Assembly (NCBI GenBank): GCA_963665095.1
Contig: OY762069.1
Location: 2,624,001 to 2,688,000 of the forward strand
DNA length: 64,000 bases
DNA from: an uncultured Desulfobacter sp.
GTDB lineage: Bacteria; Desulfobacterota; Desulfobacteria; Desulfobacterales; Desulfobacteraceae
Reading direction: 5' to 3'
Positions 1 through 64,000 of the stretch are shown here, piece by piece. The notes beneath the pieces are model-generated. The model was not told the origin of the DNA and did not search any database. It was given only the letters and a program-made list of their open reading frames with translations. Position 1 is the stretch's first letter; every line of letters begins with the position of its first letter. The position numbers and the translations under genes were made by a program.

Positions 1-408
1 ATTATCAATATTGAAAATAAGTTGGCAGAACACGGCTCGATGATCAAGGAAGCCCTTGATATCTTGAAAGAGCAGAAGGAATTTCAAGATTATGGTATTG
101 CAGGAATCAAGGCAAAATTGGATCAGGAATCTAAGGCCAATAAACTTTATGATATCCGGAAAAAAATTCTTGATAAAATCGGCAACGATCCTGAATTCCG
201 GTATCCGCACATAAAAATCCTAAACTGTCTTGTAGATCATTATGATTTCCAGGCCAAATGTTTCAAAGAGCTTCAATTTTCACAGCTTGTCCGGCTATCA
301 AAGATCGGCAAGAACAAGGCAGCTGAATACCTGGACCTGCTTATCAGAAAAGGGCTGATTGGATACCGGTCTGATGGCTATCGGAAATATTACTGGATGA
401 CTGCATAA
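1..408 (+). CDS. Winged-helix DNA-binding protein, 5'-truncated by the window edge
   Basis: Frame is open from position 1; C-terminal FSQLVRLSKIGKNKAAEYLDLLIRKGLIGYRSDGYRKYY fits a wHTH. Confidence 0.65.
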   Translation: MINIENKLAEHGSMIKEALDILKEQKEFQDYGIAGIKAKLDQESKANKLYDIRKKILDKIGNDPEFRYPHIKILNCLVDHYDFQAKCFKELQFSQLVRLSKIGKNKAAEYLDLLIRKGLIGYRSDGYRKYYWMTA

Positions 409-420
409 AAAGAATATTTT

Positions 421-771
421 TTACAGATATTCAATCAGTGTCCTAATGATCTCCTGTGGCATCATTTCATTCCAGTCGTCTCTTCCAAAAACTTCATTTG
501 CCTGATATTCTTCCAAAAATATTGATTCTTCTGAATCTTTGTTGAATACCTCTAAACCGACATAGCCAAGCCTGAAATTTGTAGAAAGAACATATGTATC
601 ATCCTCTTGCCTGTAGACTGAGATATCATCGCTATAGCCAGAACTTAATTTCTTTGTATATTTGCCGTATCTGTCTTTATACTGAATTTCAAGCGATGGA
701 TTGAATCTTCCAGCATCAAGCATATCTGTGACGCTTTCTTTCCTGATGACATAATTCTTGATCTTCCTCAT
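421..771 (-). CDS. Hypothetical protein
   Basis: 116-aa ORF, GATGAAGG upstream of the ATG, no recognised motif. Confidence 0.55.
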   Translation of the reverse strand: MRKIKNYVIRKESVTDMLDAGRFNPSLEIQYKDRYGKYTKKLSSGYSDDISVYRQEDDTYVLSTNFRLGYVGLEVFNKDSEESIFLEEYQANEVFGRDDWNEMMPQEIIRTLIEYL

Positions 772-943
772 CCTTCATCAAAGTGCCTGGCAGATTTATA
801 AGATTTGTAATGCAACGGTCACAGTTTTTAAAATCGTGTTCAGAAGAAATATGATGTTCACTCCATACATATCCATATTTATGCATATCTATGATAGGTA
901 CGTTATTTATATAAACAGCATGATTGAGATTCTAATCATAGCA

Positions 944-1267
944 ATGCAGGTGACAGAGGCCTTGAATATTGTAAGATTTAGAGTGGAAGATGATAAAAGC
1001 ATTATGTTGGAGCTTAAAGCGACTGAAGAAGAATTCATCCAGCTGAAAGGTCATGTCAGCAACCTGTGCGTCTTTTCAGATTTTTGCATTTCAGACCATG
1101 CCCGTGTAATTAAATCTGGGTCACGTCACAATACGTCGAAATATTTCTTGCTTCCTGCCAGCATCCGTCGCAATTTCAAGGGGTATGACTATGATAATGT
1201 TAAATGCGGATATATCGTATCAGAAAACCAATGTGTATATTTCATCTATTCTGCAAAGAAGAAATGA
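944..1267 (+). CDS. Small AbrB-like hypothetical protein, paralogue of 1803..2111
   Basis: Shares EE..LKG, FS, KYFLxP..xR and FIY motifs with the 1803..2111 product; ATG 944 chosen by alignment length and a TATA-like box ~30 nt upstream. Confidence 0.65.
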   Translation: MQVTEALNIVRFRVEDDKSIMLELKATEEEFIQLKGHVSNLCVFSDFCISDHARVIKSGSRHNTSKYFLLPASIRRNFKGYDYDNVKCGYIVSENQCVYFIYSAKKK

Positions 1268-1311
1268 TTTGAAATTCCTGCAAGGTACATCCAATAGTAA
1301 GATATATATAC

Positions 1312-1767
1312 TTGATATATGATTTCATTGATTATGGGATTTATAGAAGTAATAAGTTCGCTTGGTGTGTCGGTCTTGCAGCAGTTATTTTAGGAATTTC
1401 ATTTAAAATGAGCCTTTATATTATAATCGGAAGGGTTATTCTTACAATTACAACACTTATTGGATTGTTTATTCTAATGACATTTTCTACTTATGAGAAC
1501 GAAAAGCTCAAAGAAAAAAGGAGATGCCTGGCAAGTCCAGAAATATTAGCTCACATGACTAAAGAGGATAGAGATAAATATAATCACTATCATAAATATC
1601 CTTCTTTAGAAAACCCTCAAGAGATATTGGAGATTATTGAAGTAACAAAATATAAAATGAATCAACGTAAAAGAAGATATAGCAATAGAGAATGGAATGA
1701 AGATGATCACCCAACTAAACATATCAGGAAAGATGTTAACATAAATAAAACTATCAATAAAAATTAA
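1312..1767 (+). CDS. Hypothetical membrane protein (two N-terminal TM segments)
   Basis: Two hydrophobic stretches then a charged tail; very AT-rich; start uncertain. Confidence 0.5.
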   Translation: MIYDFIDYGIYRSNKFAWCVGLAAVILGISFKMSLYIIIGRVILTITTLIGLFILMTFSTYENEKLKEKRRCLASPEILAHMTKEDRDKYNHYHKYPSLENPQEILEIIEVTKYKMNQRKRRYSNREWNEDDHPTKHIRKDVNINKTINKN

Positions 1768-1802
1768 TAATCGCAAATGAAAACCAGAATACTCATGGAA
1801 TT

Positions 1803-2111
1803 TTAAAATACCTTTAAGCCAGTCTTATCGACTATATAGATAAAGAAAATATTATTCTCATTCTCGATTTTCTGGCATCCCACCTTGCATTGCCAGTCTA
1901 TTTTAGACCTTAGATGCCTTGGTATCAGGAAATATTTTGTGACTGAATTTTTTCCTCTTGACGATACGTTTGTATTGAACTCTGCAACATTTTCAGAGAA
2001 CAGATAAATATCATCATAATTCCCTTTGAGCGCTCTTGCTTCTTCATGCCCCACTTCAATCTCAAATATTAGTCCGGCATTGCTTCTCCTGGTGCTGATT
2101 ATCTTGCCCAT
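1803..2111 (-). CDS. Small AbrB-like hypothetical protein (archaeal-type family)
   Basis: MGKIIS...RGKNSVTKYFLIPRHLR...FIYIVDK; ATG 2111 avoids overlap with the divergent gene at 2178. Confidence 0.7.
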   Translation of the reverse strand: MGKIISTRRSNAGLIFEIEVGHEEARALKGNYDDIYLFSENVAEFNTNVSSRGKNSVTKYFLIPRHLRSKIDWQCKVGCQKIENENNIFFIYIVDKTGLKVF

Positions 2112-2177
2112 TATAATGTAAGAAAAATAGGAAGATATATATTTAACCAAGGTATTATCCTGATTATACATATAAAA
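2112..2177. promoter_or_regulatory. Candidate bidirectional archaeal-type TATA promoter between divergent genes
   Basis: 66-bp spacer with a central ATATATATTTAA ~24-31 nt from both ATGs; no bacterial SD before either start. Confidence 0.45.
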
Positions 2178-3080
2178 ATGAGAAGAAAGATAGTATTGAA
2201 CGGACCAAGCAGCCTGACTGTATCGCTTCCGACACAATGGATAAAACAGAATAATGTCTCTAAAGGCGATGAAATAGAGATCAGTGAGGAAGACAATAAC
2301 CTTATTTTGACGGCGGTCAATAATGCCCATAAAAATAAGAGCATTGAACTATCATTTGACAACCTGAACAAGGCAGCAAGAAACAACATTCTTCTTGGAT
2401 TATATATCAATGGCTATGATGAGATAAAGATCAATTTCAGTGAGGCCGATTATTCGAAATCCATATTTGCGTACCTTACAAGCAACCATCTTGGTTTTGA
2501 GATATTGAAGCAGGAGGCAAATTATCTTATAGTGAAAAATATAACGACTCCAAACCTCTCGGAGATGAACAACCTGTTCAGAAGGATGTTCAGAATCCTG
2601 ATTGAATATATGCGAAAGATCTCACATATCATGTCCGCTACTGATGATATGACTGAAACCCCGCTGCTATACAAGACCTCAATTGACAGATATTCAAATT
2701 ACTGCAAACGGATGGCGATGAGTTTAGGGTACAAGAAATCTGTATTCAATAATTCAATTATTGATGATATCCAAAGGATTGCAGCAGAGCTATCAGAGTT
2801 TCTGGATGAGATCAGGGAATCAGACGAGCAAGAAAAGGCAATAATCAATGATGATGGAGTGTTCAATGACCTGATTGGATTCCTTGATGACTGTCATAAT
2901 CTAAGATATAATTTTTCGCAGGAGAGATATTCATCACTTCTTTCATCTTCGAATAAGATATCTGCAAAGATTGATTCTTTCAGGCAAAGAAATGATAATT
3001 CCTGCCACTACGAATACATAAGGTCGATAAATGCAGGATCAAGAAGCATCCTGAACAATATCCTCCTTGAAAATATCTGA
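2178..3080 (+). CDS. Archaeal-type AbrB/MazE-PhoU phosphate uptake regulator family protein
   Basis: N-terminal RKIV..GPSSLTVSLPTQWIK...KGDEIEI AbrB domain, GYDEIKI and GFEILKQ middle motifs, helical PhoU-like C-terminus. Confidence 0.8.
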   Translation: MRRKIVLNGPSSLTVSLPTQWIKQNNVSKGDEIEISEEDNNLILTAVNNAHKNKSIELSFDNLNKAARNNILLGLYINGYDEIKINFSEADYSKSIFAYLTSNHLGFEILKQEANYLIVKNITTPNLSEMNNLFRRMFRILIEYMRKISHIMSATDDMTETPLLYKTSIDRYSNYCKRMAMSLGYKKSVFNNSIIDDIQRIAAELSEFLDEIRESDEQEKAIINDDGVFNDLIGFLDDCHNLRYNFSQERYSSLLSSSNKISAKIDSFRQRNDNSCHYEYIRSINAGSRSILNNILLENI

Positions 3081-3099
3081 AATTCTGCCACGTAGTTAT

Positions 3100-3192
3100 G
3101 GGATAAATTTGAGTTTTTTTTATCCCCAGCTTCAAATAAGGTTTTTATAATTCTCAAATGATATGTCTCTATAAAAATTTTTAGAGGTGAAA
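3100..3192 (+). promoter_or_regulatory. Palindromic operator, BRE/TATA-like box and GAGGTGA ribosome-binding site
   Basis: GGGATAAA-N11-TTTATCCC at 3100-3126, AAATAAGG-TTTTTATAA at ~3134-3150, GAGGTGA-AA-ATG before 3193. Confidence 0.5.
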
Positions 3193-3429
3193 ATGATGAA
3201 AAGAAAAATCAGAAATATAATGGCAATTGTCAGCATGCTGCTTCTCTGTGCAGTCTTTGTGAATGCAGCTGACACAGATGTACAGGCACAAGCACTATTC
3301 GAGCCGGACAATACATGTTCAGCTTTCGACCTATTCTCAGTTGTTGAGCCTGCTCCTGGCTGCAATTTCTATTGCCCATGGTGCCCTGGAACTCTATATA
3401 GCTGTGATTCAGCAGGCAGCTGCTGCTAA
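3193..3429 (+). CDS. Secreted cysteine-rich small protein
   Basis: Signal peptide ending VNA-A; seven Cys in the mature part, ending GSCC; strong RBS. Confidence 0.65.
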   Translation: MMKRKIRNIMAIVSMLLLCAVFVNAADTDVQAQALFEPDNTCSAFDLFSVVEPAPGCNFYCPWCPGTLYSCDSAGSCC

Positions 3430-3451
3430 ATTCTCATAAATTTTTATTTTT

Positions 3452-5641
3452 TTATATTTCCATGAATATCTTGTCTGCCAGGACCAAAGTCTGGTTCCTG
3501 ATTGAGGCATCATCATTATCATAATATAGCTCATCAATATAGACGCTTCCAAATAGTATCCCATCTTGTGTCTCTTGTCTGAAATTTCCTGGTAAAAGCA
3601 GCTGTTTTAGTCTTTTTTTGTATTTATGCTTATCATATCTTTTATAGAACTGAAGCGATTTGACCAAAGCCAGGCTGTCTTCCGGGATATCGTATTCATC
3701 ATTATGATATGAGACAAAAAATTTATCTTTTTGATCTGCTGAATATCTGTCATCATAGTATCTTTCAAGAATCCGGATCTTGTCCATGTAAATCTCATTT
3801 CCAGTCAGTTCATAAAGATCAAGCAGGATTTGTAGCAGCTCCTGGAAGTCTTTTGAGAATATTGAAGTCTTATCCTTGAACTCATCCAGCTCCATTATTT
3901 TATATGAGATATGCCTTCCTACCGGATCATCAAGATACGGAACTACAAGCCTTGAATGCTTATCATCAGGCATGGATACCCCATTGGGCAGGGTCATGTT
4001 CACCATGCTAAGCTCAAAGACATACCCGTCATCTTCGATATTCATGTAAGTGAACTGCTCCATATATTTTTCGGTCAGCTCAAGATATTCAGGATCACCA
4101 GTTGTCTGATAAAGCCAAAGGAAAAGACGGAAATGGTATAGATGCATTGTCTGGACCATTCCAGCGGTCTTTTCAAAATCAGACTCCATCAAATCTGAAA
4201 CTCGGGTAAGCTTTTTCAGGTAAGTCTTCTTGTGCGTCTTTTCATACGCAGGTATCAACGCATAGATGAACCGAAGGTTATCAGAACCGTCATATTTTTC
4301 TTTAAGTATCGGCTCTGTATATTTGACTGCATATTCAAGCAGTTTAGGGTATCTGTCAGACTGTTCAAACAGCATCCCTGCGAAAACGCCTGCTGCCTCT
4401 GATTCAGGACCTTTAAAGACCCAACTCCCATCGGCATTGAGATGGCTTGGATACAGTAGATCCCTGGTATGTGTGTCTCTGAATTCACCCTCAAGCAACG
4501 GATTAAGATACTTCTTCTCAAAACTTCTGTGCTGAAGATCATAAAGTGCAGATTCAAGTTCTGGCAGGCTTGGAGCTGGATTTCTCTCTATCTTATTCAA
4601 TATCGCTTCACTGCTCAGGAAATAGCGGTCATATGCACTATAGCAGCCGCCCGCTATCATGAACAAAATGACGATACTGAAAATCGTAACTATCTCCTTT
4701 TTGTGTTTGGCCACGAATGCCGCCTGCTTCTCATTCCGGTGCAACTTTTCCATGTCAGCCAGTATCTCATTTTCGCTCTTAAAAGATGAATGATTACTTG
4801 CCGCTTTTTCAATCAGGTTCTTTGCCGGCCTTGATAATACATTTTTCGCTACAAAATCATGGCGCAATTTCTGTTCAAGTATCTGTTTCCGGCTCATCCC
4901 AGAAAACGGCTTTGCCCCTGTCAGCATCTCATAATATACCAGGAAAAGCTGGTATACATCAGTCCTCCAATCAATTTTGTTGCCGTTTATCTGTACTCTT
5001 GACAGGTAATTGAGTGTGCCATTGATGCCTTGATTGGTCTTGCCCTGGAACATCGAAATCCCGAAATCGATAAGATAGGGTTTACCATTGCCCTGGATTA
5101 TAAGGTCCAGGAATTCAGCATCGATATTTTTCTTTCGTTTGATACCTTTGACTGACAGGATTATATTTGACGGTTTGATGTCGCAATGGATTACTCGGAC
5201 CTTTTTCCCATCATAACTGACATCGTTGTGCGTGTAATGGAGCGCTTTTAACAGATTGATGATGATTGAGGTTGCTATTTCATTGGGCAATCTTGCATTT
5301 CTTCCGTTCAATGCATCAATGATCTCACGAAGAGAATATCCCTCTATATGCTCCTGCCGAAATATCAATGCATCTTTTGACTCAAGCATGTCATATATCG
5401 CCGGGATATTAGGGTGATGGATAGCGCTCAGTATCTTTCCCTGCTGGATAAATGTTTTCCTCTGAATCGGTTCAACTGATTCAAGGAATTTGATATCTTC
5501 AAGCCTGCCTGCAAGCTTCCTGTTCCTGGCGACAGCAACCCCGCTGAATGGATCACTTTCAAATATATCCAATATTTCAAAATTGTTTTTTTCAAGGATA
5601 GCCTTTATCTGATTGCTTGATCTCTTCAGTGGGTTATCCAT
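3452..5641 (-). CDS. Membrane Ser/Thr protein kinase (Hanks type) with C-terminal alpha/alpha-toroid domain
   Basis: HHPNI, HCDIKPSNI, DFG, GTLNY, TDVYQL; one TM segment (IVTIFSIVILFMIAGG); C-terminal LWLYQTTGDPEY and LYELTGNEIY repeats. Confidence 0.85.
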   Translation of the reverse strand: MDNPLKRSSNQIKAILEKNNFEILDIFESDPFSGVAVARNRKLAGRLEDIKFLESVEPIQRKTFIQQGKILSAIHHPNIPAIYDMLESKDALIFRQEHIEGYSLREIIDALNGRNARLPNEIATSIIINLLKALHYTHNDVSYDGKKVRVIHCDIKPSNIILSVKGIKRKKNIDAEFLDLIIQGNGKPYLIDFGISMFQGKTNQGINGTLNYLSRVQINGNKIDWRTDVYQLFLVYYEMLTGAKPFSGMSRKQILEQKLRHDFVAKNVLSRPAKNLIEKAASNHSSFKSENEILADMEKLHRNEKQAAFVAKHKKEIVTIFSIVILFMIAGGCYSAYDRYFLSSEAILNKIERNPAPSLPELESALYDLQHRSFEKKYLNPLLEGEFRDTHTRDLLYPSHLNADGSWVFKGPESEAAGVFAGMLFEQSDRYPKLLEYAVKYTEPILKEKYDGSDNLRFIYALIPAYEKTHKKTYLKKLTRVSDLMESDFEKTAGMVQTMHLYHFRLFLWLYQTTGDPEYLELTEKYMEQFTYMNIEDDGYVFELSMVNMTLPNGVSMPDDKHSRLVVPYLDDPVGRHISYKIMELDEFKDKTSIFSKDFQELLQILLDLYELTGNEIYMDKIRILERYYDDRYSADQKDKFFVSYHNDEYDIPEDSLALVKSLQFYKRYDKHKYKKRLKQLLLPGNFRQETQDGILFGSVYIDELYYDNDDASIRNQTLVLADKIFMEI

Positions 5642-5832
5642 TTTCGGCTTTTAAGACAGGATTCTGAATAATAGAATTTTTTCCTGATGGGTATTCATGC
5701 TATTGTCTATCCAGACATTTAAATATCTTGCTATATCGAATGTCCAAAGAATCTTGATTTTAATGATTTGAAATGCAGCCTTTTTGGAAATTGGGGAGGG
5801 CTTGTAATTTTTTATATAAGAGAATAGAATAA

Positions 5833-6162
5833 TTATCTTTTCTTCTTTTTTGTGAAACCTTTTCTAAAGGCGTGAAACCGAAAAAGTTTTTTTCTCCTGA
5901 TAATATTTTCTTCATTAATCTCTGATCTATCATCAAGATCTTTTTCTGCCTTTTCCAATAGTCGTTTTGCTGATGTTTGTTCAGGATCAATTTCTAAGGC
6001 GGTCGACAAATACCTTTCCGATTTTTCATTAAGACCCATAAATTGCAGGCTTAAACCGAAGAGAGTAAAGTAGGACACCCCCATCATTTTTAGGTTATCT
6101 CTAAGTTCGTCATTGAACTCTGAATGAACTAATTTTAATATTTCTTGTTTATTATCAAACAT
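5833..6162 (-). CDS. Small TPR-containing hypothetical protein
   Basis: YFTLFGLSLQFMGLNEKSERYLSTALEIDP fits one TPR; basic C-terminal tail. Confidence 0.5.
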   Translation of the reverse strand: MFDNKQEILKLVHSEFNDELRDNLKMMGVSYFTLFGLSLQFMGLNEKSERYLSTALEIDPEQTSAKRLLEKAEKDLDDRSEINEENIIRRKKLFRFHAFRKGFTKKKKR

Positions 6163-6164
6163 AA

Positions 6165-6563
6165 TTAGACACTATTTTTATTATTTGAAAATGGATATTT
6201 GCCATCTAAAATTTTACTGATGCAATCATTAAAATATGAAAAAAAATCGTGGATATTTTTTTTGACGCTACCCGCACTGACCTTTTTTGAGAAATGGCTA
6301 TTACGCAAATCATTATTAATTTTTTCGGCAATTTCTTCATATGTTAGTGATGTTAATGATAAAGTTGTCCAAAAAGAAAGGGAAGATATTTTCTTATCGC
6401 TGACTCTTGATAAACAGAAACATATAATTTTTGTTACCTCACCGGCGACTTCTCTAACAGTCTCAATATCCACCTCATTTACATTTAACTCCATCCTGTC
6501 ATATAAAATTTCTTCAACTAAATCATCCCTCAACTTAAATATTTTATGAAATAAATCAGGCAT
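6165..6563 (-). CDS. Sigma-70 region-4-like HTH protein
   Basis: CLSRVS...LTYEEIAEK...SAGSVKKNIH resembles the ECF sigma region 4; no region 2. Confidence 0.45.
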   Translation of the reverse strand: MPDLFHKIFKLRDDLVEEILYDRMELNVNEVDIETVREVAGEVTKIICFCLSRVSDKKISSLSFWTTLSLTSLTYEEIAEKINNDLRNSHFSKKVSAGSVKKNIHDFFSYFNDCISKILDGKYPFSNNKNSV

Positions 6564-6614
6564 ATTAAAAAATAGCGATATTGTATGATTTTAGCCGTTT
6601 CCTGCGTTAGTAAT

Positions 6615-6815
6615 GTAACTACATCCGTCTTAAAAAGTATCCGTCCAAAATAATATTTGTAACCTATTATGAAATTAACACCTTAAAATTTAAGGTTCAA
6701 GGTTTAATTTAATTGTAACCCTCCAATGTATCCGTAAAAAGTAACCTTCAAATCACATTATTTCCATGTATTTACAGCTGGTTAGATTAGACTTACGGTT
6801 GCAACCCCTGTATCC
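6615..6815. repeat. Cluster of GTA(A/T)CC hexamers around a perfect inverted repeat
   Basis: Hexamers at 6615 (GTAACT), 6637, 6659, 6715, 6728, 6741 and 6810; CCTTAAA-A-TTTAAGG at 6681-6695. Confidence 0.5.
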
Positions 6816-6832
6816 TTGCATTCAAAATAGGC

Positions 6833-7357
6833 TTAAATTTTTAGCCGATAAAAATCTGGCCGATTTGAACCAGAAGCTTTTTCAAGGAGGGAAGTCCCGT
6901 GTTTAGAAATATAATTTGCGTTCAATTTGAGAATTGTTTCAGGCGAAAGGGCAATACCACTCTGGTATTCAATATTTCGACTGATTTCATCAATAGACAA
7001 GGAGCCATTGATTGGTGTGCAGGCATATGCTTGTTCAATGAATTCATCTATATGCCGCCTGAGGTGCATGTAATTTCGCTTATAGTTCGTGATCCTGTCC
7101 TTTATTCCCGGTCGTTTTTTTTCATAGGACCATGTTTTACACTTAAGTTTTTTTTGAGATTTTTTGTACTCAGGGAACAACCAATAATACAAAGTGGCTC
7201 TCGACAATCCGCCATGCTCGATTCCGATCTGTTCCAAAGCGGCAGATTTTTTGTAGCCCTGATTATTAATCAAATCGTTATACATATCAGTCCATTTCTG
7301 AACCAGCTCCGGCCCATAATTCGTAGGCGTTTTAAGTTTCCATTTCTTTTGCCCCAT
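6833..7357 (-). CDS. HTH DNA-binding protein, divergent from the ubiquitin-like operon
   Basis: KSAALEQIGIEHGGLSRATLYYWL HTH; second possible wHTH at LSIDEISRNI. Confidence 0.55.
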   Translation of the reverse strand: MGQKKWKLKTPTNYGPELVQKWTDMYNDLINNQGYKKSAALEQIGIEHGGLSRATLYYWLFPEYKKSQKKLKCKTWSYEKKRPGIKDRITNYKRNYMHLRRHIDEFIEQAYACTPINGSLSIDEISRNIEYQSGIALSPETILKLNANYISKHGTSLLEKASGSNRPDFYRLKI

Positions 7358-7434
7358 GAATCAAAAGGAATGGAATTTCAGTTATATAACTTTCGGCAGT
7401 CAAATAAAGTATTAACAAGAGAGGAGATCAATCA

Positions 7435-7659
7435 ATGAACAAAACAACCACACAAGACGCAATTGAAGGGCTTAGTTCGATTATTGACAATATTGAAAAG
7501 AAAGAGGGCCACAGCGGCTATCTTCTTGAAAAGCTCACCACCCTGAAGATGGACCTGCTTGACGAATTTTTTACATTGAGCAAACCAGCACCCAAAAAAC
7601 AGAAACCGAAAAAGTCAAAAATCGCATCTGCACCGGCTAAAGCCTCGGACCAAATCTGA
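7435..7659 (+). CDS. Hypothetical protein with basic C-terminal tail
   Basis: GAGGAG RBS; first gene of a co-oriented run. Confidence 0.55.
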   Translation: MNKTTTQDAIEGLSSIIDNIEKKEGHSGYLLEKLTTLKMDLLDEFFTLSKPAPKKQKPKKSKIASAPAKASDQI

Positions 7660-7677
7660 TGGAAAGGAGGCCTACTG

Positions 7678-7992
7678 ATGTTTAAAGAAATATACTCCTT
7701 CATACTGTTCTTCATGCCTTTCGCAGTAATAATTAATACTACTTTGTCACTTGATTACCTTTTCAAGGATATTGACCATAGTGCCCGATTGGTTATGGCT
7801 TGGGGCACTAATTTGACATTACTAATTCTTGGTTATTTCAGTCTTTGGTTTATCCTGATTTTTCTCGTTCTAATAACAGCTGCGACCTTGTTCGTCGCTC
7901 TTAAGAGAAACAACATCAATCATAAGGATATTGAAATTTTAAGCCTTATTTACAATCCAAAACAAAAGGAGGAACGACATGGCGTTTCGTGA
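7678..7992 (+). CDS. Small membrane protein
   Basis: AAGGAGG RBS; about three hydrophobic segments. Confidence 0.6.
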   Translation: MFKEIYSFILFFMPFAVIINTTLSLDYLFKDIDHSARLVMAWGTNLTLLILGYFSLWFILIFLVLITAATLFVALKRNNINHKDIEILSLIYNPKQKEERHGVS

Positions 7993-8215
7993 CATGGTTA
8001 AAGAACGGATAGTAGAGATCAATGAGCAACCAAAACTTGTTCCTGAAATCGTTACCCCTAGAGAAATGATTTTGAGGGCTGGTGAAGACCCTAACGTCCG
8101 TGAACTGATTGTAGCATATGAGAATGATACTACTGACGTATGCCCGATTGATGTACCTATCCGGCTCAAGGATGGAATGCGGTTCGAGACACAGGTGCAA
8201 AGCACAAACGGTTAA
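7979..8215 (+). CDS. Ubiquitin-like (beta-grasp) protein with C-terminal Gly
   Basis: AAGGAGGA RBS; 78 aa, VEINEQ..VTPREMILRAG..L..IRLKDGMRFET multi-ubiquitin-type pattern; ends STNG; directly upstream of E2-like and JAB-E1 genes. Confidence 0.75.
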   Translation: MAFRDMVKERIVEINEQPKLVPEIVTPREMILRAGEDPNVRELIVAYENDTTDVCPIDVPIRLKDGMRFETQVQSTNG

Positions 8216-8230
8216 ACTTAAACTGGTTAT

Positions 8231-8260
8231 AGCTGGGAGGCATTGTTCCTTCCAGCTTTC
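8231..8260 (+). terminator. Stem-loop between the Ubl and E2 genes (weak terminator or stabiliser)
   Basis: AGCTGGGAGG-N7-CCTTCCAGCT, 10-bp stem with one G-U pair and a short T run. Confidence 0.55.
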
Positions 8261-8283
8261 CATAAATATTTAAGGAGACAATT

Positions 8284-8724
8284 ATGAATAAAGTTAATGA
8301 TGCAATCAATTCATTTTTTGTCAGACGGTGGCATGCCGCCAACCTTAAGCTTATCAGACAGCTTTATCCAGATGCCATTATGGATCGATTAGGGTTTGAA
8401 TGGTTGGTAATCCCCGAATTTGAACTGCCTAAAGTATACAATCAAAAAAATGCTTTCTTTAGAATGGATATGCCAGGATTAAACATCCATAATCATGAAG
8501 GATACAACTTCTATGTTTCCAAGGGTCTCACAAGGCCTGATTTGGAATCCTTCGAACATATATTTAACGAAAAGTATAATATTCATGCCAATAAAGGATT
8601 ATGCTGGCTGAGTCTTCACATTAAATCATTCAAGCCATCGTTATCCAATATAAATTCTGGCGATACCTTACTGAGCTTGATCCAGAATGTATATAATTTT
8701 CTGGCACTTAAAAAAGGATTGTAA
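8284..8724 (+). CDS. Prokaryotic E2/UBC-fold protein (family E-like)
   Basis: WLVIPEFELPKVYN...MP...FYV..GL...WLSLH..FKP...GDTLLSLI pattern and position between the Ubl and E1 genes. Confidence 0.7.
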   Translation: MNKVNDAINSFFVRRWHAANLKLIRQLYPDAIMDRLGFEWLVIPEFELPKVYNQKNAFFRMDMPGLNIHNHEGYNFYVSKGLTRPDLESFEHIFNEKYNIHANKGLCWLSLHIKSFKPSLSNINSGDTLLSLIQNVYNFLALKKGL

Positions 8725-8727
8725 ACC

Positions 8728-10134
8728 ATGAAAATCAATTTTCTCGCAGTCCTGTTCAATCTTTTAAAAGAAATATTGTTTTGGGATGGAAAGGAGAAAC
8801 AGGTGTTCCTTTTCTGCCATCGTTCATCCTATAAAAACGAAACGACTCTTCATCCATATAAGATCCTCGAAGCAGATGAATCCGATTATACCCACCGGAG
8901 TTCTGGTTATTGCCAAATTGACAAGCCTTTCATTGACAGGGTCTATAATGAAGCGATAGCAGAACAGGCTGATATCATCAAAGTGCATTCGCATCCACCA
9001 GGCTACCCTGCCATTTTTTCACCTATTGATGAAGAAAAAGACCCTGAATTATTAAGGCATATCTCAGCACAGATTGAAGGGATTCAACTCGTATCTATTG
9101 TATTTGACCCGACATTTAAATCAGTTGACGGTTGGTATTATGACAGGGAAAACGATGCAATGCTGCCTGTGGAAAAAATATCAGTCATCAAAGAAAGCGA
9201 TCTTGATATCCTTTTGCCTGAAAGAAGTTCTCTATACCAAAAGCCTTTTGATCCGGTATTGGGCAGGACAGCGGCTGCATTCGGCACAGACCGTGTTATG
9301 AAGATCGGTTGCCTTACTATCGGCATTGTCGGTCTTGGGGGTATCGGAAGTGCATTATATGAAACCATTGCGAGAGATAAGCCTCAAAGAATAATCCTTT
9401 GCGATCCGGATGTTATCGAAAAATCAAACCTAAACAGGATATATGGGGCCACAAAAAAAGATATTGGGAGATACAAAGCAGAATTTTATGCTGGCCAAAT
9501 CAAAAAAATCAGCCCAGATACACCTGTCATTTTCTTCAACAAATCCTTATATGATCCAGAAGTCCAGCAAGCATTCACTCAGGCAGAAATAATTTTCGGA
9601 TGTGTCGATTCAGGGGCAAGGCTGTCCATCAACCAACTCTCGATGGCACACAACATACCCTATTTCGATCTTGGTGCATCAATCGTGAGCGATAAGGGAA
9701 GTCCTGAATACATCGGCGGACAAATATATACATGCATCCCTGGAAACAATGCATGCCTCTCCTGTGCTGGCTGTTTCAATCATCTTCTTTCAGAATACCG
9801 TTCACCCCTGGAAAGGAAAGCTGATGCTGAACAGGGCTATATCAAAGGAGAAGATGTCATTAATCCCTTGGTTGCATACCTTGACCAGATTATCGCAGGA
9901 CTGGGGTACAGCGAGTTCATAAAATACGTTTTTGGTCTGACAGAAAAACCTGCATTTAAGGTCTACTACGATGCTTTGAAGAACAAATTGGTCAGTTCTA
10001 ATTGCGAAACTGAATCCTGTATTGTCTGCCATAAGGATGGTTTTCTCGGCAAAGGCAACAAAGTGCCATTTCTCACACCAAAGGAGGACAAGGAGGATAG
10101 AAACCTGCTCACTGTCCTTGAATCAACGGAATAA
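8728..10134 (+). CDS. JAB/MPN peptidase-ThiF/E1 adenylyltransferase fusion
   Basis: N-terminal HSHP...FSPID JAMM motif; GIVGLGGIGS, DPDVIEKSNLNR, GCVDS, Zn pairs CLSC and CIVC. Confidence 0.9.
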   Translation: MKINFLAVLFNLLKEILFWDGKEKQVFLFCHRSSYKNETTLHPYKILEADESDYTHRSSGYCQIDKPFIDRVYNEAIAEQADIIKVHSHPPGYPAIFSPIDEEKDPELLRHISAQIEGIQLVSIVFDPTFKSVDGWYYDRENDAMLPVEKISVIKESDLDILLPERSSLYQKPFDPVLGRTAAAFGTDRVMKIGCLTIGIVGLGGIGSALYETIARDKPQRIILCDPDVIEKSNLNRIYGATKKDIGRYKAEFYAGQIKKISPDTPVIFFNKSLYDPEVQQAFTQAEIIFGCVDSGARLSINQLSMAHNIPYFDLGASIVSDKGSPEYIGGQIYTCIPGNNACLSCAGCFNHLLSEYRSPLERKADAEQGYIKGEDVINPLVAYLDQIIAGLGYSEFIKYVFGLTEKPAFKVYYDALKNKLVSSNCETESCIVCHKDGFLGKGNKVPFLTPKEDKEDRNLLTVLESTE

Positions 10135-10148
10135 AGGAGGACAATGAA

Positions 10149-10658
10149 ATGACTAATGATGATCTGCAAAATATTTTGCAACAAATACATGTTACCGAAA
10201 ATAGCAGGACGATCCATGACCCATTTCCAGACACATTACCTATCGATAACCAAGCTGCCCAATTAAGCCAAAAAAGAAAGAGGTTGGTCATTATACCGCT
10301 TACTGAAGACACTTTAAACAGTTTGTTTGAACAGAATGTCACAACTGGTATGGTTATCAATGGCCCAGTGGTGATAGATGAGACCAGGTCTGCTCACGTC
10401 GCTGGTTGCGGCCATGTCATCGGATTATCAGACAGCAACACCTTATCTGCAATATGTGGTGTTTGCAACCAGGTCGTCTGCACTCAGCCCCAATGTTCTG
10501 TGCGATGCGATAAATGTTCCTTAATCGTATGTCGAAAATGTGCTTCTGATGTGGATAGCAAAAATATCTGTTCAAACTGCCGGGGCTGGTATGTTTTCAA
10601 GAAGCGTGTCACTGATGCAATTTTGGGAATCCATCATATTCTTTCAAGGAAAATCTGA
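10149..10658 (+). CDS. Multi-zinc-finger protein (B-box/treble-clef-like)
   Basis: AAGGAGG RBS; CGH followed by ten more Cys (11 Cys + 1 His). Confidence 0.75.
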   Translation: MTNDDLQNILQQIHVTENSRTIHDPFPDTLPIDNQAAQLSQKRKRLVIIPLTEDTLNSLFEQNVTTGMVINGPVVIDETRSAHVAGCGHVIGLSDSNTLSAICGVCNQVVCTQPQCSVRCDKCSLIVCRKCASDVDSKNICSNCRGWYVFKKRVTDAILGIHHILSRKI

Positions 10659-10662
10659 AGCT

Positions 10663-12012
10663 ATGTATGATCCATTTGAAACAAATGCGCAACTGGAAAG
10701 ACAGCAGCAGCCTGCAAACAATCATTTTTCTGATTATGAGCAGCTTAAACTTCTGAAGCAAGCAAAATCTGTATATCTGAGCAACGATGATCGTTTTCAG
10801 AAACTGTTACAGGCTGCAACAATCAATCAGGATACTGAGTTTCTGGCAATGGCACAGGAATATCTAAATGAAAAAATTATGCAGAGCCTGACTGATCCAC
10901 ATCCTTTTGAGTCGCCCTCTGCACAAGTTTCATCGATGCCAATGCCTGACCACCCAATACTTATGGGAAAGATCAAACGGGAAGAGCACAGGCCTTTTCT
11001 ATACAAAAAAGATGCCCTCAATCAGCACATATTAATTACTGGCGGAGCCGGTACAGGGAAAACAAATTTACTTTACTCTCTTGTTTTGCAGGTCATCTTC
11101 TATGGTCTATATGTCCTAATATTCGACCGTGACAAAAAAGATTTCCGACACCTGAAAAATTTCAAATTAGGTAAAGATATCATCGTTTTGAGGGTCAAGG
11201 ATTTCTTCTTCAATTTTCTTCAAGTCCCGTCAAATGTCACACCGCAGGAATGGATTATCAGCTTCTGTTTTATATTCACCCATTATTTCGATCTTCTTGC
11301 AGGTTCTGAGGGCTTTCTTATCCCGATTATCACTTCATTATACAGAGACTACGGAATTTTCGATGGCAAGACCACATATCCCAGCCTTAATGATCTCTAT
11401 GACCGTGTTAAAGCTCTCCCTGTCAAAGGTTACTCAATGCGGTTCAAGGACACAATCCTTAACCGGCTTGAATCATTCCTGGCTCTTTACGGTCCTGCCT
11501 GTGAAGTCTCTCAAGGCATTCCTATCGAATATATCGCCAGTAACAACATTGTATTTGAGATATCAGAACTGACCGAACGTGCATCAAGGTTCTTTGTTGG
11601 AGTAATCCTCATGGCATTGTTTAAGCATCGCATTGCTTCAGGGATGATAGGAAATATTGTACGAAATATCGCAGTCATTGATGAATGCAGGTATTTGGTC
11701 CCGCCAGGTTACAATCAGAATCTAAATTTCAGCCCATTGACCTCCCTTCTTTCCCAATCACGAGATGCTGGTATTGGTATTATCCTTTCAGATCAGTCGG
11801 CACAGTTGGAACCAGCGGTTTTCGTGAACACCAGATGCAAGCTCACTTTCCGTCTTGGTAATGGCTTTGATATCAAAAAAATCGCTCAATCGATGTCCCT
11901 CACCAGAGAACAGGAGGCTTATATAACCAGTATGGGTGTTGGAGAGGCTATTGCAAAAATTCCACAGGATGACCCGTTTGTCATCCAGACACTTCCTGTA
12001 AATATTGAATAA
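10663..12012 (+). CDS. HerA/VirB4/FtsK-superfamily P-loop ATPase (DUF87-like)
   Basis: HILITGGAGTGKT Walker A, IAVIDE Walker B, SRDAGIGIILSDQS; ATG 10663 follows AAGGA. Confidence 0.85.
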   Translation: MYDPFETNAQLERQQQPANNHFSDYEQLKLLKQAKSVYLSNDDRFQKLLQAATINQDTEFLAMAQEYLNEKIMQSLTDPHPFESPSAQVSSMPMPDHPILMGKIKREEHRPFLYKKDALNQHILITGGAGTGKTNLLYSLVLQVIFYGLYVLIFDRDKKDFRHLKNFKLGKDIIVLRVKDFFFNFLQVPSNVTPQEWIISFCFIFTHYFDLLAGSEGFLIPIITSLYRDYGIFDGKTTYPSLNDLYDRVKALPVKGYSMRFKDTILNRLESFLALYGPACEVSQGIPIEYIASNNIVFEISELTERASRFFVGVILMALFKHRIASGMIGNIVRNIAVIDECRYLVPPGYNQNLNFSPLTSLLSQSRDAGIGIILSDQSAQLEPAVFVNTRCKLTFRLGNGFDIKKIAQSMSLTREQEAYITSMGVGEAIAKIPQDDPFVIQTLPVNIE

Positions 12013-12022
12013 TGGGGCAATC

Positions 12023-12247
12023 ATGAACCTTTACCAGATAATTATATCGCTCATAGTCCTCATATTGTTTGTCCATGTATTTGAAGCAAAAGAGGCAATG
12101 ACAGAGTTCATAAACCGGCTTTTTGATATACCGAAATTCTCGGATTACGGGTCGAACGAGCCGATTTTCAAAATTGTTGTTCGGGCAATTTATCTCATTA
12201 CCTTGGTTGGTATCATTAAACTGTTTGTAAACAGGGGGAAAAAATGA
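12023..12247 (+). CDS. Small two-TM membrane protein
   Basis: 74 aa, two hydrophobic segments; stop overlaps the next start. Confidence 0.55.
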   Translation: MNLYQIIISLIVLILFVHVFEAKEAMTEFINRLFDIPKFSDYGSNEPIFKIVVRAIYLITLVGIIKLFVNRGKK

Positions 12248-13032
12248 AGATGTACCAGAGAAATGTTACAGATGCGTTTATCCATATGGACACTCAGGCA
12301 AATCTTTCATCAATAATAGATCAGTTTATCGTCCCACGGGTTATCCTTGGAAATTCAGTCAAAGAAAACAAGCCAGTTATCCATAACAAATCTGATGATA
12401 AAAAAATTGTAGAAAAAGCCTCTGAAGATGAGATCCTAGTTCTTGAAAGCATTTTTGAGAATCTAAACCTGCCTTTAAAAAAACGACAGGCCTTGCTTGG
12501 TCTTTCACCCTATATGATGAACAAATTAAAAATTTCAATTATTGAAAAGGGATATTCTTTACAGCTTGATATCAACCTCGGAAAAGAATTCGGCGGAAAA
12601 ATCGTATTATTGGCACTCACTGATAAAGGTCACGATGTTATCGGCAAGGAGCCTTATCTACCAAGACCCTACAAACGGGAATCATTAGAGCATGTATGGT
12701 GGAAATACAATCTCTGGCTGTCATACAAAAACAAGAATATCCCTGCTGAGATCGAACAGGTCAGAAATGGAAAGCATGTTGATATCGGCATTCGTATAAA
12801 TGAACAGAATATAGCAATTGAGGTCGAGCTATCGGCCAAAAATGCCATTACAAACATCATTCAGGATATCAAAGTTGGCTTTGATCGTGTCCTTTCATGC
12901 TCAAAAAGCAAGACATTAGAGAAAGCTATCATACAGCAGTTTGAATCGCATCCTGACTACCTGAAGCTAAAAGATAAAATTGAGTTCCGGCAGTTGTCTG
13001 ACTCCGGATTTGTAAAGGAGATAGCAAAATGA
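12244..13032 (+). CDS. wHTH plus PD-(D/E)XK-like nuclease (replication-relaxation-like)
   Basis: wHTH ending LALTDKG, then ESLEH and HVDIG...IAIEVELS. Confidence 0.6.
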   Translation: MKMYQRNVTDAFIHMDTQANLSSIIDQFIVPRVILGNSVKENKPVIHNKSDDKKIVEKASEDEILVLESIFENLNLPLKKRQALLGLSPYMMNKLKISIIEKGYSLQLDINLGKEFGGKIVLLALTDKGHDVIGKEPYLPRPYKRESLEHVWWKYNLWLSYKNKNIPAEIEQVRNGKHVDIGIRINEQNIAIEVELSAKNAITNIIQDIKVGFDRVLSCSKSKTLEKAIIQQFESHPDYLKLKDKIEFRQLSDSGFVKEIAK

Positions 13033-14081
13033 TTTTTGATGATAGGAATAATTTCACCAAAAACGATGTAATCAAATCATATAGCTATCTTTCTCACAGA
13101 CAACATGGATTTACAGAGCTTTTAGCTATCCACAAAGATTATAAGCCAGGCAGACAGAATTTTAAGTTAAATCTCGAAAACAAGAGATTGCCAAAAGTCT
13201 GGTATACGAAAAATATAAACCATGTCCTTTGGTTCGTATCAAAGTATCATAAGGATCATACGTGCTGTTATGGTGTCAATCCACGGCCAGGAATTCTGAT
13301 AAATCAAAAAGGCAGGATCAGAAGCGCAAAAGAAGACGATATCAAAATACTAAATAATTTCTATTTCGATATCGATTGCAAAAAGCCGAAATCAGAATTA
13401 ACAGATGAATATTTTGCCGAAGTCCAATTCTTTATCGCAGGAACTGAATGCTTTTTTGAAGACCGGGGTATAAATCCGCCAGGTATCGCTTTTTCAGGCA
13501 GAGGTTTCCACCTTCTCTTCACTCCAATCCCGATTCAAGTTGATAAACATCCAGACATCAAACAAAAAATTATCCAGTTTAAAATCGACTATGAACAATA
13601 TTGCAAAGATTGTCTGGAAAAGCTCAATCTTAAAATCGATTCAACTCTCGACCTTAGACGAATGGTCAAGATCTATGGGACAAGCAAACCCAATGTCTAT
13701 AGGCCATCATTGTTTTATGACATGGAACGAGTTGAAGATCCTGCCCTCACGAAATACCTGATAAACATTGAGGTCGATAATGATTCACCAGCCAAATCAG
13801 TGGTCTATATAAGTTCTGGGCTTCCGCAGAATTTCCAACGAATTTTGGAAAATAACCAATTAATCCAGAAAATCTGGGATGGAACCGGAAAGACTCAAGG
13901 TGATGTTTCAAACTCCGGCTACGATTTCTCATTGGTGAAACTTTGCCTGAAGAACCATATCACTGACATAAATGATTTATCAACGATTCTTGCCTTAAGG
14001 CCGAACGGAGCTTTCCAGAAAAGCGGGAAAGATGAAACGTATATTAAGAGGACTGTAAGCAAGGCCATAATGTCATGTTAA
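13029..14081 (+). CDS. Archaeo-eukaryotic primase superfamily (RepB/prim-pol-like) protein with helical C-terminal domain
   Basis: YGVNPR, FYFDID, FSGRGFHL, DLRRMVKIYGT; C-terminal DVSNSGYDFSL. Confidence 0.8.
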   Translation: MIFDDRNNFTKNDVIKSYSYLSHRQHGFTELLAIHKDYKPGRQNFKLNLENKRLPKVWYTKNINHVLWFVSKYHKDHTCCYGVNPRPGILINQKGRIRSAKEDDIKILNNFYFDIDCKKPKSELTDEYFAEVQFFIAGTECFFEDRGINPPGIAFSGRGFHLLFTPIPIQVDKHPDIKQKIIQFKIDYEQYCKDCLEKLNLKIDSTLDLRRMVKIYGTSKPNVYRPSLFYDMERVEDPALTKYLINIEVDNDSPAKSVVYISSGLPQNFQRILENNQLIQKIWDGTGKTQGDVSNSGYDFSLVKLCLKNHITDINDLSTILALRPNGAFQKSGKDETYIKRTVSKAIMSC

Positions 14082-14272
14082 TGTCAAAAACCCGAAATAA
14101 AAAACCGCCGCGCAAAAAACGGCAGAATAATTCCCTGAAGATCACCTATGAATTTTTGCCGCCAGGTTCCTTGAAGCGCAGACTGCCAGGTTCGGAACAA
14201 TCTGCCAAGCAAAGATGGGAAGAGATTCTTGACATATGTGCTGAAACAATAATCGATAATTCCAAAAAATGA
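14081..14272 (+). CDS. Small basic protein, candidate recombination directionality factor
   Basis: 63 aa, Lys/Arg-rich, start overlaps the primase stop, immediately upstream of the recombinase. Confidence 0.4.
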   Translation: MSKTRNKKPPRKKRQNNSLKITYEFLPPGSLKRRLPGSEQSAKQRWEEILDICAETIIDNSKK

Positions 14273-14396
14273 CTTTCTCATTTGTACAGTCCCTACAAGA
14301 GTCGATACTATCTTTTTATGATTTATTGCTTGTCAATATTTTAATTTTGGTTTACCATTTCATACAGTTTCTAAATCTTAAACAAAGGACACTGTT

Positions 14397-16037
14397 ATGA
14401 AAAATAGAAAGTGTGCTCTTTATATCCGGGTTTCAACATTGAGGCAGGCAAGTGTTGAGGATGGTTCCCTGGATGCTCAGGAGTCAAGGTTAAGGAAATA
14501 TGTCGATTATGAAAACAGCAGGGATACATTTTGGGAAATATCCGGTGTTTATAGAGAAGAAGGCAGGTCTGGAAAAGACCTCAACCGCCCAGAGTTCCAA
14601 AGGATGATTCAGGATATCAACTCCGGAAAAATAAACACAGTCATCGTATACAAGATTGATCGGCTGACAAGATCGTTGAAAGATTTTTCCAACCTTTGGG
14701 ACCAATTACAGGACAAAGGTGTCGAAATAATCTCATTGAACGAAAAATTCGATACGACAACCGCCATCGGAAGGGCAATGATAAACATCATTCTTGTGTT
14801 CGCACAATTAGAAAGGGAACAGACAAGCGAGCGTACAGCTACAACCATGCAATACCGTGCAGAACAAGGCCTTTGGAACGGCGGCAGGGTTATTGGCTAT
14901 GACCTTGATCCGGATGATAAAGGGACTTTGAAGATCAATGAGGATCAGGCAAAAATTGTGAAAAGAGCATTCAATCTATGCGTTGAGACAGGTTCAGCGG
15001 GCCAGGTCCAGAAGATGTTAAACGAGCTTGGCTACCGGATGCCTGTCTATGAATCAAGGCGTGGAAAAAAGCATGGCGGTAATCTGTTCAACAAGCAAGC
15101 TATCATAAAAATGCTACAAAACCCTGTATATGTCGGCCAGATCACATGGAACGGAGAACAGTATGAAGGAAGGCATGATCCAATCGTTGATGAAAATTTG
15201 TTTTCCAAGGTCCAGGGCATCCTTGGCAAGAACCGGAAAACCAGGTCAAACAGCAAGATGCCAAGAGAGCATACCTATCTTTTGCAAGGGATACTTACCT
15301 GCGGCAAATGCGGGTCTATGATGACGCCCAAAAGTGGGATAGGCCGTTCTAACAGATATTATTATTACCAATGCACCAAACAGGCTCATATTGGAAAGGA
15401 TGCCTGTGATGTCCGGTATGTGCCAGCAGAACCAATTGAAAATTTTGTCGTTGAAAGGGTCAGAGAGCTGACAACTAATGAAGAGGAAATCGATAAGATT
15501 ATCCAAAGGGCAAACAAGAACAGTGATCATAAGATCAGGGAATTGGCAGACACAAAAACGAGCGTTTCCAATAACCTGCAAGAAATAAACAAGAAATTGA
15601 ACCAGATAATAGATTCGATTGAAAACGGAAGCCTAAAAATTTTTGATTCATTAAACAACAGGATAGAATCATTGGAAAAAGAGAGATCAGATGCAGAGGA
15701 TAGGCTGAAATCCATTGATTTTGACATAATGAAGCTTGAACAGGACAGGCTTTCATCTGAGGTCATGAGCCAATCATTCAAATCATTTAAGGATATAATC
15801 GATAAGGCCAAGCCTCAGAAACTTAAAGAGCTGCTGTACAGGATTGTCGAAGTTGTTGAATGGCATGAAAATGATGAAGATAGGGCTTCAGGCCACTGCA
15901 AAATATCATATTTTGAGCAGCCTTACCTAAACTTGCCCCAAAATAAAAAACTGGACGACCAGTGTGGTGAACACCGGTTCGCCCAGAGTATTGTTTGGCT
16001 CCCCAGCACGGACTTGAACCGCGGACTTAGTGGTTAA
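14397..16037 (+). CDS. Large serine recombinase (integrase)
   Basis: YIRVST catalytic motif, DRLTR, recombinase domain, CGKCG...YYQC...C zinc ribbon, coiled coil. Confidence 0.95.
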   Translation: MKNRKCALYIRVSTLRQASVEDGSLDAQESRLRKYVDYENSRDTFWEISGVYREEGRSGKDLNRPEFQRMIQDINSGKINTVIVYKIDRLTRSLKDFSNLWDQLQDKGVEIISLNEKFDTTTAIGRAMINIILVFAQLEREQTSERTATTMQYRAEQGLWNGGRVIGYDLDPDDKGTLKINEDQAKIVKRAFNLCVETGSAGQVQKMLNELGYRMPVYESRRGKKHGGNLFNKQAIIKMLQNPVYVGQITWNGEQYEGRHDPIVDENLFSKVQGILGKNRKTRSNSKMPREHTYLLQGILTCGKCGSMMTPKSGIGRSNRYYYYQCTKQAHIGKDACDVRYVPAEPIENFVVERVRELTTNEEEIDKIIQRANKNSDHKIRELADTKTSVSNNLQEINKKLNQIIDSIENGSLKIFDSLNNRIESLEKERSDAEDRLKSIDFDIMKLEQDRLSSEVMSQSFKSFKDIIDKAKPQKLKELLYRIVEVVEWHENDEDRASGHCKISYFEQPYLNLPQNKKLDDQCGEHRFAQSIVWLPSTDLNRGLSG

Positions 16038-16071
16038 CAGCCACTCGCTCTGCCAACTGAGCTACTGGGGA
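15996..16071 (-). tRNA. tRNA-Asn(GTT)
   Basis: Reverse complement TCCCCAGTAGCTCAGTTGGCAGAGCGAGTGGCT-GTT-AACCACTAAGTCCGCGGTTCAAGTCCGTGCTGGGGAGCCA; 76 nt, cloverleaf, encoded CCA. Confidence 0.97.
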
Positions 16072-16214
16072 GCAGGGGTCTTTCAACAAGACTTGGGGGT
16101 TATATATCAGGCAGTTCTCTTTGTCAAGCAAATTCAATAAAAAATTTGACATCCTTACCCCATAAGATTATTCTTAAGTTCGGTCACAAAAAATCAGTAA
16201 CGAAAGGACAACCA

Positions 16215-16571
16215 ATGGACATTAACACTATCCAGGGTATGAATACCTACGCCGCTTTTAACACGACAAAGGCAGACGAAAGGCTTGTCCAGACCAACCA
16301 GGAAGCGGCAAACACCAACACAAGTATAGAAAGCATCCAAACCGTTCAGGAAGCGTTCCAGGTTGATATTACCCAGGAAGCCCTGGACATGCAGGCCGAA
16401 AACACCGGAAATCTGCCGGCAGAAGAGGCCGCAGCAACCCAGACAGAAACTAACCAGGTAGAAATCACCCAGACTGAGACCGGCGGGACACAGACAAACC
16501 AACCCCCACAAGCGTCTTTTTCCCAGGGCCAGACACAGCAGGTCAGTCAGCTTGTAGACATCCTGGCATAA
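16215..16571 (+). CDS. Low-complexity Gln/Thr-rich hypothetical protein
   Basis: AAGGA RBS; TQT(E/N) repeats; ends LVDILA. Confidence 0.65.
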   Translation: MDINTIQGMNTYAAFNTTKADERLVQTNQEAANTNTSIESIQTVQEAFQVDITQEALDMQAENTGNLPAEEAAATQTETNQVEITQTETGGTQTNQPPQASFSQGQTQQVSQLVDILA

Positions 16572-16675
16572 AGCAACTATACCTTATTATAAACAATGCA
16601 CACAAAAAAACGCGCACATCTGATATCTCCCGTACCCACTGACATGTAACGTTAACCCCTGAAAAAGAGACAATC

Positions 16676-17125
16676 ATGATTACTGAAGACGGTATTGTAA
16701 CCCATGCCACCCCTGACACTGCCCAGATAAAAACCATCCGTTCGGCTGCCTGCGAAAGTTGTGCATCAAAAGACTCCTGCGGAGTCGGTCATCACCCCTC
16801 CCAGGAGATGACTGTTACTGTCAAAAACACACTGGGTGTTGAAAAAGGCGATAAGGTCGTCATCGGGATTGAATCCGGCCCGATGATCTTCTTAAGTTTC
16901 CTGCTTTACATCTTCCCAATTATTCTTCTCATCATCGGCGCCCTTATCGGAGCCGCCCTTGCCCCGACTCTTGAAATAAACGAATCCTTCCTGTCCATGG
17001 GTCTTGGATTTTCCTTTTTCGGCGTAGCGTTTCTGGTGATCAGAAAAAAACAGGCCGGCATGTCCGGAAAGGAAAAATACAAGCCTTTTCTCGTCAGAAA
17101 AAAACCTTGTTCAGTTGCTGAATAA
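16676..17125 (+). CDS. rseC: RseC/MucC family protein
   Basis: RSAACESCASKDSCG motif, two TM segments, next to rnf genes. Confidence 0.85.
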   Translation: MITEDGIVTHATPDTAQIKTIRSAACESCASKDSCGVGHHPSQEMTVTVKNTLGVEKGDKVVIGIESGPMIFLSFLLYIFPIILLIIGALIGAALAPTLEINESFLSMGLGFSFFGVAFLVIRKKQAGMSGKEKYKPFLVRKKPCSVAE

Positions 17126-17249
17126 GATTTGGTTTATAAATAATCTGCCGCTATTTTTTTCTTGTAAATCTAAAATCAATATACTATAAACGCTGCCAGT
17201 TGTGGGATCGTCGCCAACCTCTAACCCTAACATTATTGAGAGAAGAACT

Positions 17250-17615
17250 ATGACATCACAACGCGACCTGAAAGTAGCTTTATGGATCATGATCGTTCTT
17301 TTGGTCACAGGGATCGTTTGTTACGCATCCTTTTCCCCTCCTGCGTCGGAGAATCCAGTCAGGCTGATGTTTCAGAACAAAGCCGGCAAAGTTTTATTTA
17401 CCCACCTCATGCACACGGACACCTATTCCCTGGAGTGTCTGGACTGCCATCACAACATTGAAGACGATGAAACCTACAACTGCAGTGAGTGTCATGAAGA
17501 AACGGGTGATGAAAGCATGCCGTCAAGGGCTGATGCATTCCACGCCACATGCAAGGGGTGCCATGAAGATTATGGTGCGGGTCCGGTAGAATGTAATGCA
17601 TGTCATGCACGATAA
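17250..17615 (+). CDS. Membrane-anchored/periplasmic tetraheme cytochrome c3-family protein
   Basis: N-terminal TM; four CxxCH (CLDCH, CSECH, CKGCH, CNACH); VLFTH..H motif. Confidence 0.9.
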   Translation: MTSQRDLKVALWIMIVLLVTGIVCYASFSPPASENPVRLMFQNKAGKVLFTHLMHTDTYSLECLDCHHNIEDDETYNCSECHEETGDESMPSRADAFHATCKGCHEDYGAGPVECNACHAR

Positions 17616-17690
17616 ATTTCTTTAAAGGATATAATTTCCTATGAAATTTCAGGCTTGGCTCAAGATTTTTACAAAACTCAAGGACTAGTT

Positions 17691-18962
17691 ATGATTAAAC
17701 GATCTTTTTTCGCTCTATCAAAACCCAGGCTGACCTATGATCTGCTTGATGCAGACCTTACAGCAGTCGAACAGATTGCAGTGCCGGCCACGCTGACCCT
17801 TTTGCTGCCCGAAGAAATCGACAGCGCAAAAAAGGCTTTGATCAACACCGGAGACACTGTCAAAAAAGGCCAGAAGTTAAAGCTTTATAATGACAGTACG
17901 GCTTATGTTTTAGCCCCTGCGGCAGGCACAGTTAAAGGGTTTGATTCCTACTCTGATGACTTTGGCAATACAGCTACCTATATACTGATCAAAACGGATA
18001 CCTCCGCCAAAGGCGAAGATCTGTGGGCTGATATGGCGCTGGATGACTCCCTTGATTTTGCGGCTGCCAATTTAGGGCACCTGCCTGGAGCGTTGCCTTT
18101 TGACACCCTGATCAACCCGGATTACTCCATTAAGACCATCGTGATTGAAGGTGCGGATACCGACATTTTATGTGACACTTGTCAGTATGTAGCCACCTCT
18201 TATCCAGGATTAATGGCTGCCGGTGCAAAGATTTTGAAAGCAATGACCAGAGCCAGCCGTTTCTGCATCACAATGCCTGAAAATCTTCCCGCCCAGATGG
18301 ATCTTGACGGATTTCACGTGATCAGAACATCTCAAACCTATCCAAGTGCTCTGCCGGCCATGGTAATGAAAGACCATATGGGAACAGAGCTTGCTGCAGG
18401 AAGCACACCGGAAGATGAAGGTGTCTGTTTCATCAAGCCCGAAGCGCTTGTCTCCCTGGCAAACACCTATGAAACCGGGCATCCTGTATTTGAAAAAATC
18501 ATTACACTGATTGACAAAGGCGGAAACAGATACCGGGTCAAGGCCACTATCGGTACGCCCATCAGCAAAATTTTCGCCTGTTTCAATGTGCAGATCAGTG
18601 AACGGGACCGGATTATCATCGGTGGCCCCATGCGCGGATTTGCCACGTATACACCGCATCATCCTGTTGTACCGGATATGGATACCATTATTGTTCAGGA
18701 CAGGGATGTAGTTTCTGAATTGTCGGACAGCGCCTGCGTCAACTGCGGCGAATGTGTTCGTATCTGCCCTGCCAATGTGCCTGTGAACCTGCTGGTTCGG
18801 TATCTTGAGGCAAACCTGTATGAAGAAGCGGCAGACCGGTTTGACTTAGAGTCCTGTCTTGAATGCGGCCTTTGCAGTTATGTATGCAAGGCAAGGATTC
18901 CTCTGTACCAGTATATCCGCCTGGGCAAACATGAACTTCTGACCCTTCGCGAGAATGCGTAA
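17691..18962 (+). CDS. rnfC: Rnf complex subunit C (divergent)
   Basis: GDTVKKGQ, IGTPI, GGPMRG, two CxxCxxCxxxC clusters; operon position. Confidence 0.85.
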   Translation: MIKRSFFALSKPRLTYDLLDADLTAVEQIAVPATLTLLLPEEIDSAKKALINTGDTVKKGQKLKLYNDSTAYVLAPAAGTVKGFDSYSDDFGNTATYILIKTDTSAKGEDLWADMALDDSLDFAAANLGHLPGALPFDTLINPDYSIKTIVIEGADTDILCDTCQYVATSYPGLMAAGAKILKAMTRASRFCITMPENLPAQMDLDGFHVIRTSQTYPSALPAMVMKDHMGTELAAGSTPEDEGVCFIKPEALVSLANTYETGHPVFEKIITLIDKGGNRYRVKATIGTPISKIFACFNVQISERDRIIIGGPMRGFATYTPHHPVVPDMDTIIVQDRDVVSELSDSACVNCGECVRICPANVPVNLLVRYLEANLYEEAADRFDLESCLECGLCSYVCKARIPLYQYIRLGKHELLTLRENA

Positions 18963-18979
18963 AGATTTGGAGGCAGCCA

Positions 18980-19945
18980 ATGACTAACACAAAACTGATC
19001 GTCTCCCATGCCCCATTCTGGCACAACGGGGACAGCCTGTTTCAATTGAACTTCAACTTTATGATCGCCCTGCTGCCGGCCGCGCTTTTCGGTGTTTACC
19101 ATTTCGGCGCACCTGCCCTTGGCGTTCTGACCCTTGCCGCATCTTCGGCCATGCTCTGGGAAGTGATTTTGGAAGTTATCTCCAAGCAGAAAATCGCCAT
19201 TGCCAACCTGGAGTCTGCCGTAATCGGGCTTATTTTCGGCATGATGGTACCGGCAACGCTTCCCTGGTGGGTGGTGGTGGTCGGCACCTTTGTCACTATT
19301 GTCCTTGGAAAGCATGTTTTCGGCGGCACCGGTGCAAACCCCTTTCACCCGGCCCTTGTCGGCCTTGCCATTATGGTGATGTCCTGGCCGAACTTTTTTG
19401 ACTTTGACAGCGCTTATGTTGCCTATAATTTTGATTTCACGGCCCTGGCACCACTGACCGCCCTGAAATCCCAGGGCACTTCCGTTCTGGGTGCATTTCC
19501 CCTTTATGACCTGCTCATGGGTAACGAAGTCGGCGGTATCGGCACCACTTTTGGGCTTGGCATCATCATCGGCGGTATCTATCTCATCCTAAGAGGCTAC
19601 ACCCGGTGGGAAATTGTTGTGTCGTTCATCGCAGGCATCCTTGTGACAGCCCAGCTGTTCTGCATGGTCAACCCTGAAGCATATGCCCCGCCCCTGTTTC
19701 ACCTTCTGTCCGGCTACACGCTGTTTGGCGCCTTTTTCCTGGCGGTTGAAAATTCATCCTCCCCGGTTCATCCCATCCCCATGCTGATATACGGATTCCT
19801 GGGCGGGCTGATGATCATTCTGGTCAGAAACATTGGTATCTATCCTGACGGAACGGTTTTAAGCATCATGCTGATCAACCTTATTAATCCGCTCATTGAC
19901 ACTATCAAACCCAAAGCCCTGGGAAAGGGGGTAACCCATGCGTGA
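18980..19945 (+). CDS. rnfD: Rnf complex subunit D
   Basis: KHVFGGTGANPFHPAL, multiple TM segments, YPDG. Confidence 0.9.
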   Translation: MTNTKLIVSHAPFWHNGDSLFQLNFNFMIALLPAALFGVYHFGAPALGVLTLAASSAMLWEVILEVISKQKIAIANLESAVIGLIFGMMVPATLPWWVVVVGTFVTIVLGKHVFGGTGANPFHPALVGLAIMVMSWPNFFDFDSAYVAYNFDFTALAPLTALKSQGTSVLGAFPLYDLLMGNEVGGIGTTFGLGIIIGGIYLILRGYTRWEIVVSFIAGILVTAQLFCMVNPEAYAPPLFHLLSGYTLFGAFFLAVENSSSPVHPIPMLIYGFLGGLMIILVRNIGIYPDGTVLSIMLINLINPLIDTIKPKALGKGVTHA

Positions 19946-20522
19946 GATGCTGAGTATGATCGTGGTACTGACCGTTCTCACGGCAGTATCCGGCGGCCTT
20001 CTGGCTGCGGTGGAACAAAAGACCAAACCGCAGATTGAAGAGCAGGTTTTAAAATTTCAGAAAGCGCCTGCCATCAAGGAAATTTTCCCAGATGCGACCA
20101 ATAACCCCATCCAGGAACGGTTTGACGTTACTGCAGACGACACCACTCTTCAGGTATTTCCCGGTGTCCTGGGTGACGGGAAAAAAGTCGTTGCCTTTGA
20201 AGCCAAAGGGACCGGTTTCGGCGGCCCTGTGGGCCTGATGGTGGGCATCAATCTTGAGACGGATCAAATCATCGGCGTGCGGGTCACCACCCACTCTGAA
20301 ACCCCTGGTATCGGTTCCAGAGCCAAAGATGATTTATCTTTTGTTTCCCAGTTTACCGGCAAAACCATGTCTGCCAATTTTGGACTTAAAAACGGCGGTG
20401 GAGAAATTGATGCCATGTCCGGTGCCACCGTAACATCCGGCGGTGTCAGCCAGGCAGCAGTAGCGGCCCAGGAACTGTATAAGAAACTGAAACCTGAAAT
20501 TGTTAAACAGATCGCCCAATAA
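19938..20522 (+). CDS. rnfG: Rnf complex subunit G
   Basis: ETPGIG and DAMSGATVTS FMN-attachment motif. Confidence 0.92.
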   Translation: MREMLSMIVVLTVLTAVSGGLLAAVEQKTKPQIEEQVLKFQKAPAIKEIFPDATNNPIQERFDVTADDTTLQVFPGVLGDGKKVVAFEAKGTGFGGPVGLMVGINLETDQIIGVRVTTHSETPGIGSRAKDDLSFVSQFTGKTMSANFGLKNGGGEIDAMSGATVTSGGVSQAAVAAQELYKKLKPEIVKQIAQ

Positions 20523-20543
20523 GGTCGTTCAGGAGAGATAATT

Positions 20544-21152
20544 ATGGCACAATCCCTGGTAAAAGAATTCACAAAAGGGCTGTGGGCGGAAATTCCTCCG
20601 TTCCGGCTGGTCCTGGGGCTTTGTCCCACCCTGGCTGTAACAAAAACCGTTGAAAACGGCATCGGCATGGGCGTGGCCACCACCTTTGTTCTGGTCTTTT
20701 CTAACATTTTGATCTCCATGCTTCGTAATATCATTCCCACAAAGGTCAGGATCGCCTGTTACATTGTCATCATCGCGACCTTTGTAACCATCGTGGAATT
20801 TATGATGCAGGCATACACTTACGAACTGTTTCTGAAGCTGGGTATTTTCATCCCGCTGATTGTTGTAAACTGTATTGTTCTGGGAAGGGCCGAAGCCTTT
20901 GCCGGAAAAAATACAGTACTGCCGTCAGCTGCGGACGGTCTGGGCATCGGTATTGGTTTTACCATGTCCCTGGCAGCCTTAGGCGCGGTCCGGGAACTGA
21001 TCGGTGCCGGCACCATTACGGTGTGGGGCGGTTCACCCATATTTACAATCGGTCACGGCTATATTCCTTTTCACTTCATGGTTGAAGCTCCCGGGGCCTT
21101 CATCGGCTTAGGGCTGATGCTGTGTCTGATGAACCTCATCGGGAATAAATAA
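20544..21152 (+). CDS. rnfE: Rnf complex subunit E
   Basis: LGLCPTLAVT, IPLIVVNCIVLGRAE. Confidence 0.95.
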   Translation: MAQSLVKEFTKGLWAEIPPFRLVLGLCPTLAVTKTVENGIGMGVATTFVLVFSNILISMLRNIIPTKVRIACYIVIIATFVTIVEFMMQAYTYELFLKLGIFIPLIVVNCIVLGRAEAFAGKNTVLPSAADGLGIGIGFTMSLAALGAVRELIGAGTITVWGGSPIFTIGHGYIPFHFMVEAPGAFIGLGLMLCLMNLIGNK

Positions 21153-21170
21153 GGTAAGGAGAAATATAAA

Positions 21171-21746
21171 ATGGGTGATTTATTTGTTCTGGCAATCAGC
21201 TGTATCTTCATCAATAACATTCTTCTTGCCCAATTCCTTGGCAACTGCCCGTTTCTGGGCACATCCAAAAAGATGGAAACCGCTGTGGGCATGGGCATGG
21301 CCGTTGTATTTGTTCTGGTGATGGCAGGCATGATCACATGGATTGTGGATGTCTACCTGCTCAAAGCGCTTCATGTGGAATTCCTGCGCACGGTATCCTT
21401 TATTCTGGTTATCGCTTCCCTGGTACAGTTTGTGGAGATGTTCCTTAAGAAAAGTATCCCCGGCCTTTATGCCGGCCTTGGTATCTTTCTGCCCCTGATC
21501 ACCACCAACTGCGCGGTTATGGGCGTCTGCCTGATCAACATCAAAGAAGAATACACCTTTATTGAAGCCCTGGTGTCATCCTTTGCCTATGCGGTGGGTT
21601 TTGGCCTGGCCCTAGTTCTTTTTGCCGGTATCCGGGAGCGGATCGTAATTGCCCGGGTTCCCAAAGCCTTGCAGGATACCTCCATCGGCCTGGTTACAGC
21701 CGGCCTGATTGCACTTATTTTTACCGTATTCAGAGGCATGGTTTAA
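21171..21746 (+). CDS. rnfA: Rnf complex subunit A
   Basis: FLGNCPFLG, LPLITTNCAVMG. Confidence 0.95.
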   Translation: MGDLFVLAISCIFINNILLAQFLGNCPFLGTSKKMETAVGMGMAVVFVLVMAGMITWIVDVYLLKALHVEFLRTVSFILVIASLVQFVEMFLKKSIPGLYAGLGIFLPLITTNCAVMGVCLINIKEEYTFIEALVSSFAYAVGFGLALVLFAGIRERIVIARVPKALQDTSIGLVTAGLIALIFTVFRGMV

Positions 21747-21855
21747 TAGCCTTTGTTCCATAATACACGGCAAGAGCAGTTCCATACCTGTTAACGCAGT
21801 TTTTGGCCCCGCATCGGGGCCTTTAAAACGCTCCACATTTATGTAAGGTGATTGT

Positions 21856-23940
21856 ATGATTTCAGCGGTATTGTTAATGCTGGGTATCGGCGCCACCTGC
21901 GGTATCGTGCTCAGTCTCTCCTCTAAAATATTTTATGTCTACGAAGATCCCAGAATTGCACTGGTAGAAAACAACCTGGCAGGCGCCAATTGCGGCGGCT
22001 GCGGGTATGCCGGCTGCTCCGCCGCTGCTGCGGCAATTGTTTCGGGCAAAGAGCCCCCAAGCCTTTGTATTGTCAACTCAAAAGAAGGCGTTGAAGCGGT
22101 TTCCAGCATCATGGGTGTTGAAGCAGGTGCTGCGGAAAGCCCCATGTCCTATAACATGTGCGAAGGTGGAAACAGAGCTGCGGACAAGTATCATTACATG
22201 GGGGTCTCCTCCTGCAAGGCCATGGCGGTTGTCTTTGGTGGAAAACGTCTTTGTACAGTCGGCTGCATCGGCCTTGGCGACTGTGTCAAAGCCTGCAAGT
22301 TTGACGCGCTTCACATGGGAGCGGACGGCCACCCTGTGGTGGATGATGAAAGATGTGTGGGCTGCGGTGCCTGCCAGCAGGCCTGCCCCAAGGACATCAT
22401 CGAAGTCAAGACCCTGTCTGAAAAGCTGATGAAATTCAACCAGCAGCATGACCCCTTAGCCCCCTGCGCCCAGACCTGCCCTGCAGAGATCAATATCCCC
22501 AAATACATCCGGGAACTCAAAGAAGGGAAATATGCCGAAGCGGTTCAGACCATTCGGATGCGCAACCCGTTGCCCCTTGCCTGCGGCAGAGTCTGCCCGC
22601 ACCCTTGTGAAAGTCAGTGCAGACGCGGCATTGAAGATGATCCGGTCTCCATCAACCAGCTCAAACGCTTTGTTGCCGATTATGAGATGAATTCCGGGAA
22701 CAAACTCCCGATTAAATGCGCCCCTGAAAACGGCATGAAAGTCGGCGTCATCGGTGGCGGCCCCGCAGGTCTTTCCGCGGCTTACTTTCTGCGCCGTATC
22801 GGGTACAAGGTTTCCATATTTGAAGCCATGCCCAAGTTAGGCGGCATGCTGCGCTACGGTATCCCTGAATACCGGCTGCCCAAAAAGGTCCTTGACTGGG
22901 AAATCCAGACCATCCTTGACCTTGGCATCAACGCATTTAACCACCTGCGGTTCGGCAAGGACTTCGGCCTAGGTTCCCTTATGGCCGGCGGCTACAACGC
23001 TGTATGCCTGACTGTGGGTGCCTGGAAAGATTACTCTCTTGGTATTAAGGGAGAAGACCTTCCCGGCTGCTTTACCGGTATTGACTTTCTTAAACGGATC
23101 TCATCCGGTGAAAAATTAGAACTCGGCAGAACCGCTGCCATTGTGGGCGGCGGCAACACAGCGGTGGACTGCGCAAGAACACTGCTTCGCCTGGGTCTTG
23201 ACAAGGTCTACATGGTTTACCGCCGGACCCGAAAAGAGATGCCGGCCAATGAAGTGGAAATTGTGGCGTCTGAAGAAGAGGGCATTGAATTTGTATTCCT
23301 GGCAGCCCCTACCCGGGTTGTGCCCGGTGAAGACGGCCGCTGCAAGCACCTTGAATACCTGAAGATGGAACTGGGCGAGCCCGACAAATCAGGCCGGCGT
23401 CGTCCCGTCCCCATTGAAGGATCAGAAACCCTGCTGGATGTGGAGATGGTGATATCCGCCATCGGCCAGTCCCCGGATGCATCATTCAAGGAGCAGGATC
23501 CCCATCGCAGGATCACGGAGCTGGAGCTGACCCGTTGGAACACCATTGACAATGATCCCACCACCCTGCAGTCCTCTGTGCCCTATATTTTCACGGCAGG
23601 TGACTCTGCCACAGGTCCGGCCCTAGTGGTGGACGCCATTGGTTCCGGCCGCAGGGCCGCCCGGTCCATTGACCTGTTCCTTAAAGGGAAACCGGTTGAG
23701 CCGCCCAAGGACTCTCTCCAGCAGAAACGGATCCATGAATCCATCTTCTCCTCGGTGGACGGAATTCAACCCTCTGACCGGTCTAAAATGCCGGAGATCC
23801 CTGTTTCGGAACGCCTCACCTCATTTATTGAGGTCGACCAGGTCCTTAAACAGGACGAGGCACATAAGGAAGCGGATCGCTGCCTGAACTGCTGCAGGAT
23901 CTGTTACAATCCAGATACCCCTTTCCCTGTTGTAAAATAG
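21856..23940 (+). CDS. rnfB: RnfB fused to a GltD/NfnB-like FAD-dependent oxidoreductase
   Basis: ANCGGCGYAGC RnfB N-terminus and ferredoxin motifs, then CGRVCPHPCE, GGGPAGLS, GGGNTAVD, YRR. Confidence 0.9.
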   Translation: MISAVLLMLGIGATCGIVLSLSSKIFYVYEDPRIALVENNLAGANCGGCGYAGCSAAAAAIVSGKEPPSLCIVNSKEGVEAVSSIMGVEAGAAESPMSYNMCEGGNRAADKYHYMGVSSCKAMAVVFGGKRLCTVGCIGLGDCVKACKFDALHMGADGHPVVDDERCVGCGACQQACPKDIIEVKTLSEKLMKFNQQHDPLAPCAQTCPAEINIPKYIRELKEGKYAEAVQTIRMRNPLPLACGRVCPHPCESQCRRGIEDDPVSINQLKRFVADYEMNSGNKLPIKCAPENGMKVGVIGGGPAGLSAAYFLRRIGYKVSIFEAMPKLGGMLRYGIPEYRLPKKVLDWEIQTILDLGINAFNHLRFGKDFGLGSLMAGGYNAVCLTVGAWKDYSLGIKGEDLPGCFTGIDFLKRISSGEKLELGRTAAIVGGGNTAVDCARTLLRLGLDKVYMVYRRTRKEMPANEVEIVASEEEGIEFVFLAAPTRVVPGEDGRCKHLEYLKMELGEPDKSGRRRPVPIEGSETLLDVEMVISAIGQSPDASFKEQDPHRRITELELTRWNTIDNDPTTLQSSVPYIFTAGDSATGPALVVDAIGSGRRAARSIDLFLKGKPVEPPKDSLQQKRIHESIFSSVDGIQPSDRSKMPEIPVSERLTSFIEVDQVLKQDEAHKEADRCLNCCRICYNPDTPFPVVK

Positions 23941-23963
23941 TTCAGGGTAAATAACCAATACAT

Positions 23964-24002
23964 AACGGGTCTGACCGAATACTGTCAGGCCCGTTTTATT
24001 TT
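23964..24002 (+). terminator. Rho-independent terminator after the rnf operon
   Basis: AACGGGTCTGAC-N8-GTCAGGCCCGTT followed by a T-rich run. Confidence 0.8.
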
Positions 24003-24010
24003 AACTGGAT

Positions 24011-25120
24011 TTGAACTTGAATAATCCTCAAAATAACGATGAGGCAAACGCCTCTTCCCCTACCCAGGATTGCGACCTATCAACTCACACATCGCAGTCC
24101 GGTTCAGGCAATGCAACAAAGTGGATAATAATTGGCTTCAGTGTAGTATGCCTGTGCGTTATTCTTTGTGCCATTGCCGGGGTTATATGGATGAAGGCTT
24201 TTTTGCAGACACCAGCCAGTCCCCTTCAAAAGCAGGTGACATTTACGGTCATCCCTGGCCAGAACTTGACCACCATTGCTGAAAACCTTGAAAAAGAAGG
24301 CCTGATTTCCAACGCTACAGGTTTTAAAATATATACCCGGTACAAACAAGCATCCACCCGGATTAAAGCCGGGGAATATCTGCTATCCATGAATCTTACA
24401 CCGGACCAACTATTATCTTTATTGCTTTCCGGGAAAATAAAATTATACAGATTCACAGTGCCGGAGGGCCTGAATATGGAGGAAATCGCATCCCTTGCCC
24501 GGGAATCCGGTTTCTGCACCAAAGAACGCTTCTTATCCCTGTGCCGGGACATTGACTTCATTAATGAACTCAAAATACCTGCCATGACTCTTGAAGGGTA
24601 TCTTTTTCCGGATACTTATTTTTTTTCAAAAGATGCAACGTGCAAAGAAATTATCAAAAAAATGACAGCCACCTTCCATCAGGTATTTACCCCTCAATGG
24701 CAGGAAAGGGCAAAAGAACTTGGGTTCACTCCCCATGAAATCGTGATTCTTGCGTCTATCATTGAAAAGGAGACAGGGAATGCCGCTGAAAGGCCTTTGA
24801 TTGCGTCAGTATTTCATAACCGGCTGAAACGGCACATGCGCCTTGAAAGTGACCCCACCGTCATTTACGGGGTATCTGACTATCACGGAAGAATCCGCTA
24901 CAAGCACCTGAGGCGTGTCACCCCTTACAACACCTACCAGATTACTGGCCTTCCGGCAGGCCCCATTTCCAACCCGGGTTTACAGGCCCTTAAAGCAACC
25001 CTCTATCCGGCCCAAACCGATTATCTGTTTTTTGTGTCAAAAAATGACACCACCCATCAGTTCTCAACAAACCTTAAAGACCATAATAAAGCGGTAAAAA
25101 AATATCAGCTCAATCAGTAA
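24011..25120 (+). CDS. mltG: Endolytic transglycosylase MltG
   Basis: LEGYLFPDTY, LASIIEKET, SDPTVIYG, PYNTY, GLPAGPISNPG. Confidence 0.95.
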   Translation: MNLNNPQNNDEANASSPTQDCDLSTHTSQSGSGNATKWIIIGFSVVCLCVILCAIAGVIWMKAFLQTPASPLQKQVTFTVIPGQNLTTIAENLEKEGLISNATGFKIYTRYKQASTRIKAGEYLLSMNLTPDQLLSLLLSGKIKLYRFTVPEGLNMEEIASLARESGFCTKERFLSLCRDIDFINELKIPAMTLEGYLFPDTYFFSKDATCKEIIKKMTATFHQVFTPQWQERAKELGFTPHEIVILASIIEKETGNAAERPLIASVFHNRLKRHMRLESDPTVIYGVSDYHGRIRYKHLRRVTPYNTYQITGLPAGPISNPGLQALKATLYPAQTDYLFFVSKNDTTHQFSTNLKDHNKAVKKYQLNQ

Positions 25121-25790
25121 AGTGTTTAAGATATACCACCACAGCCCCGGATCTTATTTTCTTTTTGCCTTCCCATTCATAGGCAAGAACAATACTATCT
25201 TTTTTCATCTCCTTTAAAAGGTCTTCCACCACATCGGGCAGCACAGGGCCGGTATCAGAGTGCAGCCCTTTGCCTACAATAATTCGCAGGGTAAAATAAC
25301 CTTGCTGCAGTGCACTGGAAATAAATGAACGGGCCTTGATCTGGGCTCCGATGGCTGTAAATCCATGAAGATCAAGATCAGTTTCAGGAGGGGGGTATCG
25401 TTTGAGGCGGCGCTTAAGGGGTATGGGTTTGGGAATATGCCGGGGGGTGTCTTTCTGCTTTAAGGACTGCTCAAGAAGTAAAGAGAAGTCTTCCTCAGGC
25501 GCACTGTCATCATCCTGGGCTCCGTTATCTTCCTGCAGAACTTGCCCTAGGTGTTCATCTGGCTTCTCCCGGGTGAGCCAGGTTTCATAATCATCCAGAA
25601 ACGGCAGGCCGTGTTTGTTCAGTTTTTTTTGCCCCGAAAGACCTGTTTCCGATGCGTTTTCTTCTCCGGCATCCGGATGCTTGTCCTTTTTTAAAAAAGC
25701 ATCTAGAAAAACCTCATCCGAGGCCAATACAGGCAGTGCATTTTTCCGTTTGAATTTTTCTATATTTTTCCGGCTGCCTTTGTTTCCCAT
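25110..25790 (-). CDS. Smr/MutS2 C-terminal domain protein
   Basis: DLDLHG...IIVGKGLHS...GAVVVYL; start placed at MGNK. Confidence 0.85.
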   Translation of the reverse strand: MGNKGSRKNIEKFKRKNALPVLASDEVFLDAFLKKDKHPDAGEENASETGLSGQKKLNKHGLPFLDDYETWLTREKPDEHLGQVLQEDNGAQDDDSAPEEDFSLLLEQSLKQKDTPRHIPKPIPLKRRLKRYPPPETDLDLHGFTAIGAQIKARSFISSALQQGYFTLRIIVGKGLHSDTGPVLPDVVEDLLKEMKKDSIVLAYEWEGKKKIRSGAVVVYLKHFTD

Positions 25791-25884
25791 GCCGCGTATC
25801 TTACTCGAAAAATAGCAGGTTTTCAAGGTACTGAAGCGGGTTTCCGGATTTGACTTTACGTGACCTTCCTGATATTGTCCCCCC

Positions 25885-27867
25885 ATGAATATTGGCAGTG
25901 TTGTGGAATATATAGACCAGCAAAGGATTATTTCTGCGGTAATTTTAAGTGAGGGAAAAGGGAAACTTCGACTGCTCAATGAGAACTGCCGGGAAGTCAA
26001 TTTCAGTGAAAAACGGCTGACCCATGTTTCTCAGGAGAAACTGGACATCAGCCAGCCCAGAACAACCCTGGCCGCTTACTTGAAACAGGTGACTGACAAC
26101 CGCAGGAAGCTGTCAGAGTCTATAAACATTAAAGAGTTATGGGAGATCCTCCATGAGGATCCAGAGGAAATCGATATTTCCGCCATGACCCTTTTCTGCT
26201 TTGATCCGCCATTGACGGCAGATCATGAAGCAGCTGTCATTCGTGCCTTTTTCAATGATCGTCTCTACTTTAAGTTCAACAAAATAATTTTTCTGCCCTA
26301 TACAGAGGAACAGGTAGAAGAAAAGAAACGTCGGATCCGGGAGGAAGAAAGAAGGAATGCACTGATTGCCAATGCTGTAGACTGGCTTTCTGATCAGCGG
26401 GCCAAAGATACGCCCCCCCCCCCTTCAGACCCATTGATTATAAATATTCTTAAAGATTATTATCTGCTGGGCAATGATGCGCCTAAATCCTTCATAGCTA
26501 AAGAGATCTTAAAAAAAGCAGGCTTCGGTGGGCCTGACGCATTGTTTCCTTTGTTTGTAAAAGCGGGCATCTGGGAACAGGACGAAAATTTGGATCTTGC
26601 CATCATGCAGATTCCCATCTCTTTTTGTCCCCGGGTTATAGATGCATCAGACCGGCTCTGCAGGGCCGCAGGCCCCCGGGTATTTGACGATCCCAAACGC
26701 AAAGACCTGACAGCATTGCCCCTGATCACCATTGACGGCCAGTCTACCCAGGATTATGACGACGCCATCAGCCTTGAAACCACGGAAAACGGCTACACCT
26801 TAGGCATTCATATTATTGATGTAGGTGCCTATATCCACAACCAGGACCCCATTGATATGGCAGCCCGGGAGCGGGCCTCATCCATCTACATGCCGGATGA
26901 TAAGTTGCCCATGATCCCCCCCAGCCTGTCTGAAGACCTGTGCAGCCTTAAAGAGGGACAGATCCGGCCGGGTATTTCCACCATGGTTCACATGAACCGT
27001 TTCTTTGAAGTGCAGAACTATGAGATTGTCCCGTCAGTTATAAAAGTGCATCAGCAAATGAGCTATTCCGAGGCCAACCTTCTCAACGGCAAAAATGACC
27101 CCATCACCACCCTTTACAAGATGGCCACGGTGTTGCGGGAAAAACGCCTGAAAGCAGGGGGGATTCAAATTACACTGCCCGAGGTCAATGTCTGGCTGGA
27201 TGAAAACAGAAATATCCATTACACAAAGGTAGACCGGGAAAATCCCTCCCGCATGCTGGTCTCTGAAATGATGATTCTGGCCAACTCCCTGATGGCCGAG
27301 TTCTTAAAAATCAACAATATGCCCGCTGTATTCAGGAGCCAGGCTCCGCCCAAACAGCGGATTTTCAAAGGCATTGAAACCGAGCTTATGCCCAACTTTA
27401 TGCAAAGAAAGCATTTAAGCCGGGCCATGATCACCACCCAGGCCGAACCCCATGCGGGCTTAGGTGTACCAGCCTATGTCACGGCCACCTCTCCCATCCG
27501 GCGCTATCATGACCTTCTCACCCAGCGCCAGATAAAGGCGGTACTTGGCTTAAATAGAGCCTATTCAGTCCAGGAACTGGATGATATTCTTGCATCCATC
27601 TCAGTGGCTGTTGCCAATACCGGTCGAATTCAGTCCGCCCGCAAGCGTTACTGGCTGATAAAGTATCTGCAGGATATGAAGGGAGATAATTTTGAAGGCC
27701 TGGTCCTGGACTCCTACAGGGACCATTACAATATACTGCTCAAAGAGTTTATGCTTGAATCCAGCCTGCCGGCATCCGGAACAAAGTTTAAGCCCGGAGA
27801 CCTTATCCAGGTAACAATCCAGCATGCCGATGCCCGTCGCAACCAGCTGTCCCTGTTTGCCGTCTGA
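25885..27867 (+). CDS. RNase II/R (RNB) family exoribonuclease
   Basis: TIDGQSTQDYDDA, EMMILAN, TSPIRRYHDL. Confidence 0.92.
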   Translation: MNIGSVVEYIDQQRIISAVILSEGKGKLRLLNENCREVNFSEKRLTHVSQEKLDISQPRTTLAAYLKQVTDNRRKLSESINIKELWEILHEDPEEIDISAMTLFCFDPPLTADHEAAVIRAFFNDRLYFKFNKIIFLPYTEEQVEEKKRRIREEERRNALIANAVDWLSDQRAKDTPPPPSDPLIINILKDYYLLGNDAPKSFIAKEILKKAGFGGPDALFPLFVKAGIWEQDENLDLAIMQIPISFCPRVIDASDRLCRAAGPRVFDDPKRKDLTALPLITIDGQSTQDYDDAISLETTENGYTLGIHIIDVGAYIHNQDPIDMAARERASSIYMPDDKLPMIPPSLSEDLCSLKEGQIRPGISTMVHMNRFFEVQNYEIVPSVIKVHQQMSYSEANLLNGKNDPITTLYKMATVLREKRLKAGGIQITLPEVNVWLDENRNIHYTKVDRENPSRMLVSEMMILANSLMAEFLKINNMPAVFRSQAPPKQRIFKGIETELMPNFMQRKHLSRAMITTQAEPHAGLGVPAYVTATSPIRRYHDLLTQRQIKAVLGLNRAYSVQELDDILASISVAVANTGRIQSARKRYWLIKYLQDMKGDNFEGLVLDSYRDHYNILLKEFMLESSLPASGTKFKPGDLIQVTIQHADARRNQLSLFAV

Positions 27868-27868
27868 A

Positions 27869-28672
27869 TTATGCTCTGGCCAGCACCAGGGCAGACACCC
27901 GGGCCGCTCCTGCCCGGATCAGAATTTTTGCAGCGGCATTACAGGTCGCCCCTGTGGTGTACACATCATCCACCAGTAAAATGTTTTTTCCCTCTACCTT
28001 TGAGGGATGGTGGCAGGAAAATGCCTTATTCAGATTTTCCCTGCGTTCGGAATAATCCAGGCCGGTCTGGCTGACAGTTGCCCGGACCCGGACAAGGGAG
28101 TGTATATCAATAGCCCACAAAGGGTTGTGACCAAATTTTTTTTTAAACAACCTTGGAAAATTGCGAACCAGAAAATAGGACTGGTTGAATCCGCGTTTTT
28201 TTGCCTTTGATCGATGCAGGGGAACGGGCAGTATAAGATGAACGTCATCCATATCATAATAGCTTTCAAAGGCGCTAAATAGATAGTATTCAAAAGGCAA
28301 GGCAAGGCTCTGCTTTGCCTGATATTTAAGCAGCCCGATGCCGTCCCGGATCACCCCTTTATATTCAAAAGCGGCCCGGACACTCTTCGTTGCCGGCCGT
28401 CTCTCAAGGCAGGATGAACATAAATGGTCTGTTCCAGCGTCGAAAATCCGGCCGCAGACCGGGCAGAAAGGGGTGCCAAAAAACGGCAGGGGACTATCCA
28501 GGCAGGATGGGCAGAAACAGGCGCTCAGCGGCATCTGACAATCCCGTGTGATGTATATACCGCATTTCATGCATCTGTCCGGAAAAATCAGTGCACAAAC
28601 GCCTGCTGCCGTATCTGTGATCCATTTTTTAATACCAAGTGAATCACTGAAATTATGTGTATTTATCATCAC
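27869..28672 (-). CDS. comF: ComF family amidophosphoribosyltransferase-like protein
   Basis: Double zinc ribbon, RGFNQS, LLVDDVYTTGAT. Confidence 0.9.
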   Translation of the reverse strand: MMINTHNFSDSLGIKKWITDTAAGVCALIFPDRCMKCGIYITRDCQMPLSACFCPSCLDSPLPFFGTPFCPVCGRIFDAGTDHLCSSCLERRPATKSVRAAFEYKGVIRDGIGLLKYQAKQSLALPFEYYLFSAFESYYDMDDVHLILPVPLHRSKAKKRGFNQSYFLVRNFPRLFKKKFGHNPLWAIDIHSLVRVRATVSQTGLDYSERRENLNKAFSCHHPSKVEGKNILLVDDVYTTGATCNAAAKILIRAGAARVSALVLARA

Positions 28673-28697
28673 CGGCCCTGACTGCCGTTCCCGAATG

Positions 28698-29531
28698 CTA
28701 TCCGGAATTCACACCCATGCGCTGACGCCGGGCCTCGAACATGGCAATGCCGCCAGCCACAGAGGCATTCAGGGAGGTAACCCGTGTCTCCATGGGAATG
28801 GAGAGGATAACGTCACATGACTTTCTGACCCCGGGACGAAGCCCTGTGTGCTCGCCCCCCACCACCAGAACCAGGTTGCCGGTAAGATCGGCCTCAAAAA
28901 GCCCTTTGTCTCCTCCGGCATCCAGGCCGAAAACCCATGCCCCCCGACTTTTAATATCCCGTATCAGGACAGAAAGATTGGTGGCAATGAAAATGGATGC
29001 ATGCTCCATGGCCCCGGCAGAACTCCGGGAGACCCCGGCAGACGGCAACGCGCACCGGTCTTTGGGCATCACGATATAATCCACCCCGGCGCAAAGGGCC
29101 GTACGGATCAGGGCACCTGCATTCTGGGGGTCTTCGATACTTTCAAGGATCAGAACAAAAAACGGGGTCGTCCGGGCTTCAATCTGTTCCAGCAGGAGAG
29201 ATGCCGGCTGAACAGGCAGCGAAGATACCCTTGCTGCAATGCCCTGGTGGCGCCCGTCGGCCAGACCGTCCATCTCCTCCCGGGAGAGATACTGCACTGG
29301 AACCCCCTTTTCCCCGGCCAGGGCAGCCACAGCCTCCCCCCTTTTGTCCGACCGGCTTAAAGAGAGCATAATTCCCTTAAAATGGCGCCGAAAAGATTTC
29401 AATGCCTCAAATACACTATGGTAGCCATAGAGAATTTCCTGCCCTGGTGTTCCCGCAGGCCTTGACTGTTTCCACCTGGAAGCGCCTGGCTTTTTTGCGC
29501 CTTTGCCGGCACCGGCTCTGCCGGCCATCAC
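28698..29531 (-). CDS. rlmB: 23S rRNA Gm2251 methyltransferase
   Basis: EDPQNAGALIRT, GGEHTGLR, SLNASVA SPOUT motifs. Confidence 0.9.
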   Translation of the reverse strand: MMAGRAGAGKGAKKPGASRWKQSRPAGTPGQEILYGYHSVFEALKSFRRHFKGIMLSLSRSDKRGEAVAALAGEKGVPVQYLSREEMDGLADGRHQGIAARVSSLPVQPASLLLEQIEARTTPFFVLILESIEDPQNAGALIRTALCAGVDYIVMPKDRCALPSAGVSRSSAGAMEHASIFIATNLSVLIRDIKSRGAWVFGLDAGGDKGLFEADLTGNLVLVVGGEHTGLRPGVRKSCDVILSIPMETRVTSLNASVAGGIAMFEARRQRMGVNSG

Positions 29532-30088
29532 TCAGCCGTCTCCTTTACAACAATGTCACACAGCTGGGTAACCGCATCCTCCAGCACATCGTTTACCACC
29601 ACATGGGTATAATCACCCTGCCGTGCCATCTCTCCTTCAGCATTTTTGAGACGTTTTACGATCACGTCTTCGGCATCTGTCCCCCTACCCCTCAGACGCT
29701 GCTCCAGCGCCTCCAGCGATGGGGGCATGATAAATATGGATACGGGATTAAGACCACAGGCCATAATCTGGCGGGCACCCTGGACATCAATATCCAGAAG
29801 GACGCTTTGCCCTTCTACAAGCTGCGCTTCCACAAACGTTTTAGAGGTGCCGTAGCAATTACCGTGCACATTGGCCCATTCCAGCATCATCCCCTTATCC
29901 ACCATCTCCATAAACTGGTCTTTGTCTACAAAAAAATAGTCTTTGCCATGGACCTCCCCCTCCCGGGGGCTGCGGGTAGTATGCGAAATGGAGTATACCA
30001 GACTGGAGAGCCGGCCCAGAAGTTCTCTGACCAGTGTGGTCTTGCCGGTACCAGAGGGCGCTGAAATTATAAAAAGCCTTGCCGCCAT
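29528..30088 (-). CDS. gmk: Guanylate kinase
   Basis: SAPSGTGKTT, TTRSPREGE, DIDVQGA. Confidence 0.97.
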   Translation of the reverse strand: MAARLFIISAPSGTGKTTLVRELLGRLSSLVYSISHTTRSPREGEVHGKDYFFVDKDQFMEMVDKGMMLEWANVHGNCYGTSKTFVEAQLVEGQSVLLDIDVQGARQIMACGLNPVSIFIMPPSLEALEQRLRGRGTDAEDVIVKRLKNAEGEMARQGDYTHVVVNDVLEDAVTQLCDIVVKETAE

Positions 30089-30091
30089 CTC

Positions 30092-30367
30092 CTACAAATC
30101 CTCCTGAGGGGCATCTGGATTACGAATCAGGGCTTCAAACCGGGATGATACGGTTTCAGCCTGGATGGCGGATAAAATAACGTGATTGGAGTCCGTCACA
30201 ATGATGGCCCGTGTTTTACGCCCATGGGTGACGTCAATGAGCCGCCGGTCTTCCCTGGCCTCATCCTTGACCCGCTTCATGGGAGATGAATTGGGGGAGA
30301 GAATGGCCACCACCCTGTCTGCCACAACTGTATTGCCGAAGCCGATGCTTAAAAGGGGTTGTTCCAT
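30092..30367 (-). CDS. DUF370/RemA family regulator
   Basis: IGFGNTV...SSPMKR...[10 protein letters not shown]; conserved yicC-DUF370-gmk order. Confidence 0.9.
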
Positions 30368-30378
30368 AATTTTCCTTT

Positions 30379-31263
30379 TTACTCTATATTTTGTACCTGT
30401 TCTCTAATTTTTTCCAGTTCGGATTTCAGGTCCACCACGGCATGGGACAGGGCTGTATTGCCGGCCTTGGAGCCAATGGTGTTGAACTCCCGGTTAAACT
30501 CCTGGATCAGAAAATTGAGTTTGCGGCCCTGGGACTGGTCTTCGTCCATAATCTGCCGGAACATTTTAATATGGCTGTGCACCCTTACGATCTCTTCGGA
30601 CACATCACTCTTATCGGCCAGAATGGCCACCTCCTGGGCCAGACGCACAGGGTCTGCACAGTCGCCGTCTTCTGCAGTCAGGGCAGCCAGGCGTTCCTTG
30701 AGCCGGGCTTTATAGACCTCAGGCACAGTGGCTGCCTGTGCTTCAACCTGGGCCATGCGTGCCTCAATGTCTGATATGCGCCCGCTTAGATCCTGATAGA
30801 GATTTTCCCCTTCGTTTCGACGCATCTGGTCCAGTTCCCGGGCAGCTGTCCGGGCAGCAGCACAAAGCACATCTTTTAACAGGGCCTGATTGATTTCAGG
30901 CCTGGCCGCCACAATAATCTGCTTTGCGCCGAGTACGGTTTCCAAAGGGATTTCTCCGGCCATGGAAAGCGTATCCTGAACTGTTTTCAATGCCTTATAG
31001 TAAGCTCTGGCTTTCACCTTGTCCACCTCAAACAGATCCTGATCCAGGGAGACATCTTCAAGGTTCACCCGTATCTCAAGTCTGCCCCGGTCATGGAACT
31101 CCCCCATAATTTTTTTAACATCTTCTTCAAAGGGCTGACAGGTCTCGGGCAGATGGACGGCAAAATCCAGGAATCGCGAATTATAGGCCCGCACAGTCAT
31201 GTCCACGGTAAGGGTCTCCATGGTATGTGAGACCCTGGCAAACGCCGTCATGCTTTTAATCAT
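30379..31263 (-). CDS. yicC: YicC/YloC family endoribonuclease
   Basis: [37 protein letters not shown]. Confidence 0.93.
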
Positions 31264-31801
31264 CTTTTTTCCTCTTATGTTCGTTGAGATCCACAAGATA
31301 TTTCTGCCGGACCTGAGTTAAAAAAAGCAGCACCTCGCCGGATGCATAGTCCGGATAGGTCCATTCAAGGGTTTTAAACCCTTTTTTGGTATACATCAGC
31401 GTCAGGTCCGCATAAATTCTTTTCCCGATGTAAATCCTGTGAGAATACTCTTTGCCTGTGGCCAGGATAAACCGAGAAGAGAGAAGATATCCCGGATCAA
31501 TATTAATTTTGCGGCTCTTCCGGTCAAGAAAGGATTTTTCAATCTCGTTGGTCAAAAGTTTTACAGATGCCAGTTCCTCCTGTTCAATCAGAGGCTTAAA
31601 GGCCACAAATCGCCGGAATAAGGGCTCCCCCATCTCCTTATAATAATAGTCTGTAAAATTAAAATCCAGCCAGGGGGAAATGATATCCACAGGTCCGCCC
31701 GCAGATTCAAGCCTGGGGAATACCGCTTCAAACAGCGACTGCTCTTTCATGAAGACCGACATCACAAGCTTGGCCGGATCGGGTTTTTTAGGTGTACTCA
31801 T
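31256..31801 (-). CDS. DUF4416 family protein
   Basis: TDYYYKEMG, INIDPGY, HRIYIGK, WTYPDY. Confidence 0.8.
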   Translation of the reverse strand: MSTPKKPDPAKLVMSVFMKEQSLFEAVFPRLESAGGPVDIISPWLDFNFTDYYYKEMGEPLFRRFVAFKPLIEQEELASVKLLTNEIEKSFLDRKSRKINIDPGYLLSSRFILATGKEYSHRIYIGKRIYADLTLMYTKKGFKTLEWTYPDYASGEVLLFLTQVRQKYLVDLNEHKRKKDD

Positions 31802-31971
31802 TGCTTAACAGGCACAGCCTCATCAATGAGCATGATGGGGATATCATCCCGAATTTCATACTTCAGGGCACACGCCCCGCACACCAGCCCGTCTTCGTTG
31901 TCCGTCAGCACAACCGGACCTTTGCACTTGGGGCAGACCAGAATTTCCAGCAGTTCTTTTGAAGCAGCCAT
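31798..31971 (-). CDS. Trm112/YcaR family protein (57 aa, absent from the ORF track)
   Basis: Manual translation MAASKELLEILVCPKCKG...CGACALKYEIRDDIPIMLIDEA; AAGGAG RBS. Confidence 0.9.
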   Translation of the reverse strand: MAASKELLEILVCPKCKGPVVLTDNEDGLVCGACALKYEIRDDIPIMLIDEAVPVKQ

Positions 31972-31997
31972 GGGTTCTCCTTACATATTTTTTGATA

Positions 31998-33752
31998 TCA
32001 GGCCTTTGAGACCTGCATGGATTGAAGTTTAAAATAGGCGCCCTGTGCCTTCATCAGTTCATCATGGGTACCCTGCTCCACAATGGTCCCGTTCTTAAGC
32101 ACAATAATCCGCGACGCATAATCAATGGTGGAAAGGCGGTGGGCAATGACAAATGAGGTTCGTCCCTTCATCAGGTTTTCAAGGGCCTTTTGCACCACTT
32201 TTTCCGCTTCGGAATCCAGCGCTGATGTGGCCTCGTCAAGAATCAGTACCGGGGCGTTCTTCAACAAAGCCCGGGCAATGCAGATCCGCTGTTTTTCTCC
32301 TCCGGAAAGCCGGGAACCCAGTTCTCCGATTACTGTATCATACCCTTTGGGAAATCCGGAGATGAAATCATGGGCAAAAGCCGCCTTTGCCGCAGCTTTA
32401 ATCTGCTCGTCATCTGCATCCATATTGCCGTACCTAATGTTATCCCGCACTGTTTCATTGAACAGGATAGGCTCCTGGGTGACAATGGAAATATGGTGGC
32501 GCAGGGAGGCCACGGTGAGATCCCGGACATCAATACCTGCAATGGAGACCCGTCCGCCAGAAACATCATAAAGACGTGGTATCAGATTCACCAGACTGGT
32601 TTTACCGCCCCCGCTCATCCCCACCAGGGCCAGGGTCTCGCCCGGGGCAGCAGTCAGATCAATGTTTTTCAGGGCTGGTGGGTTATCAGGGCCATAGGAA
32701 AAGGTCACCTTCTCAAAGGCCACCTCACACACACCTGCATCCAGAATCCGGGCGTCCGGCCTGTCCACAATATCATTGTTCTGCTCCAGCACATCAAAAA
32801 TCCGTGATGCCGCAGCCACGCCCTCCTGGATGGTGTTGTTCAGGGAGGATAATTTTTTCACCGGATCATAAAGCATCATCACAGCAGTGAGAAACGAAAA
32901 AAAGACCCCCGGTGTAGAGGTGCCGTTCACCACCCGCATCCCGCCGAACCAGATGATAAAGGCTATACCAAGCCCGCCTAAAAACTCCATCACCGGAGAA
33001 GAGAGCGCCCGGGTTTTCACCTTTTTCATTTCCAGACGGAACAGCTCGTTGGTTTTCTCCTTGAACCGACTGACTTCAAATCCCTGCAAATTGAATATCT
33101 TAATGATCTTGGCACCGGTAAAGGTTTCATGAAGAAACGCGGTCAAATCCGCCATGGTCTCCTGGGAGCCTGTGGAAAACCGTCTGACTCTTCTGCCAAA
33201 CACCACAATGGGATAAAAGGCAACAGGCAGAACAATAAATGCGCCCAGGGCCAGTTTCCAGTCCCGGTAAAAAATAACAAACAAAAAGGCCACAACGGAA
33301 AAACTGTCCCGGAACAGACTGATCACCGCTGTGGAGACCATGCCCTTGACAATGTTCACATCATTGGTGATCCGGGACATCAGCGTCCCTGTTTTTTCCT
33401 CATGGATAAAGGATATGGGCAGTTCCGTAATCTTCTCATACAACGTGTTCCGGAAAAAACGAATAATGCGCTCCCCCACATAGTTCATCAGGTATTCAGA
33501 CCCGTAGGACCCCGCACCTTTCAAAAAGAACACCAGAACGGCAAGTCCCGGGATGATCAGAAGCTTCTGGCTGTTCCGGGCAATAAAGATGTCGTCCAGG
33601 ACCGGTTTGACCAGCAGCGCCATGGCGCCGTTGGCACCGGCCACCACCACCATGCACAATGCCGCTAAAACAATTCGTTTCCAGTAAACAAGCACCTGCT
33701 GGATAATTTTATCCCGCCGGTTTTTTGACAAATGGGCTTTTTTAGATTTCAT
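31998..33752 (-). CDS. msbA: Lipid A export ABC transporter
   Basis: TMD plus GMSGGGKT, LSGGEKQR, DEATSALD; divergent from waaA. Confidence 0.85.
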   Translation of the reverse strand: MKSKKAHLSKNRRDKIIQQVLVYWKRIVLAALCMVVVAGANGAMALLVKPVLDDIFIARNSQKLLIIPGLAVLVFFLKGAGSYGSEYLMNYVGERIIRFFRNTLYEKITELPISFIHEEKTGTLMSRITNDVNIVKGMVSTAVISLFRDSFSVVAFLFVIFYRDWKLALGAFIVLPVAFYPIVVFGRRVRRFSTGSQETMADLTAFLHETFTGAKIIKIFNLQGFEVSRFKEKTNELFRLEMKKVKTRALSSPVMEFLGGLGIAFIIWFGGMRVVNGTSTPGVFFSFLTAVMMLYDPVKKLSSLNNTIQEGVAAASRIFDVLEQNNDIVDRPDARILDAGVCEVAFEKVTFSYGPDNPPALKNIDLTAAPGETLALVGMSGGGKTSLVNLIPRLYDVSGGRVSIAGIDVRDLTVASLRHHISIVTQEPILFNETVRDNIRYGNMDADDEQIKAAAKAAFAHDFISGFPKGYDTVIGELGSRLSGGEKQRICIARALLKNAPVLILDEATSALDSEAEKVVQKALENLMKGRTSFVIAHRLSTIDYASRIIVLKNGTIVEQGTHDELMKAQGAYFKLQSMQVSKA

Positions 33753-33846
33753 GGGCAGACAACGTCTCTTCCTTAACTATTTTTCCAGCAAAGTGCAGGA
33801 CAAAATCTATTGTCAAGTGTTAAAAAACATGAGAGCATAGCCTCCC

Positions 33847-35157
33847 ATGACAAAGTGTGCTTTTATACCCAATTTTCTCAAACTTTACAATATCCTGTGG
33901 CAGCCGGTCCTGCCTTTTTTAAAGCGGAACCCGCAGCTTGCCGCCACTTTTGATAAAAGCACCGCACCTGTGCACCTGGGCCCGGCAGACGTATGGATTC
34001 AGGGGGCATCTGCCGGTGAAGCCTACCTTGCCGTATCCATCATCAGGGCGTTTGCACCGCAAAAACCCACAACCATACTGCTAACCGCCACAACCGATCA
34101 TGGGATGCAGATCCTTAAAAACGGCCTGGAACAGATCCCCTGTCACCCCAACGTCCGGCTTAATTTTGATGTATTCCCCTTTGATATGCCCTCTGCCATG
34201 GACCTGGCGGTAAGCCGTGTGAATCCGGCAGTTATGGTGCTGCTGGAAACAGAATTGTGGCCGGCCCATCTCCATGCCTTGAAACAAAAACAGATCCCGA
34301 TTCTGGTTATCAACGGCAGAATGTCAAAAAAAAGCGGCCGGCACTACCGGCTCACCCGGAAATTCTGGCAATGCTTTGCCCCGGACCGCATCATGGCGAT
34401 ATCTGAAGAGGATGCCCAACGGTTTTCCTGCGTGTTTCTCCATACCCGGATTCAGACCATGAACAATATTAAATTCGACCGCATGAACGGCCAGGAAAAA
34501 TCAGGCAAGCCATCAGCCCTGGCAGATCTCCTGCCGCCAGGCCTGCCCCTTTCCATTCTGGCCTCATTCCACCGCAGGGAAGAGGCGCAGATTGTTCACA
34601 TGGTCAAAATGCTCAAAACCACCCATCCCAATCAGGTCATTGCCCTGTTCCCCCGTCACATGGACCGGGTGGCCCCGGTGATAGAAAAACTGGGGAAAAA
34701 AGGGTTTACCGTACTCAAAGGGTCAGAAATATCGACACCGTTGACAGGTCCTGCCATTGTCATGTGGGACCGTTTTGGTGAACTTTGCCAGGCCTACGAA
34801 TATGCAGACGTCGTTTTTGTGGGCGGCAGCCTGGTCCCTTTGGGCGGGCAGAACTTTATGGAGCCTGCAGCGCTTGGGGTGCCCACCATCATAGGCCCGT
34901 TCTGGCAGAACTTTGCCTGGGTGGGAGAAGATATTTTTTCAACAAACGCCGTCACCCGCTGTGACACCTGGCAGCAGGCGGCCCAGACCATGTGTGGACA
35001 TCTTGCAGATCCCCGGGGGCGTCAGGCCAATCTTGAGGCGGTCAGCCAATATATTCTGGAAAAACAGGGCGGGTCACAAACGGCAGTGAACGCAATCCAG
35101 GAAGCTTTGATGGTGAAGCGCCACACGGATGCAAAAAAGTGTCATCATTCAGAATAG
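33847..35157 (+). CDS. waaA: Kdo transferase
   Basis: ASAGE, ETELWP, PRH, GGSLVPLGGQNFMEP. Confidence 0.9.
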   Translation: MTKCAFIPNFLKLYNILWQPVLPFLKRNPQLAATFDKSTAPVHLGPADVWIQGASAGEAYLAVSIIRAFAPQKPTTILLTATTDHGMQILKNGLEQIPCHPNVRLNFDVFPFDMPSAMDLAVSRVNPAVMVLLETELWPAHLHALKQKQIPILVINGRMSKKSGRHYRLTRKFWQCFAPDRIMAISEEDAQRFSCVFLHTRIQTMNNIKFDRMNGQEKSGKPSALADLLPPGLPLSILASFHRREEAQIVHMVKMLKTTHPNQVIALFPRHMDRVAPVIEKLGKKGFTVLKGSEISTPLTGPAIVMWDRFGELCQAYEYADVVFVGGSLVPLGGQNFMEPAALGVPTIIGPFWQNFAWVGEDIFSTNAVTRCDTWQQAAQTMCGHLADPRGRQANLEAVSQYILEKQGGSQTAVNAIQEALMVKRHTDAKKCHHSE

Positions 35158-35179
35158 CAAACGCCCGGCACCATTCTGT

Positions 35180-35659
35180 TTAAATCCTGTATTTCATGAT
35201 CAGCACGTCAAAGGGGAGATGGTCGAACTGAAGGGTTTCAAAATCCTTGAATCCCAGATTTTGGTACCACTTTTTCAGGCGGGTATTTTCAGCAATGATA
35301 CCGATGCTGATATGCCGGATATCTCTTTGTTTTGAATATCCGATAATATGATGGACCAGTGCCGTGCCAGTCCCCCGGCTGCGGAAACCTGGCAGCACAG
35401 AAAGCCGGTTCAGATACGCGGTATGGGTATCCGGCTGCTGAAAGGCCACGCACCCCGTGGCCGTCTCTTTTTCCATGGAAAGAAAATAGCGCTGTCCCTT
35501 TTTAAAGTCATCCTGCACCCACTCAGCCGTGCAGAAGGAGGGGTGTCTGGCAGCGTTGTCCTTTGTCAGCCCGAATTCCCGTGCCACATCCCTGTTCCCT
35601 TTACTGATGATGGAGGCCAAAATCTGTGCATCATTCTCATTTGCCGTAATTATTTTCAT
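35180..35659 (-). CDS. GNAT family acetyltransferase
   Basis: LSVLPGFRSRGTG, WYQNLGF. Confidence 0.88.
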   Translation of the reverse strand: MKIITANENDAQILASIISKGNRDVAREFGLTKDNAARHPSFCTAEWVQDDFKKGQRYFLSMEKETATGCVAFQQPDTHTAYLNRLSVLPGFRSRGTGTALVHHIIGYSKQRDIRHISIGIIAENTRLKKWYQNLGFKDFETLQFDHLPFDVLIMKYRI

Positions 35660-35740
35660 TATTGCACGTCTCCAACACCTTTGTATAATAGACGATTATC
35701 TAATTTCATCCTGTTTTCCTGTCTATCTTGCCTTCAAACA

Positions 35741-36688
35741 CTATATATCCACCACCTGTACCTGCTGTTTTTTGAGGGAACGAATATGTCCCGGCAGATT
35801 ATCTATGATACTTTTCTCAAGGGCATTGATTATGGTCTCTTTCAAAAAACTGCGGTTATAAACCAGGCTGACTTCACGGGTGGGTACAGGCGCCCTGAAG
35901 GGCTTGATGCATGGCGCCGCTGTTTTCCCTTCCATTTCATCCACTGCCATCTGGGGCAGCAGGGTAAAACCGGAGTTGGCATTGACCAGTTTGATCAGGG
36001 TCTCAAGGCTGCCGCTTTCAAATCGGATATTGGGATAGACACACTGATCCTGGCTGGATGCACAGATCTTGAGCATCTGATTTCGGAAGCAATGGCCTTC
36101 GGAAAGCAGCCACAAATCACCGCAGTCCAGATCCTTCTCGCTGATCATCTCCTTTTCCATCAACGGGTGGGCAGGATTCAGATAGCAGTAGAACGCCTCA
36201 TAATAAAGATGGCGCTCAATCAGACCGTCATCGTACAAAGGGGTGACCAAAAGTCCTGCATCCAGGTCGTCATTATATAAATTTTTAATAATATCATCGG
36301 TTTTCTGCTCATGCACCACCAGATTCACAGCCGGGTATTTATCCCCGAACGCCCCGATAAAAAGGGGAATCACATAGGGCGCCAAAGTGGGGATCACGGC
36401 CAGGTCAAAATCGCCTTTGGGTTCCAGGGCCTTGGCATCTGCAACCACCTGGATTTTTTTATGTTCCCGCAGCACCACAGCAGCCTGCTCAATGATCTCC
36501 TTGCCGGCTTCCGTGACCAGGACAGGTTTCCTGGACCGGTCAAAAATCACCACGCCCAGCTCCTCTTCAAGCTTTTGAATCTGGGCGGACAAAGAGGGCT
36601 GGGACACATAACAGGCCCGGGCCGCCTTACCGAAATGGCGCTCCCGGTCCACAGCCAGCAGATATTCCAGTTGGGTTAAGGTAGACAT
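35741..36688 (-). CDS. oxyR: LysR regulator, OxyR-like
   Basis: HFGKAARACYVSQPSLS HTH; EGHCFRNQMLKIC with both redox Cys. Confidence 0.8.
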   Translation of the reverse strand: MSTLTQLEYLLAVDRERHFGKAARACYVSQPSLSAQIQKLEEELGVVIFDRSRKPVLVTEAGKEIIEQAAVVLREHKKIQVVADAKALEPKGDFDLAVIPTLAPYVIPLFIGAFGDKYPAVNLVVHEQKTDDIIKNLYNDDLDAGLLVTPLYDDGLIERHLYYEAFYCYLNPAHPLMEKEMISEKDLDCGDLWLLSEGHCFRNQMLKICASSQDQCVYPNIRFESGSLETLIKLVNANSGFTLLPQMAVDEMEGKTAAPCIKPFRAPVPTREVSLVYNRSFLKETIINALEKSIIDNLPGHIRSLKKQQVQVVDI

Positions 36689-36983
36689 AATTTCCGCTTG
36701 TATCAGAATCTTTTGCGGTTTGCAAAATCAATCCGATGGTACCCTGGTGCGTCCATCGGTCCCCGGATCACTTCTTTTAAACAGGAGTTTCAAAGCAGCC
36801 CGAAGCAAATGGAGAACCAGAATAAGGCATATATATCCTGCTTATCCATCCGCAAAATAGTTCATAAACCTCTTGCATCCGGGATCAGTTCAGTCCATAA
36901 ATAATTATTCCAGAGACGGTTTTCATGGATGCCGATAACCGTTTGTAGCAATACGCTTTCTCAAGGAAGAAGGAATAAATCTA

Positions 36984-38057
36984 ATGAAACGATCTATGCT
37001 TCTGACTGTGATATTTCTGACCGTCCATTTTTCAGCATTTAACTTTTTGCCGTCCTCACATACGCTTCAAGCAGCCCCAAGTCCGGGTGTTATGCTGACC
37101 CAGTATACGGAAAAGCACCAGGGTGCTTTTACCATGCTCATTCCCAAAGGCTGGCAGGATGCCGGCGGCATGATGCCAAGCGGGGTGCAGTGGAACGTTG
37201 TGGATCTGGTGGAGAACAATATTACGTTCCGGGTGACCAGTCCCGACGGGAAATCCTTTTTCGGGTGGTATCCCCGGTTTTATTTCCAGGATCCCCAGGT
37301 GTTTGTCCAGTCCAGCGGTGGCGTACTCAATCCCCAGCCCGGCCAGGTGATGAACGGCTGCTGGGTTTACCCCTATCTTGACGTCCGCTCCTATGTGGAA
37401 TACATCGTTTTCAGGCAGTTTGCCGTCAATGAGTTTGCCAGTCCCCGGATCATTGGCAACACCCACCCGGCACCAGAACTGAAACCCCTCGCCCCCCAAA
37501 TGGCCTCACGTACCGATTACGGATATGTCAATTTTGAATGCCGGATACAGGGGACGCCCATGCTGGGCAGGATCTATTCCATCAACTATGACCTTGGGGT
37601 AATCTGGTCAACCGTGGGGACATTCGGACTTGTGGCACCCCGGGACCGGTGGGAAAACGACCAGCGGATTATGGAAATCTGTATTCGCACCTTTCGCCTG
37701 AATCCGGCCTGGGTCCGCCGGGCAACGGCCGCGGCCCGTCAAAGGGCCACCCAGTACCATAAAGTCATTCAGGATATGCAGCGCATTGACAATGAAATCA
37801 GCCAGCACCGGTCACAGACCAACAGCGATATCCAGGAAGAGTTTTATAAGGTCATTACCGAACAGATTGAGACCTTTGATCCGCAGACCGGCGATTCCCG
37901 CTACCTGCCCATGTACAACCATGCCTACACCGACGGCAGGGGCAATTACTTTTTAAAAGATGATGATGACGGCACCCTGCCCTTTGACAATGCATCTGAA
38001 TGGCGAAAATTAACCATCATCAACCGCAATGACCCCGGATACCGGCCTGCCAATTGA
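36984..38057 (+). CDS. Exported hypothetical protein
   Basis: Signal peptide, AAGGA RBS, 357 aa. Confidence 0.75.
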   Translation: MKRSMLLTVIFLTVHFSAFNFLPSSHTLQAAPSPGVMLTQYTEKHQGAFTMLIPKGWQDAGGMMPSGVQWNVVDLVENNITFRVTSPDGKSFFGWYPRFYFQDPQVFVQSSGGVLNPQPGQVMNGCWVYPYLDVRSYVEYIVFRQFAVNEFASPRIIGNTHPAPELKPLAPQMASRTDYGYVNFECRIQGTPMLGRIYSINYDLGVIWSTVGTFGLVAPRDRWENDQRIMEICIRTFRLNPAWVRRATAAARQRATQYHKVIQDMQRIDNEISQHRSQTNSDIQEEFYKVITEQIETFDPQTGDSRYLPMYNHAYTDGRGNYFLKDDDDGTLPFDNASEWRKLTIINRNDPGYRPAN

Positions 38058-38147
38058 TGCATTGAGAGCCATACCAGATACAGGTTTTTTGTTCAGGTAC
38101 TATTTAAGCCTGTTTGCCAATTGTTCTTTTTACAAAAATTTCTCCGT

Positions 38148-39062
38148 TTAGGATTCAGAAGCCAGCAGAAAATAGATACAGATAACAACGGCTGCAAACG
38201 AAATGATCTGATACATATGAATGGTTTCGCCAAGCACGATCCAGGACAGAATCATGGTCACTCCGGGCCAGGGCGCGGTGATGGCACTGGCCACAGAAAC
38301 GCTGATGCGCTGGATGGCATAAAACCAGATCACCAGTTCCAGGTAGTAGAAAAGCCCCATACCCACGGCCCAGGGCAGTAAATCCGCCTCGAAAATACCG
38401 GCAATCCGGCCGGGTGCGGTAACCAGCTGCAGTAGGCCTAAAAAAAACATGGAGATGACTACCCTGAAGCATGTAACCTGGCCCGGGGTAATGGGTGTGG
38501 CGCAAAGTTCTTCCCGGATGAGCACATGGGCAATGCTCCACAAAAACGGGACACACAGTGCCACAAAAATCCACATTGACATGCCCCGGATCTGCCAGCT
38601 CCCGCCAGTCCCCAGATAATATAGAGCCGCGACCAGACCGGCTGTGGCCAGAATCTGCCACAATGATTTACACTGTCTGAGCATGACCATTTCAGTAAGA
38701 ACAGCAAAGAGCGGATAGGCCTGGATGGCAATTGAGGCATTCGCGGTTCCGGCCTGCTTAAGGGAGAGAATATAGCACCAGGTGGCCAGCCCAAACAGGA
38801 TCCCGGTAAGGATCGTAATCCACCAGACCCGCGTTTTCACTGACGCTGGCAGGCCTGGCTGAAAAATGCCCTTGTCCCCCAGACGCAACTGAACAACGAA
38901 AAGGGGCAATGCAAAAAGCGCCTGCCAAAATGAGACAGCCAAAGCAAATCCAAGGGCGTCCGACGCTTCGGGCCGACTGTTGGAGAGGACCGGCATCACA
39001 CCGAGAATAATCAGACAAATAAAGGGCAGCAGCAACCGGGAACAAGATTTTTCCGCATTCAT
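38148..39062 (-). CDS. DMT/EamA family transporter
   Basis: About ten TM segments in two repeats; divergent from the MocR regulator. Confidence 0.8.
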   Translation of the reverse strand: MNAEKSCSRLLLPFICLIILGVMPVLSNSRPEASDALGFALAVSFWQALFALPLFVVQLRLGDKGIFQPGLPASVKTRVWWITILTGILFGLATWCYILSLKQAGTANASIAIQAYPLFAVLTEMVMLRQCKSLWQILATAGLVAALYYLGTGGSWQIRGMSMWIFVALCVPFLWSIAHVLIREELCATPITPGQVTCFRVVISMFFLGLLQLVTAPGRIAGIFEADLLPWAVGMGLFYYLELVIWFYAIQRISVSVASAITAPWPGVTMILSWIVLGETIHMYQIISFAAVVICIYFLLASES

Positions 39063-39091
39063 TAAACAGGTCCTTTAATATAAATCAATTG

Positions 39092-39117
39092 ATATTATTG
39101 CATCAGTTCAATAATAT
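39092..39117. promoter_or_regulatory. Candidate MocR operator
   Basis: Perfect inverted repeat ATATTATTG-N8-CAATAATAT in the divergent spacer. Confidence 0.55.
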
Positions 39118-39161
39118 AATTGCTATGATATATTTGCTGAATCAAGAGAGATATTGCACTG

Positions 39162-40556
39162 ATGGCAATTTGGACGCCTGACCTGACAGATAAAACAGGA
39201 CCTAAGTACCAGCAAATCGCTGAGGCCATTACACAGGCGGTTGCAAAGGGCGAACTGCCCCCGGGGGGCCGCCTGCCTCCCCATCGCATCCTGGCCTATG
39301 AACTGGGCATATCCCCCAATACCACCAGCCGGGCCTATACCCAATGCGTTAATGCAGGGTTGCTTTGCGGAGAAACCGGTCGCGGCACCTATGTCCGTAT
39401 CATGCCGTCTCAGCCGGATCATGGCAGCCCTGCGAATTTACAACGACCGGCCGGCGGCCCCATTGATCTTTCCAGCAACCTGCCCTTTCCAGGTGCCTGC
39501 GCCGATCACCTGGCCAGGACACTCACAGATCTGGGCCGGTCACCTGGTTTACAGGTCTTCACGGATTACCAGACAGGGGCCGGTCTGCCCCATCATATAG
39601 CAGCCGGCAGGCAATGGCTGGTTGACTTAGGTGTTCCTGCCCTTCCGGAGCAGACCATTATTACCTGCGGGGCCCAGCATGGTATCATGGCCGCATTGAT
39701 GGCCGTCACCCGGCCCGGGGACGTGCTGCTCACCGAAGCCCTGACCTATGCCCCTGTTCTGGCCATGGCCGCCCGCCTATGCCTTAAAATTCGTCCCATT
39801 GCCATGGACAGGGGCCCAATTACCCCTGAATCTTTTGAAACAGCCTGCTGCAGCCATTCAGCCAGGGCTGTCTATCTGACCCCCACCATCCAGACCCCGA
39901 CCACGGCAACCATGGATCAGGACCGACGGAATGCAGTGGCTCATATTGCTGAAAAGTACGATCTCATTTTGATTGAAGATGATGTGTACGGCCCTTTGCT
40001 GCCAGAGCCTGTCCCTCCCATTAGCCGGCTGGCCCCGGAACGTACCATATACATCTCAAGCACGTCCAAATGCCTGGCCCCGGGGCTGCGGGCGGCATTC
40101 CTGCATGCGCCCCCTGCCCTGGTCCCCTCTCTTGTCCGGGCAGTGCAGCTCAGCTGCTGGATGCCACCACCGCTGATGGTGGAGGTAGCGGCCCGGTGGA
40201 TTGCCGACGGAACCGCGGACAAGCTGAAAGCGGCCCAGCACCAGGAAGCAAAGGCCCGCCAGGCCATGGCTGCAGACATTCTTTGCACCCACGCCATTCA
40301 GGCGGATCCATCCGGATTTCATGTATGGCTGAGCCTGCCGTCCCAATGGCAGACCCATGAATTCTGCCGGGCCGCATCCGACCGGGGGGTGAAACTTGCG
40401 CCCGGCACCCTGTTTGCTGTTGACGGCCGCCATGATCCCGGTGCTGTTCGCATCAGCTTAAGCCATGAACCAGACCGGCAACGGGTCATGAAGGGGCTTT
40501 CCATTATTCAGGACCTTCTGCAGGCAGCCGGCCCTGAACAAAGCCTGATACTATAG
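39162..40556 (+). CDS. MocR/GabR family regulator (GntR HTH plus PLP aminotransferase domain)
   Basis: KYQQIAEAI...LPPHRILA, IEDDVYG, STSKCLAPGLR. Confidence 0.92.
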   Translation: MAIWTPDLTDKTGPKYQQIAEAITQAVAKGELPPGGRLPPHRILAYELGISPNTTSRAYTQCVNAGLLCGETGRGTYVRIMPSQPDHGSPANLQRPAGGPIDLSSNLPFPGACADHLARTLTDLGRSPGLQVFTDYQTGAGLPHHIAAGRQWLVDLGVPALPEQTIITCGAQHGIMAALMAVTRPGDVLLTEALTYAPVLAMAARLCLKIRPIAMDRGPITPESFETACCSHSARAVYLTPTIQTPTTATMDQDRRNAVAHIAEKYDLILIEDDVYGPLLPEPVPPISRLAPERTIYISSTSKCLAPGLRAAFLHAPPALVPSLVRAVQLSCWMPPPLMVEVAARWIADGTADKLKAAQHQEAKARQAMAADILCTHAIQADPSGFHVWLSLPSQWQTHEFCRAASDRGVKLAPGTLFAVDGRHDPGAVRISLSHEPDRQRVMKGLSIIQDLLQAAGPEQSLIL

Positions 40557-40789
40557 AGTTGCCAAGAGTGGATAAAAACAGGGGTCAAATCCACCAGAAT
40601 GTAAAAATGTTGGGCTGTAAAATCAAAGGCGAAATTGCCTCCATTGGTGCGGTTAAGCTGATGGACACATACGTGACCCACAGAAAAATGGTAAGGTGAA
40701 AAATTTTACGGCTGTAGCTCACTGGTGCGCCCCCCGCCAATAACCAGTTTACCAATGAGAATATCGATCACAGTATTGTAAAATAGCGG

Positions 40790-41545
40790 TTAAACCAAAA
40801 CCATGGACCATAGGAATTTGATCCCAATGAGTATCAGGACACAGCCCAGCAACCGTTTCACACTTTGGGGCTTCATCTTTTTCTGCATGACCCTGGTACC
40901 AAGATAGCCTCCGAACCAGGCCGCAAGGCCCGCAAAAGCAAGAATTTTTACGGACACCGATCCCATGGCCGCATAGGTGACAAAGGCTGAAAAAGATGAA
41001 AACGGCACGGAAAACGCGGTGACCATGGCCACTTTTTTGGGATTAAATCCCTGGACGATCATCAAAGGGGAGATGATACCGCCGCCACCCACCCCCAGAA
41101 GCCCTGAGACAAGCCCGGCAAGCACACCAACACCCAGAGGGCCTGCAACAGGACGATCTTCCCGGTACTGGTCGGCATATTTTGATCCCTTGAAAAATAT
41201 CATCATGGCCCCTGAAAAGAACAAAAAGCAAATAAAAGCAAAAAGCAGGGTCCGGGTGGGCAGGAAATGACCTGCCCAGGCACCCACCGGCGCCATGACT
41301 ATGGAGGCGGCAATAATCGGCAGACCTAACCTGACATCCAGCTTTTTTTCCCTGAAATTGGACCAGGTTGCCCCGAGCATGCTCACGCAGTTGACAAAAA
41401 GCCCGGTGGGACGGGCCAGGTTAAAAGGCACCCCAATCCATGACAGAACAGGAATAAGAATAACCGCCGACCCCACACCTCCCAGAGCAAAAACAAAACT
41501 TAATACAAATGAAAGCAAACTGATGATTAAAATATGAGATGTCAT
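40790..41545 (-). CDS. TauE/SafE family sulfite exporter
   Basis: GLLGVGGGGII motif, about eight TM segments. Confidence 0.88.
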   Translation of the reverse strand: MTSHILIISLLSFVLSFVFALGGVGSAVILIPVLSWIGVPFNLARPTGLFVNCVSMLGATWSNFREKKLDVRLGLPIIAASIVMAPVGAWAGHFLPTRTLLFAFICFLFFSGAMMIFFKGSKYADQYREDRPVAGPLGVGVLAGLVSGLLGVGGGGIISPLMIVQGFNPKKVAMVTAFSVPFSSFSAFVTYAAMGSVSVKILAFAGLAAWFGGYLGTRVMQKKMKPQSVKRLLGCVLILIGIKFLWSMVLV

Positions 41546-41565
41546 TTTTATCTGTCCTAAATTAT

Positions 41566-41607
41566 AAAAAAAATACCGGCAGACTTAAGGTTCTATGCTG
41601 CCGGTAT
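41566..41607 (-). terminator. Rho-independent terminator after the rhodanese gene
   Basis: ATACCGGCAG/CTGCCGGTAT stem followed on the minus strand by a T run. Confidence 0.7.
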
Positions 41608-41621
41608 GCAAGTCCCTTTTT

Positions 41622-41996
41622 TTACATTTTTGATAGAGGGCCGGGCTTAAAGGCAGATGCCATATCCTCGGAAGAGGCCGTAAGCCCTTTGACCTCCTCA
41701 TACCCGTTGGCCTTGAGATACATATAGGCCAGCGCGCCTCTGAACACAGAAGAGCAAAAAGGAATAATAAATTTTTCTTTGGGTACCTCATTAAGCCTGT
41801 CAGGCAGTTCATTCATTGGAATATGCAGGGCAAAGGGAAAACAGAGGTATTTCACCTCCTCATGGGTCCGGACATCAAGGAATATGTAATGATCGTCACC
41901 AAGCACCTTGCGCATGCCGTCAATGCTCATGCTGTGTGCACCGGAACTGAAAAACTTAAAATCCATCTGTGTTACCAATGTATTCAGATCACTCAT
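41622..41996 (-). CDS. Rhodanese-like domain protein
   Basis: FLDVRT..E, ALHIP, FCSSVFR. Confidence 0.88.
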   Translation of the reverse strand: MSDLNTLVTQMDFKFFSSGAHSMSIDGMRKVLGDDHYIFLDVRTHEEVKYLCFPFALHIPMNELPDRLNEVPKEKFIIPFCSSVFRGALAYMYLKANGYEEVKGLTASSEDMASAFKPGPLSKM

Positions 41997-42110
41997 CTCT
42001 TAAACCTCCAAAATTTCAGTTAGTATTATCAGGGAAAATTAAAACCGCATTTCCAAAAGGCTCAAACCTGTGATGATGAATGCAAGCCTTTTTGTGAAGT
42101 GACTCCGATG

Positions 42111-42641
42111 TCAAATGTCCATCTGGAACATCCCCATGTATCTATTCAGTTTGTCTTTCTGCTCAACATTTAGTTGCGGGCAGCTGTCCGCCCCTTTACC
42201 CCCTTCGGCCACTTTTGTGGCAAAAACCATGCATGTGGGTTCCCCACACGCTTTGCCACATCCGGCCTTATTGGGCAGCAGTTTAAGTATTTCAATGAAC
42301 TTGGGCCGGGGCGCACCTTCAAAACTTGGAACAATCACCCCCCTTTTTTCCCAGGCCTCGTTTATTTCGCGTTTCAGCCACGCCACGATCTTTTGAGCCT
42401 CTTGTTCGTCCTTTAACGCATTCACGGCAATTTTATTCCCGTGTACGGTGATCAGCTTGCCCTGGGCTTTGAACGTGACACTGGGGGGATCTTTAAGGTA
42501 CTCAAAACCGCCAAGCACTGAATTCAAGTAAGGCAGGGCCTCGCTGACATCCTGGTCAAGATGGGCAAAACAGTGGACACCCATGGCGCCGGGCTGACAT
42601 TTGGAATTAAATATTTCCAAGCGATATGTTTCAAGCAACAT
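42111..42641 (-). CDS. (Fe-S)-binding domain protein
   Basis: Start MLLETY after AAGGAG; C-terminal LLP..GCGKACGEPTCMVFA...CP Fe-S motif. Confidence 0.8.
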   Translation of the reverse strand: MLLETYRLEIFNSKCQPGAMGVHCFAHLDQDVSEALPYLNSVLGGFEYLKDPPSVTFKAQGKLITVHGNKIAVNALKDEQEAQKIVAWLKREINEAWEKRGVIVPSFEGAPRPKFIEILKLLPNKAGCGKACGEPTCMVFATKVAEGGKGADSCPQLNVEQKDKLNRYMGMFQMDI

Positions 42642-42655
42642 ATGTTTCTCCTTGT

Positions 42656-43366
42656 TTATGATGGGGTGAAAAAAGGGCTCACAATAAAATAAATACCCAG
42701 GCAGATGATAATTATCCCGGCTGCTTTCCTGAAAACAGAACCGGTATTCTGCCAGGAACTGTTTTCCAGGATGCGGCGAATCAGGGCGGCGGAACTTCCT
42801 GCAATGGCAATGGGAAGACAGTGTCCAAAGCCAAAAAGGGTAATCAGAAAAATGCCTGTAGCCACTTTTGCCTGGACCGTAATAATGGCAAGAATAGGTG
42901 CAATGAACCCAAAGGTACACGATCCGGATAACACCCCATAGGCAAGCCCAAGGATAAAGGCACCGGCAAGTCCGCGCACATTCAGCCGATACAAAAGACT
43001 GCCGGATATGGAACAAGACGCCACCCCGAGCATCCCCATTGCCACCCAGATCAGGATGGCCCCGATGATGATCTGGAACCAGGGTCCCACATCCCCCATC
43101 ATCCTGCCCAGCATGGCACATGCAATGCCGATCAGGGCAATGGTGATAAAGAGCCCTAAGGTAAAAAGAACAGAGTAAATGCCTGCCTGACGCGGAGTTA
43201 CCATCTTCTGCTGGCCTCCCACGTATCCGACAATAAGGGGGATGGACGCCATATGGCAGGGGCTGAAAAGAACACTTACCATCCCCCATATGAAGCATCC
43301 TGCAGCCGCAACCGCCAGTCCGCCGGTCATCCATTGATTAATCGTTAAATAAAATTGTCCCAGCAT
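42656..43366 (-). CDS. ccdA: CcdA/DsbD-type thiol-disulfide transporter
   Basis: SPCH and GSCT membrane Cys pair, six TM segments. Confidence 0.85.
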   Translation of the reverse strand: MLGQFYLTINQWMTGGLAVAAAGCFIWGMVSVLFSPCHMASIPLIVGYVGGQQKMVTPRQAGIYSVLFTLGLFITIALIGIACAMLGRMMGDVGPWFQIIIGAILIWVAMGMLGVASCSISGSLLYRLNVRGLAGAFILGLAYGVLSGSCTFGFIAPILAIITVQAKVATGIFLITLFGFGHCLPIAIAGSSAALIRRILENSSWQNTGSVFRKAAGIIIICLGIYFIVSPFFTPS

Positions 43367-43419
43367 TAATTATTCTCCCGATCATCTTCTATCGTTCCGG
43401 TCAGAATTTTGTGATGACG

Positions 43420-44007
43420 TTATTCCTGTAAAGAACGGTCCAGTACCATCAACAGAAATTGTCCTAAATTTTGTTCCCATTTATCACCGCTGCTGTTGAT
43501 AAAATCATACATGCGGCTCTTTCTCATCTTGGCCCAGGCCAAGGCAAGTGGATCTGAGCGCTCTATTGCATGTGCGTCCGAGGGGGTAAGTTGAATTTCA
43601 GGATTCCATTGGTCCAAGGTCTGGTGAGTTATCAGATGATTAAATCCGGTTTTAAGTTTTATGGAAGACCCGTCCCGAACAGCGTTGATTGCGACCATGT
43701 GCTGGTAGACAGAAATAACCAGCTCATAGCCGTCATCACCATCTTTCTCAGATCCGGTCTTTTTAATTCCGTCCAGATCAATTTTAACTGTTTTTTCCTT
43801 GATGTTCGTTAATTTTGAAATTAGATTTTTCCCTGTTTCTCCTATCAGATTCCTGGACTCTTCAGAATCATACGATATGACCACCGGACATACGTCGCAG
43901 TCAGGGTTAAGAGGTTTTACCTTTTCTGCAGCAGCAAAGTGGGGGCAACTGAGCAGCAAAAACAGGCAGGTAAAATTCCAAAGTTTTAAAATATCGCACA
44001 GCCGCAC
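43420..44007 (-). CDS. Exported hypothetical protein
   Basis: AAGGAG RBS, signal peptide, CDVC motif. Confidence 0.55.
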   Translation of the reverse strand: MRLCDILKLWNFTCLFLLLSCPHFAAAEKVKPLNPDCDVCPVVISYDSEESRNLIGETGKNLISKLTNIKEKTVKIDLDGIKKTGSEKDGDDGYELVISVYQHMVAINAVRDGSSIKLKTGFNHLITHQTLDQWNPEIQLTPSDAHAIERSDPLALAWAKMRKSRMYDFINSSGDKWEQNLGQFLLMVLDRSLQE

Positions 44008-44216
44008 ATTGATCTCCTTTCAAAAAGAGTTTTCTGGATAAGGCGTGCAATCCCTCCCGATTTTGAACAGCAGCCAACAGGAGTGATGTTCCCTGTAATG
44101 TCTCCAGAATAAATGATAACCGCATCAGGGGGCGTTTCATCAGATGCAGCAGATACGTGCAAAGGGAAATACAAAACTATAATCGTTACCAAGCTGCACA
44201 ACCAGACAATTTTCAT
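43986..44216 (-). CDS. Short exported protein resembling the N-terminus of UshA-like metallophosphoesterases
   Basis: Signal peptide then IIYSGDITGNITPVGCCSKSGGIAR; no further domain follows. Confidence 0.4.
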   Translation of the reverse strand: MKIVWLCSLVTIIVLYFPLHVSAASDETPPDAVIIYSGDITGNITPVGCCSKSGGIARLIQKTLFERRSMCGCAIF

Positions 44217-44272
44217 GAAATACGTCCACCCGCTCAAGCATTAATCGGCAAAAAACAGACAACTGTCGTTCT

Positions 44273-44656
44273 TTAAAGGGTCGGAGCTGCTACCCCCATT
44301 TCGGTCAGACGCTCAACAATATTTTTTTCATCCAGAAATCCTTCATGGCGCCAGACTTCTTCTCCGTTTTCGTTAAAAAATATCTGGGTAGGAATGGCCC
44401 TTATACCGAATCTTGGTGCCTGGTCCCGATTTTCCCAGACATCTATGAAAACAATGTGTGCTTTGTTTTCATAGGCTTTTTCAAGTTTTTCCATAATCGG
44501 AGCCATCATCTTGCATGGAATGCACTTTTTAGCCCCAAGGTCTACCAGGGTGACCTTTCCTTTTTCTGGAACCGAAGAAAAATCCTGGGCACAGGCAAGG
44601 GATATTGAAAGAAACATTGATAGTATAACCGCCAGACCATACACTTTTTTCGTCAT
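44273..44656 (-). CDS. Periplasmic thioredoxin
   Basis: Signal peptide, CIPC, IPTQIF. Confidence 0.9.
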   Translation of the reverse strand: MTKKVYGLAVILSMFLSISLACAQDFSSVPEKGKVTLVDLGAKKCIPCKMMAPIMEKLEKAYENKAHIVFIDVWENRDQAPRFGIRAIPTQIFFNENGEEVWRHEGFLDEKNIVERLTEMGVAAPTL

Positions 44657-44660
44657 TGTT

Positions 44661-45026
44661 TTATCCTTTTCTTATTTCTGTTTTAACGACTTCAAGGTCG
44701 GCAGAATTCAGGTTAAAGTCCTTGTTTTTTTCAATACCCAGATCTGTGATCACTGTGTAGTTGCCGCACTCAATTCCATTTTTTTCAAGTGTTGCCCTGG
44801 CGCATCCTAACTGGCATCCATCAATGACCACCAGCTTTTCAACCACCTTTGCGGACTGGACAAAGCCGCTGAGCTGACCGCCGATACCGGCCAGGCAGAA
44901 CATTTTGCCAAAGCCTTCCTTTGTCAGGTCTATGGCGGCCTGGTTGGAAAGCTGCCCCACACTGGAGCCTCCGGAACAGGCAAGTATCATGGTGTTGTTA
45001 TTTGAACAGCAGCAATCTTCGGACAT
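44661..45026 (-). CDS. DGC family putative zinc-binding protein
   Basis: ACSGGSSVGQ, CLAGIG, IDGC..GC. Confidence 0.88.
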   Translation of the reverse strand: MSEDCCCSNNNTMILACSGGSSVGQLSNQAAIDLTKEGFGKMFCLAGIGGQLSGFVQSAKVVEKLVVIDGCQLGCARATLEKNGIECGNYTVITDLGIEKNKDFNLNSADLEVVKTEIRKG

Positions 45027-45155
45027 TATTTCTTCCTTTTATTTTCAATGAAAAAATTTTTTGGTGTTTTGCCGTGGGCCGGACCCGGGATGAAGAACGA
45101 TCCGGCCCACGCCCGCAAAGTTTTTTTGGATACCAGGGCAAAAAAAAAGACCGTC

Positions 45156-45389
45156 CTATTTGGTAATCCACGCCTTTATATCTTCTTTTTTAGGCACCTT
45201 GCCGGTACACTTCACCTCCCCGTCAACGATAACCGAAGGCGTACCAAAAACACCGTAGGATGCAATCTGCAGCATATCCGTCACCTTCTCCACGCTGGCG
45301 TCCACACCGGCTTCGTCCACCACTTCCTTAACCAGTTTTTCTGTTTTTTTGCATTTGGCGCATCCAGGCCCCAATACTTTAATTTCCAT
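45156..45389 (-). CDS. Small redox-active disulfide protein (thioredoxin_3, MTH895-like)
   Basis: MEIKVLGPGCAKC...TPSVIVDG. Confidence 0.9.
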   Translation of the reverse strand: MEIKVLGPGCAKCKKTEKLVKEVVDEAGVDASVEKVTDMLQIASYGVFGTPSVIVDGEVKCTGKVPKKEDIKAWITK

Positions 45390-45482
45390 GTTAAGCTTCC
45401 TTTCATCAAATATTATAAGGGAAGACGCTGTCTCACAGTAAATATGCTGGCTAAACAAAAGATTATCGTGAGATGGCTTCTA

Positions 45483-46556
45483 TTATAAAATCGTATTAAA
45501 CAAATACCCCACAAACAAAATACCGCAGGCCACAACGCCGACAAACACGGCGATCAACCTGGGTTTCAACACCTTTCTCAAGATCACCATCTCCGGCAGG
45601 GACAAGGCAATAACACTCATCATAAACGCCAAAACCGATCCCAGAGCCGCCCCTTTGCCCAACAGCGCCTCGACCACAGGGATAATGCCGGCTGCATTGG
45701 AGTACATGGGTACGCCAATGACCACGGACAAAGGAACCGACCACCAGGTGCCCTTACCCATGATAGCGGCCATCATGCCTTCCGGAACAAAGCCATGGAT
45801 TCCGGCGCCCACGGCAATGCCGAGAATCACATAGATCCAGACCCTGCCGATAATCTCTTTCACGGCATCCCAGCCATAAATAAACCGGTCATTCCAGGTC
45901 AGTTTCTCCTCCTCTATTTCAGCCGCAGCAATATTGGCCTGGGTCACCCAGTCCTCAATGTGATTTTCCAGTTTCAGGCGCCCGATCACCCAGCCGGCAG
46001 TAATGGCAATAAAAAGACCGGTACCCATATATATGGCCGCCACCTTCCATCCCAAAAGCCCGTACAAAAGCCCCACGGCGATTTCGTTGACCATGGGAGC
46101 GGCAATGAGAAAGGAAAATGTAACCCCGAGGGGCACTCCTGCGGTGACAAAGCCGATGAAAAGCGGCACAGCCGAACAGGAGCAAAAGGGGGTGACGATT
46201 CCCAGAAGCGCTGCAAAAATATTGCCTGCAAATTCACTTTTCCCGGAAAGAAAGGCACGGGTTTTTTCCGGGGTGAAAAAACTGCGAAGCACGCCCACGC
46301 CAAAGACCACCAGGAATAGCAGCATCATGACTTTGGGGGTGTCGTAAAGAAAAAATTCTATGGAAGCGCCTAAGTGTGAGCCCTGGCTGATATGTAAAAG
46401 GCTGTAGGTCAGCCACTTGGAAACGTCGGGCAGCTGCCGGTAGACCAGCCACCATACCACAACACCTGCGGCCCCCATGAGCATATTAAGCATAAATACT
46501 GACTTGTTTTTCCGGCCATCCAAACCGGTTTGGACTGTATTGGAATCCATAATCAC
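45483..46556 (-). CDS. ArsP-like permease (DUF318)
   Basis: TPFCSCS, APMVNE, VPMYSN, LSLPE. Confidence 0.88.
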   Translation of the reverse strand: MIMDSNTVQTGLDGRKNKSVFMLNMLMGAAGVVVWWLVYRQLPDVSKWLTYSLLHISQGSHLGASIEFFLYDTPKVMMLLFLVVFGVGVLRSFFTPEKTRAFLSGKSEFAGNIFAALLGIVTPFCSCSAVPLFIGFVTAGVPLGVTFSFLIAAPMVNEIAVGLLYGLLGWKVAAIYMGTGLFIAITAGWVIGRLKLENHIEDWVTQANIAAAEIEEEKLTWNDRFIYGWDAVKEIIGRVWIYVILGIAVGAGIHGFVPEGMMAAIMGKGTWWSVPLSVVIGVPMYSNAAGIIPVVEALLGKGAALGSVLAFMMSVIALSLPEMVILRKVLKPRLIAVFVGVVACGILFVGYLFNTIL

Positions 46557-46563
46557 CTCTTTC

Positions 46564-46591
46564 TTATATATGGAGATTTAACGATATATAA
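46564..46591. promoter_or_regulatory. Candidate ArsR-family operator before the permease gene
   Basis: TTATATAT-N12-ATATATAA inverted repeat. Confidence 0.4.
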
Positions 46592-46608
46592 CATCTATTT
46601 TTACCTTT

Positions 46609-46956
46609 TCAATTTTTGCCGACAATATCGTGCCGGTCAATGCGTGGTAAAATCGCGGTCAACTCTTTAACCTCTTGCTCTTCCTCAAGCCAGTACTTCA
46701 GATTCCCGATCATATTGGCGGCGTACGGGGATGCACTGCCGTCGGAAAGACCGTAGTTCACCCACAATCCATCCTTAAAGCTTGTGACCAGATCCGCGTC
46801 TTCCAGAATCTTCAAATGCTTGCTTGCCGTGGACTGGGCAATCCCCAACGCGGTCTGTATCTCACAGACGCACATGGGCTTTCGTTGCAGCATTTTCATC
46901 ATTTTTACCCGGTTAGGATCGGATAACGCTTTCATGACCCTGATAAAAGCTTTCAT
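46609..46956 (-). CDS. ArsR/SmtB family repressor
   Basis: KALSDPNR, MCVCEI, QSTASKHLKIL. Confidence 0.92.
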   Translation of the reverse strand: MKAFIRVMKALSDPNRVKMMKMLQRKPMCVCEIQTALGIAQSTASKHLKILEDADLVTSFKDGLWVNYGLSDGSASPYAANMIGNLKYWLEEEQEVKELTAILPRIDRHDIVGKN

Positions 46957-47002
46957 AATCATATTCCCGTATTGTTTTGTCCGGTCTTCAGCCTAAAAGC
47001 AG

Positions 47003-47040
47003 TTTATAAATCGTTAAAAAGGAATATAGCGATTCATAAA
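47003..47040. promoter_or_regulatory. Candidate operator upstream of the ArsR-family gene
   Basis: TTTATAAATCGTTA-N10-TAGCGATTCATAAA, 12/14 inverted match. Confidence 0.5.
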
Positions 47041-47133
47041 CGTATTGTCAATAAATCAAAAATTTATTATATCGTTTTCATTGATATGTATTGAATTAGA
47101 TAAAATGTGTGACCAACATCAGGAAATAAACAA

Positions 47134-48528
47134 TTGCAGGAGCCAACGCAAACAGCACCATCCGCAGAAAAAATCATTCTGAAAATTTTTAACAAATGCG
47201 CAGGAGCCTGCGGATGTGACGTTTGCAGGCTGCATATGGAAGAGGATTGCCTGTTCTTCCCGGAACTGTACAGACTGAGTGATGAAGTCCTGGAAAAAGG
47301 GGAAACGCTTGATCAAAAGAGCCTGGCCCGTTTGCTTGACCTATGCACCCTCTGCGGATTATGTCCCTGCCCGGATGTCAGGATGCTGATCCTTGCAGCC
47401 AAGGCAGCCATGACCAGGCAAAAAGGAAGATCCCTGTCTGACGGGGTTCTTTCCGATTTACAACGGCTTGGGCAATTGGGAGGCCGGTTTAAAAAAGCCG
47501 CAAGTTTTCTCAAACATGGCAACATCCCATCAGCCTTTTTAAAAAAAGCACTGAAGATCCACGATGAAAGAGCGTTGCCCCATATGCCGGAACAAGATTT
47601 CTTTTCCTGGCATAAAAAGAGACGTCCTGATTCTTTAGCAAGGCTGCTGCCCGGGCAGGCGTCAGGGAAAGTGGTCTATTTTGCCGGATGCAGCGCCGGC
47701 TATTTTTTCCCTGAGGTGGCAAGGTCTGCTGTTCAACTGCTTGAAAATGCCGGCAAGAACGTGGAGGTTCCCGAGCAGAACTGCTGCAGCATGCCGCTGC
47801 TGATGGAGGGATGCAGACAAAAAGCACTGGAGAAAATCAAGGCCAATGTCTTCGAACTTGTCAAGGCGGTAAGAAACGGATATGCCTTTGTCTCCTCCTG
47901 TCCTACTTGCGTCTATTTTTTCAAAAAAGTGCTTCTGGAAAATGCCTATTTTTCCCCAAAAGCCCAGGAAGCCCTGAACGCCGGCAACAACCAGATGAAG
48001 GTCCCGTCGGTATCTGACAAGTTTTTATCCCTGCCCAAAAGCATATATGGCAAAATTTTACAGGATGACGGATACTTCTCATCCATTGACCCGCTTGATA
48101 GAATAGACCTTTCCAATGCGGTTATGGATCTTGGCCAGTACCTGTTATCCCTTCAGAAAGAGGCCCGGTTCGCCGTCGAACTGAACGGTACCTCAACGCC
48201 GCTAATCTACTTTGCCCCGTGCCATCAAAGAGAGCTTGACATCGGGCAACCCTATTTTAAAATTTTTTCATCCATTCCGGGAACTGATATAAAACAGGTG
48301 GGAGGTTCACTTGACTGCTGCGGCATGGCCGGCCACCTGGGGTATAAAAAATCATTCCATGACGCATCCCGGAAAATTGGCCGCCCATTGTTCAAAAAAC
48401 TTGCAACTGAAAAACACTGCACCCTGATAACGGACTGTTTAAGCTGCAGGATGCAGTTTGCCCATGAACTACCCATGGAAATATATCACCCTGTCCAGTT
48501 GCTGCAGATACGACATTCTTCTCTTTAG
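47134..48528 (+). CDS. GlpC/HdrD-like Fe-S oxidoreductase with CCG domains
   Basis: CTLCGLCPC, YFAGC, CCSMP, SCPTC, PCH, CCGMAG, DCLSC. Confidence 0.85.
   Translation: MQEPTQTAPSAEKIILKIFNKCAGACGCDVCRLHMEEDCLFFPELYRLSDEVLEKGETLDQKSLARLLDLCTLCGLCPCPDVRMLILAAKAAMTRQKGRSLSDGVLSDLQRLGQLGGRFKKAASFLKHGNIPSAFLKKALKIHDERALPHMPEQDFFSWHKKRRPDSLARLLPGQASGKVVYFAGCSAGYFFPEVARSAVQLLENAGKNVEVPEQNCCSMPLLMEGCRQKALEKIKANVFELVKAVRNGYAFVSSCPTCVYFFKKVLLENAYFSPKAQEALNAGNNQMKVPSVSDKFLSLPKSIYGKILQDDGYFSSIDPLDRIDLSNAVMDLGQYLLSLQKEARFAVELNGTSTPLIYFAPCHQRELDIGQPYFKIFSSIPGTDIKQVGGSLDCCGMAGHLGYKKSFHDASRKIGRPLFKKLATEKHCTLITDCLSCRMQFAHELPMEIYHPVQLLQIRHSSL
47558..48510 (+). repeat. Direct repeat, copy A of the glpC-like 3' segment (copy B at 57853-58800)
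   Basis: Long near-identical stretches at an offset of 10,291 bp. Confidence 0.95.
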
Positions 48529-48542
48529 TATCTGTCGGGTGA

Positions 48543-49697
48543 TCATATGGTAATGTCATATCCTGAAAACAAATAGGCATCCCAGCTTCCACCGGACGGC
48601 CGGATCAGCCAGAAAATACTATACTGGCCTGACATCAGTGTATATGAGTTCGGGCTGGTGAAGGTGGCGGTCACATTGCCCGTGGAATTGGACAGATACG
48701 GGGTCAGGGTATCCGTCAGGCTGCCGCTTGAATCAGGATAATACACATTCCCTTCCGGCGTGACAATCATGATATACAGATCAAAAGCCGATTCATACTG
48801 CCCTATATTTAATGAAAACCTGACCCAACCCGATGCATCCGACACCTGGACCGGTGCGGCCAGAATATCTGATTCCGAGGTCAGCCGGTTAAATGTCGGT
48901 GATGTAGGCAGGGTGAGTATCATGGGGGCAGGTTCAAGAACGATATTTAATTCGGTGCGCTGGGCTTCGTCCACGTCTATGACCGTGGAATAATCCGAGT
49001 ATCCGCTTTTTGTGGCGTAAAGGGTAAACTGTCCGGCCGGGCATTGAAGGAAATAAAATCCGTCTGATTCGGAAACCGTTGCGGAAAAGTCATTCTCAAT
49101 TCGGATGGCGACCCCTTCAACAGGTGCGCCTCCGGAACTGTCCGTGATGATACCATCCACGGTTCCTGAAAAAGGGGCCACGGGAAAATAGATGGACAGG
49201 CTGTATCCGGTATTTTCACCATAGTTTGAGGAATCCTTGTTTTTAATCCTGACATAATAGGTACCGTCGTTATCAGGCCGGAAGGACATGAGATTCACCC
49301 CGGAGGAAAGCGTAAACTGCTGCTCTGCGAGCTGGGTGGTTTTATCGGAGTCAAACAGGGTGATAACAGTTTCGCAGTTTTCTTCAGGGTTATAGGTCTT
49401 GATCTCCAGCGCATCGAAATCCTGCATGGTGCTGAAGCGGACCCAGTCTTCATCCCCGCTGTCATGAAAGCCATGGGACTGAAGGGTTGTGGAGAAAAGA
49501 TAATAGACCGATGACGTATCCACCGTATCATCGTCCTCATAACTGTCCGGCATGCCCTGGGACCAGGCCGATGAAGCAGCCAGCACAGCAAAAAGAAAAA
49601 AGAGTCCAAGTATTTTCCGGCATTCTATTTTTGACCCGTATTCTATTTTTGATTCGATCATTTCAGCCATATTCTTAACCCGCCTTGTTGATACCAT
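48543..49697 (-). CDS. Exported protein with PPC-like and carboxypeptidase-regulatory-like domains
   Basis: Signal peptide, GDEDWVRF, GTYYVRI, GTVDGIITDS..GAPVEGV; start uncertain. Confidence 0.7.
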   Translation of the reverse strand: MVSTRRVKNMAEMIESKIEYGSKIECRKILGLFFLFAVLAASSAWSQGMPDSYEDDDTVDTSSVYYLFSTTLQSHGFHDSGDEDWVRFSTMQDFDALEIKTYNPEENCETVITLFDSDKTTQLAEQQFTLSSGVNLMSFRPDNDGTYYVRIKNKDSSNYGENTGYSLSIYFPVAPFSGTVDGIITDSSGGAPVEGVAIRIENDFSATVSESDGFYFLQCPAGQFTLYATKSGYSDYSTVIDVDEAQRTELNIVLEPAPMILTLPTSPTFNRLTSESDILAAPVQVSDASGWVRFSLNIGQYESAFDLYIMIVTPEGNVYYPDSSGSLTDTLTPYLSNSTGNVTATFTSPNSYTLMSGQYSIFWLIRPSGGSWDAYLFSGYDITI

Positions 49698-51132
49698 GTA
49701 AATATATAATCAGGGAAAAAAAGATCTGATGTTCCTCCACATCCATGCTTGACGATGAGCCGCCCAGTTCCACTTCACGGACATCATGTCCAAACCGGTA
49801 CTGATAGGAGAGATCAAACACCAGATTTTTATACAGGACCCCGCTTCCCAGCGTGATACCGAAAAAATCATCCGGTGTGCCGTCGCTGGGTTCCGGATCG
49901 TAAAACACGCCGCACCGCAATGGAATCACAGTCTTTTCCAGGATAAACAGATATTCCATGCCAAGCCTCACCTGGGTGGTGGGAGAGATATCGGTATCGC
50001 CTGTTTCCTTTCCGGAGACAGGGCTGATCTTCCGGCCGTCTGAAGTAACAATATAGTAATCCTGCCAATGGGTCCGGTAAATATCAACCCCGAAGCTCAG
50101 GGCATCGCTGAGCCTTGCAGAAAGACCCATTCCGTATGACATGGGCATGTTCATCTTCTCGTCGGACAGGGTAACCGTATTGGTTTGGACAGTATCCTGG
50201 CAGGACGAATAGTAATGGGTATGGGACAGGTCTGCCTCAAATTCTGATTTAAACACACCGCCCAGCGTAAAAATGCGGTTTATATCCCATAAAAAGCCAA
50301 AGTGAAAATTCATGCCGGAAAAATCATACTGATCGGAATGCTCGACCCGGGACAGGAATGATCCGGATGTCCTTTGAACCTCAATCTGTTCTGAATAGTC
50401 CGCCTGCCAGGTATTGTCATGGATGAAATCCTCCCAGAAATTTATCGTGAATCCCAGAGATAAATAAGGAGTCAGCTGGACGGCCCCGGCGGGAGAAAAG
50501 GTAAAAAGGTCCCCCTTTTGGTTCAGCCGGTAAAGATATTTCGAAGAATAGGTTGAATAGTCTCTTGAAAAGGACAGCACCTGTTCCTTGTCGAAATTGA
50601 ACATGTGCTGGTAGTTCAGCGACACGGTGGCATTCCGTTCATAAGCCAGGAACGGATAGGCAAGGCTCAAATAGTTGAGGTTTTTCCCGGAGGTATCAAG
50701 CGAGCCGGATGATTCCGGGAAACTGTCATAACAGGTATCCTCAAAGCGTTTGAAAAAAGCACCGACAAGTGACATTTCCGGTTTTTCAAGCTGGATCAGA
50801 CCACCTGGATTCCAGGATGCAGCGGTGGCATCATCGGCCACGGCAATAAACGCCCCCGCCATCCCGGCAGCCCTTGCGCCGGATCCCACAGGGTTGGGCG
50901 AAGAGGTGATCATGATCCGGTCATCCAGGATCGAAACCGACAGGACAATTCCCGGAAAACCCAGGACCAGGATGCCAGCGAAGACAGCCGCCAGGCAATT
51001 TTCTGCCCAGTTCCTTTTTAATCTGAAATTGACTAAAAAAATGGCTCTTCTCCTGTTTGATCCACATTGATGGAAAATCCGGCAATGGGGATACCGGTAG
51101 GATCTACATTGTCCGTATCCCTTGTCATCCAT
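49675..51132 (-). CDS. FadL/OmpP1/PorV-like outer-membrane beta-barrel
   Basis: GSGARAAGMAGAFIAVADDATAASWNPGGL, amphipathic strands; true start uncertain, probably near 51030. Confidence 0.8.
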   Translation of the reverse strand: MDDKGYGQCRSYRYPHCRIFHQCGSNRRRAIFLVNFRLKRNWAENCLAAVFAGILVLGFPGIVLSVSILDDRIMITSSPNPVGSGARAAGMAGAFIAVADDATAASWNPGGLIQLEKPEMSLVGAFFKRFEDTCYDSFPESSGSLDTSGKNLNYLSLAYPFLAYERNATVSLNYQHMFNFDKEQVLSFSRDYSTYSSKYLYRLNQKGDLFTFSPAGAVQLTPYLSLGFTINFWEDFIHDNTWQADYSEQIEVQRTSGSFLSRVEHSDQYDFSGMNFHFGFLWDINRIFTLGGVFKSEFEADLSHTHYYSSCQDTVQTNTVTLSDEKMNMPMSYGMGLSARLSDALSFGVDIYRTHWQDYYIVTSDGRKISPVSGKETGDTDISPTTQVRLGMEYLFILEKTVIPLRCGVFYDPEPSDGTPDDFFGITLGSGVLYKNLVFDLSYQYRFGHDVREVELGGSSSSMDVEEHQIFFSLIIYLHGINKAG

Positions 51133-52097
51133 ACCACCACAACATACCTGCCGGCACTGCTGAAGGTATAATCAATGGCATTTGTCGACACCCATTCGGT
51201 ATCGGTCATCGAAGACCAGTTTGTGCCGTCATATCTGTCTGTTCCGTAGTCCGGATGCATGGAGAACCGGTAATAGACCGTTTCATCTGAATCCGCCAGG
51301 GTGCTGACGGACAACGTTACCGGGCTTTGAACCTCCTGGATACCCGAAATACTGCAGGAGGAAATATCAACACCTGAGCTTTGTGCAACACTTGCACTTT
51401 CCAGAATTTCAATGGAAAAGCCGATAATGGGAATGCCTGTGGCATTTACCCCGATGTGTGTATCTGAAATCCATACCACCACAATATACCTGCCTGCACT
51501 GCTGAAGGCATAATCGATGGCATTTGTCGACACCCATTCGGTATCGGTCATCAAAGACCATTGTGTGCCGTCATATTCGTCGGTTCCGTAGTCCGGATGC
51601 ATGGAGAACCGGTAATTCAGGTCGGAATCGCCGCTGTCCTGTGCGCTGATCGAAAAGGAAACCGGCCTATTGACGACCCGCGTCCCGGATATGCTCAAAC
51701 CGGACATCTTTATCTTGCAAGTGGAGAAAACAACATCACTGCCGTTGACAACGCCGTTGATGCTGAATGCCACCAGCCTGAAATGATAGGAGGCACCCTC
51801 CATCAGCCCGGTAATGGTTTCACTGACAGATACCGCATCCGCTCCAAGTCCGGCACTTTTAAGTTCCGTGGTCTTCCCGTAACCGGTACCGGAGCCATAC
51901 TGAAAGTAGTACATGGTGAGATTGGACCCGGGATTGACTGTCCCGTTCAGTACCGCGCTCTGCCCGGAAACGCCTGAAGTGCTGCCGGTGACAACGACCG
52001 GCACGGATTCGGATGCACTGGAACAGGGTATAAGACAGAAGGCAACGATTACAGAAAAGGTGCACCAGGCAATAAAAGCCAAGAAAAATTTTCTCAT
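51033..52097 (-). CDS. Exported protein: FnIII-like domain plus two copies of a C-terminal repeat domain
   Basis: Signal peptide, AVLNGTVNP..YYFQYG..YHFRLVA, 2x YRFSMHPDYGT..MTDTEWVS..GRY(I/V)VVVW. Confidence 0.8.
   Translation of the reverse strand: MRKFFLAFIAWCTFSVIVAFCLIPCSSASESVPVVVTGSTSGVSGQSAVLNGTVNPGSNLTMYYFQYGSGTGYGKTTELKSAGLGADAVSVSETITGLMEGASYHFRLVAFSINGVVNGSDVVFSTCKIKMSGLSISGTRVVNRPVSFSISAQDSGDSDLNYRFSMHPDYGTDEYDGTQWSLMTDTEWVSTNAIDYAFSSAGRYIVVVWISDTHIGVNATGIPIIGFSIEILESASVAQSSGVDISSCSISGIQEVQSPVTLSVSTLADSDETVYYRFSMHPDYGTDRYDGTNWSSMTDTEWVSTNAIDYTFSSAGRYVVVVWMTRDTDNVDPTGIPIAGFSINVDQTGEEPFF
51129..51615. repeat. Intragenic ~145-bp near-identical direct repeat, 342-bp period
   Basis: 51129-51273 matches 51471-51615; more diverged copies at ~52230-52375 and ~52555-52700. 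Confidence 0.9.
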
Positions 52098-52156
52098 TTT
52101 TCCCCCAAGGTATTGCGTTGGGTGGTAAAGTCAAAATTATTATTTACCCAATATTA

Positions 52157-55100
52157 TTATTCAATCTCCACAGACCACCCTATGATCGGAACGTCGGTGG
52201 CGTCCACATCACCGGTATCCGTCGCCGCCCATACCACCACGATGTATTTGCCGGACTGCGTAAAGGTGTAGGAGATTGAACCGGAGGATATCCACTCCGT
52301 GTCCGTCATCTGCAACCAGTGTTCGCTGTCATAGGAAGCGGTTCCGTAGTCGGGATGCACTGAAAAACGGTAATTCATGGAAGAACTGCAACCGTCATCC
52401 GCCGTGACGGTAAATGCCGTACTGGAATTGACCGTTTTATCGCCAGCGGCTGAAAAGGAGGTGAAGTTGACCGGACAGCTATTTTCACTGATATTAAGAG
52501 AGCACCCAAGTATAGGTATGCCCGTTGCCCCGACACCTTCCGTGCTCTCCGATACCCATACGACCACAATGTATTTCCCCGTCTGGGTAAAGGTATAGCT
52601 GACGGCATTGGAGGATACCCACTCCGTATCGGTCATGCTGCGCCAGTGCTGACCGTCATACCCGCTGGTGCCGTAATCCGGGTGAACGGAAAACCGGTAG
52701 TACAGGACCGCGTCCTCTTCATGGGAGGCACTGACCAAAAAGGTCACCGGGCTGTTAACTGATAGATCCCCGAAAATGCTTAAGCCTGTTATGTCGATGC
52801 TGTGCTGTCCTGCGGACTGGGTTACACTGGTGTTGACCGGAAAAGAGATACTGCCGAAAGCATCTTCGGCATACACGGCAACATTGTAGGTGCCGGACTG
52901 TGAAAAATCGGTGTAGGTACCGCTGTACATGCCCTGACTGTCTGCTGTCATTTCGATCACGGGCAGGGTCAGCACCGGCTCCGACGGGTCGACAGATGAA
53001 CTGTCCGGCGGCGTGATCACGGCCCAGACCCTTGAAATCCCGTTGGCGTCCACAATATTCCGGGCCCATACCGTGGCCGTGGAAGACCCGTCGGAAAGGG
53101 TCTGCGCAGGGGATATGGAACCGATCACCGGAATATCATCCGCCGAGACAACTCCATTGCCGATATAGATGGTTCCGGCAATATTCCCTTCACTGATTTC
53201 GTTGGGCAGGCCGTTTCCGGTATCGTCCAAACCCGGGGTTTGATTCGCATAGGTGTATTCCACAGCATTTTTGGTAGAAATAAATGCATCGCCGATACTC
53301 ATGCCGTTAAAAATGCATCCCCAGAACAGATAGGAAAACGAAAGGGAACCGCCGGACGTAAAATAGGCGCGTTCATCCTCCCCGGCGCTGGTCACCAGTA
53401 TCCTGGTGGTTCCGGAAGAAGGTGCAAGCGGAGCCAGAAAGCTCCCTGACTGACAGGCATCATAAATCAGAGCCACATTCCCCGTAATGGCGGTTTCGGC
53501 CTGTGAAATCCAGGCGTTCAGATCGGCTGCGCTTAACAGTTCAGACTCACTGAGCCTGAATGTCTGATTCCCCCCGTGATCGGTGATATAAATCACAAGA
53601 TCATCTGCATCCGATGCCCAGGAGGTGATGGCATACTGAAGATTCGCCTTTGTGGCATCAGCATCCACATCATCAAACGCTCCGTTGCCGTCCAGGTCCA
53701 GATCGGAATCGGCGCTCAGATAATAGATCGTCTCTTTTGAGAATCCCTGGTACATCAGTACCCGGTATGCGTAATTGGTACACACCTGGGTGGCATCCCA
53801 CAGGGTATTTCCCGAATAGGGACCTCCGCCGGCAACAATAATGGCTTTCTGTGTTCCGGTTTCAGAATCGGTCTGGGTCCCGCCCCTTGAAAACACCTGG
53901 ACGCGGTTATTGGGGGCTTCGCCCACATAAAGACGGTCCCCATCAGGGGATACGGCAATGGCAGCCGGCCGGCTGAACATCCCCGGATCCGTTCCCATAG
54001 AGCCCACCACCTCGGTCAGATCCCCGCTGCTGTTAAAAATCAGAATCCGGTGGCCCCACCGGTCGGCAACATAAAAATTACCGTTCTGGTCAAAGGCGAG
54101 CCTGCTCGGATCATTCATGTTTTCATCTGTATTGAAATCCCCGGTGATTCTTTCAACAAACACCCCTGCGGACGTGTACTTTTTTATAGAAGAATCTTCC
54201 TGTTCAGATACGTACATATTGCCCTGTGCATCAACTGCGACATCTGCAGGATAAAGAAACTGAGAATCGCCGGTACCCTCTGTGCCGAGTTGCGAAAGGA
54301 AGGTGCCGTCTGAAGCAAATTTCTGGATCCTGTAATTGCCGGCATCCACCACATACACATTTCCGGAACTGTCAAGCCCGATCCCCCGGGGTTCTTTGAA
54401 CTGGCCGTCACCACTTCCCTCGGATCCCCACTGGGACAGATAATCTCCATCAAGATTAAATGTCTGAATCCGGTGGTTGTAGGAATCCACCACATAAACC
54501 GTACCGGAGCTGCTGACGGCAATATCCTCCGGGTTATTAAACCTGCCGGCGACCGCTCCGTTTTCTCCCCAGGCAGTGATAAACTGCCCGGTGGAGGAAA
54601 ATTTCTGGATCCGGTGGTTGCCGTTATCACAAACGTAAAGATATCCATCCGAATCCAGTGCGAGTCCTGAGGGATTGTCAAAGGTGCCTGTATCTCTTCC
54701 TGCACCTCCCCAATTGGCGATAAACCGGCTCTGGGAAAACTTCCGGATACCCGGATCTCCGGCATCGCTGACATACACATGCCCGCTGCTGTCAACGCTT
54801 ATGCCTGCCGGATAAGAAAAAATGAGTTCCTCGGTTCCGGAATATTCCCATCCTGTAATGCCGTAGCTGCCGACATATACACCGTCCGAAGTGAACTGTT
54901 TGACATTATAAGTATCCGCCACCCAGATATTCCCTGAATCATCTGCATAGATATCGCCCCGGCATACGCTGTCCCCATCGCTGAAATCTAAATTCCATGG
55001 ATCATCCCCCTCTTCTCCCCATTGGGTCACATAGGTACCATCGGATGTAAATTTCTGGACCCGGCAGTTGTCTGCATCCACCACATAGACATAGCCGCTG

Positions 55101-55708
55101 TTGTCCACGGAAATGGCACTCGGAGAGCTCATCTGGCCGTTGCCGCTCCCCTGGCTTCCCCACCGGGCAGCCAGGGCACCGTCCGGACTGTACCTGCTGA
55201 CGTTGTGATGATCCAGGTCGGTCACATAAATATAACCGGAACTGTCAACGGCAATCCCGGAAAACGATTTGTATATATCCTCACCACCTGAATAGGTCTC
55301 AAACCCGTCCAGGTATTCCCCATTGGACGAAAATTTCTGAACCCGGTAATTGTGCCGGTCACAGATATACACATTACCGGAGCCATCAACGGCAATGGCC
55401 GTGGGTCCGCTCAGTTTCCCCGCACTGGAACCTGCCACCCCCCATTTTAGGACAAACTGCCCGTCTGTCGTGAATTTCTGAATCCGGTCCAGCTCCAGGT
55501 CGACCACATAAAAATAGCCGCTGCTGTCAACCGCAATATCCTTTGGGTATGAGAAATACCAGGGCTGGGAAAGGGCCGGCCACATGCGCTCAAATCCCAG
55601 CGCATCAGATTCGGCCCGGGCAGGAATGGCAAAAACGGGGAGAATGAAAAATATCAAAAGAATACATGCCATGACCTTTTTTCCGGTCAAATAATGTAAA
55701 CTCGTCAT
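52157..55708 (-). CDS. Exported NHL-repeat beta-propeller / C13 caspase-like peptidase / repeat-domain protein
   Basis: Signal peptide; about 12 NHL repeats (P.GIAVD..G.VYV.D..N.RIQKF); KAIIVAGG, TDHGG, DACQSG dyad; two C-terminal repeats shared with 51033..52097. Confidence 0.88.
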   Translation of the reverse strand: MTSLHYLTGKKVMACILLIFFILPVFAIPARAESDALGFERMWPALSQPWYFSYPKDIAVDSSGYFYVVDLELDRIQKFTTDGQFVLKWGVAGSSAGKLSGPTAIAVDGSGNVYICDRHNYRVQKFSSNGEYLDGFETYSGGEDIYKSFSGIAVDSSGYIYVTDLDHHNVSRYSPDGALAARWGSQGSGNGQMSSPSAISVDNSGYVYVVDADNCRVQKFTSDGTYVTQWGEEGDDPWNLDFSDGDSVCRGDIYADDSGNIWVADTYNVKQFTSDGVYVGSYGITGWEYSGTEELIFSYPAGISVDSSGHVYVSDAGDPGIRKFSQSRFIANWGGAGRDTGTFDNPSGLALDSDGYLYVCDNGNHRIQKFSSTGQFITAWGENGAVAGRFNNPEDIAVSSSGTVYVVDSYNHRIQTFNLDGDYLSQWGSEGSGDGQFKEPRGIGLDSSGNVYVVDAGNYRIQKFASDGTFLSQLGTEGTGDSQFLYPADVAVDAQGNMYVSEQEDSSIKKYTSAGVFVERITGDFNTDENMNDPSRLAFDQNGNFYVADRWGHRILIFNSSGDLTEVVGSMGTDPGMFSRPAAIAVSPDGDRLYVGEAPNNRVQVFSRGGTQTDSETGTQKAIIVAGGGPYSGNTLWDATQVCTNYAYRVLMYQGFSKETIYYLSADSDLDLDGNGAFDDVDADATKANLQYAITSWASDADDLVIYITDHGGNQTFRLSESELLSAADLNAWISQAETAITGNVALIYDACQSGSFLAPLAPSSGTTRILVTSAGEDERAYFTSGGSLSFSYLFWGCIFNGMSIGDAFISTKNAVEYTYANQTPGLDDTGNGLPNEISEGNIAGTIYIGNGVVSADDIPVIGSISPAQTLSDGSSTATVWARNIVDANGISRVWAVITPPDSSSVDPSEPVLTLPVIEMTADSQGMYSGTYTDFSQSGTYNVAVYAEDAFGSISFPVNTSVTQSAGQHSIDITGLSIFGDLSVNSPVTFLVSASHEEDAVLYYRFSVHPDYGTSGYDGQHWRSMTDTEWVSSNAVSYTFTQTGKYIVVVWVSESTEGVGATGIPILGCSLNISENSCPVNFTSFSAAGDKTVNSSTAFTVTADDGCSSSMNYRFSVHPDYGTASYDSEHWLQMTDTEWISSGSISYTFTQSGKYIVVVWAATDTGDVDATDVPIIGWSVEIE

Positions 55709-55848
55709 GCCGGAACCCCTTTATGAACGTTATTTTTAAAAAGAAATTATTTTAACATATCAGAATTACAAAAGAATTAAAAGACAGTGACTTGCCCCCA
55801 TTTGTCTACCTGGGGCTGTCTGACCCAGAATACCGCCTTAAGACCTCT

Positions 55849-56075
55849 TTAATGCACCTGGGCGGTCTGGTTCGCCAGGTCCTTGATCCCATTGGCAACG
55901 ACGGCAAAGCCTTTGCCGGCCTCCCCTGCCCTCGCAGCTTCAATGATGGCGTTCAAGGCCAAAAGATTGGTCTGTTCGGAAATATCGGTTAGGTTTTAAC
56001 CTCTTTACCGATATCCAGGGCAAAACGGCCCAGGACCCCATTTTTTTCAGATGCATTCCGGGTTTTGGCAAAGGT
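55849..56075 (-). pseudogene. Methyl-accepting chemotaxis protein signalling-domain remnant
   Basis: Manual translation [43 protein letters not shown] then stop; frameshift near 55990. Confidence 0.88.
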
Positions 56076-56300
56076 ATTATGCCAGGGCCATGAATTTTTT
56101 CCGCGGCGGTTTTGTACACGGATTTTGGATTCTGTTTTATAAATTCAATTCTTCTCAAGCAGGACTTTGATGTTTTAACTTTCTCCCATCAAATGGGAAC
56201 CCCGCTTTTACCCTTGTATCAGCACCTCATATCAACTATATCTTCAATGCCATATATCATAACCGTCCATAAAAATAGGGGTATAATTCAGGAGTGAAGA

Positions 56301-56768
56301 ATGTCTTTAGAAGCTGTCATTGAATACTTTTCAGAATATGATATGAATCATCGTGTCATGGTTTTATAAAATTCCATAGCGACTGTTAAAGAAGCTGCCC
56401 AGGTACATGGAGTAGACCCTGACCAAATAGGGAAAACTTTGTCGTTCATGGTAGATGAAAAACCTATTTTAAGTGTTGTTGCTGGCAACGCTAAAATTGA
56501 TAATAAAAAATACAAAGGTACATTTTTCAAGAAAGCTAAAATGCTCAGTAAAGATGAGGCCCTTGAGCATTCTGGACATGCCGTCGGTGGCATTTGTCCT
56601 TTCGGGCTGAAGGCACCGATTGACGTATATCTGGATGTGTCGTTGAAAAAACATGCAGAAATTATCCCGGCTGCCGGTGATAGCTGCTCTTCGATAAAAT
56701 TGACTATTGAAGAGCTTAAGCAATATTCAAACTGCAAAGAATGGGTTGATGTTTGTAAGTATGATTGA
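56301..56768 (+). pseudogene. YbaK/EbsC family protein with a premature stop
   Basis: AGGAG RBS, MSLEAVIEYF...; in-frame TAA at 56367-56369; frame continues through IGKTL and GHAVGGICPFG. Confidence 0.85.
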
Positions 56769-57355
56769 TTCATCGGCCTTTAATGAACGCTAAATTTTCT
56801 ATGAAACGTAAAAACCCTTTTTTAGTTTCCTTTCTGACCGCAGGTATGTGCGCTTTTGGCGTTTTCTGCATCGCGCATTTCAGCCCCACATCTTACTTTA
56901 ATCCCTTAACCATGATAGCGGACCACTGGCTGGTGGTTTTTAGTGGCTTGACCTTGAGTGCTCTATCAGGCGCTCTGTGGACCCGTGATATTTTTCAAAG
57001 CATCATGCTGGCATTGGGCGGATTCTTTCTGCTGACCGGTTTTTATTTCTTGGGCAACGGTATGCTGGACGGGCACAGCCCAGCAGTACATAGATATTAC
57101 ATAATAGCCAAAGACAAAGAATATGAAGATGCCGGTGCAAAGCCAGGTTATTGGAACTATTATTTAAAAGGCAAGACAGCACAAGGGCTGCAGTTTCGGT
57201 TTTCCACATCGGTGGGGCATATCACCGGTCAGGAGTGGGAAATCGCGCAACCCGACAGTGGAGATTTTATTGAAGTTCATGAACGCCCCGGTGCTTTTGG
57301 CACAGCCTGGCGGGAAATAAAGGGATTAAGACGGGAGAAAACACCAATAGAGTGA
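56765..57355 (+). CDS. Hypothetical membrane protein
   Basis: Three TM segments then a soluble domain. Confidence 0.6.
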   Translation: MIHRPLMNAKFSMKRKNPFLVSFLTAGMCAFGVFCIAHFSPTSYFNPLTMIADHWLVVFSGLTLSALSGALWTRDIFQSIMLALGGFFLLTGFYFLGNGMLDGHSPAVHRYYIIAKDKEYEDAGAKPGYWNYYLKGKTAQGLQFRFSTSVGHITGQEWEIAQPDSGDFIEVHERPGAFGTAWREIKGLRREKTPIE

Positions 57356-57500
57356 TGGGTATACAGATACTGAAAAAATATGGCAGGGTTTAAAGACTAT
57401 TATAGATAAAAGTCACATAACCCGGCGCTCTTAAGGACAGGTTGTTCTGTGATAAAGCGACCTGGTGGAAAGGCCTTGTAATGGCTATTTGTAAAATTGT

Positions 57501-57855
57501 TTACAAAAACAGATCCGGCCCGGCAAAAACCAGGCAGGCCCGGTGCAGGCCGCCCTCTTCCCGGCTGGTATAGGACCAGCCGAGCCGATCACACAGCTGG
57601 CGGATCAACTGCAGGCCCAGGCCAAAGCCCAGATCCCGGGGATTATTCTCTTCTGTTTCAATGTCATTGATGATCTGCACGCAGGTTTCGGTCTGAACGA
57701 TTCGCACCCGGCCCTGCCAGGTATGCTGAAAAGCGTTGCGGATCAGATTTCCCGTCACAATGCGCGCCGGCACTTCGGGCAGGGTCAACACCGCCGGTAC
57801 TGTATCCTGGTTCACCTCAACCGCCTTGTCCCTGAGCAGGTAGCTGGCTTCTTCC
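57501..57855 (-). pseudogene. 3' fragment of a sensor histidine kinase (duplicate of ~62287-62644)
   Basis: Near-identical to the intact kinase at an offset of 4,789 bp; ATPase domain only. Confidence 0.92.
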
Positions 57856-58828
57856 ATGATGAAAGAGAGCTGCCAATCATACCCCAACAGGATTTCTTTT
57901 CCCGGACAAAAGAAAGGCGCCGGCCCTTTTAACAAAGAGCCCTGGGCGACCGTCAGGAAAAGTGGTCTATTTTGCCGGCTGCAGTGCAGGATATTTTTTT
58001 CCTGAGGTGGCAAAGTCTGCGGTTCAACTGCTTGAAAGCGCCGGCACAGACGTGGCTGTTCCCGAACAGGACTGCTGCAGCATGCCGCTGCTGATGGAAG
58101 GATACAGACAAAAAGCTCTGGAAAAAATCAAGGCCAATGTCTTTGAACTTGTCAAGGCGGTAAGAAACGGATATGCCTTTGTCTCATCCTGTCCTACTTG
58201 CGTCTATTTTTTCAAAAAAGTGCTTCTGGAAAATGCCTATTTTTCCCCAAAAGCCCAGGAAGCCCTGAACGCCGGCAACAACCAGATGAAGGTCCCGTCG
58301 GTATCTGACAAATTTTTATCCCTGCCCAAAAGCATATATGGCAAAATCTTACAGGATGACGGATACTTCTCATCCATTGACCCGCTTGACAGAATAGACC
58401 TTTCCAATGCGGTTATGGATCTTGGCCAGTACCTGTTATCCCTTCAGAAAGAGGCCCGGTTCGCCGTCGAACTGAACGGTACATCAACGCCGCTAATCTG
58501 CTTTGCCCCGTGCCATCAAAGGGAGCTTGACATCGGGCAACCCTATTTTAAAATTTTTTCATCCATTCCGGGAACTGATATAAAACAGGAGGGAGGTTCA
58601 CTTGACTGCTGCGGCATGACCGGCCACCTGGGGTATAAACAAGCATTCCATGACGCATCCCGGGAAATTGGCCGCCCATTGTTCAAAAAACTTGCAGCTG
58701 AAAAACACCGCACCCTGATAACGGACTGTTTAAGCTGCAGGATGCAGTTTGCCCATGAACTACCCATGGAAATATATCACCCGATCCAGTTGTTGCAGAT
58801 CAGACACACAGATCTACCGGTCGGATAA
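57853..58828 (+). pseudogene. 5'-truncated second copy of the GlpC-like gene
   Basis: Homology to 47558-48510 starts at the junction; first ~105 bp diverged with a net 4-nt loss; lacks the N-terminal Fe-S motifs. Confidence 0.88.
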
Positions 58829-58927
58829 AAAACAGGTAAAACAGGAATCGCATCTGTTATTCCCCCACAATGCCTGCGTTATTGAATCCTATTTAATCAG
58901 GGGTGTGGTGATGACGGAGCTTTGCAG

Positions 58928-59655
58928 CTATGCCTGAGACCTTTCCAGATCCTTGATCAGGCGGGGAATATAGCTTTCGTCATCAGCGCTTAGCCTGTGG
59001 TTGTCTCCAACGTCCAAAAGGTTGGCCGTATTTGCAATAAATATTTTCAGCGCCCCAACTCTTTGCTCGAACCAGGAGGCTTTTGTGTTAATTCTGGCCT
59101 CTTCTTTTAAAATGATCCTTTTTCCCGGATGGCTATAGAAGGGTTCCGGAGGGACATGGGGGACAATATCACCGGAATTTACCACCCTGAAATGAGGTCC
59201 GGCCACCCGGCTGTTGAGCCTGATTTCAAAGGCCCCGTTACCCAGATTTTTTTATTTTCAGGGGCGGCGGAGTCAATCAGATTTGTTAAGCTTATGACCG
59301 CAGGAAACAGGGCATCCTGAAACCCCTCGTGCACTTTTGTCTCTTTCAATGGGCCGGGATCATATACTGCCTGAAAATTGCTGAACCAGTCTTTCAGGTC
59401 GTCACTTCCCCTGAAGACCACTACGATATTGTCATCATTGGATATTACAAAATACTGGGTGTCGATATCCGGTTTTTTGACAATGCTTTCACATCCGATG
59501 AGTTTGTATCCCCATCCTTGTATCGTGCCAGATATTTTAGCCTTCTTTTTTTCATAGGCAAGATTACAGGCCACAGCCAAAGATAATGATGTTTTCTCAC
59601 TATAAGTTTTTTTCTCCTCAAGACCTTTAAAATATTTGTAATATTTCATGTCCAA
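58928..59655 (-). pseudogene. Class 3 lipase with internal deletion and frameshift
   Basis: VVFRGS, VHEGF, IWVTG then a frame break; HSLGG and TFG motifs absent; resumes HFRVVNSGDIVPHVPP in another frame. Confidence 0.85.
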
Positions 59656-60082
59656 CCCCTCCTTTTTTCTCCTTCTGGCTGAAACCAGCCAATATTGACT
59701 GCAAAAACGTGCTCAAAACGACCATTCCCTTTTTTGCCCTTTAAAGACGACTTAAATATAACTTGTAATTTAAGGTAGTTATAATAATATCTCTTGGCCT
59801 CAAATCTTACTCTAAATGGAAATCGAACGTAAATTGAGAATAAGAATCAGGTTCTCATATGCGATAAACTCATTGAAGAAATCCAAACAGAATCGCGCCA
59901 AGCCAGCCCATGAGAGCTTACCGTATTTTTATAAAATTTTATCTCTTATTGCACTAACTAATAGAAAGCATAGAAGATAGTGCTTTTAAAATTTCAAACA
60001 GCTTTGACTGAATCTCATGAAAAAAAAATGAAATAAGATAGAAAACGTATGCAACTTCCAGAAATCATTGTTCATGCCCCCC

Positions 60083-60976
60083 TCACACCACGGGCCGCTT
60101 TTTGACAAACATGTCCTTGTCCCTGGTCACCAGTCCTTTGCGTTTCAGCCGTTCCAGATGCTTTTCCATAATGGCCCTTTCTCCGAACTCAAAAAAATGG
60201 CGGGGCTCCCGGGGCCGGCCGTAAACAATGGCGGCCCCGATGATTCCCTCCATGGTGTGGGGTGTTTCCAGAAGGGCCAAAAGTTTTTCCTCCCGGGTTT
60301 GGATAATGCCCAGATAGCTGTTCCAGAGATGATCCGACGTTTCCTCGAAAAAACCGGTCCCATGGGATGTGATGTGAATACCGGCTGGTATGCCCCGGAG
60401 GTGGTTGATGGACCGGATAAGCATATCAATATCCGAATCCCGGTCGCCGTACCAGGGGCCGAAAGAAGACATGTCGTAGTCTCCCATAAACAGGAGATCG
60501 GGAGCGTCAAAATAAAACGCAGCGTGCCCCGGTGTATGGCCGGGAGCGGCGATGATCGAAACCCGGGTGCTTCCCAGATCCACGGTTTCCCCGTCCCGCA
60601 GAAACCGGTCAGGTGTCCTGGGTCTGAAATGAAAGAAATCCTGCAGCTGGATATACCAGTCGTCCCTGAATTCCGCATCCATACCGTAGGCGTCCAGCAG
60701 GTTTTCCATATTTGCCAGCGGCAGGGCATCGGGTTCCATAATACAAAGGGGTAAGTCGTCGAACAGATCCAGATCCTTGAAATGATCTTCATGCCAGTGG
60801 CTGAGCCAGACCTGGTTCACCCCCTGCTCCTGCCGCAGCCGTTTCAGCCGGTCCCGGTCCGATGCCGGATCAATGAGAACTCCGGCCTCTGCCACATACA
60901 AAGAGTGACAATGGGGATACCGGCCCCGGTTTTTCCCCGGGATAAACATCACGGGTCCGAATTGTCTTTCTTCCAT
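60083..60976 (-). CDS. Metallo-beta-lactamase fold hydrolase
   Basis: SHWHEDH, PGHTPGH, GD, SHG. Confidence 0.9.
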   Translation of the reverse strand: MEERQFGPVMFIPGKNRGRYPHCHSLYVAEAGVLIDPASDRDRLKRLRQEQGVNQVWLSHWHEDHFKDLDLFDDLPLCIMEPDALPLANMENLLDAYGMDAEFRDDWYIQLQDFFHFRPRTPDRFLRDGETVDLGSTRVSIIAAPGHTPGHAAFYFDAPDLLFMGDYDMSSFGPWYGDRDSDIDMLIRSINHLRGIPAGIHITSHGTGFFEETSDHLWNSYLGIIQTREEKLLALLETPHTMEGIIGAAIVYGRPREPRHFFEFGERAIMEKHLERLKRKGLVTRDKDMFVKKRPVV

Positions 60977-61322
60977 AAAATTCGCTCGTTCCTGATGGTC
61001 TCACCGGTTTTCAAAATACCCTGACGTCCGGGGGCATCGTAGCATAATACCTATAGGCTCACAAGGCTGGATATAGTAACACAATCCGTCACCACCCGAC
61101 AGTGTCAGCAAACTCCGGAAAAAATTCGAGTTTGGCTAAGACGCTGAAGACCAGTCAAGTCATGCGGCCCAAGAAACTGATAACTGCGATGGAAGATAAC
61201 TTGTTTAAAAAATTATAGTAAGGCGGTATAGTCACAGGAATTTGAGAAGGTGAAAAACTGAATGGATCGTAATCAGGAATACATTTTGTATTGACAGGAC
61301 AAATGTAGAAAGGACGCTGCCA

Positions 61323-61772
61323 ATGAAAAATAATTACAAACAATATCTCATGGCTGCCGGGACATTATGTTTCCTGGCCGCCCTGTTTCAGGCGGTGATA
61401 GGATTTTTTCCGTCAGTGAGTTTGTACTTCGGAGCCCCGGAAGAACTTGTGGAAAGCCCCCCGGTCCTTATCTGTGCCAGCCTGCTTGTTTCAGTACTTC
61501 TTGTCGGTTCCGGGCTTTACGCCTTGTCAGGAGCCGGCCGTATCCAGAGTCTGCCCTGGTTAAGACAAACCCTTTTAATAATAAGCGGCGTTTTTATACT
61601 GCGCGGGGTGGCGCTTGTTCCGGAAATTCTGGTACTCATGGGTCTGCAGAACGCAGCCATACCTGTGCCGCCAAGGTTTGCGGTTCTTTCTGCAATTTCC
61701 CTGCTGATGGGCCTGATCTTTATAACAGGCACCATTGGCGGCTGGACATCGTTTTCTGTCAGCAACAAGTAA
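61323..61772 (+). CDS. Hypothetical four-TM membrane protein
   Basis: YFGAP, YALSGAG..LPWL, LRG motifs; AAGGA RBS. Confidence 0.75.
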   Translation: MKNNYKQYLMAAGTLCFLAALFQAVIGFFPSVSLYFGAPEELVESPPVLICASLLVSVLLVGSGLYALSGAGRIQSLPWLRQTLLIISGVFILRGVALVPEILVLMGLQNAAIPVPPRFAVLSAISLLMGLIFITGTIGGWTSFSVSNK

Positions 61773-61822
61773 TTACACAGTGAATATGTACAGCCATCCC
61801 GGGTATTAGGCCCACAGCAAGG

Positions 61823-62182
61823 TTACAACTTACCTTTTAGCATATCGCCAAGCCCGGCAAAAGGATTGGTGCTGCCGCCGGAATCCGTTGTGCTGCCGGC
61901 CACGTCATCGGAATAGGCATCAGCGACCTGGTCCCGGGAATGTTCGTTGTCGTGGCAATAGATACAAAGTAATTCCCAGTTGCTCCCATCAGACGGGTTA
62001 TTGTCGTGGTTATGGTCTTTGTGGTGAACAGTAAGTTCTTTGACTCGTTTGCCTTCAAACTCACGGCCACAATGGGCACAGATCCAGGGGAACATTTTAA
62101 GAGCACGCTCCCGGTAGCCAGCCTGGCGAGACTGTTGCTCTCTCAATACTTTCTGAACAAGGCTCTCTTCTTTATTCGGCAT
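61823..62182 (-). CDS. yajD: YajD family HNH nuclease
   Basis: GYRERALKMFPWICAHCGREF..LTVHHKDHNHDNNPSDGSNWELLCIYCHDNEH. Confidence 0.92.
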   Translation of the reverse strand: MPNKEESLVQKVLREQQSRQAGYRERALKMFPWICAHCGREFEGKRVKELTVHHKDHNHDNNPSDGSNWELLCIYCHDNEHSRDQVADAYSDDVAGSTTDSGGSTNPFAGLGDMLKGKL

Positions 62183-62283
62183 ATAATCTACTCCTATTTT
62201 TCAACCGGCGCCTGAACAAAAATTGCCAACCTATTTTGTCGATGATGTCGGTTTAATAAACAAATCGAGTCAGGTAAGGATAG

Positions 62284-63609
62284 TTATTTTAAAAAAAGAT
62301 CCGATCCTCCGGTAAAAACCACACAGGCCCGGTGCAGGCCGCCCTCTTCCCGGCTGGTATAGGACCAGCCGAGCCGATCACACAGCTGGCGGGTCAACTG
62401 CAGGCCCAGGCCAAAGCCCAGATCCCGGGGATTATTCTCTTCTGTTTCAATGTCATTGATGATCTGCACGCAGGTTTCGGTCTGAACGATTCTCACCCGG
62501 CCCTGCCAGGTATGCTGAAAAGCGTTGCGGATCAGATTTCCCGTCACAATGCGTGCCGGCACTTCGGGCAGGGTCAACACCGCCGGTACTGTATCCTGGT
62601 TCACCTCAACCGCCTTGTCCCTGAGCAGGTAGCTGGCTTCTTCCGTCAGTTCCCGGATGAGCTGTTCAAGGTTGATCTGGCTTTCAGGCAGGCGGCTCTG
62701 ATCATCCCGTCCCAGCCACAAAAGGGTCTGGGTTAAATGCTTCATGGTCCGGCCGGCCCGGTCCACCCGCTCAAGTACCCGAACTTTCTGCTGTTTTCTT
62801 TGCTCAACCATGTCCGGATCAGTATCCTGATCATCCCGGGCAGCTTTCTCAATTCGTTTAAGCAGCTCCACATTATTGTGGATCACGCTGATGGGGGTGC
62901 GCAGTTCATGACTGGCATGTCGCAGGAATCTGTGTTCCCTGTCAAGGCTTTTCTGAACCGAGGAGAGGCTGGTCCGGATCAGCCGGGCCAGTTCATTCAA
63001 TTCCGGATATACAAAATCAGGCGGGGTCTCTTTAAGCTTATCTGCGTCCAGCTTATGTGCCCAGCTGCCAAGGGCTTTTACCGGGCGTTCCACGGTCTTG
63101 AGCAGCAGCAGGATAATAGCAGCAATACCCAGAGCCGTCACAAAACTGATGGCAAGAAGCATATGAAGATTGGCTCTGTTATGGTTGCCAATCAGAGGAG
63201 AGGCCTTTTCACGGGGAGGCATGTGGCAGATGTAATAGGTACCGTTTCCATGGGGAACCGCCATGGAAAAAACGATTAGTTTGGGCGGAGAAAACCACTC
63301 TCCGTCCTTGGCCACTTCCATCCGGCCAGGCGTTTGGGGCGCATCAGTGATCTGCCTGATATTTTGGGGCATCTGCTGCCAATCCCTACTGATGAGGTAC
63401 CCGCTGAACCGGTTCAACTGTGAACGCTGTTTTTCCGGGAAGGTATCAATATAGCTTTCCAGGGCCTGGACCATATTGCCGGCAATAATGGCATCCATCC
63501 CCTTGACGAAAAATTTCACACTCAACACCGAATATCCAATGATCAGGACCACAGCCAGAACAAGAAACGACAGAGCCACAAACCATTTTAAACTTAATAC
63601 CGGTTTCAT
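62284..63609 (-). CDS. Sensor histidine kinase
   Basis: Two TM segments, HASHELRTP, NLIRNAFQH, GFGLGL. Confidence 0.93.
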   Translation of the reverse strand: MKPVLSLKWFVALSFLVLAVVLIIGYSVLSVKFFVKGMDAIIAGNMVQALESYIDTFPEKQRSQLNRFSGYLISRDWQQMPQNIRQITDAPQTPGRMEVAKDGEWFSPPKLIVFSMAVPHGNGTYYICHMPPREKASPLIGNHNRANLHMLLAISFVTALGIAAIILLLLKTVERPVKALGSWAHKLDADKLKETPPDFVYPELNELARLIRTSLSSVQKSLDREHRFLRHASHELRTPISVIHNNVELLKRIEKAARDDQDTDPDMVEQRKQQKVRVLERVDRAGRTMKHLTQTLLWLGRDDQSRLPESQINLEQLIRELTEEASYLLRDKAVEVNQDTVPAVLTLPEVPARIVTGNLIRNAFQHTWQGRVRIVQTETCVQIINDIETEENNPRDLGFGLGLQLTRQLCDRLGWSYTSREEGGLHRACVVFTGGSDLFLK

Positions 63610-64000
63610 GTATCCTTACCTTTTCTTAGGGCAAAACCGCGTCCGGGAATCGTTTGAACCAAGGATACATCAAAACCCTCATCAACTGCTTTTCGCAGAT
63701 GATGCAGATGGACTTTCAAACTGTTGCTGTCCGGAGGATCATCCCCCCACACAAATTCGATGAGTTTTTCCTTTGGCACGGTATCAGGCGTTGCCCGCAA
63801 AAGCGCCTCCAGCAGCCGCCACGCAGTGGGGGACAGCTTGATGTTCTGCCCTGCCCTTGTCACAGTATCTTCCTTAATATTCATCTCAAGATCTTCACAG
63901 CGCAGCAGTTGCACCTGACCGCTGCGCCGCCGGGCAAGGGCCTGGATCCGGACCACCAGCTCTCTTAATTCAAAAGGCTTGACCAGATAGTCGTCGGTGC
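63606..64000 (-). CDS. OmpR-family response regulator, 5' part outside the window
   Basis: DDYLVKPFE at the window edge, wHTH SNSLKVHLHHLRK..TIPGRGF. Confidence 0.92.
   Translation of the reverse strand, partial: TDDYLVKPFELRELVVRIQALARRRSGQVQLLRCEDLEMNIKEDTVTRAGQNIKLSPTAWRLLEALLRATPDTVPKEKLIEFVWGDDPPDSNSLKVHLHHLRKAVDEGFDVSLVQTIPGRGFALRKGKDT

Follow-up and report, generated by a model that had tools for sequence, protein, structure and literature searches.

Gene exchange between bacteria and the tiny symbiotic DPANN archaea Woesearchaeota and Pacearchaeota has been reported, in the portions of the two studies drawn on here, as a flow of metabolic genes from bacteria to archaea (Castelle et al. 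2021, PMC8204110; Huang et al. 2021, PMC8421398). In the cited sections of the former, few uncharacterised DPANN families are detected in bacteria and bacterial hosts for Woesearchaeota are suggested only, while PMC11291902, in the part cited, states that every cultivated DPANN archaeon needs an archaeal host. The locus described here likewise involves such archaea and a bacterium; unlike the cases in those portions, it points from archaea to a bacterium and concerns uncharacterised, lineage-restricted genes in syntenic blocks within a delimited island. Open-licence PubMed Central and bioRxiv literature yielded no report of such a transfer or of these families.

The island measures ~71.9 kb (contig C1 of the host assembly G000, 2,568,136-2,640,004), occupies the 3' end of a tRNA-Asn gene, and reaches 55.9 kb further upstream than the start of the window, i.e., the whole 64,000-nucleotide stretch of DNA that was analysed (Table 1). 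We regard it as very probable that this is a bacterial serine-recombinase island carrying Woesearchaeales-type DNA (class Nanoarchaeia, DPANN); the module at 1803-5641 is archaeal and is in physical linkage with the bacterial recombinase and the tRNA. The host, judged from gene content, appears to be a sulfate reducer.

Table 1. Features of the island and its surroundings (window positions, except where G000 coordinates are given).
Feature	Position	Strand	Basis or remarks
Island, right-hand 16 kb	1..16004	.	att cores, empty sites, annotation, affinities
144-aa ORF, C-terminal wHTH-like segment	1..408	+	start 26 bases before window
116-aa ORF	421..771	-	ORF call
KYFLxP paralogue 2, divergent Nanoarchaeota-family member	950..1267 (about; start codon uncertain)	+	E 4e-32 to A1 profile
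AT-rich ORF, hydrophobic N-terminus	1312..1767	+	ORF call
KYFLIP protein 1, 102 aa	1803..2111	-	Nanoarchaeota-restricted family
Divergent intergenic region	2112..2177	.	A-rich and TATA-like element kept as in archaeal homologues
AbrB-PhoU-type regulator, 300 aa	2178..3080	+	MazE/AbrB N-terminus, E 1.5e-8
Small secreted-type peptide, 77 aa	3196..3429	+	hydrophobic leader, six invariant cysteines, GAGGTGA ribosome site
Membrane Ser/Thr kinase, 729 aa	3452..5641	-	PknB-like kinase domain, helix 314-342, GH88-like (alpha/alpha)6 barrel at the C-terminus
Three small ORFs: TPR-like 109 aa, 132 aa, 174 aa	5833..7357	-	no SD
Bacterial-type operon: small ORFs, ThiF/E1 protein, HerA-like ATPase, 350-aa protein	7435..14272	+	AGGAG sites
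Large serine recombinase, bacterial tRNA-Asn-targeting group	14397..16037	+	three Pfam domains over cut-off
Right att core TGGCTCCCC	15996..16004	.	9 bp
Host tRNA-Asn(GTT)	15996..16071	-	sole tRNA-Asn(GTT) in G000
Second Nanoarchaeia-type block	G000 2,580,762-2,601,861 (22-43 kb upstream of window)		HerA, tyrosine integrase, ParB, ArdC, RadC, IS110, RHS/LamG cassette
Bacterial Gabija and type III RM cassette	G000 2,602,170-2,615,126		annotation
IS66	G000 2,616,230-2,619,515		annotation

The limits of the island are set by direct repeats at both ends, recovered in a repeat search of 77 kb in which the core TGGCTCCCC occurs only twice, at G000 2,639,996 and at 2,568,136, where the left copy, which the original prediction had proposed to look for upstream, adjoins the tRNA terminator hairpin. 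In nine of eleven relatives an empty site is seen, with tRNA-Asn joined to the left flanking gene within at most 4.5 kb; the other two gave no empty-site match within 20 kb. No joint of an excised or circular form appears among the contig joints listed, window positions 1-15,990 have no nucleotide relatives in 150 genomes of the family, and the island is known from one genome. An Rfam search of the 60 kb upstream of the window returned one chance match.

Among described systems, the island resembles bacterial large-serine-recombinase tRNA islands, with which it shares resolvase, recombinase and zinc-ribbon domains, short att cores, a tRNA-Asn target common to relatives in the host phylum (tRNA-Asn adjoins six of nine related loci there) and defence cargo, here Gabija, type III RM and pAgo. 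The recombinase is intact and sits at one island end, with its C-terminus running into the tRNA; it shows 40% identity over residues 3-543 to a match in a host-phylum genome, against 36% over residues 4-367 only for the best archaeal match, and its best NCBIfam scores, CcrB and XisF, are both below cut-off. The island departs from those systems in that part of its cargo is archaeal and in lacking any recognised conjugation apparatus beyond HerA/VirB4-like ATPases, which were the only integrative conjugative element genes recovered, below cut-off, among many ORFs without annotation.

The module comprises genes for a KYFLIP protein, an AbrB-PhoU regulator, a six-cysteine secreted peptide and a membrane-bound Ser/Thr kinase that bears a GH88-like barrel, in the order found in Woesearchaeota-type chromosomes. 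The KYFLIP-PhoU-kinase order is common to eight archaeal loci, whose modules adjoin GAPDH, CDP-archaeol synthase or a DEAD helicase. The original prediction, an archaeal-looking block at 1-5725 within a bacterial integrated element, had placed its ORFs correctly and was right about the AbrB-PhoU regulator, about the two small KYFLxP paralogues (26-28% identical) and about the occurrence of the KYFLIP family in Woesearchaeota and Pacearchaeota. The block is real and archaeal; its firm part is the module together with KYFLxP paralogue 2, and its extent had been under-called, with the kinase and the Cys peptide missed as members and a larger archaeal-type block lying upstream of the window. 

The taxonomic comparison that had been recommended returned archaeal best matches and trees. 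KYFLIP protein 1 is 57-67% identical to 24 relatives, and among the best 80 of 103 relatives in a search of 185,579 species genomes, 79 loci carry archaeal titles; the 80th, filed under Nomurabacteria, matches a Woesearchaeota contig at 99.99% identity over 9,232 bp and, being a copy of it, is counted as archaeal and misbinned. Paralogue 2 matches 73 of the 80 archaeal loci. The family occurs in 8 of 151 genomes of the class to which the Woesearchaeota genome G565 belongs and is absent from 400 further host-phylum genomes, a range for which that phylum was sampled directly and other bacteria were covered only by the species-genome search. Fourteen 'Methanosarcinales' titles among the KYFLIP loci are doubtful, as McrA is absent in all five genomes tested, which are incomplete and of 1.1-2.1 Mb. 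In the kinase tree the island copy nests in a clade with 100/99 support, in which the four named rows are archaeal, and KYFLIP protein 1 nests with the same loci (support 0.92), both trees being midpoint-rooted and built from archaeal and metagenome loci without a named bacterial outgroup. Because the closest relatives are only 45-67% identical, the donor is unsampled and the event undated.

The C-terminal half of KYFLIP protein 1 is probably an AbrB-like swapped hairpin, comparable with C68 and related AbrB-like regulators (treated in the cited part of PMC5569661). In the PDB, the family profile matches 3o27 (C68) alone, and weakly (E 0.88); this match aligns the KYFLIP motif, and the divergent promoter arrangement is shared, whereas KYFLIP has an extra N-terminal half. 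Pfam AbrB matched none of 94 members, hhalign aligned KYFLIP to AbrB-PhoU with a probability of 0.2, and the low-confidence structure model (pLDDT 55.8) gave an uninformative best fold match (Z 5.2). The AbrB-PhoU protein is 32-41% identical to syntenic archaeal copies and has one named Woesearchaeota match; its relatives are titled 'phosphate uptake regulator PhoU', one of them with PF01895, and Pfam PhoU found no match on the island copy. In the spacer between the two genes, the TGTACA palindrome of the archaeal homologues is not intact, spacer elements having been judged by eye across nine homologous spacers.

The peptide is 34-38% identical to four syntenic copies. For the neighbouring kinase, structure models match 1mru for the kinase domain (Z 26.0, rmsd 2.2, 250 aligned) and 3wiw for the barrel (Z 26.8, rmsd 3.4, 325 aligned). 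The protein resembles PknB-type receptor Ser/Thr kinases in kinase fold, in its kinase-TM-outer domain layout and in the Hanks-type residues K51 (beta3 Lys), D154, K156 and N159 (Asp-x-Lys-x-x-Asn, within HCDIKPSN) and D192-G194 (DFG). It differs in its GH88-like (alpha/alpha)6 outer domain, where PknB-type kinases have PASTA, in having no canonical Gly loop, and at position 67, which we take to be the alphaC Glu site given a model helix at 58-71 and which is Gln here and Glu in all eight covering homologues. No general decay of the module is apparent: private kinase changes at otherwise invariant columns number 9/111, against 12/114, 20/122 and 24/123 in three divergent archaeal copies. A reading of the kinase as a class IV lanthipeptide synthetase was discarded: the LanL score is 29.7 against a cut-off of 650, a membrane helix lies between the domains, and the barrel matches listed are GH88 and epimerases, a listing that leaves some room for LanC.

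Ribosome sites and composition bear on the limits of the archaeal DNA. The original prediction had contrasted SD-poor starts to the left with AAGGAGG-type sites from 7435 onward, and with motif classes set after the sequences had been seen, six of the seven starts within 421-5641 lack a usable SD (duplex energies from -4.2 to +3.6 kcal/mol; the exception is that at 3196) and six of twelve from 7435 onward carry AGGAG, one of the twelve starts being mis-set. The contrast holds; as the genes at 5833-7357 also lack SDs, it marks no boundary at 5.7 kb, and the right limit lies somewhere in 5642-7434. Likewise, GC (33-42% over 1-16 kb) shows no step at 5.7 kb, and the suggested tetranucleotide profile does not separate the module (1.8-5.7 kb) from the host (r 0.56 to host, 0.44 to close archaea), while the RHS block upstream scores 0.32 and 0.50. 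GATC is depleted, as in archaea. At the left end, the ORF called a wHTH protein exists, with weak hints of an HTH (HTH_36 E 0.046, Sso10a E 0.005) and no relative among 30 candidates; the 116-aa ORF has no Pfam or NCBIfam match over cut-off, no Atlas match and no counterpart in the archaeal loci; and searches with these two and the AT-rich ORF gave no relatives whose lineage could be placed. No viral contig was matched in scans with the KYFLIP alignment, the 350-aa protein at 13029 and a 102-aa protein encoded upstream.

Further upstream, the RHS/LamG cassette and the tyrosine integrase are, on good support, Nanoarchaeia-type. RHS identity reaches 39-40% in 3 of 141 Nanoarchaeia genomes versus 22-25% on plasmids, and the four-gene cassette order is identical in the Nanoarchaeia genome G624. 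At E<=1e-12, the integrase is matched in 33 of 151 Nanoarchaeia and in 1 of 150 host-phylum genomes. Its ~400-aa length, the TATA-like element upstream and the RHS cassette downstream (as in G651) recall the tRNA-associated tyrosine-integrase elements of Nanoarchaeia, and its best NCBIfam score is archaeal XerA, below cut-off; unlike those elements, it lies in a bacterial chromosome with no tRNA upstream and no att pair found. A search with 53 archaeal tRNAs and for repeats detected neither internal att sites nor remnants of archaeal tRNAs bounding the archaeal DNA. Seven of the block's 17 genes have GGAGGT/GAGGTG and none AGGAG, a pattern present in only 3 of 1,377 scanned segments, all three covering this block. 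Comparisons of ArdC (43% to archaeal and Bacillota plasmid copies alike), IS110 and RadC do not discriminate archaeal from bacterial origin.

We propose that both archaeal blocks would have arrived together in a single region no longer than about 30 kb, presumably an archaeal tRNA-associated integrase element with neighbouring chromosomal genes, which would have recombined into the island and later been split by the bacterial Gabija/type III RM/IS66 cassette, before a host IS struck the island's pAgo gene. It is also possible, though rather unlikely, that two or more captures, differing in archaeal donor or in date, came to share the island, which would change the history and leave the archaeal origin untouched. 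The blocks do lie 18-24 kb apart with bacterial genes between them, differ in GC (34.5% in the RHS block, 37.5% in 0-5.7 kb), and the KYFLIP/PhoU copies beside RHS in G624 and G651 are more distant (28-41%) than kinase-linked copies. Yet RHS neighbours KYFLIP in those two of the three Nanoarchaeia genomes with RHS of this type, the NYN gene between the blocks also has its best tested match in Nanoarchaeia (33% full length vs 27.5% partial on plasmids), and two rare events into one island are less economical.

An improbable alternative is that the donor was an unsampled bacterium, e.g., of the CPR, long carrying these families, with no recent crossing of domains. The Nomurabacteria filing would speak for it, as would the one host-phylum integrase match, on a 5.3-kb contig, and a host-like tetranucleotide score that fits long bacterial residence; that filing, however, is the copied Woesearchaeota contig, no other bacterial locus occurs in the best 80 of 103 KYFLIP relatives, the DNA keeps the TATA-like element and ribosome sites of archaeal type, and Atlas clusters are 87-100% archaeal, figures that cannot give the family range.

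Physical linkage rests on contigs from one sample. In three runs, a separate de Bruijn (k-mer) assembly gave one unbranched 45,592-bp contig leading from the RHS cassette through the module to the bacterial tRNA (G000 2,594,433-2,640,024; 0 differences over 18,724 bases compared). It ends exactly at a 32-bp internal repeat of the island and does not cover the island's leftmost 26 kb, where the integrase, HerA and ParB lie. Loose ends at the module edges amount to 19-23-base chance matches. All four runs belong to one study, and the three come from a single sample, from which the assembly itself probably derives; the fourth (X4, a second sample) covers all 30 bins, but as short fragments, and no listed one spans 5.6-5.8 kb. 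The island is covered at 0.47-0.72 of the depth of the host flank (6.05/8.54/13.4 vs 9.7/11.9/28.7), and in X2 and X3 a second contig enters the same tRNA node at depths of 2.9 and 15.5, as would be expected from a co-occurring strain without the island. A chimera falsely joining Woesearchaeales DNA of the same mixed sample to the bacterial contig, as the predicted join near 5.7 kb would imply, is thus highly improbable: each run is a large mixed assembly (332-476 Mb in contigs), island depth is reduced and no independent genome holds the island, but the unbranched contig crosses both module edges, several false joins without shared repeats would be needed, the second contig matches the depth gap, and the att cores enclose a 100% identical host IS. 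The other predicted alternative, inter-domain transfer, is the one that the archaeal matches, the trees and the junction-crossing assembly support.

In its archaeal home, anatomy and conserved order suggest, the module most likely serves as a signalling unit, in which the outer barrel of the kinase would detect either a glycan or the Cys peptide encoded next to it, and transcription would be under the control of the divergent AbrB-type pair. In the bacterium the module is most likely carried as a passenger. A bolder reading, unlikely but worth stating, is that a ~30 kb Woesearchaeales mobile region passed directly, in one event, by cell contact, as the footprint of a DPANN archaeon living or preying on the bacterial host, and that peptide, barrel kinase and AbrB pair form an undescribed archaeal peptide-receptor signalling system.

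An att-bounded bacterial island with syntenic Nanoarchaeia blocks provides both a reverse transfer route and its vehicle, and is a caution that lineage-specific DPANN genes binned with bacteria need not be contamination. The locus also points to a candidate bacterial partner lineage for Woesearchaeota and to a sample type in which to search, and it is a case of a bacterial chromosome that houses an apparently intact Woesearchaeota signalling module.

The assembly of this uncultured Desulfobacter sp. is a single 6.9-Mb contig (completeness 97.4, contamination 4.9), in which GC per 2 kb runs at 26-47% between about 57 kb upstream of the window start and 16 kb into the window, and mostly at 44-57% outside. 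Within the 77 kb examined, a 9-bp core, TGGCTCCCC, occurs only at 15996 and at -55864 (negative positions lie upstream of the window), the left copy adjoining a hairpin that in relatives comes after tRNA-Asn. In nine of 11 relatives tRNA-Asn lies at most 4.5 kb from the gene flanking the left core, which constitutes an empty site; in the other two, that gene had no match within 20 kb of tRNA-Asn. The core pair and the empty sites in relatives together fix both ends of an island of 71.9 kb. Its serine recombinase finds its top match in the host phylum at 40% (residues 3-543, E 6.7e-115), and homologues at E<=1e-40 occur in 9/150 host-phylum genomes, with tRNA-Asn present in six of the nine loci; matches to Nanoarchaeia are partial at best (36% over 4-367). 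No DNA-level relative of window positions 1-15,990 was found among 150 family genomes.

The tRNA-Asn region is duplicated in three relatives (L101, L102 and L105), one of which holds a 4-kb insert, and the site has therefore been used repeatedly. Near the left island end, a 3.54-kb IS interrupts a pAgo gene; the genome carries 12 further copies of this IS, 11 of them 99.9-100% identical. The operon encoding a ThiF/E1 protein may represent a ubiquitin-like conjugation set, of which only the E1 part gave a match.

Features of the island and its surroundings (positions relative to the window start; C1, contig of the host genome; L001-L003, extracted loci)
Feature	Position	Remarks
Second KYFLIP paralogue	about 950-1267 (+)	
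KYFLIP gene, 102 aa	1803-2111 (-)	
Cys peptide	3196-3429 (+)	
Ser/Thr kinase	3452-5641 (-)	
78-aa ORF with terminal Gly, 146-aa ORF, N-terminally extended ThiF/E1 protein	7979-10134	one operon
Serine recombinase	14397-16037	one end of island
tRNA-Asn	15996-16071	
Host Rnf-type operon region	16676-20522	starts straight after the tRNA; synteny kept across the genus
Second block	-43.2 to -22.1 kb	HerA, ribbon-helix-helix-like ORF, tyrosine integrase, ParB, ArdC, RadC, IS110, RHS/FG-GAP/LamG cassette
Class II pAgo and Cas4-like nuclease partner	C1:2,569,385-2,576,296 (L003:5385-12296)	
Promoter-like string, then long hairpin	C1:2,583,700-2,583,885	5' of tyrosine integrase
RHS cassette and small RHS gene, then membrane ORF and IS110; orphan RHS tail paired with a separate small membrane ORF	C1:2,591,220-2,599,915 (L002:7220-15915)	
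RadC protein with N-terminal SymE-like segment	C1:2,623,322-2,623,972 (L001:19322-19972)	directly 5' of the wHTH ORF
tRNA-Pyl gene	C1:900,717-900,790	
tRNA-Sec gene	C1:5,485,637-5,485,734	

Inside this bacterial island lies a module of four genes, encoding KYFLIP, an AbrB-PhoU regulator, the Cys peptide and the kinase. Of 24 KYFLIP relatives at 57-67%, two carry organism names, Nanoarchaeia and Woesearchaeota; by Nanoarchaeia we mean the class to which G565 belongs, a genome titled Ca. Woesearchaeota archaeon and containing locus L006. When 185,579 species genomes were scanned, 103 relatives came up; among the best 80 of these, the title is Woesearchaeota, Pacearchaeota, Nanoarchaeota or Nanoarchaeia in 60 cases, other archaeal in 19 and Nomurabacteria in one. 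Over 9,232 bp the Nomurabacteria-filed contig (L021) matches a Woesearchaeota contig (L019) at 99.99% identity, and its filing is a mistake of binning in the public database. McrA was not found in any of the five genomes tested among the 14 KYFLIP genomes titled 'Methanosarcinales'. The family profile matches 8/151 Nanoarchaeia genomes, none of 400 other host-phylum genomes and no viral contig. The original prediction had placed the family in Woesearchaeota and Pacearchaeota, and the titles of the best 80 of 103 relatives, archaeal except for the misbinned one, bear this out. At 50% clustering the family has 225 representatives. In a tree of 104 rows, from which L021 was left out, KYFLIP clusters (0.92) with the nine PhoU-linked loci and no others; the second paralogue is divergent, yet within the family. 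The AbrB-PhoU protein has 11 relatives at 27-40%, one of them named Woesearchaeota. Across the archaeal loci L005-L084, KYFLIP often occurs as a divergent paralogue pair, and KaiC-like ATPase, receiver and histidine-kinase-type genes usually come after it, in what is an undescribed Nanoarchaeota signalling neighbourhood.

The arrangement in which KYFLIP and AbrB-PhoU diverge and a convergent kinase comes next is seen again in 4/80 genome loci (L006, L007, L008 and L056); in three of these the kinase aligns at 33-41% across some 700 residues, and in L056 partially. It is also present in four of 28 metagenome loci (L114, L116, L117 and L120), with the kinase at 41-47%. Four syntenic copies align with the 77-aa peptide encoded between PhoU and kinase, and six cysteines are invariant among them. 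Neighbours of the module in these loci are chromosomal, namely GAPDH, CDP-archaeol synthase, CDP-alcohol transferase, a copper-type ATPase and a DEAD helicase. In a kinase tree of 31 rows, gathered by tblastn of archaeal and metagenome loci and with no further row from the host genome, the kinase domain sits on an ordinary end branch of a 13-row clade (100/99), in which all four rows with names are archaeal. The wHTH protein and the ORFs at 421-771, 1312-1767 and 5833-7357 have no placed relatives among the archaeal and metagenome loci and other candidates compared, so that the proven archaeal span is 1803-5641, with uncertain true edges.

The second block, further upstream, is probably likewise of archaeal type. 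Its tyrosine integrase is matched at E<=1e-12 in 33/151 Nanoarchaeia genomes (best 37%, 4.6e-62) versus 1/150 host-phylum genomes, and its archaeal relatives often have a tRNA gene before them. The large RHS protein reaches 39-40% in 3/141 Nanoarchaeia genomes, 22-25% on plasmids and 25-28% against other RHS genes of the host. In genome G624 the four RHS-cassette genes stand in identical order at 37-47%, and a gene for KYFLIP lies some 2 kb beyond them; in G651, a stretch of 38 kb takes in a tRNA, a weak integrase match, an RHS pair, a kinase, AbrB-PhoU and KYFLIP. HerA matches at 33% over its full length in G642, adjoining a homologue of the 191-aa ORF, versus 25-30%, partially, on plasmids. 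Three components do not fit cleanly: ArdC (43% to Nanoarchaeia and to Alicyclobacillus alike), a duplicated 102-aa protein (a match in only 1/201 Nanoarchaeia genomes) and ParB (weak matches, 1/5 only). The Gabija and type III RM genes between the two blocks are bacterial-type, at 52% and 59% to plasmid genes. The RHS cassette has a polymorphic toxin-immunity layout of the Nanoarchaeia type. The string 5' of the integrase, which we take to be BRE/TATA-like, precedes a predicted hairpin with arms formed by a near-perfect inverted repeat of 11 bases; at about this position, archaeal relatives carry a tRNA.

Ribosome-site motifs, picked after inspection, separate the upstream block from its host (Fisher p 3e-6): GGAGGT/GAGGTG occurs in 7/17 of its genes and AGGAG in 0/17, versus 7 and 55, plus 5 with both, among 283 host background ORFs, and 39 and 22, plus 3 with both, among 591 ORFs of archaeal loci. 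Only three of 1,377 overlapping 25-kb windows genome-wide combine at least five GGAGGT/GAGGTG-type with at most one AGGAG-type site, all three over the upstream block. Tetranucleotide correlation of the module is 0.56 with the host (median of host windows 0.55) and 0.44 with the closest archaeal loci, that of the RHS block 0.32 and 0.50, and the median of archaeal windows against the host 0.17; the module resembles archaea in GATC depletion and the host in CTAG and TGCA depletion. Composition speaks neither for nor against some amelioration, and yields no date.

Assembly comparison makes the rival to transfer, a chimeric join near 5.7 kb, unlikely. The stretch is present in four runs of one study, three of which (X1, X2 and X3) come from one sample, and each of these three gives one 45,592-bp contig covering -2,699 to 16,024 with 0 differences (-2,699 to 17,300 examined) and ending at a shared tRNA-Asn node. 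Counted back, 45,592 bases lead to -29,567, and a 32-bp repeat, which an assembly at k=31 cannot cross, lies at -29,569. Very probably, then, small RHS gene, defence cassette, module, recombinase and bacterial tRNA share one unbranched contig, of which 18,724 bases were compared directly. These contigs probably derive from the genome's own data and therefore test the assembler rather than an independent sample; the fourth run (X4) spans all bins in short pieces only. Island depth is 6.05, 8.54 and 13.4 versus 9.7, 11.9 and 28.7 in the host flank, and a second contig entering the tRNA node at depth 2.9 (X2) and 15.5 (X3) makes up the difference, which fits a co-occurring strain that would lack this island.

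On the functional level, the kinase model (mean pLDDT 80) comprises a kinase domain similar to PknB (Z 26.0 and rmsd 2.2 to 1mru, 250 aligned), a helix spanning 314-342, and a barrel that resembles unsaturated glucuronyl hydrolase (Z 26.8 and rmsd 3.4 to 3wiw, 325 aligned). On the simplest reading, kinase, conserved secreted-type peptide and divergent regulator pair would form a putative receptor-kinase signalling unit. KYFLIP itself is probably AbrB-like; the sole PDB match of its family profile, weak at E 0.88, is C68 (3o27), a protein identified as such in PMC5569661. All four frames of the module are open in the host and their decay is not unusual, kinase position 67 is Gln here alone and Glu in eight homologues, and the module starts mostly lack SDs. 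By eye, the KYFLIP/PhoU spacer keeps a TATA-like element and not the palindrome of the homologues. The module is more likely a passenger than used by the host.

Altogether, with island limits, bacterial recombinase, archaeal module and their linkage established, the originally predicted archaeal block inside a bacterial integrated element is real, resting on archaeal families with kept gene order that are linked to recombinase and tRNA. We regard it as highly likely that the DNA of the block stems from Nanoarchaeia and resides in the chromosome of this bacterium. One archaeal region would have entered a bacterial island, bacterial defence genes and IS66 would then have split it, and a host IS would have struck the island afterwards. 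Capture may have taken place within this lineage, within a different bacterium, or while the bacterial element stayed in an archaeon.

Gene transfer from bacteria into DPANN is the topic of PMC8204110 and PMC8421398. Uncharacterised DPANN families are few in bacteria and some Woesearchaeota may be episymbionts of bacteria, according to PMC8204110, and all cultivated DPANN need archaeal hosts, according to PMC11291902. A search of the open-licence literature (PubMed Central, bioRxiv) brought up no description of blocks of Nanoarchaeia genes within a bacterial island. Compared with known inter-domain transfer, the present case differs in running in the reverse direction, in being block-sized and in coming with its vehicle.

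Follow-up and report, generated by a model that had tools for sequence, protein, structure and literature searches.

A BubE-less relative of Type I Bub in the gene run next to the integrase of a tRNA-integrated element

The stretch of DNA analysed here (the window) comprises 64,000 nt of Desulfobacter sp. contig OY762069.1 (positions 2,624,001 to 2,688,000, forward strand), and all positions are given in its numbering. From 7435 to 14272 it carries a run of co-oriented genes (Table 1) described in an earlier sequence-only reading; every ORF listed there was found on the plus strand where the reading had placed it, and the list lacked one gene, that of the 80-aa membrane protein. The successive intergenic gaps measure 18, -14, 68, 3, 14, 4, -8, -4, -4 and -7 bases, and 124 bases separate the small basic gene from the serine recombinase. 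The order recurs gene for gene in a related locus (L001; 37-73% identity) and is thus not a product of chance. Misassembly is disfavoured because a single 45.6-kb short-read contig, assembled from runs that may be the source sample itself, covers the module through the tRNA without differing letters.

Table 1. Features of the gene run and of the adjoining integration site, in window numbering.
Feature	Position	Strand	Basis
Possible regulator, 174 aa, divergent	6833..7357	-	ORF list
Small protein, 74 aa, Lys-rich tail, opens the run	7435..7659	+	ORF list
Membrane protein, 104 aa, hydrophobic	7678..7992	+	hydropathy
Single beta-grasp ubiquitin-like protein (Ubl), BubA-like, 78 aa, C-terminal Gly78	7979..8215	+	AF2, Foldseek
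BubB-like E2, 146 aa, Ser110-x-His112	8284..8724	+	PDB sequence search, hhalign
BubCD-like JAB peptidase-E1 fusion, 468 aa	8728..10134	+	PDB match, conserved residues
Cys-rich treble-clef zinc-finger protein, 169 aa, C-terminal helix	10149..10658	+	AF2
HerA/DUF87-type ATPase, 449 aa	10663..12012	+	Pfam, PDB
Two-helix membrane protein, 80 aa	12005..12247	+	ORF list, L001 comparison, hydropathy
Predicted winged-helix + PD-(D/E)xK nuclease, 262 aa	12244..13032	+	motifs
Predicted archaeo-eukaryotic primase (AEP), 350 aa	13029..14081	+	motifs, Atlas
Basic protein, 65 aa, 5' of recombinase	14075..14272	+	L001 comparison
Large serine recombinase, 3' end overlaps attR	14397..16037	+	Pfam Resolvase, Recombinase, Zn ribbon
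attR core, 9 bp	15996..16004		direct repeat with attL
tRNA-Asn, integration target	15996..16071	-	tRNA annotation

The smaller genes were compared with those of related loci. A look-alike of the 74-aa protein was recognised by eye 5' of the Ubl gene in L001 (BLAST at 1e-3 gave no match), and the 104-aa membrane protein had no counterpart in that locus. The 80-aa membrane protein and the 65-aa basic protein, the latter a possible directionality factor, showed 60% and 56% identity, respectively, to their L001 counterparts. The divergent gene returned no match in Pfam, NCBIfam, PADLOC or PHROGs, which leaves its earlier HTH label unconfirmed; a weak pairwise likeness (E 0.002) was seen to the divergent gene of locus L087.

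The run is located at the right-hand end of an integrated element of 71.9 kb whose target is tRNA-Asn: a second copy of the 9-bp attR core, attL, lies 71.9 kb upstream at G000:C1:2568136, and the empty site was found in eight same-genus genomes. Elsewhere the element encodes pAgo, Gabija, GmrSD and type III restriction genes, as well as ArdC, RadC and ParB. No VirB4-type mating-pair genes were recognised among the 65 element ORFs scanned, PF03135 had no match in the genome, and no relaxase was recognised on the element.

Homology and conserved catalytic residues, among them those of the oxyester chemistry (E1 Tyr371, E2 Ser110/His112), place Ubl, E2 and JAB-E1 among the relatives of Type I Bub, with BubA, BubB and BubCD as their closest solved structures; this upholds the claim of a ubiquitin-like conjugation module, conjugation being a prediction from sequence. 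The AF2 model of Ubl (pLDDT 82) matched bacterial multi-ubiquitin/BubA structures in the top Foldseek rows (TMq 0.71-0.77, E 1.4e-3 to 2.6e-3), and its terminal Gly is kept in all nine loci compared, in five of which Ubl needs no trimming. The only PDB sequence matches of the E2 were to Citrobacter BubB (E 0.0012), and hhalign aligned it with a Prok-E2_E protein at 90% probability; neither E2 nor Ubl was recognised by Pfam Prok-E2_E or Multi_ubiq. Among 14 E2 sequences the active-site Ser is present in 12 and the His in 13, while the column of the Asp that is invariant in Type I BubB holds Asn75 here and Asp in 2 of the 14. JAB-E1 matched PDB 9ea4 (E 3.4e-45), and all 35 sequences compared retain JAB residues E23, H87, H89 and D101 together with E1 residues R237 and Y371; the latter, a crossover-loop residue in place of the catalytic Cys, aligns with Citrobacter Y370, and the only conserved Cys residues are those of a C4 zinc site.

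The E1 domain also gave matches to ThiF in Pfam and to ThiF/MoeB in NCBIfam, none of which reached the equivalog cut-offs, as would be expected if Ubl served as a ThiS/MoaD-type sulfur carrier and were not conjugated to proteins. This is highly improbable, as an E2 with a conserved Ser-His pair and a JAB domain are co-encoded, the closest structures are Bub proteins with demonstrated conjugation, and the run contains no sulfur-transfer or cofactor genes. Phylogenetically, the E1 falls in a clade of its own (support 98/100), separate from the BubE-bearing clade and about 28-30% identical to BubE-linked E1s. The BubE protease (DUF6527) had no match across the genome or in any of 22 related loci, the control locus L006 being positive, and for this reason we regard the module as a BubE-less variant of Type I Bub rather than a member of it.

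The zinc-finger protein carries 11 Cys and 1 His as candidate ligands (AF2 pLDDT 87) and has 493 representatives; comparisons returned weak FYVE/ZAD-type matches only and no clear RING match. An E3-like role, as had been suggested for it, is not supported because the finger goes with the ATPase and not with the E1, lying 5' of the ATPase in loci devoid of any E1 (L074, L083, L092 and L122).

The ATPase was rightly labelled HerA-like, with Pfam DUF87 above cut-off and HerA 4d2i as the best PDB match (E 3.6e-26). Nuclease residues H150, E171, D180 and E193 are invariant in seven of seven sequences, and in most relatives the nuclease domain is fused to the ATPase; the function of this ATPase-nuclease pair is an inference. 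The nuclease and AEP primase labels agreed with motifs (DxD and SGxGxH in the primase) and, for the primase, with AEP-family clusters in the Atlas (0.94-0.95), but the libraries returned for the nuclease only a weak Pfam CoiA_nuc match (E 0.024) and for the primase no sequence match in Pfam, PHROG or PDB. A weak Atlas lead connected the nuclease with Replic_Relax (0.87, 13% of members), and PF13814 itself gave no match to the gene at E up to 1.

Such a pair raises the question of defence, since HerA proteins paired with a nuclease serve as effectors in defence, and defence HerA proteins are among the closest solved relatives of the ATPase. The run could be an anti-phage system in which the Bub-like module senses or tags in the course of infection and arms the ATPase and nuclease as a cell-killing or DNA-degrading effector; the pAgo, Gabija, GmrSD and type III restriction genes of the same element, and the use of Ubl machinery for defence in Bil and CBASS, are consistent with this. 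We nevertheless consider it unlikely: no PADLOC system fits the gene run, the ATPase-nuclease is mostly E1-less and often near primase, excisionase-like and integrase genes, a layout typical of an element backbone, and the discoverers of Bub saw no phage protection from any Bub operon in E. coli (PMC11601596).

The linkage of the module with the ATPase is not peculiar to this genome but recurs in related loci of other bacteria. Among 19 distinct related loci, which are not independent but represent about six lineages (L008, L013 and L023 are 79-94% identical), the same HerA-like ATPase lies within 4.2 kb in nine, is absent from the available sequence in three (L003, L012 and L019), and seven are too short; in one the entire order is repeated through to tRNA-Asn, and in L011 and L016 the ATPase is on the opposite strand, 3-4 kb away. 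As a base rate, 12 of 400 genomes and 10 of 300 contain the ATPase at any position, and none of five control JAB-E1 loci has it alongside. The linked ATPases are spread over at least four separate clades of the ATPase tree, and the related loci carry serine or tyrosine integrases and involve four tRNA types. Conversely, of 51 ATPase regions, five have an E1 within 3.5 kb and 46 have none; in the five, the slot is taken by modules of another, apparently cysteine-based, kind, and a BubE-less Bub-type module is found in none of the 51. Other Ubl-type modules occupy the slot in L072, L087, L076, L105 and L125. The module is thus optional and dispensable for the element, and the proposed placement in a mobile-element core stands only in part: the module sits in the integrase-proximal run of a real integrated element, but is no obligatory part of its core.

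This optional presence, the shuffling of the module among ATPase lineages and the three loci devoid of the ATPase would also fit passenger cargo that enters a hot spot downstream of the main promoter of the element and tags host or phage proteins, with its core neighbours incidental. Tubulin-like and vWA genes are examples of further cargo in nearby slots, and Bub operons are already known from tRNA-inserted mobile elements (PMC11601596). We rate this explanation as rather unlikely, given that the E1 clade is largely restricted to these rare elements and has lost BubE throughout, that in seven loci the E1 shows translational coupling with the zinc finger and ATPase, and that unrelated Ubl modules occupy this slot as well, the one in L072 even separating the ATPase from its nuclease.

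The recurrence of this pairing in other bacteria makes it likely that the tag is directed at the machinery of such elements themselves. The explanation that we tentatively favour, with nearly as much to be said for it as against, is that the BubE-less relative of Type I Bub in the integrase-proximal run of this 72-kb element tags a protein, likely of the ATPase-nuclease core, as an optional layer of control. By analogy with Citrobacter Bub biochemistry, the E1 would adenylate Gly78 of Ubl and form an oxyester at Tyr371, and Ubl would then pass to Ser110 of the E2 and on to a lysine of the target, no E3 being required. As BubE is absent and Ubl often needs no trimming, the invariant JAB domain may act as a deconjugase. 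At its weakest step, this explanation would have as target either the HerA-like ATPase or one of its partners (zinc finger or membrane protein), or else their counterparts in a rival element, with DNA processing or export tuned by the tag. On a broader view, which we hold to be possible rather than probable, HerA-nuclease integrative elements of uncultured bacteria would form a widespread, undescribed family (a literature search found no described element family matching this one) that captured Ubl ligase modules, oxyester and thioester, several separate times to tag the DNA motor of their own or competing elements, the BubE-less Bub being the dedicated version; the life cycle of these elements would then be under ubiquitination control.

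The chemistry of Bub is known, while its target and role are not (PMC11601596); a BubE-less lineage tied to few element genes reduces the candidate targets to a short list. If the target proves to be the element's own ATPase or partners, this would place a bacterial ubiquitin-like pathway outside anti-phage defence and explain the repeated landing of unrelated Ubl modules beside the same ATPase; it is further predicted that the BubCD JAB domain can act as a deconjugase.

Among known systems, Type II CBASS Cap2/Cap3 shares the E1, E2 and JAB chemistry, but has a CD-NTase and an E2-E1 fusion that the locus lacks, and the match is confined to the nucleotide-binding part of the E1. Bil (BilABCD, Type I/II; 10.1101/2023.09.26.559546) shares with the locus a separate Ubl and E2, a JAB peptidase and the lack of a recognised E3; its JAB is stand-alone and its IAD-AAD-CYS E1 works through Cys thioesters, in contrast to the N-terminal JAB on the E1 and the Ser E2 found here, and the PADLOC BilD profile matched only at E 0.054. 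With HerA-nuclease pairs and integrative mobilisable elements that carry a coupling ATPase, the locus has in common an ATPase of the HerA/FtsK superfamily to which a nuclease is attached, along with small membrane proteins, a primase and an integrase, with ArdC, RadC and ParB elsewhere on the element; the difference lies in the lack of recognised relaxase or mating-pair genes. Closest is Type I Bub (6E.1/DUF6527; PMC11601596, PMC11601603), which shares the JAB-E1 with catalytic Tyr, the E2 Ser-x-His, the beta-grasp fold and C-terminal Gly of Ubl, the order Ubl-E2-JAB/E1 and the placement in a tRNA-integrated element. Type I Bub operons consist of BubAB, BubCD and BubE, the last missing here, and by their published definition fuse Ubl to E2, whereas here the two are separate ORFs 68 bases apart, a weak criterion since three of three BubE-bearing controls are split too. 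The E2 does not keep the Asp that is invariant beside Ser-His in Type I BubB, and the E1 has a conserved C4 zinc site whose first CxxC is absent from the Citrobacter sequence. Unlike in Type I Bub, the module is followed on its 3' side by the zinc finger, HerA-like ATPase, nuclease and primase.

The gene run that the sequence-only reading had described, a Ubl conjugation module within a mobile-element core, was borne out: 11 co-oriented genes, against the ten listed there, are spaced by intergenic gaps of -14 to 68 bases, with a large serine recombinase 124 bases beyond the run. The helix-turn-helix label for the divergent gene upstream could not be confirmed because this gene had no match in the libraries scanned.

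Features of the window, its own contig (G000:C1) and loci from other genomes (L-numbers)
Sequence	Coordinates	Feature
Window	758-1267, 1803-2330, 2178-3080	Two small paralogous genes (27% identity) and an AbrB-domain protein; we take them to be reminiscent of archaeal genes
Window	3452-5641	Single protein in which a membrane segment links a Ser/Thr kinase to a glycoside-hydrolase-like (alpha/alpha) domain
Window	6833-7357	Divergent gene
Window	7435-14272	Gene run
Window	7979-8215	Ubl
Window	8284-8724	E2
Window	8728-10134	JAB-E1
Window	12005-12247	Membrane gene, 80 aa, overlooked by the sequence-only reading
Window	12244-13032	262-aa predicted nuclease gene
G000:C1	2574299-2615126	Defence cargo: pAgo, GmrSD, Gabija, type III restriction-modification; RHS-repeat protein
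G000:C1	2581090-2585084	Left part of element: second ATPase of same family, coiled-coil gene, tyrosine integrase
L004; L022; L005	5343-5531; 9337-9519; 9148-9429	~60-aa ORFs in the Ubl slot
L008	9580-9987	E2 with Cys replacing the catalytic Ser
L009	1290-1697	Additional E2 paralogue with neither Ser nor His, in front of the intact module
L072	9362-9580	72-aa ORF between ATPase and E2-like gene, the expected place of the tag; C-terminus not Gly
L074; L083	12495-13703; 6151-7288	Tubulin/FtsZ-like gene on ATPase-nuclease elements
L133	5009-8761	Haloarchaeal plasmid: duplicated Ubl-E2 pairs preceding JAB-E1; no BubE match

The run lies in an integrated element of 71,869 bases with a GC content of 38.4% versus 48.7% for the genome. 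The empty site was found in eight same-genus genomes (nine stretches, two from one genome), where the tRNA-Asn adjoins a gene located 72 kb upstream here. A 9-base copy of the tRNA 3' end occurs at G000:C1:2568136, behind the terminator-like hairpin of the tRNA, and at window position 15996; in the predicted excised circle the arms flanking this repeat form an inverted match at 8 of 9 bases. The element is probably composite, for it also contains ParB, ArdC, two RadC genes, a tyrosine integrase, another ATPase from the same family, IS elements, an RHS protein and the defence genes. No mating-pair or phage structural genes were recognised among the 65 ORFs scanned against Pfam, and PF03135 was not found in the genome. 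A close relative of the second ATPase adjoins a nuclease and an integrase in L081.

Among 7999 candidates scored, 313 matched the JAB-E1, of which 38 showed 40-56% identity before a drop. A profile built from 35 relatives matched Citrobacter BubCD of the Type I Bub pathway (E 3.4e-45) far above other E1s, and E23, H87, H89, D101, R237 and Y371, invariant in 35/35 sequences, aligned with BubCD E28, H91, H93, D104, R227 and Y370, whose roles are given in the available text of PMC11601596. In the E1 tree the window's group formed one clade (98/100), separate from both the BubE-linked clade (100/99) and a third clade (95/99) containing L004, L005 and L022. The L002 E1, a member of the window's clade, comes from a short contig whose record is labelled Woesearchaeota. 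The third-clade ORFs in the Ubl slot end in PP(V/Y)xFx(R/H)G plus 0-2 residues and did not match the window's Ubl profile; they are possibly a peptide tag instead of a beta-grasp protein.

The E2 profile likewise retrieved BubB as its only PDB matches, and Ser110-x-His112 corresponds to the BubB Ser-x-His; the Ser is kept in 12/14 and the His in 13/14 sequences, the exceptions being one natural Cys and one degenerate paralogue, whereas the Asp that accompanies this motif in Type I Bub is not kept in the window's group. The Cys version (L008) is predicted from its residues to be a naturally thioester-capable Bub-type E2. The 78-aa Ubl has a predicted beta-grasp fold, with BubA and bacterial multi-ubiquitin domains as top Foldseek matches (E just above 0.001), and its last Gly is kept in 9/9 sequences, terminal in five and followed by one residue in four. 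In L003, L008, L009, L011, L012 and L019 the Ubl is preceded by small membrane proteins whose Pro-rich tails have EIP(Y/F)N-type ends; of 5760 short ORFs, four carry the exact motif, all of them among these proteins, which are candidate substrates or anchors.

Profile scans yielded 23 loci (6/45 and 17/73 candidate stretches), and removal of one canonical Bub locus and the duplicates of three pairs left 19. A HerA-like ATPase lay within 4.2 kb of the module in nine of these, was absent from the available DNA in three, and seven were too short to judge. Seven of the nine were co-oriented with a zinc-finger gene between, and two were divergent; with the window they represent about six lineages. 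The complete gene order, Ubl to tRNA-Asn, recurs in L001; at the end of L004, L005 and L022 stands an integrase with a tRNA gene (Leu, Glu or Asp). The ATPase is rare (12/400 same-phylum and 10/300 same-order genomes) and accompanied 0/5 control JAB-E1 loci. Given these linked loci, the pairing is not unique to this genome. A RemA-like gene recurs near module loci in which no ATPase is visible and near one ATPase locus (L012, L018, L019, L021 and L073), which suggests that they belong to related elements.

Conversely, 56 regions around a subset of the ATPase matches were taken, and 51 were counted once one fragment and four stretches that were duplicates or had no ATPase had been set aside. 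An E1 lay within 3.5 kb of the ATPase in 5/51 (4/32 where both flanks reached 4 kb or more), and the window's module type in 0/51. The module, which in the window sits in the integrase-proximal run, is thus optional for ATPase-bearing elements; we consider it rather unlikely that it is passenger cargo. The five carry other modules. L087 and L076 encode Ubl, an E2-like protein bearing a Cys motif, JAB and a short E1; no further example of that E1 type turned up in those 400 genomes. In L072, where the ATPase is the sister of the one in the window (99/98), ATPase and nuclease are separated by a UBC-like Cys protein (weak PDB match, E 0.56) and a JAB-E1. L105 and L125, of a longer-ATPase clade, carry kinase and WD40-like genes. 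The motifs of these modules suggest Cys chemistry. Module-linked ATPases are spread over at least four tree clades, an indication that modules were gained or exchanged more than once.

Among the core genes, the ATPase has HerA as its best match among solved structures, and the 262-aa gene, fused to the ATPase in most relatives, keeps the His, Glu, Asp and Glu of a PD-(D/E)xK-type site, a fold that we assume from its motifs. DxD and SGxGxH motifs occur in the predicted primase, whose Atlas neighbours belong to AEP families. The zinc finger, of a family with at least 493 representatives and with weak treble-clef matches to its structure model, directly precedes the ATPase even without a nearby E1 (L074, L083, L092 and L122); the suggested E3-like role is therefore not supported, and it is better read as a putative ATPase partner.

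In the proposed mechanism, the E1 would activate the Ubl, which would pass through Tyr371 and Ser110 oxyesters onto a target lysine, and the JAB domain would then remove it. Such conjugation chemistry is, by homology, highly probable; the whole explanation, with the element core as target as its weak step, is held tentatively, at slightly under an even chance. The available text of PMC11601596 reports no phage protection by Bub operons, and we regard it as unlikely that the run is a defence effector.

Bub operons in tRNA-inserted mobile elements have already been reported (available text of PMC11601596, in which the words 'ATPase' and 'integrase' do not occur), and the accessible part of PMC1779556 mentions clusters of this type in conjugative elements and raises the idea of adaptors with zinc fingers. 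No description of the module-ATPase pairing was found in the literature searched, whose coverage left out most subscription papers. All Bub operons encode BubE, according to the same portion of PMC11601596; this protease is absent from the window's genome and from 22/22 related loci, with the control L006 positive. Given the homology and kept residues, the module is predicted to work like Type I Bub, yet the absence of BubE places it outside that type. The locus is real and reproducible across genomes; it represents a known pathway in a variant form without BubE, set in an element context undescribed in the literature searched.
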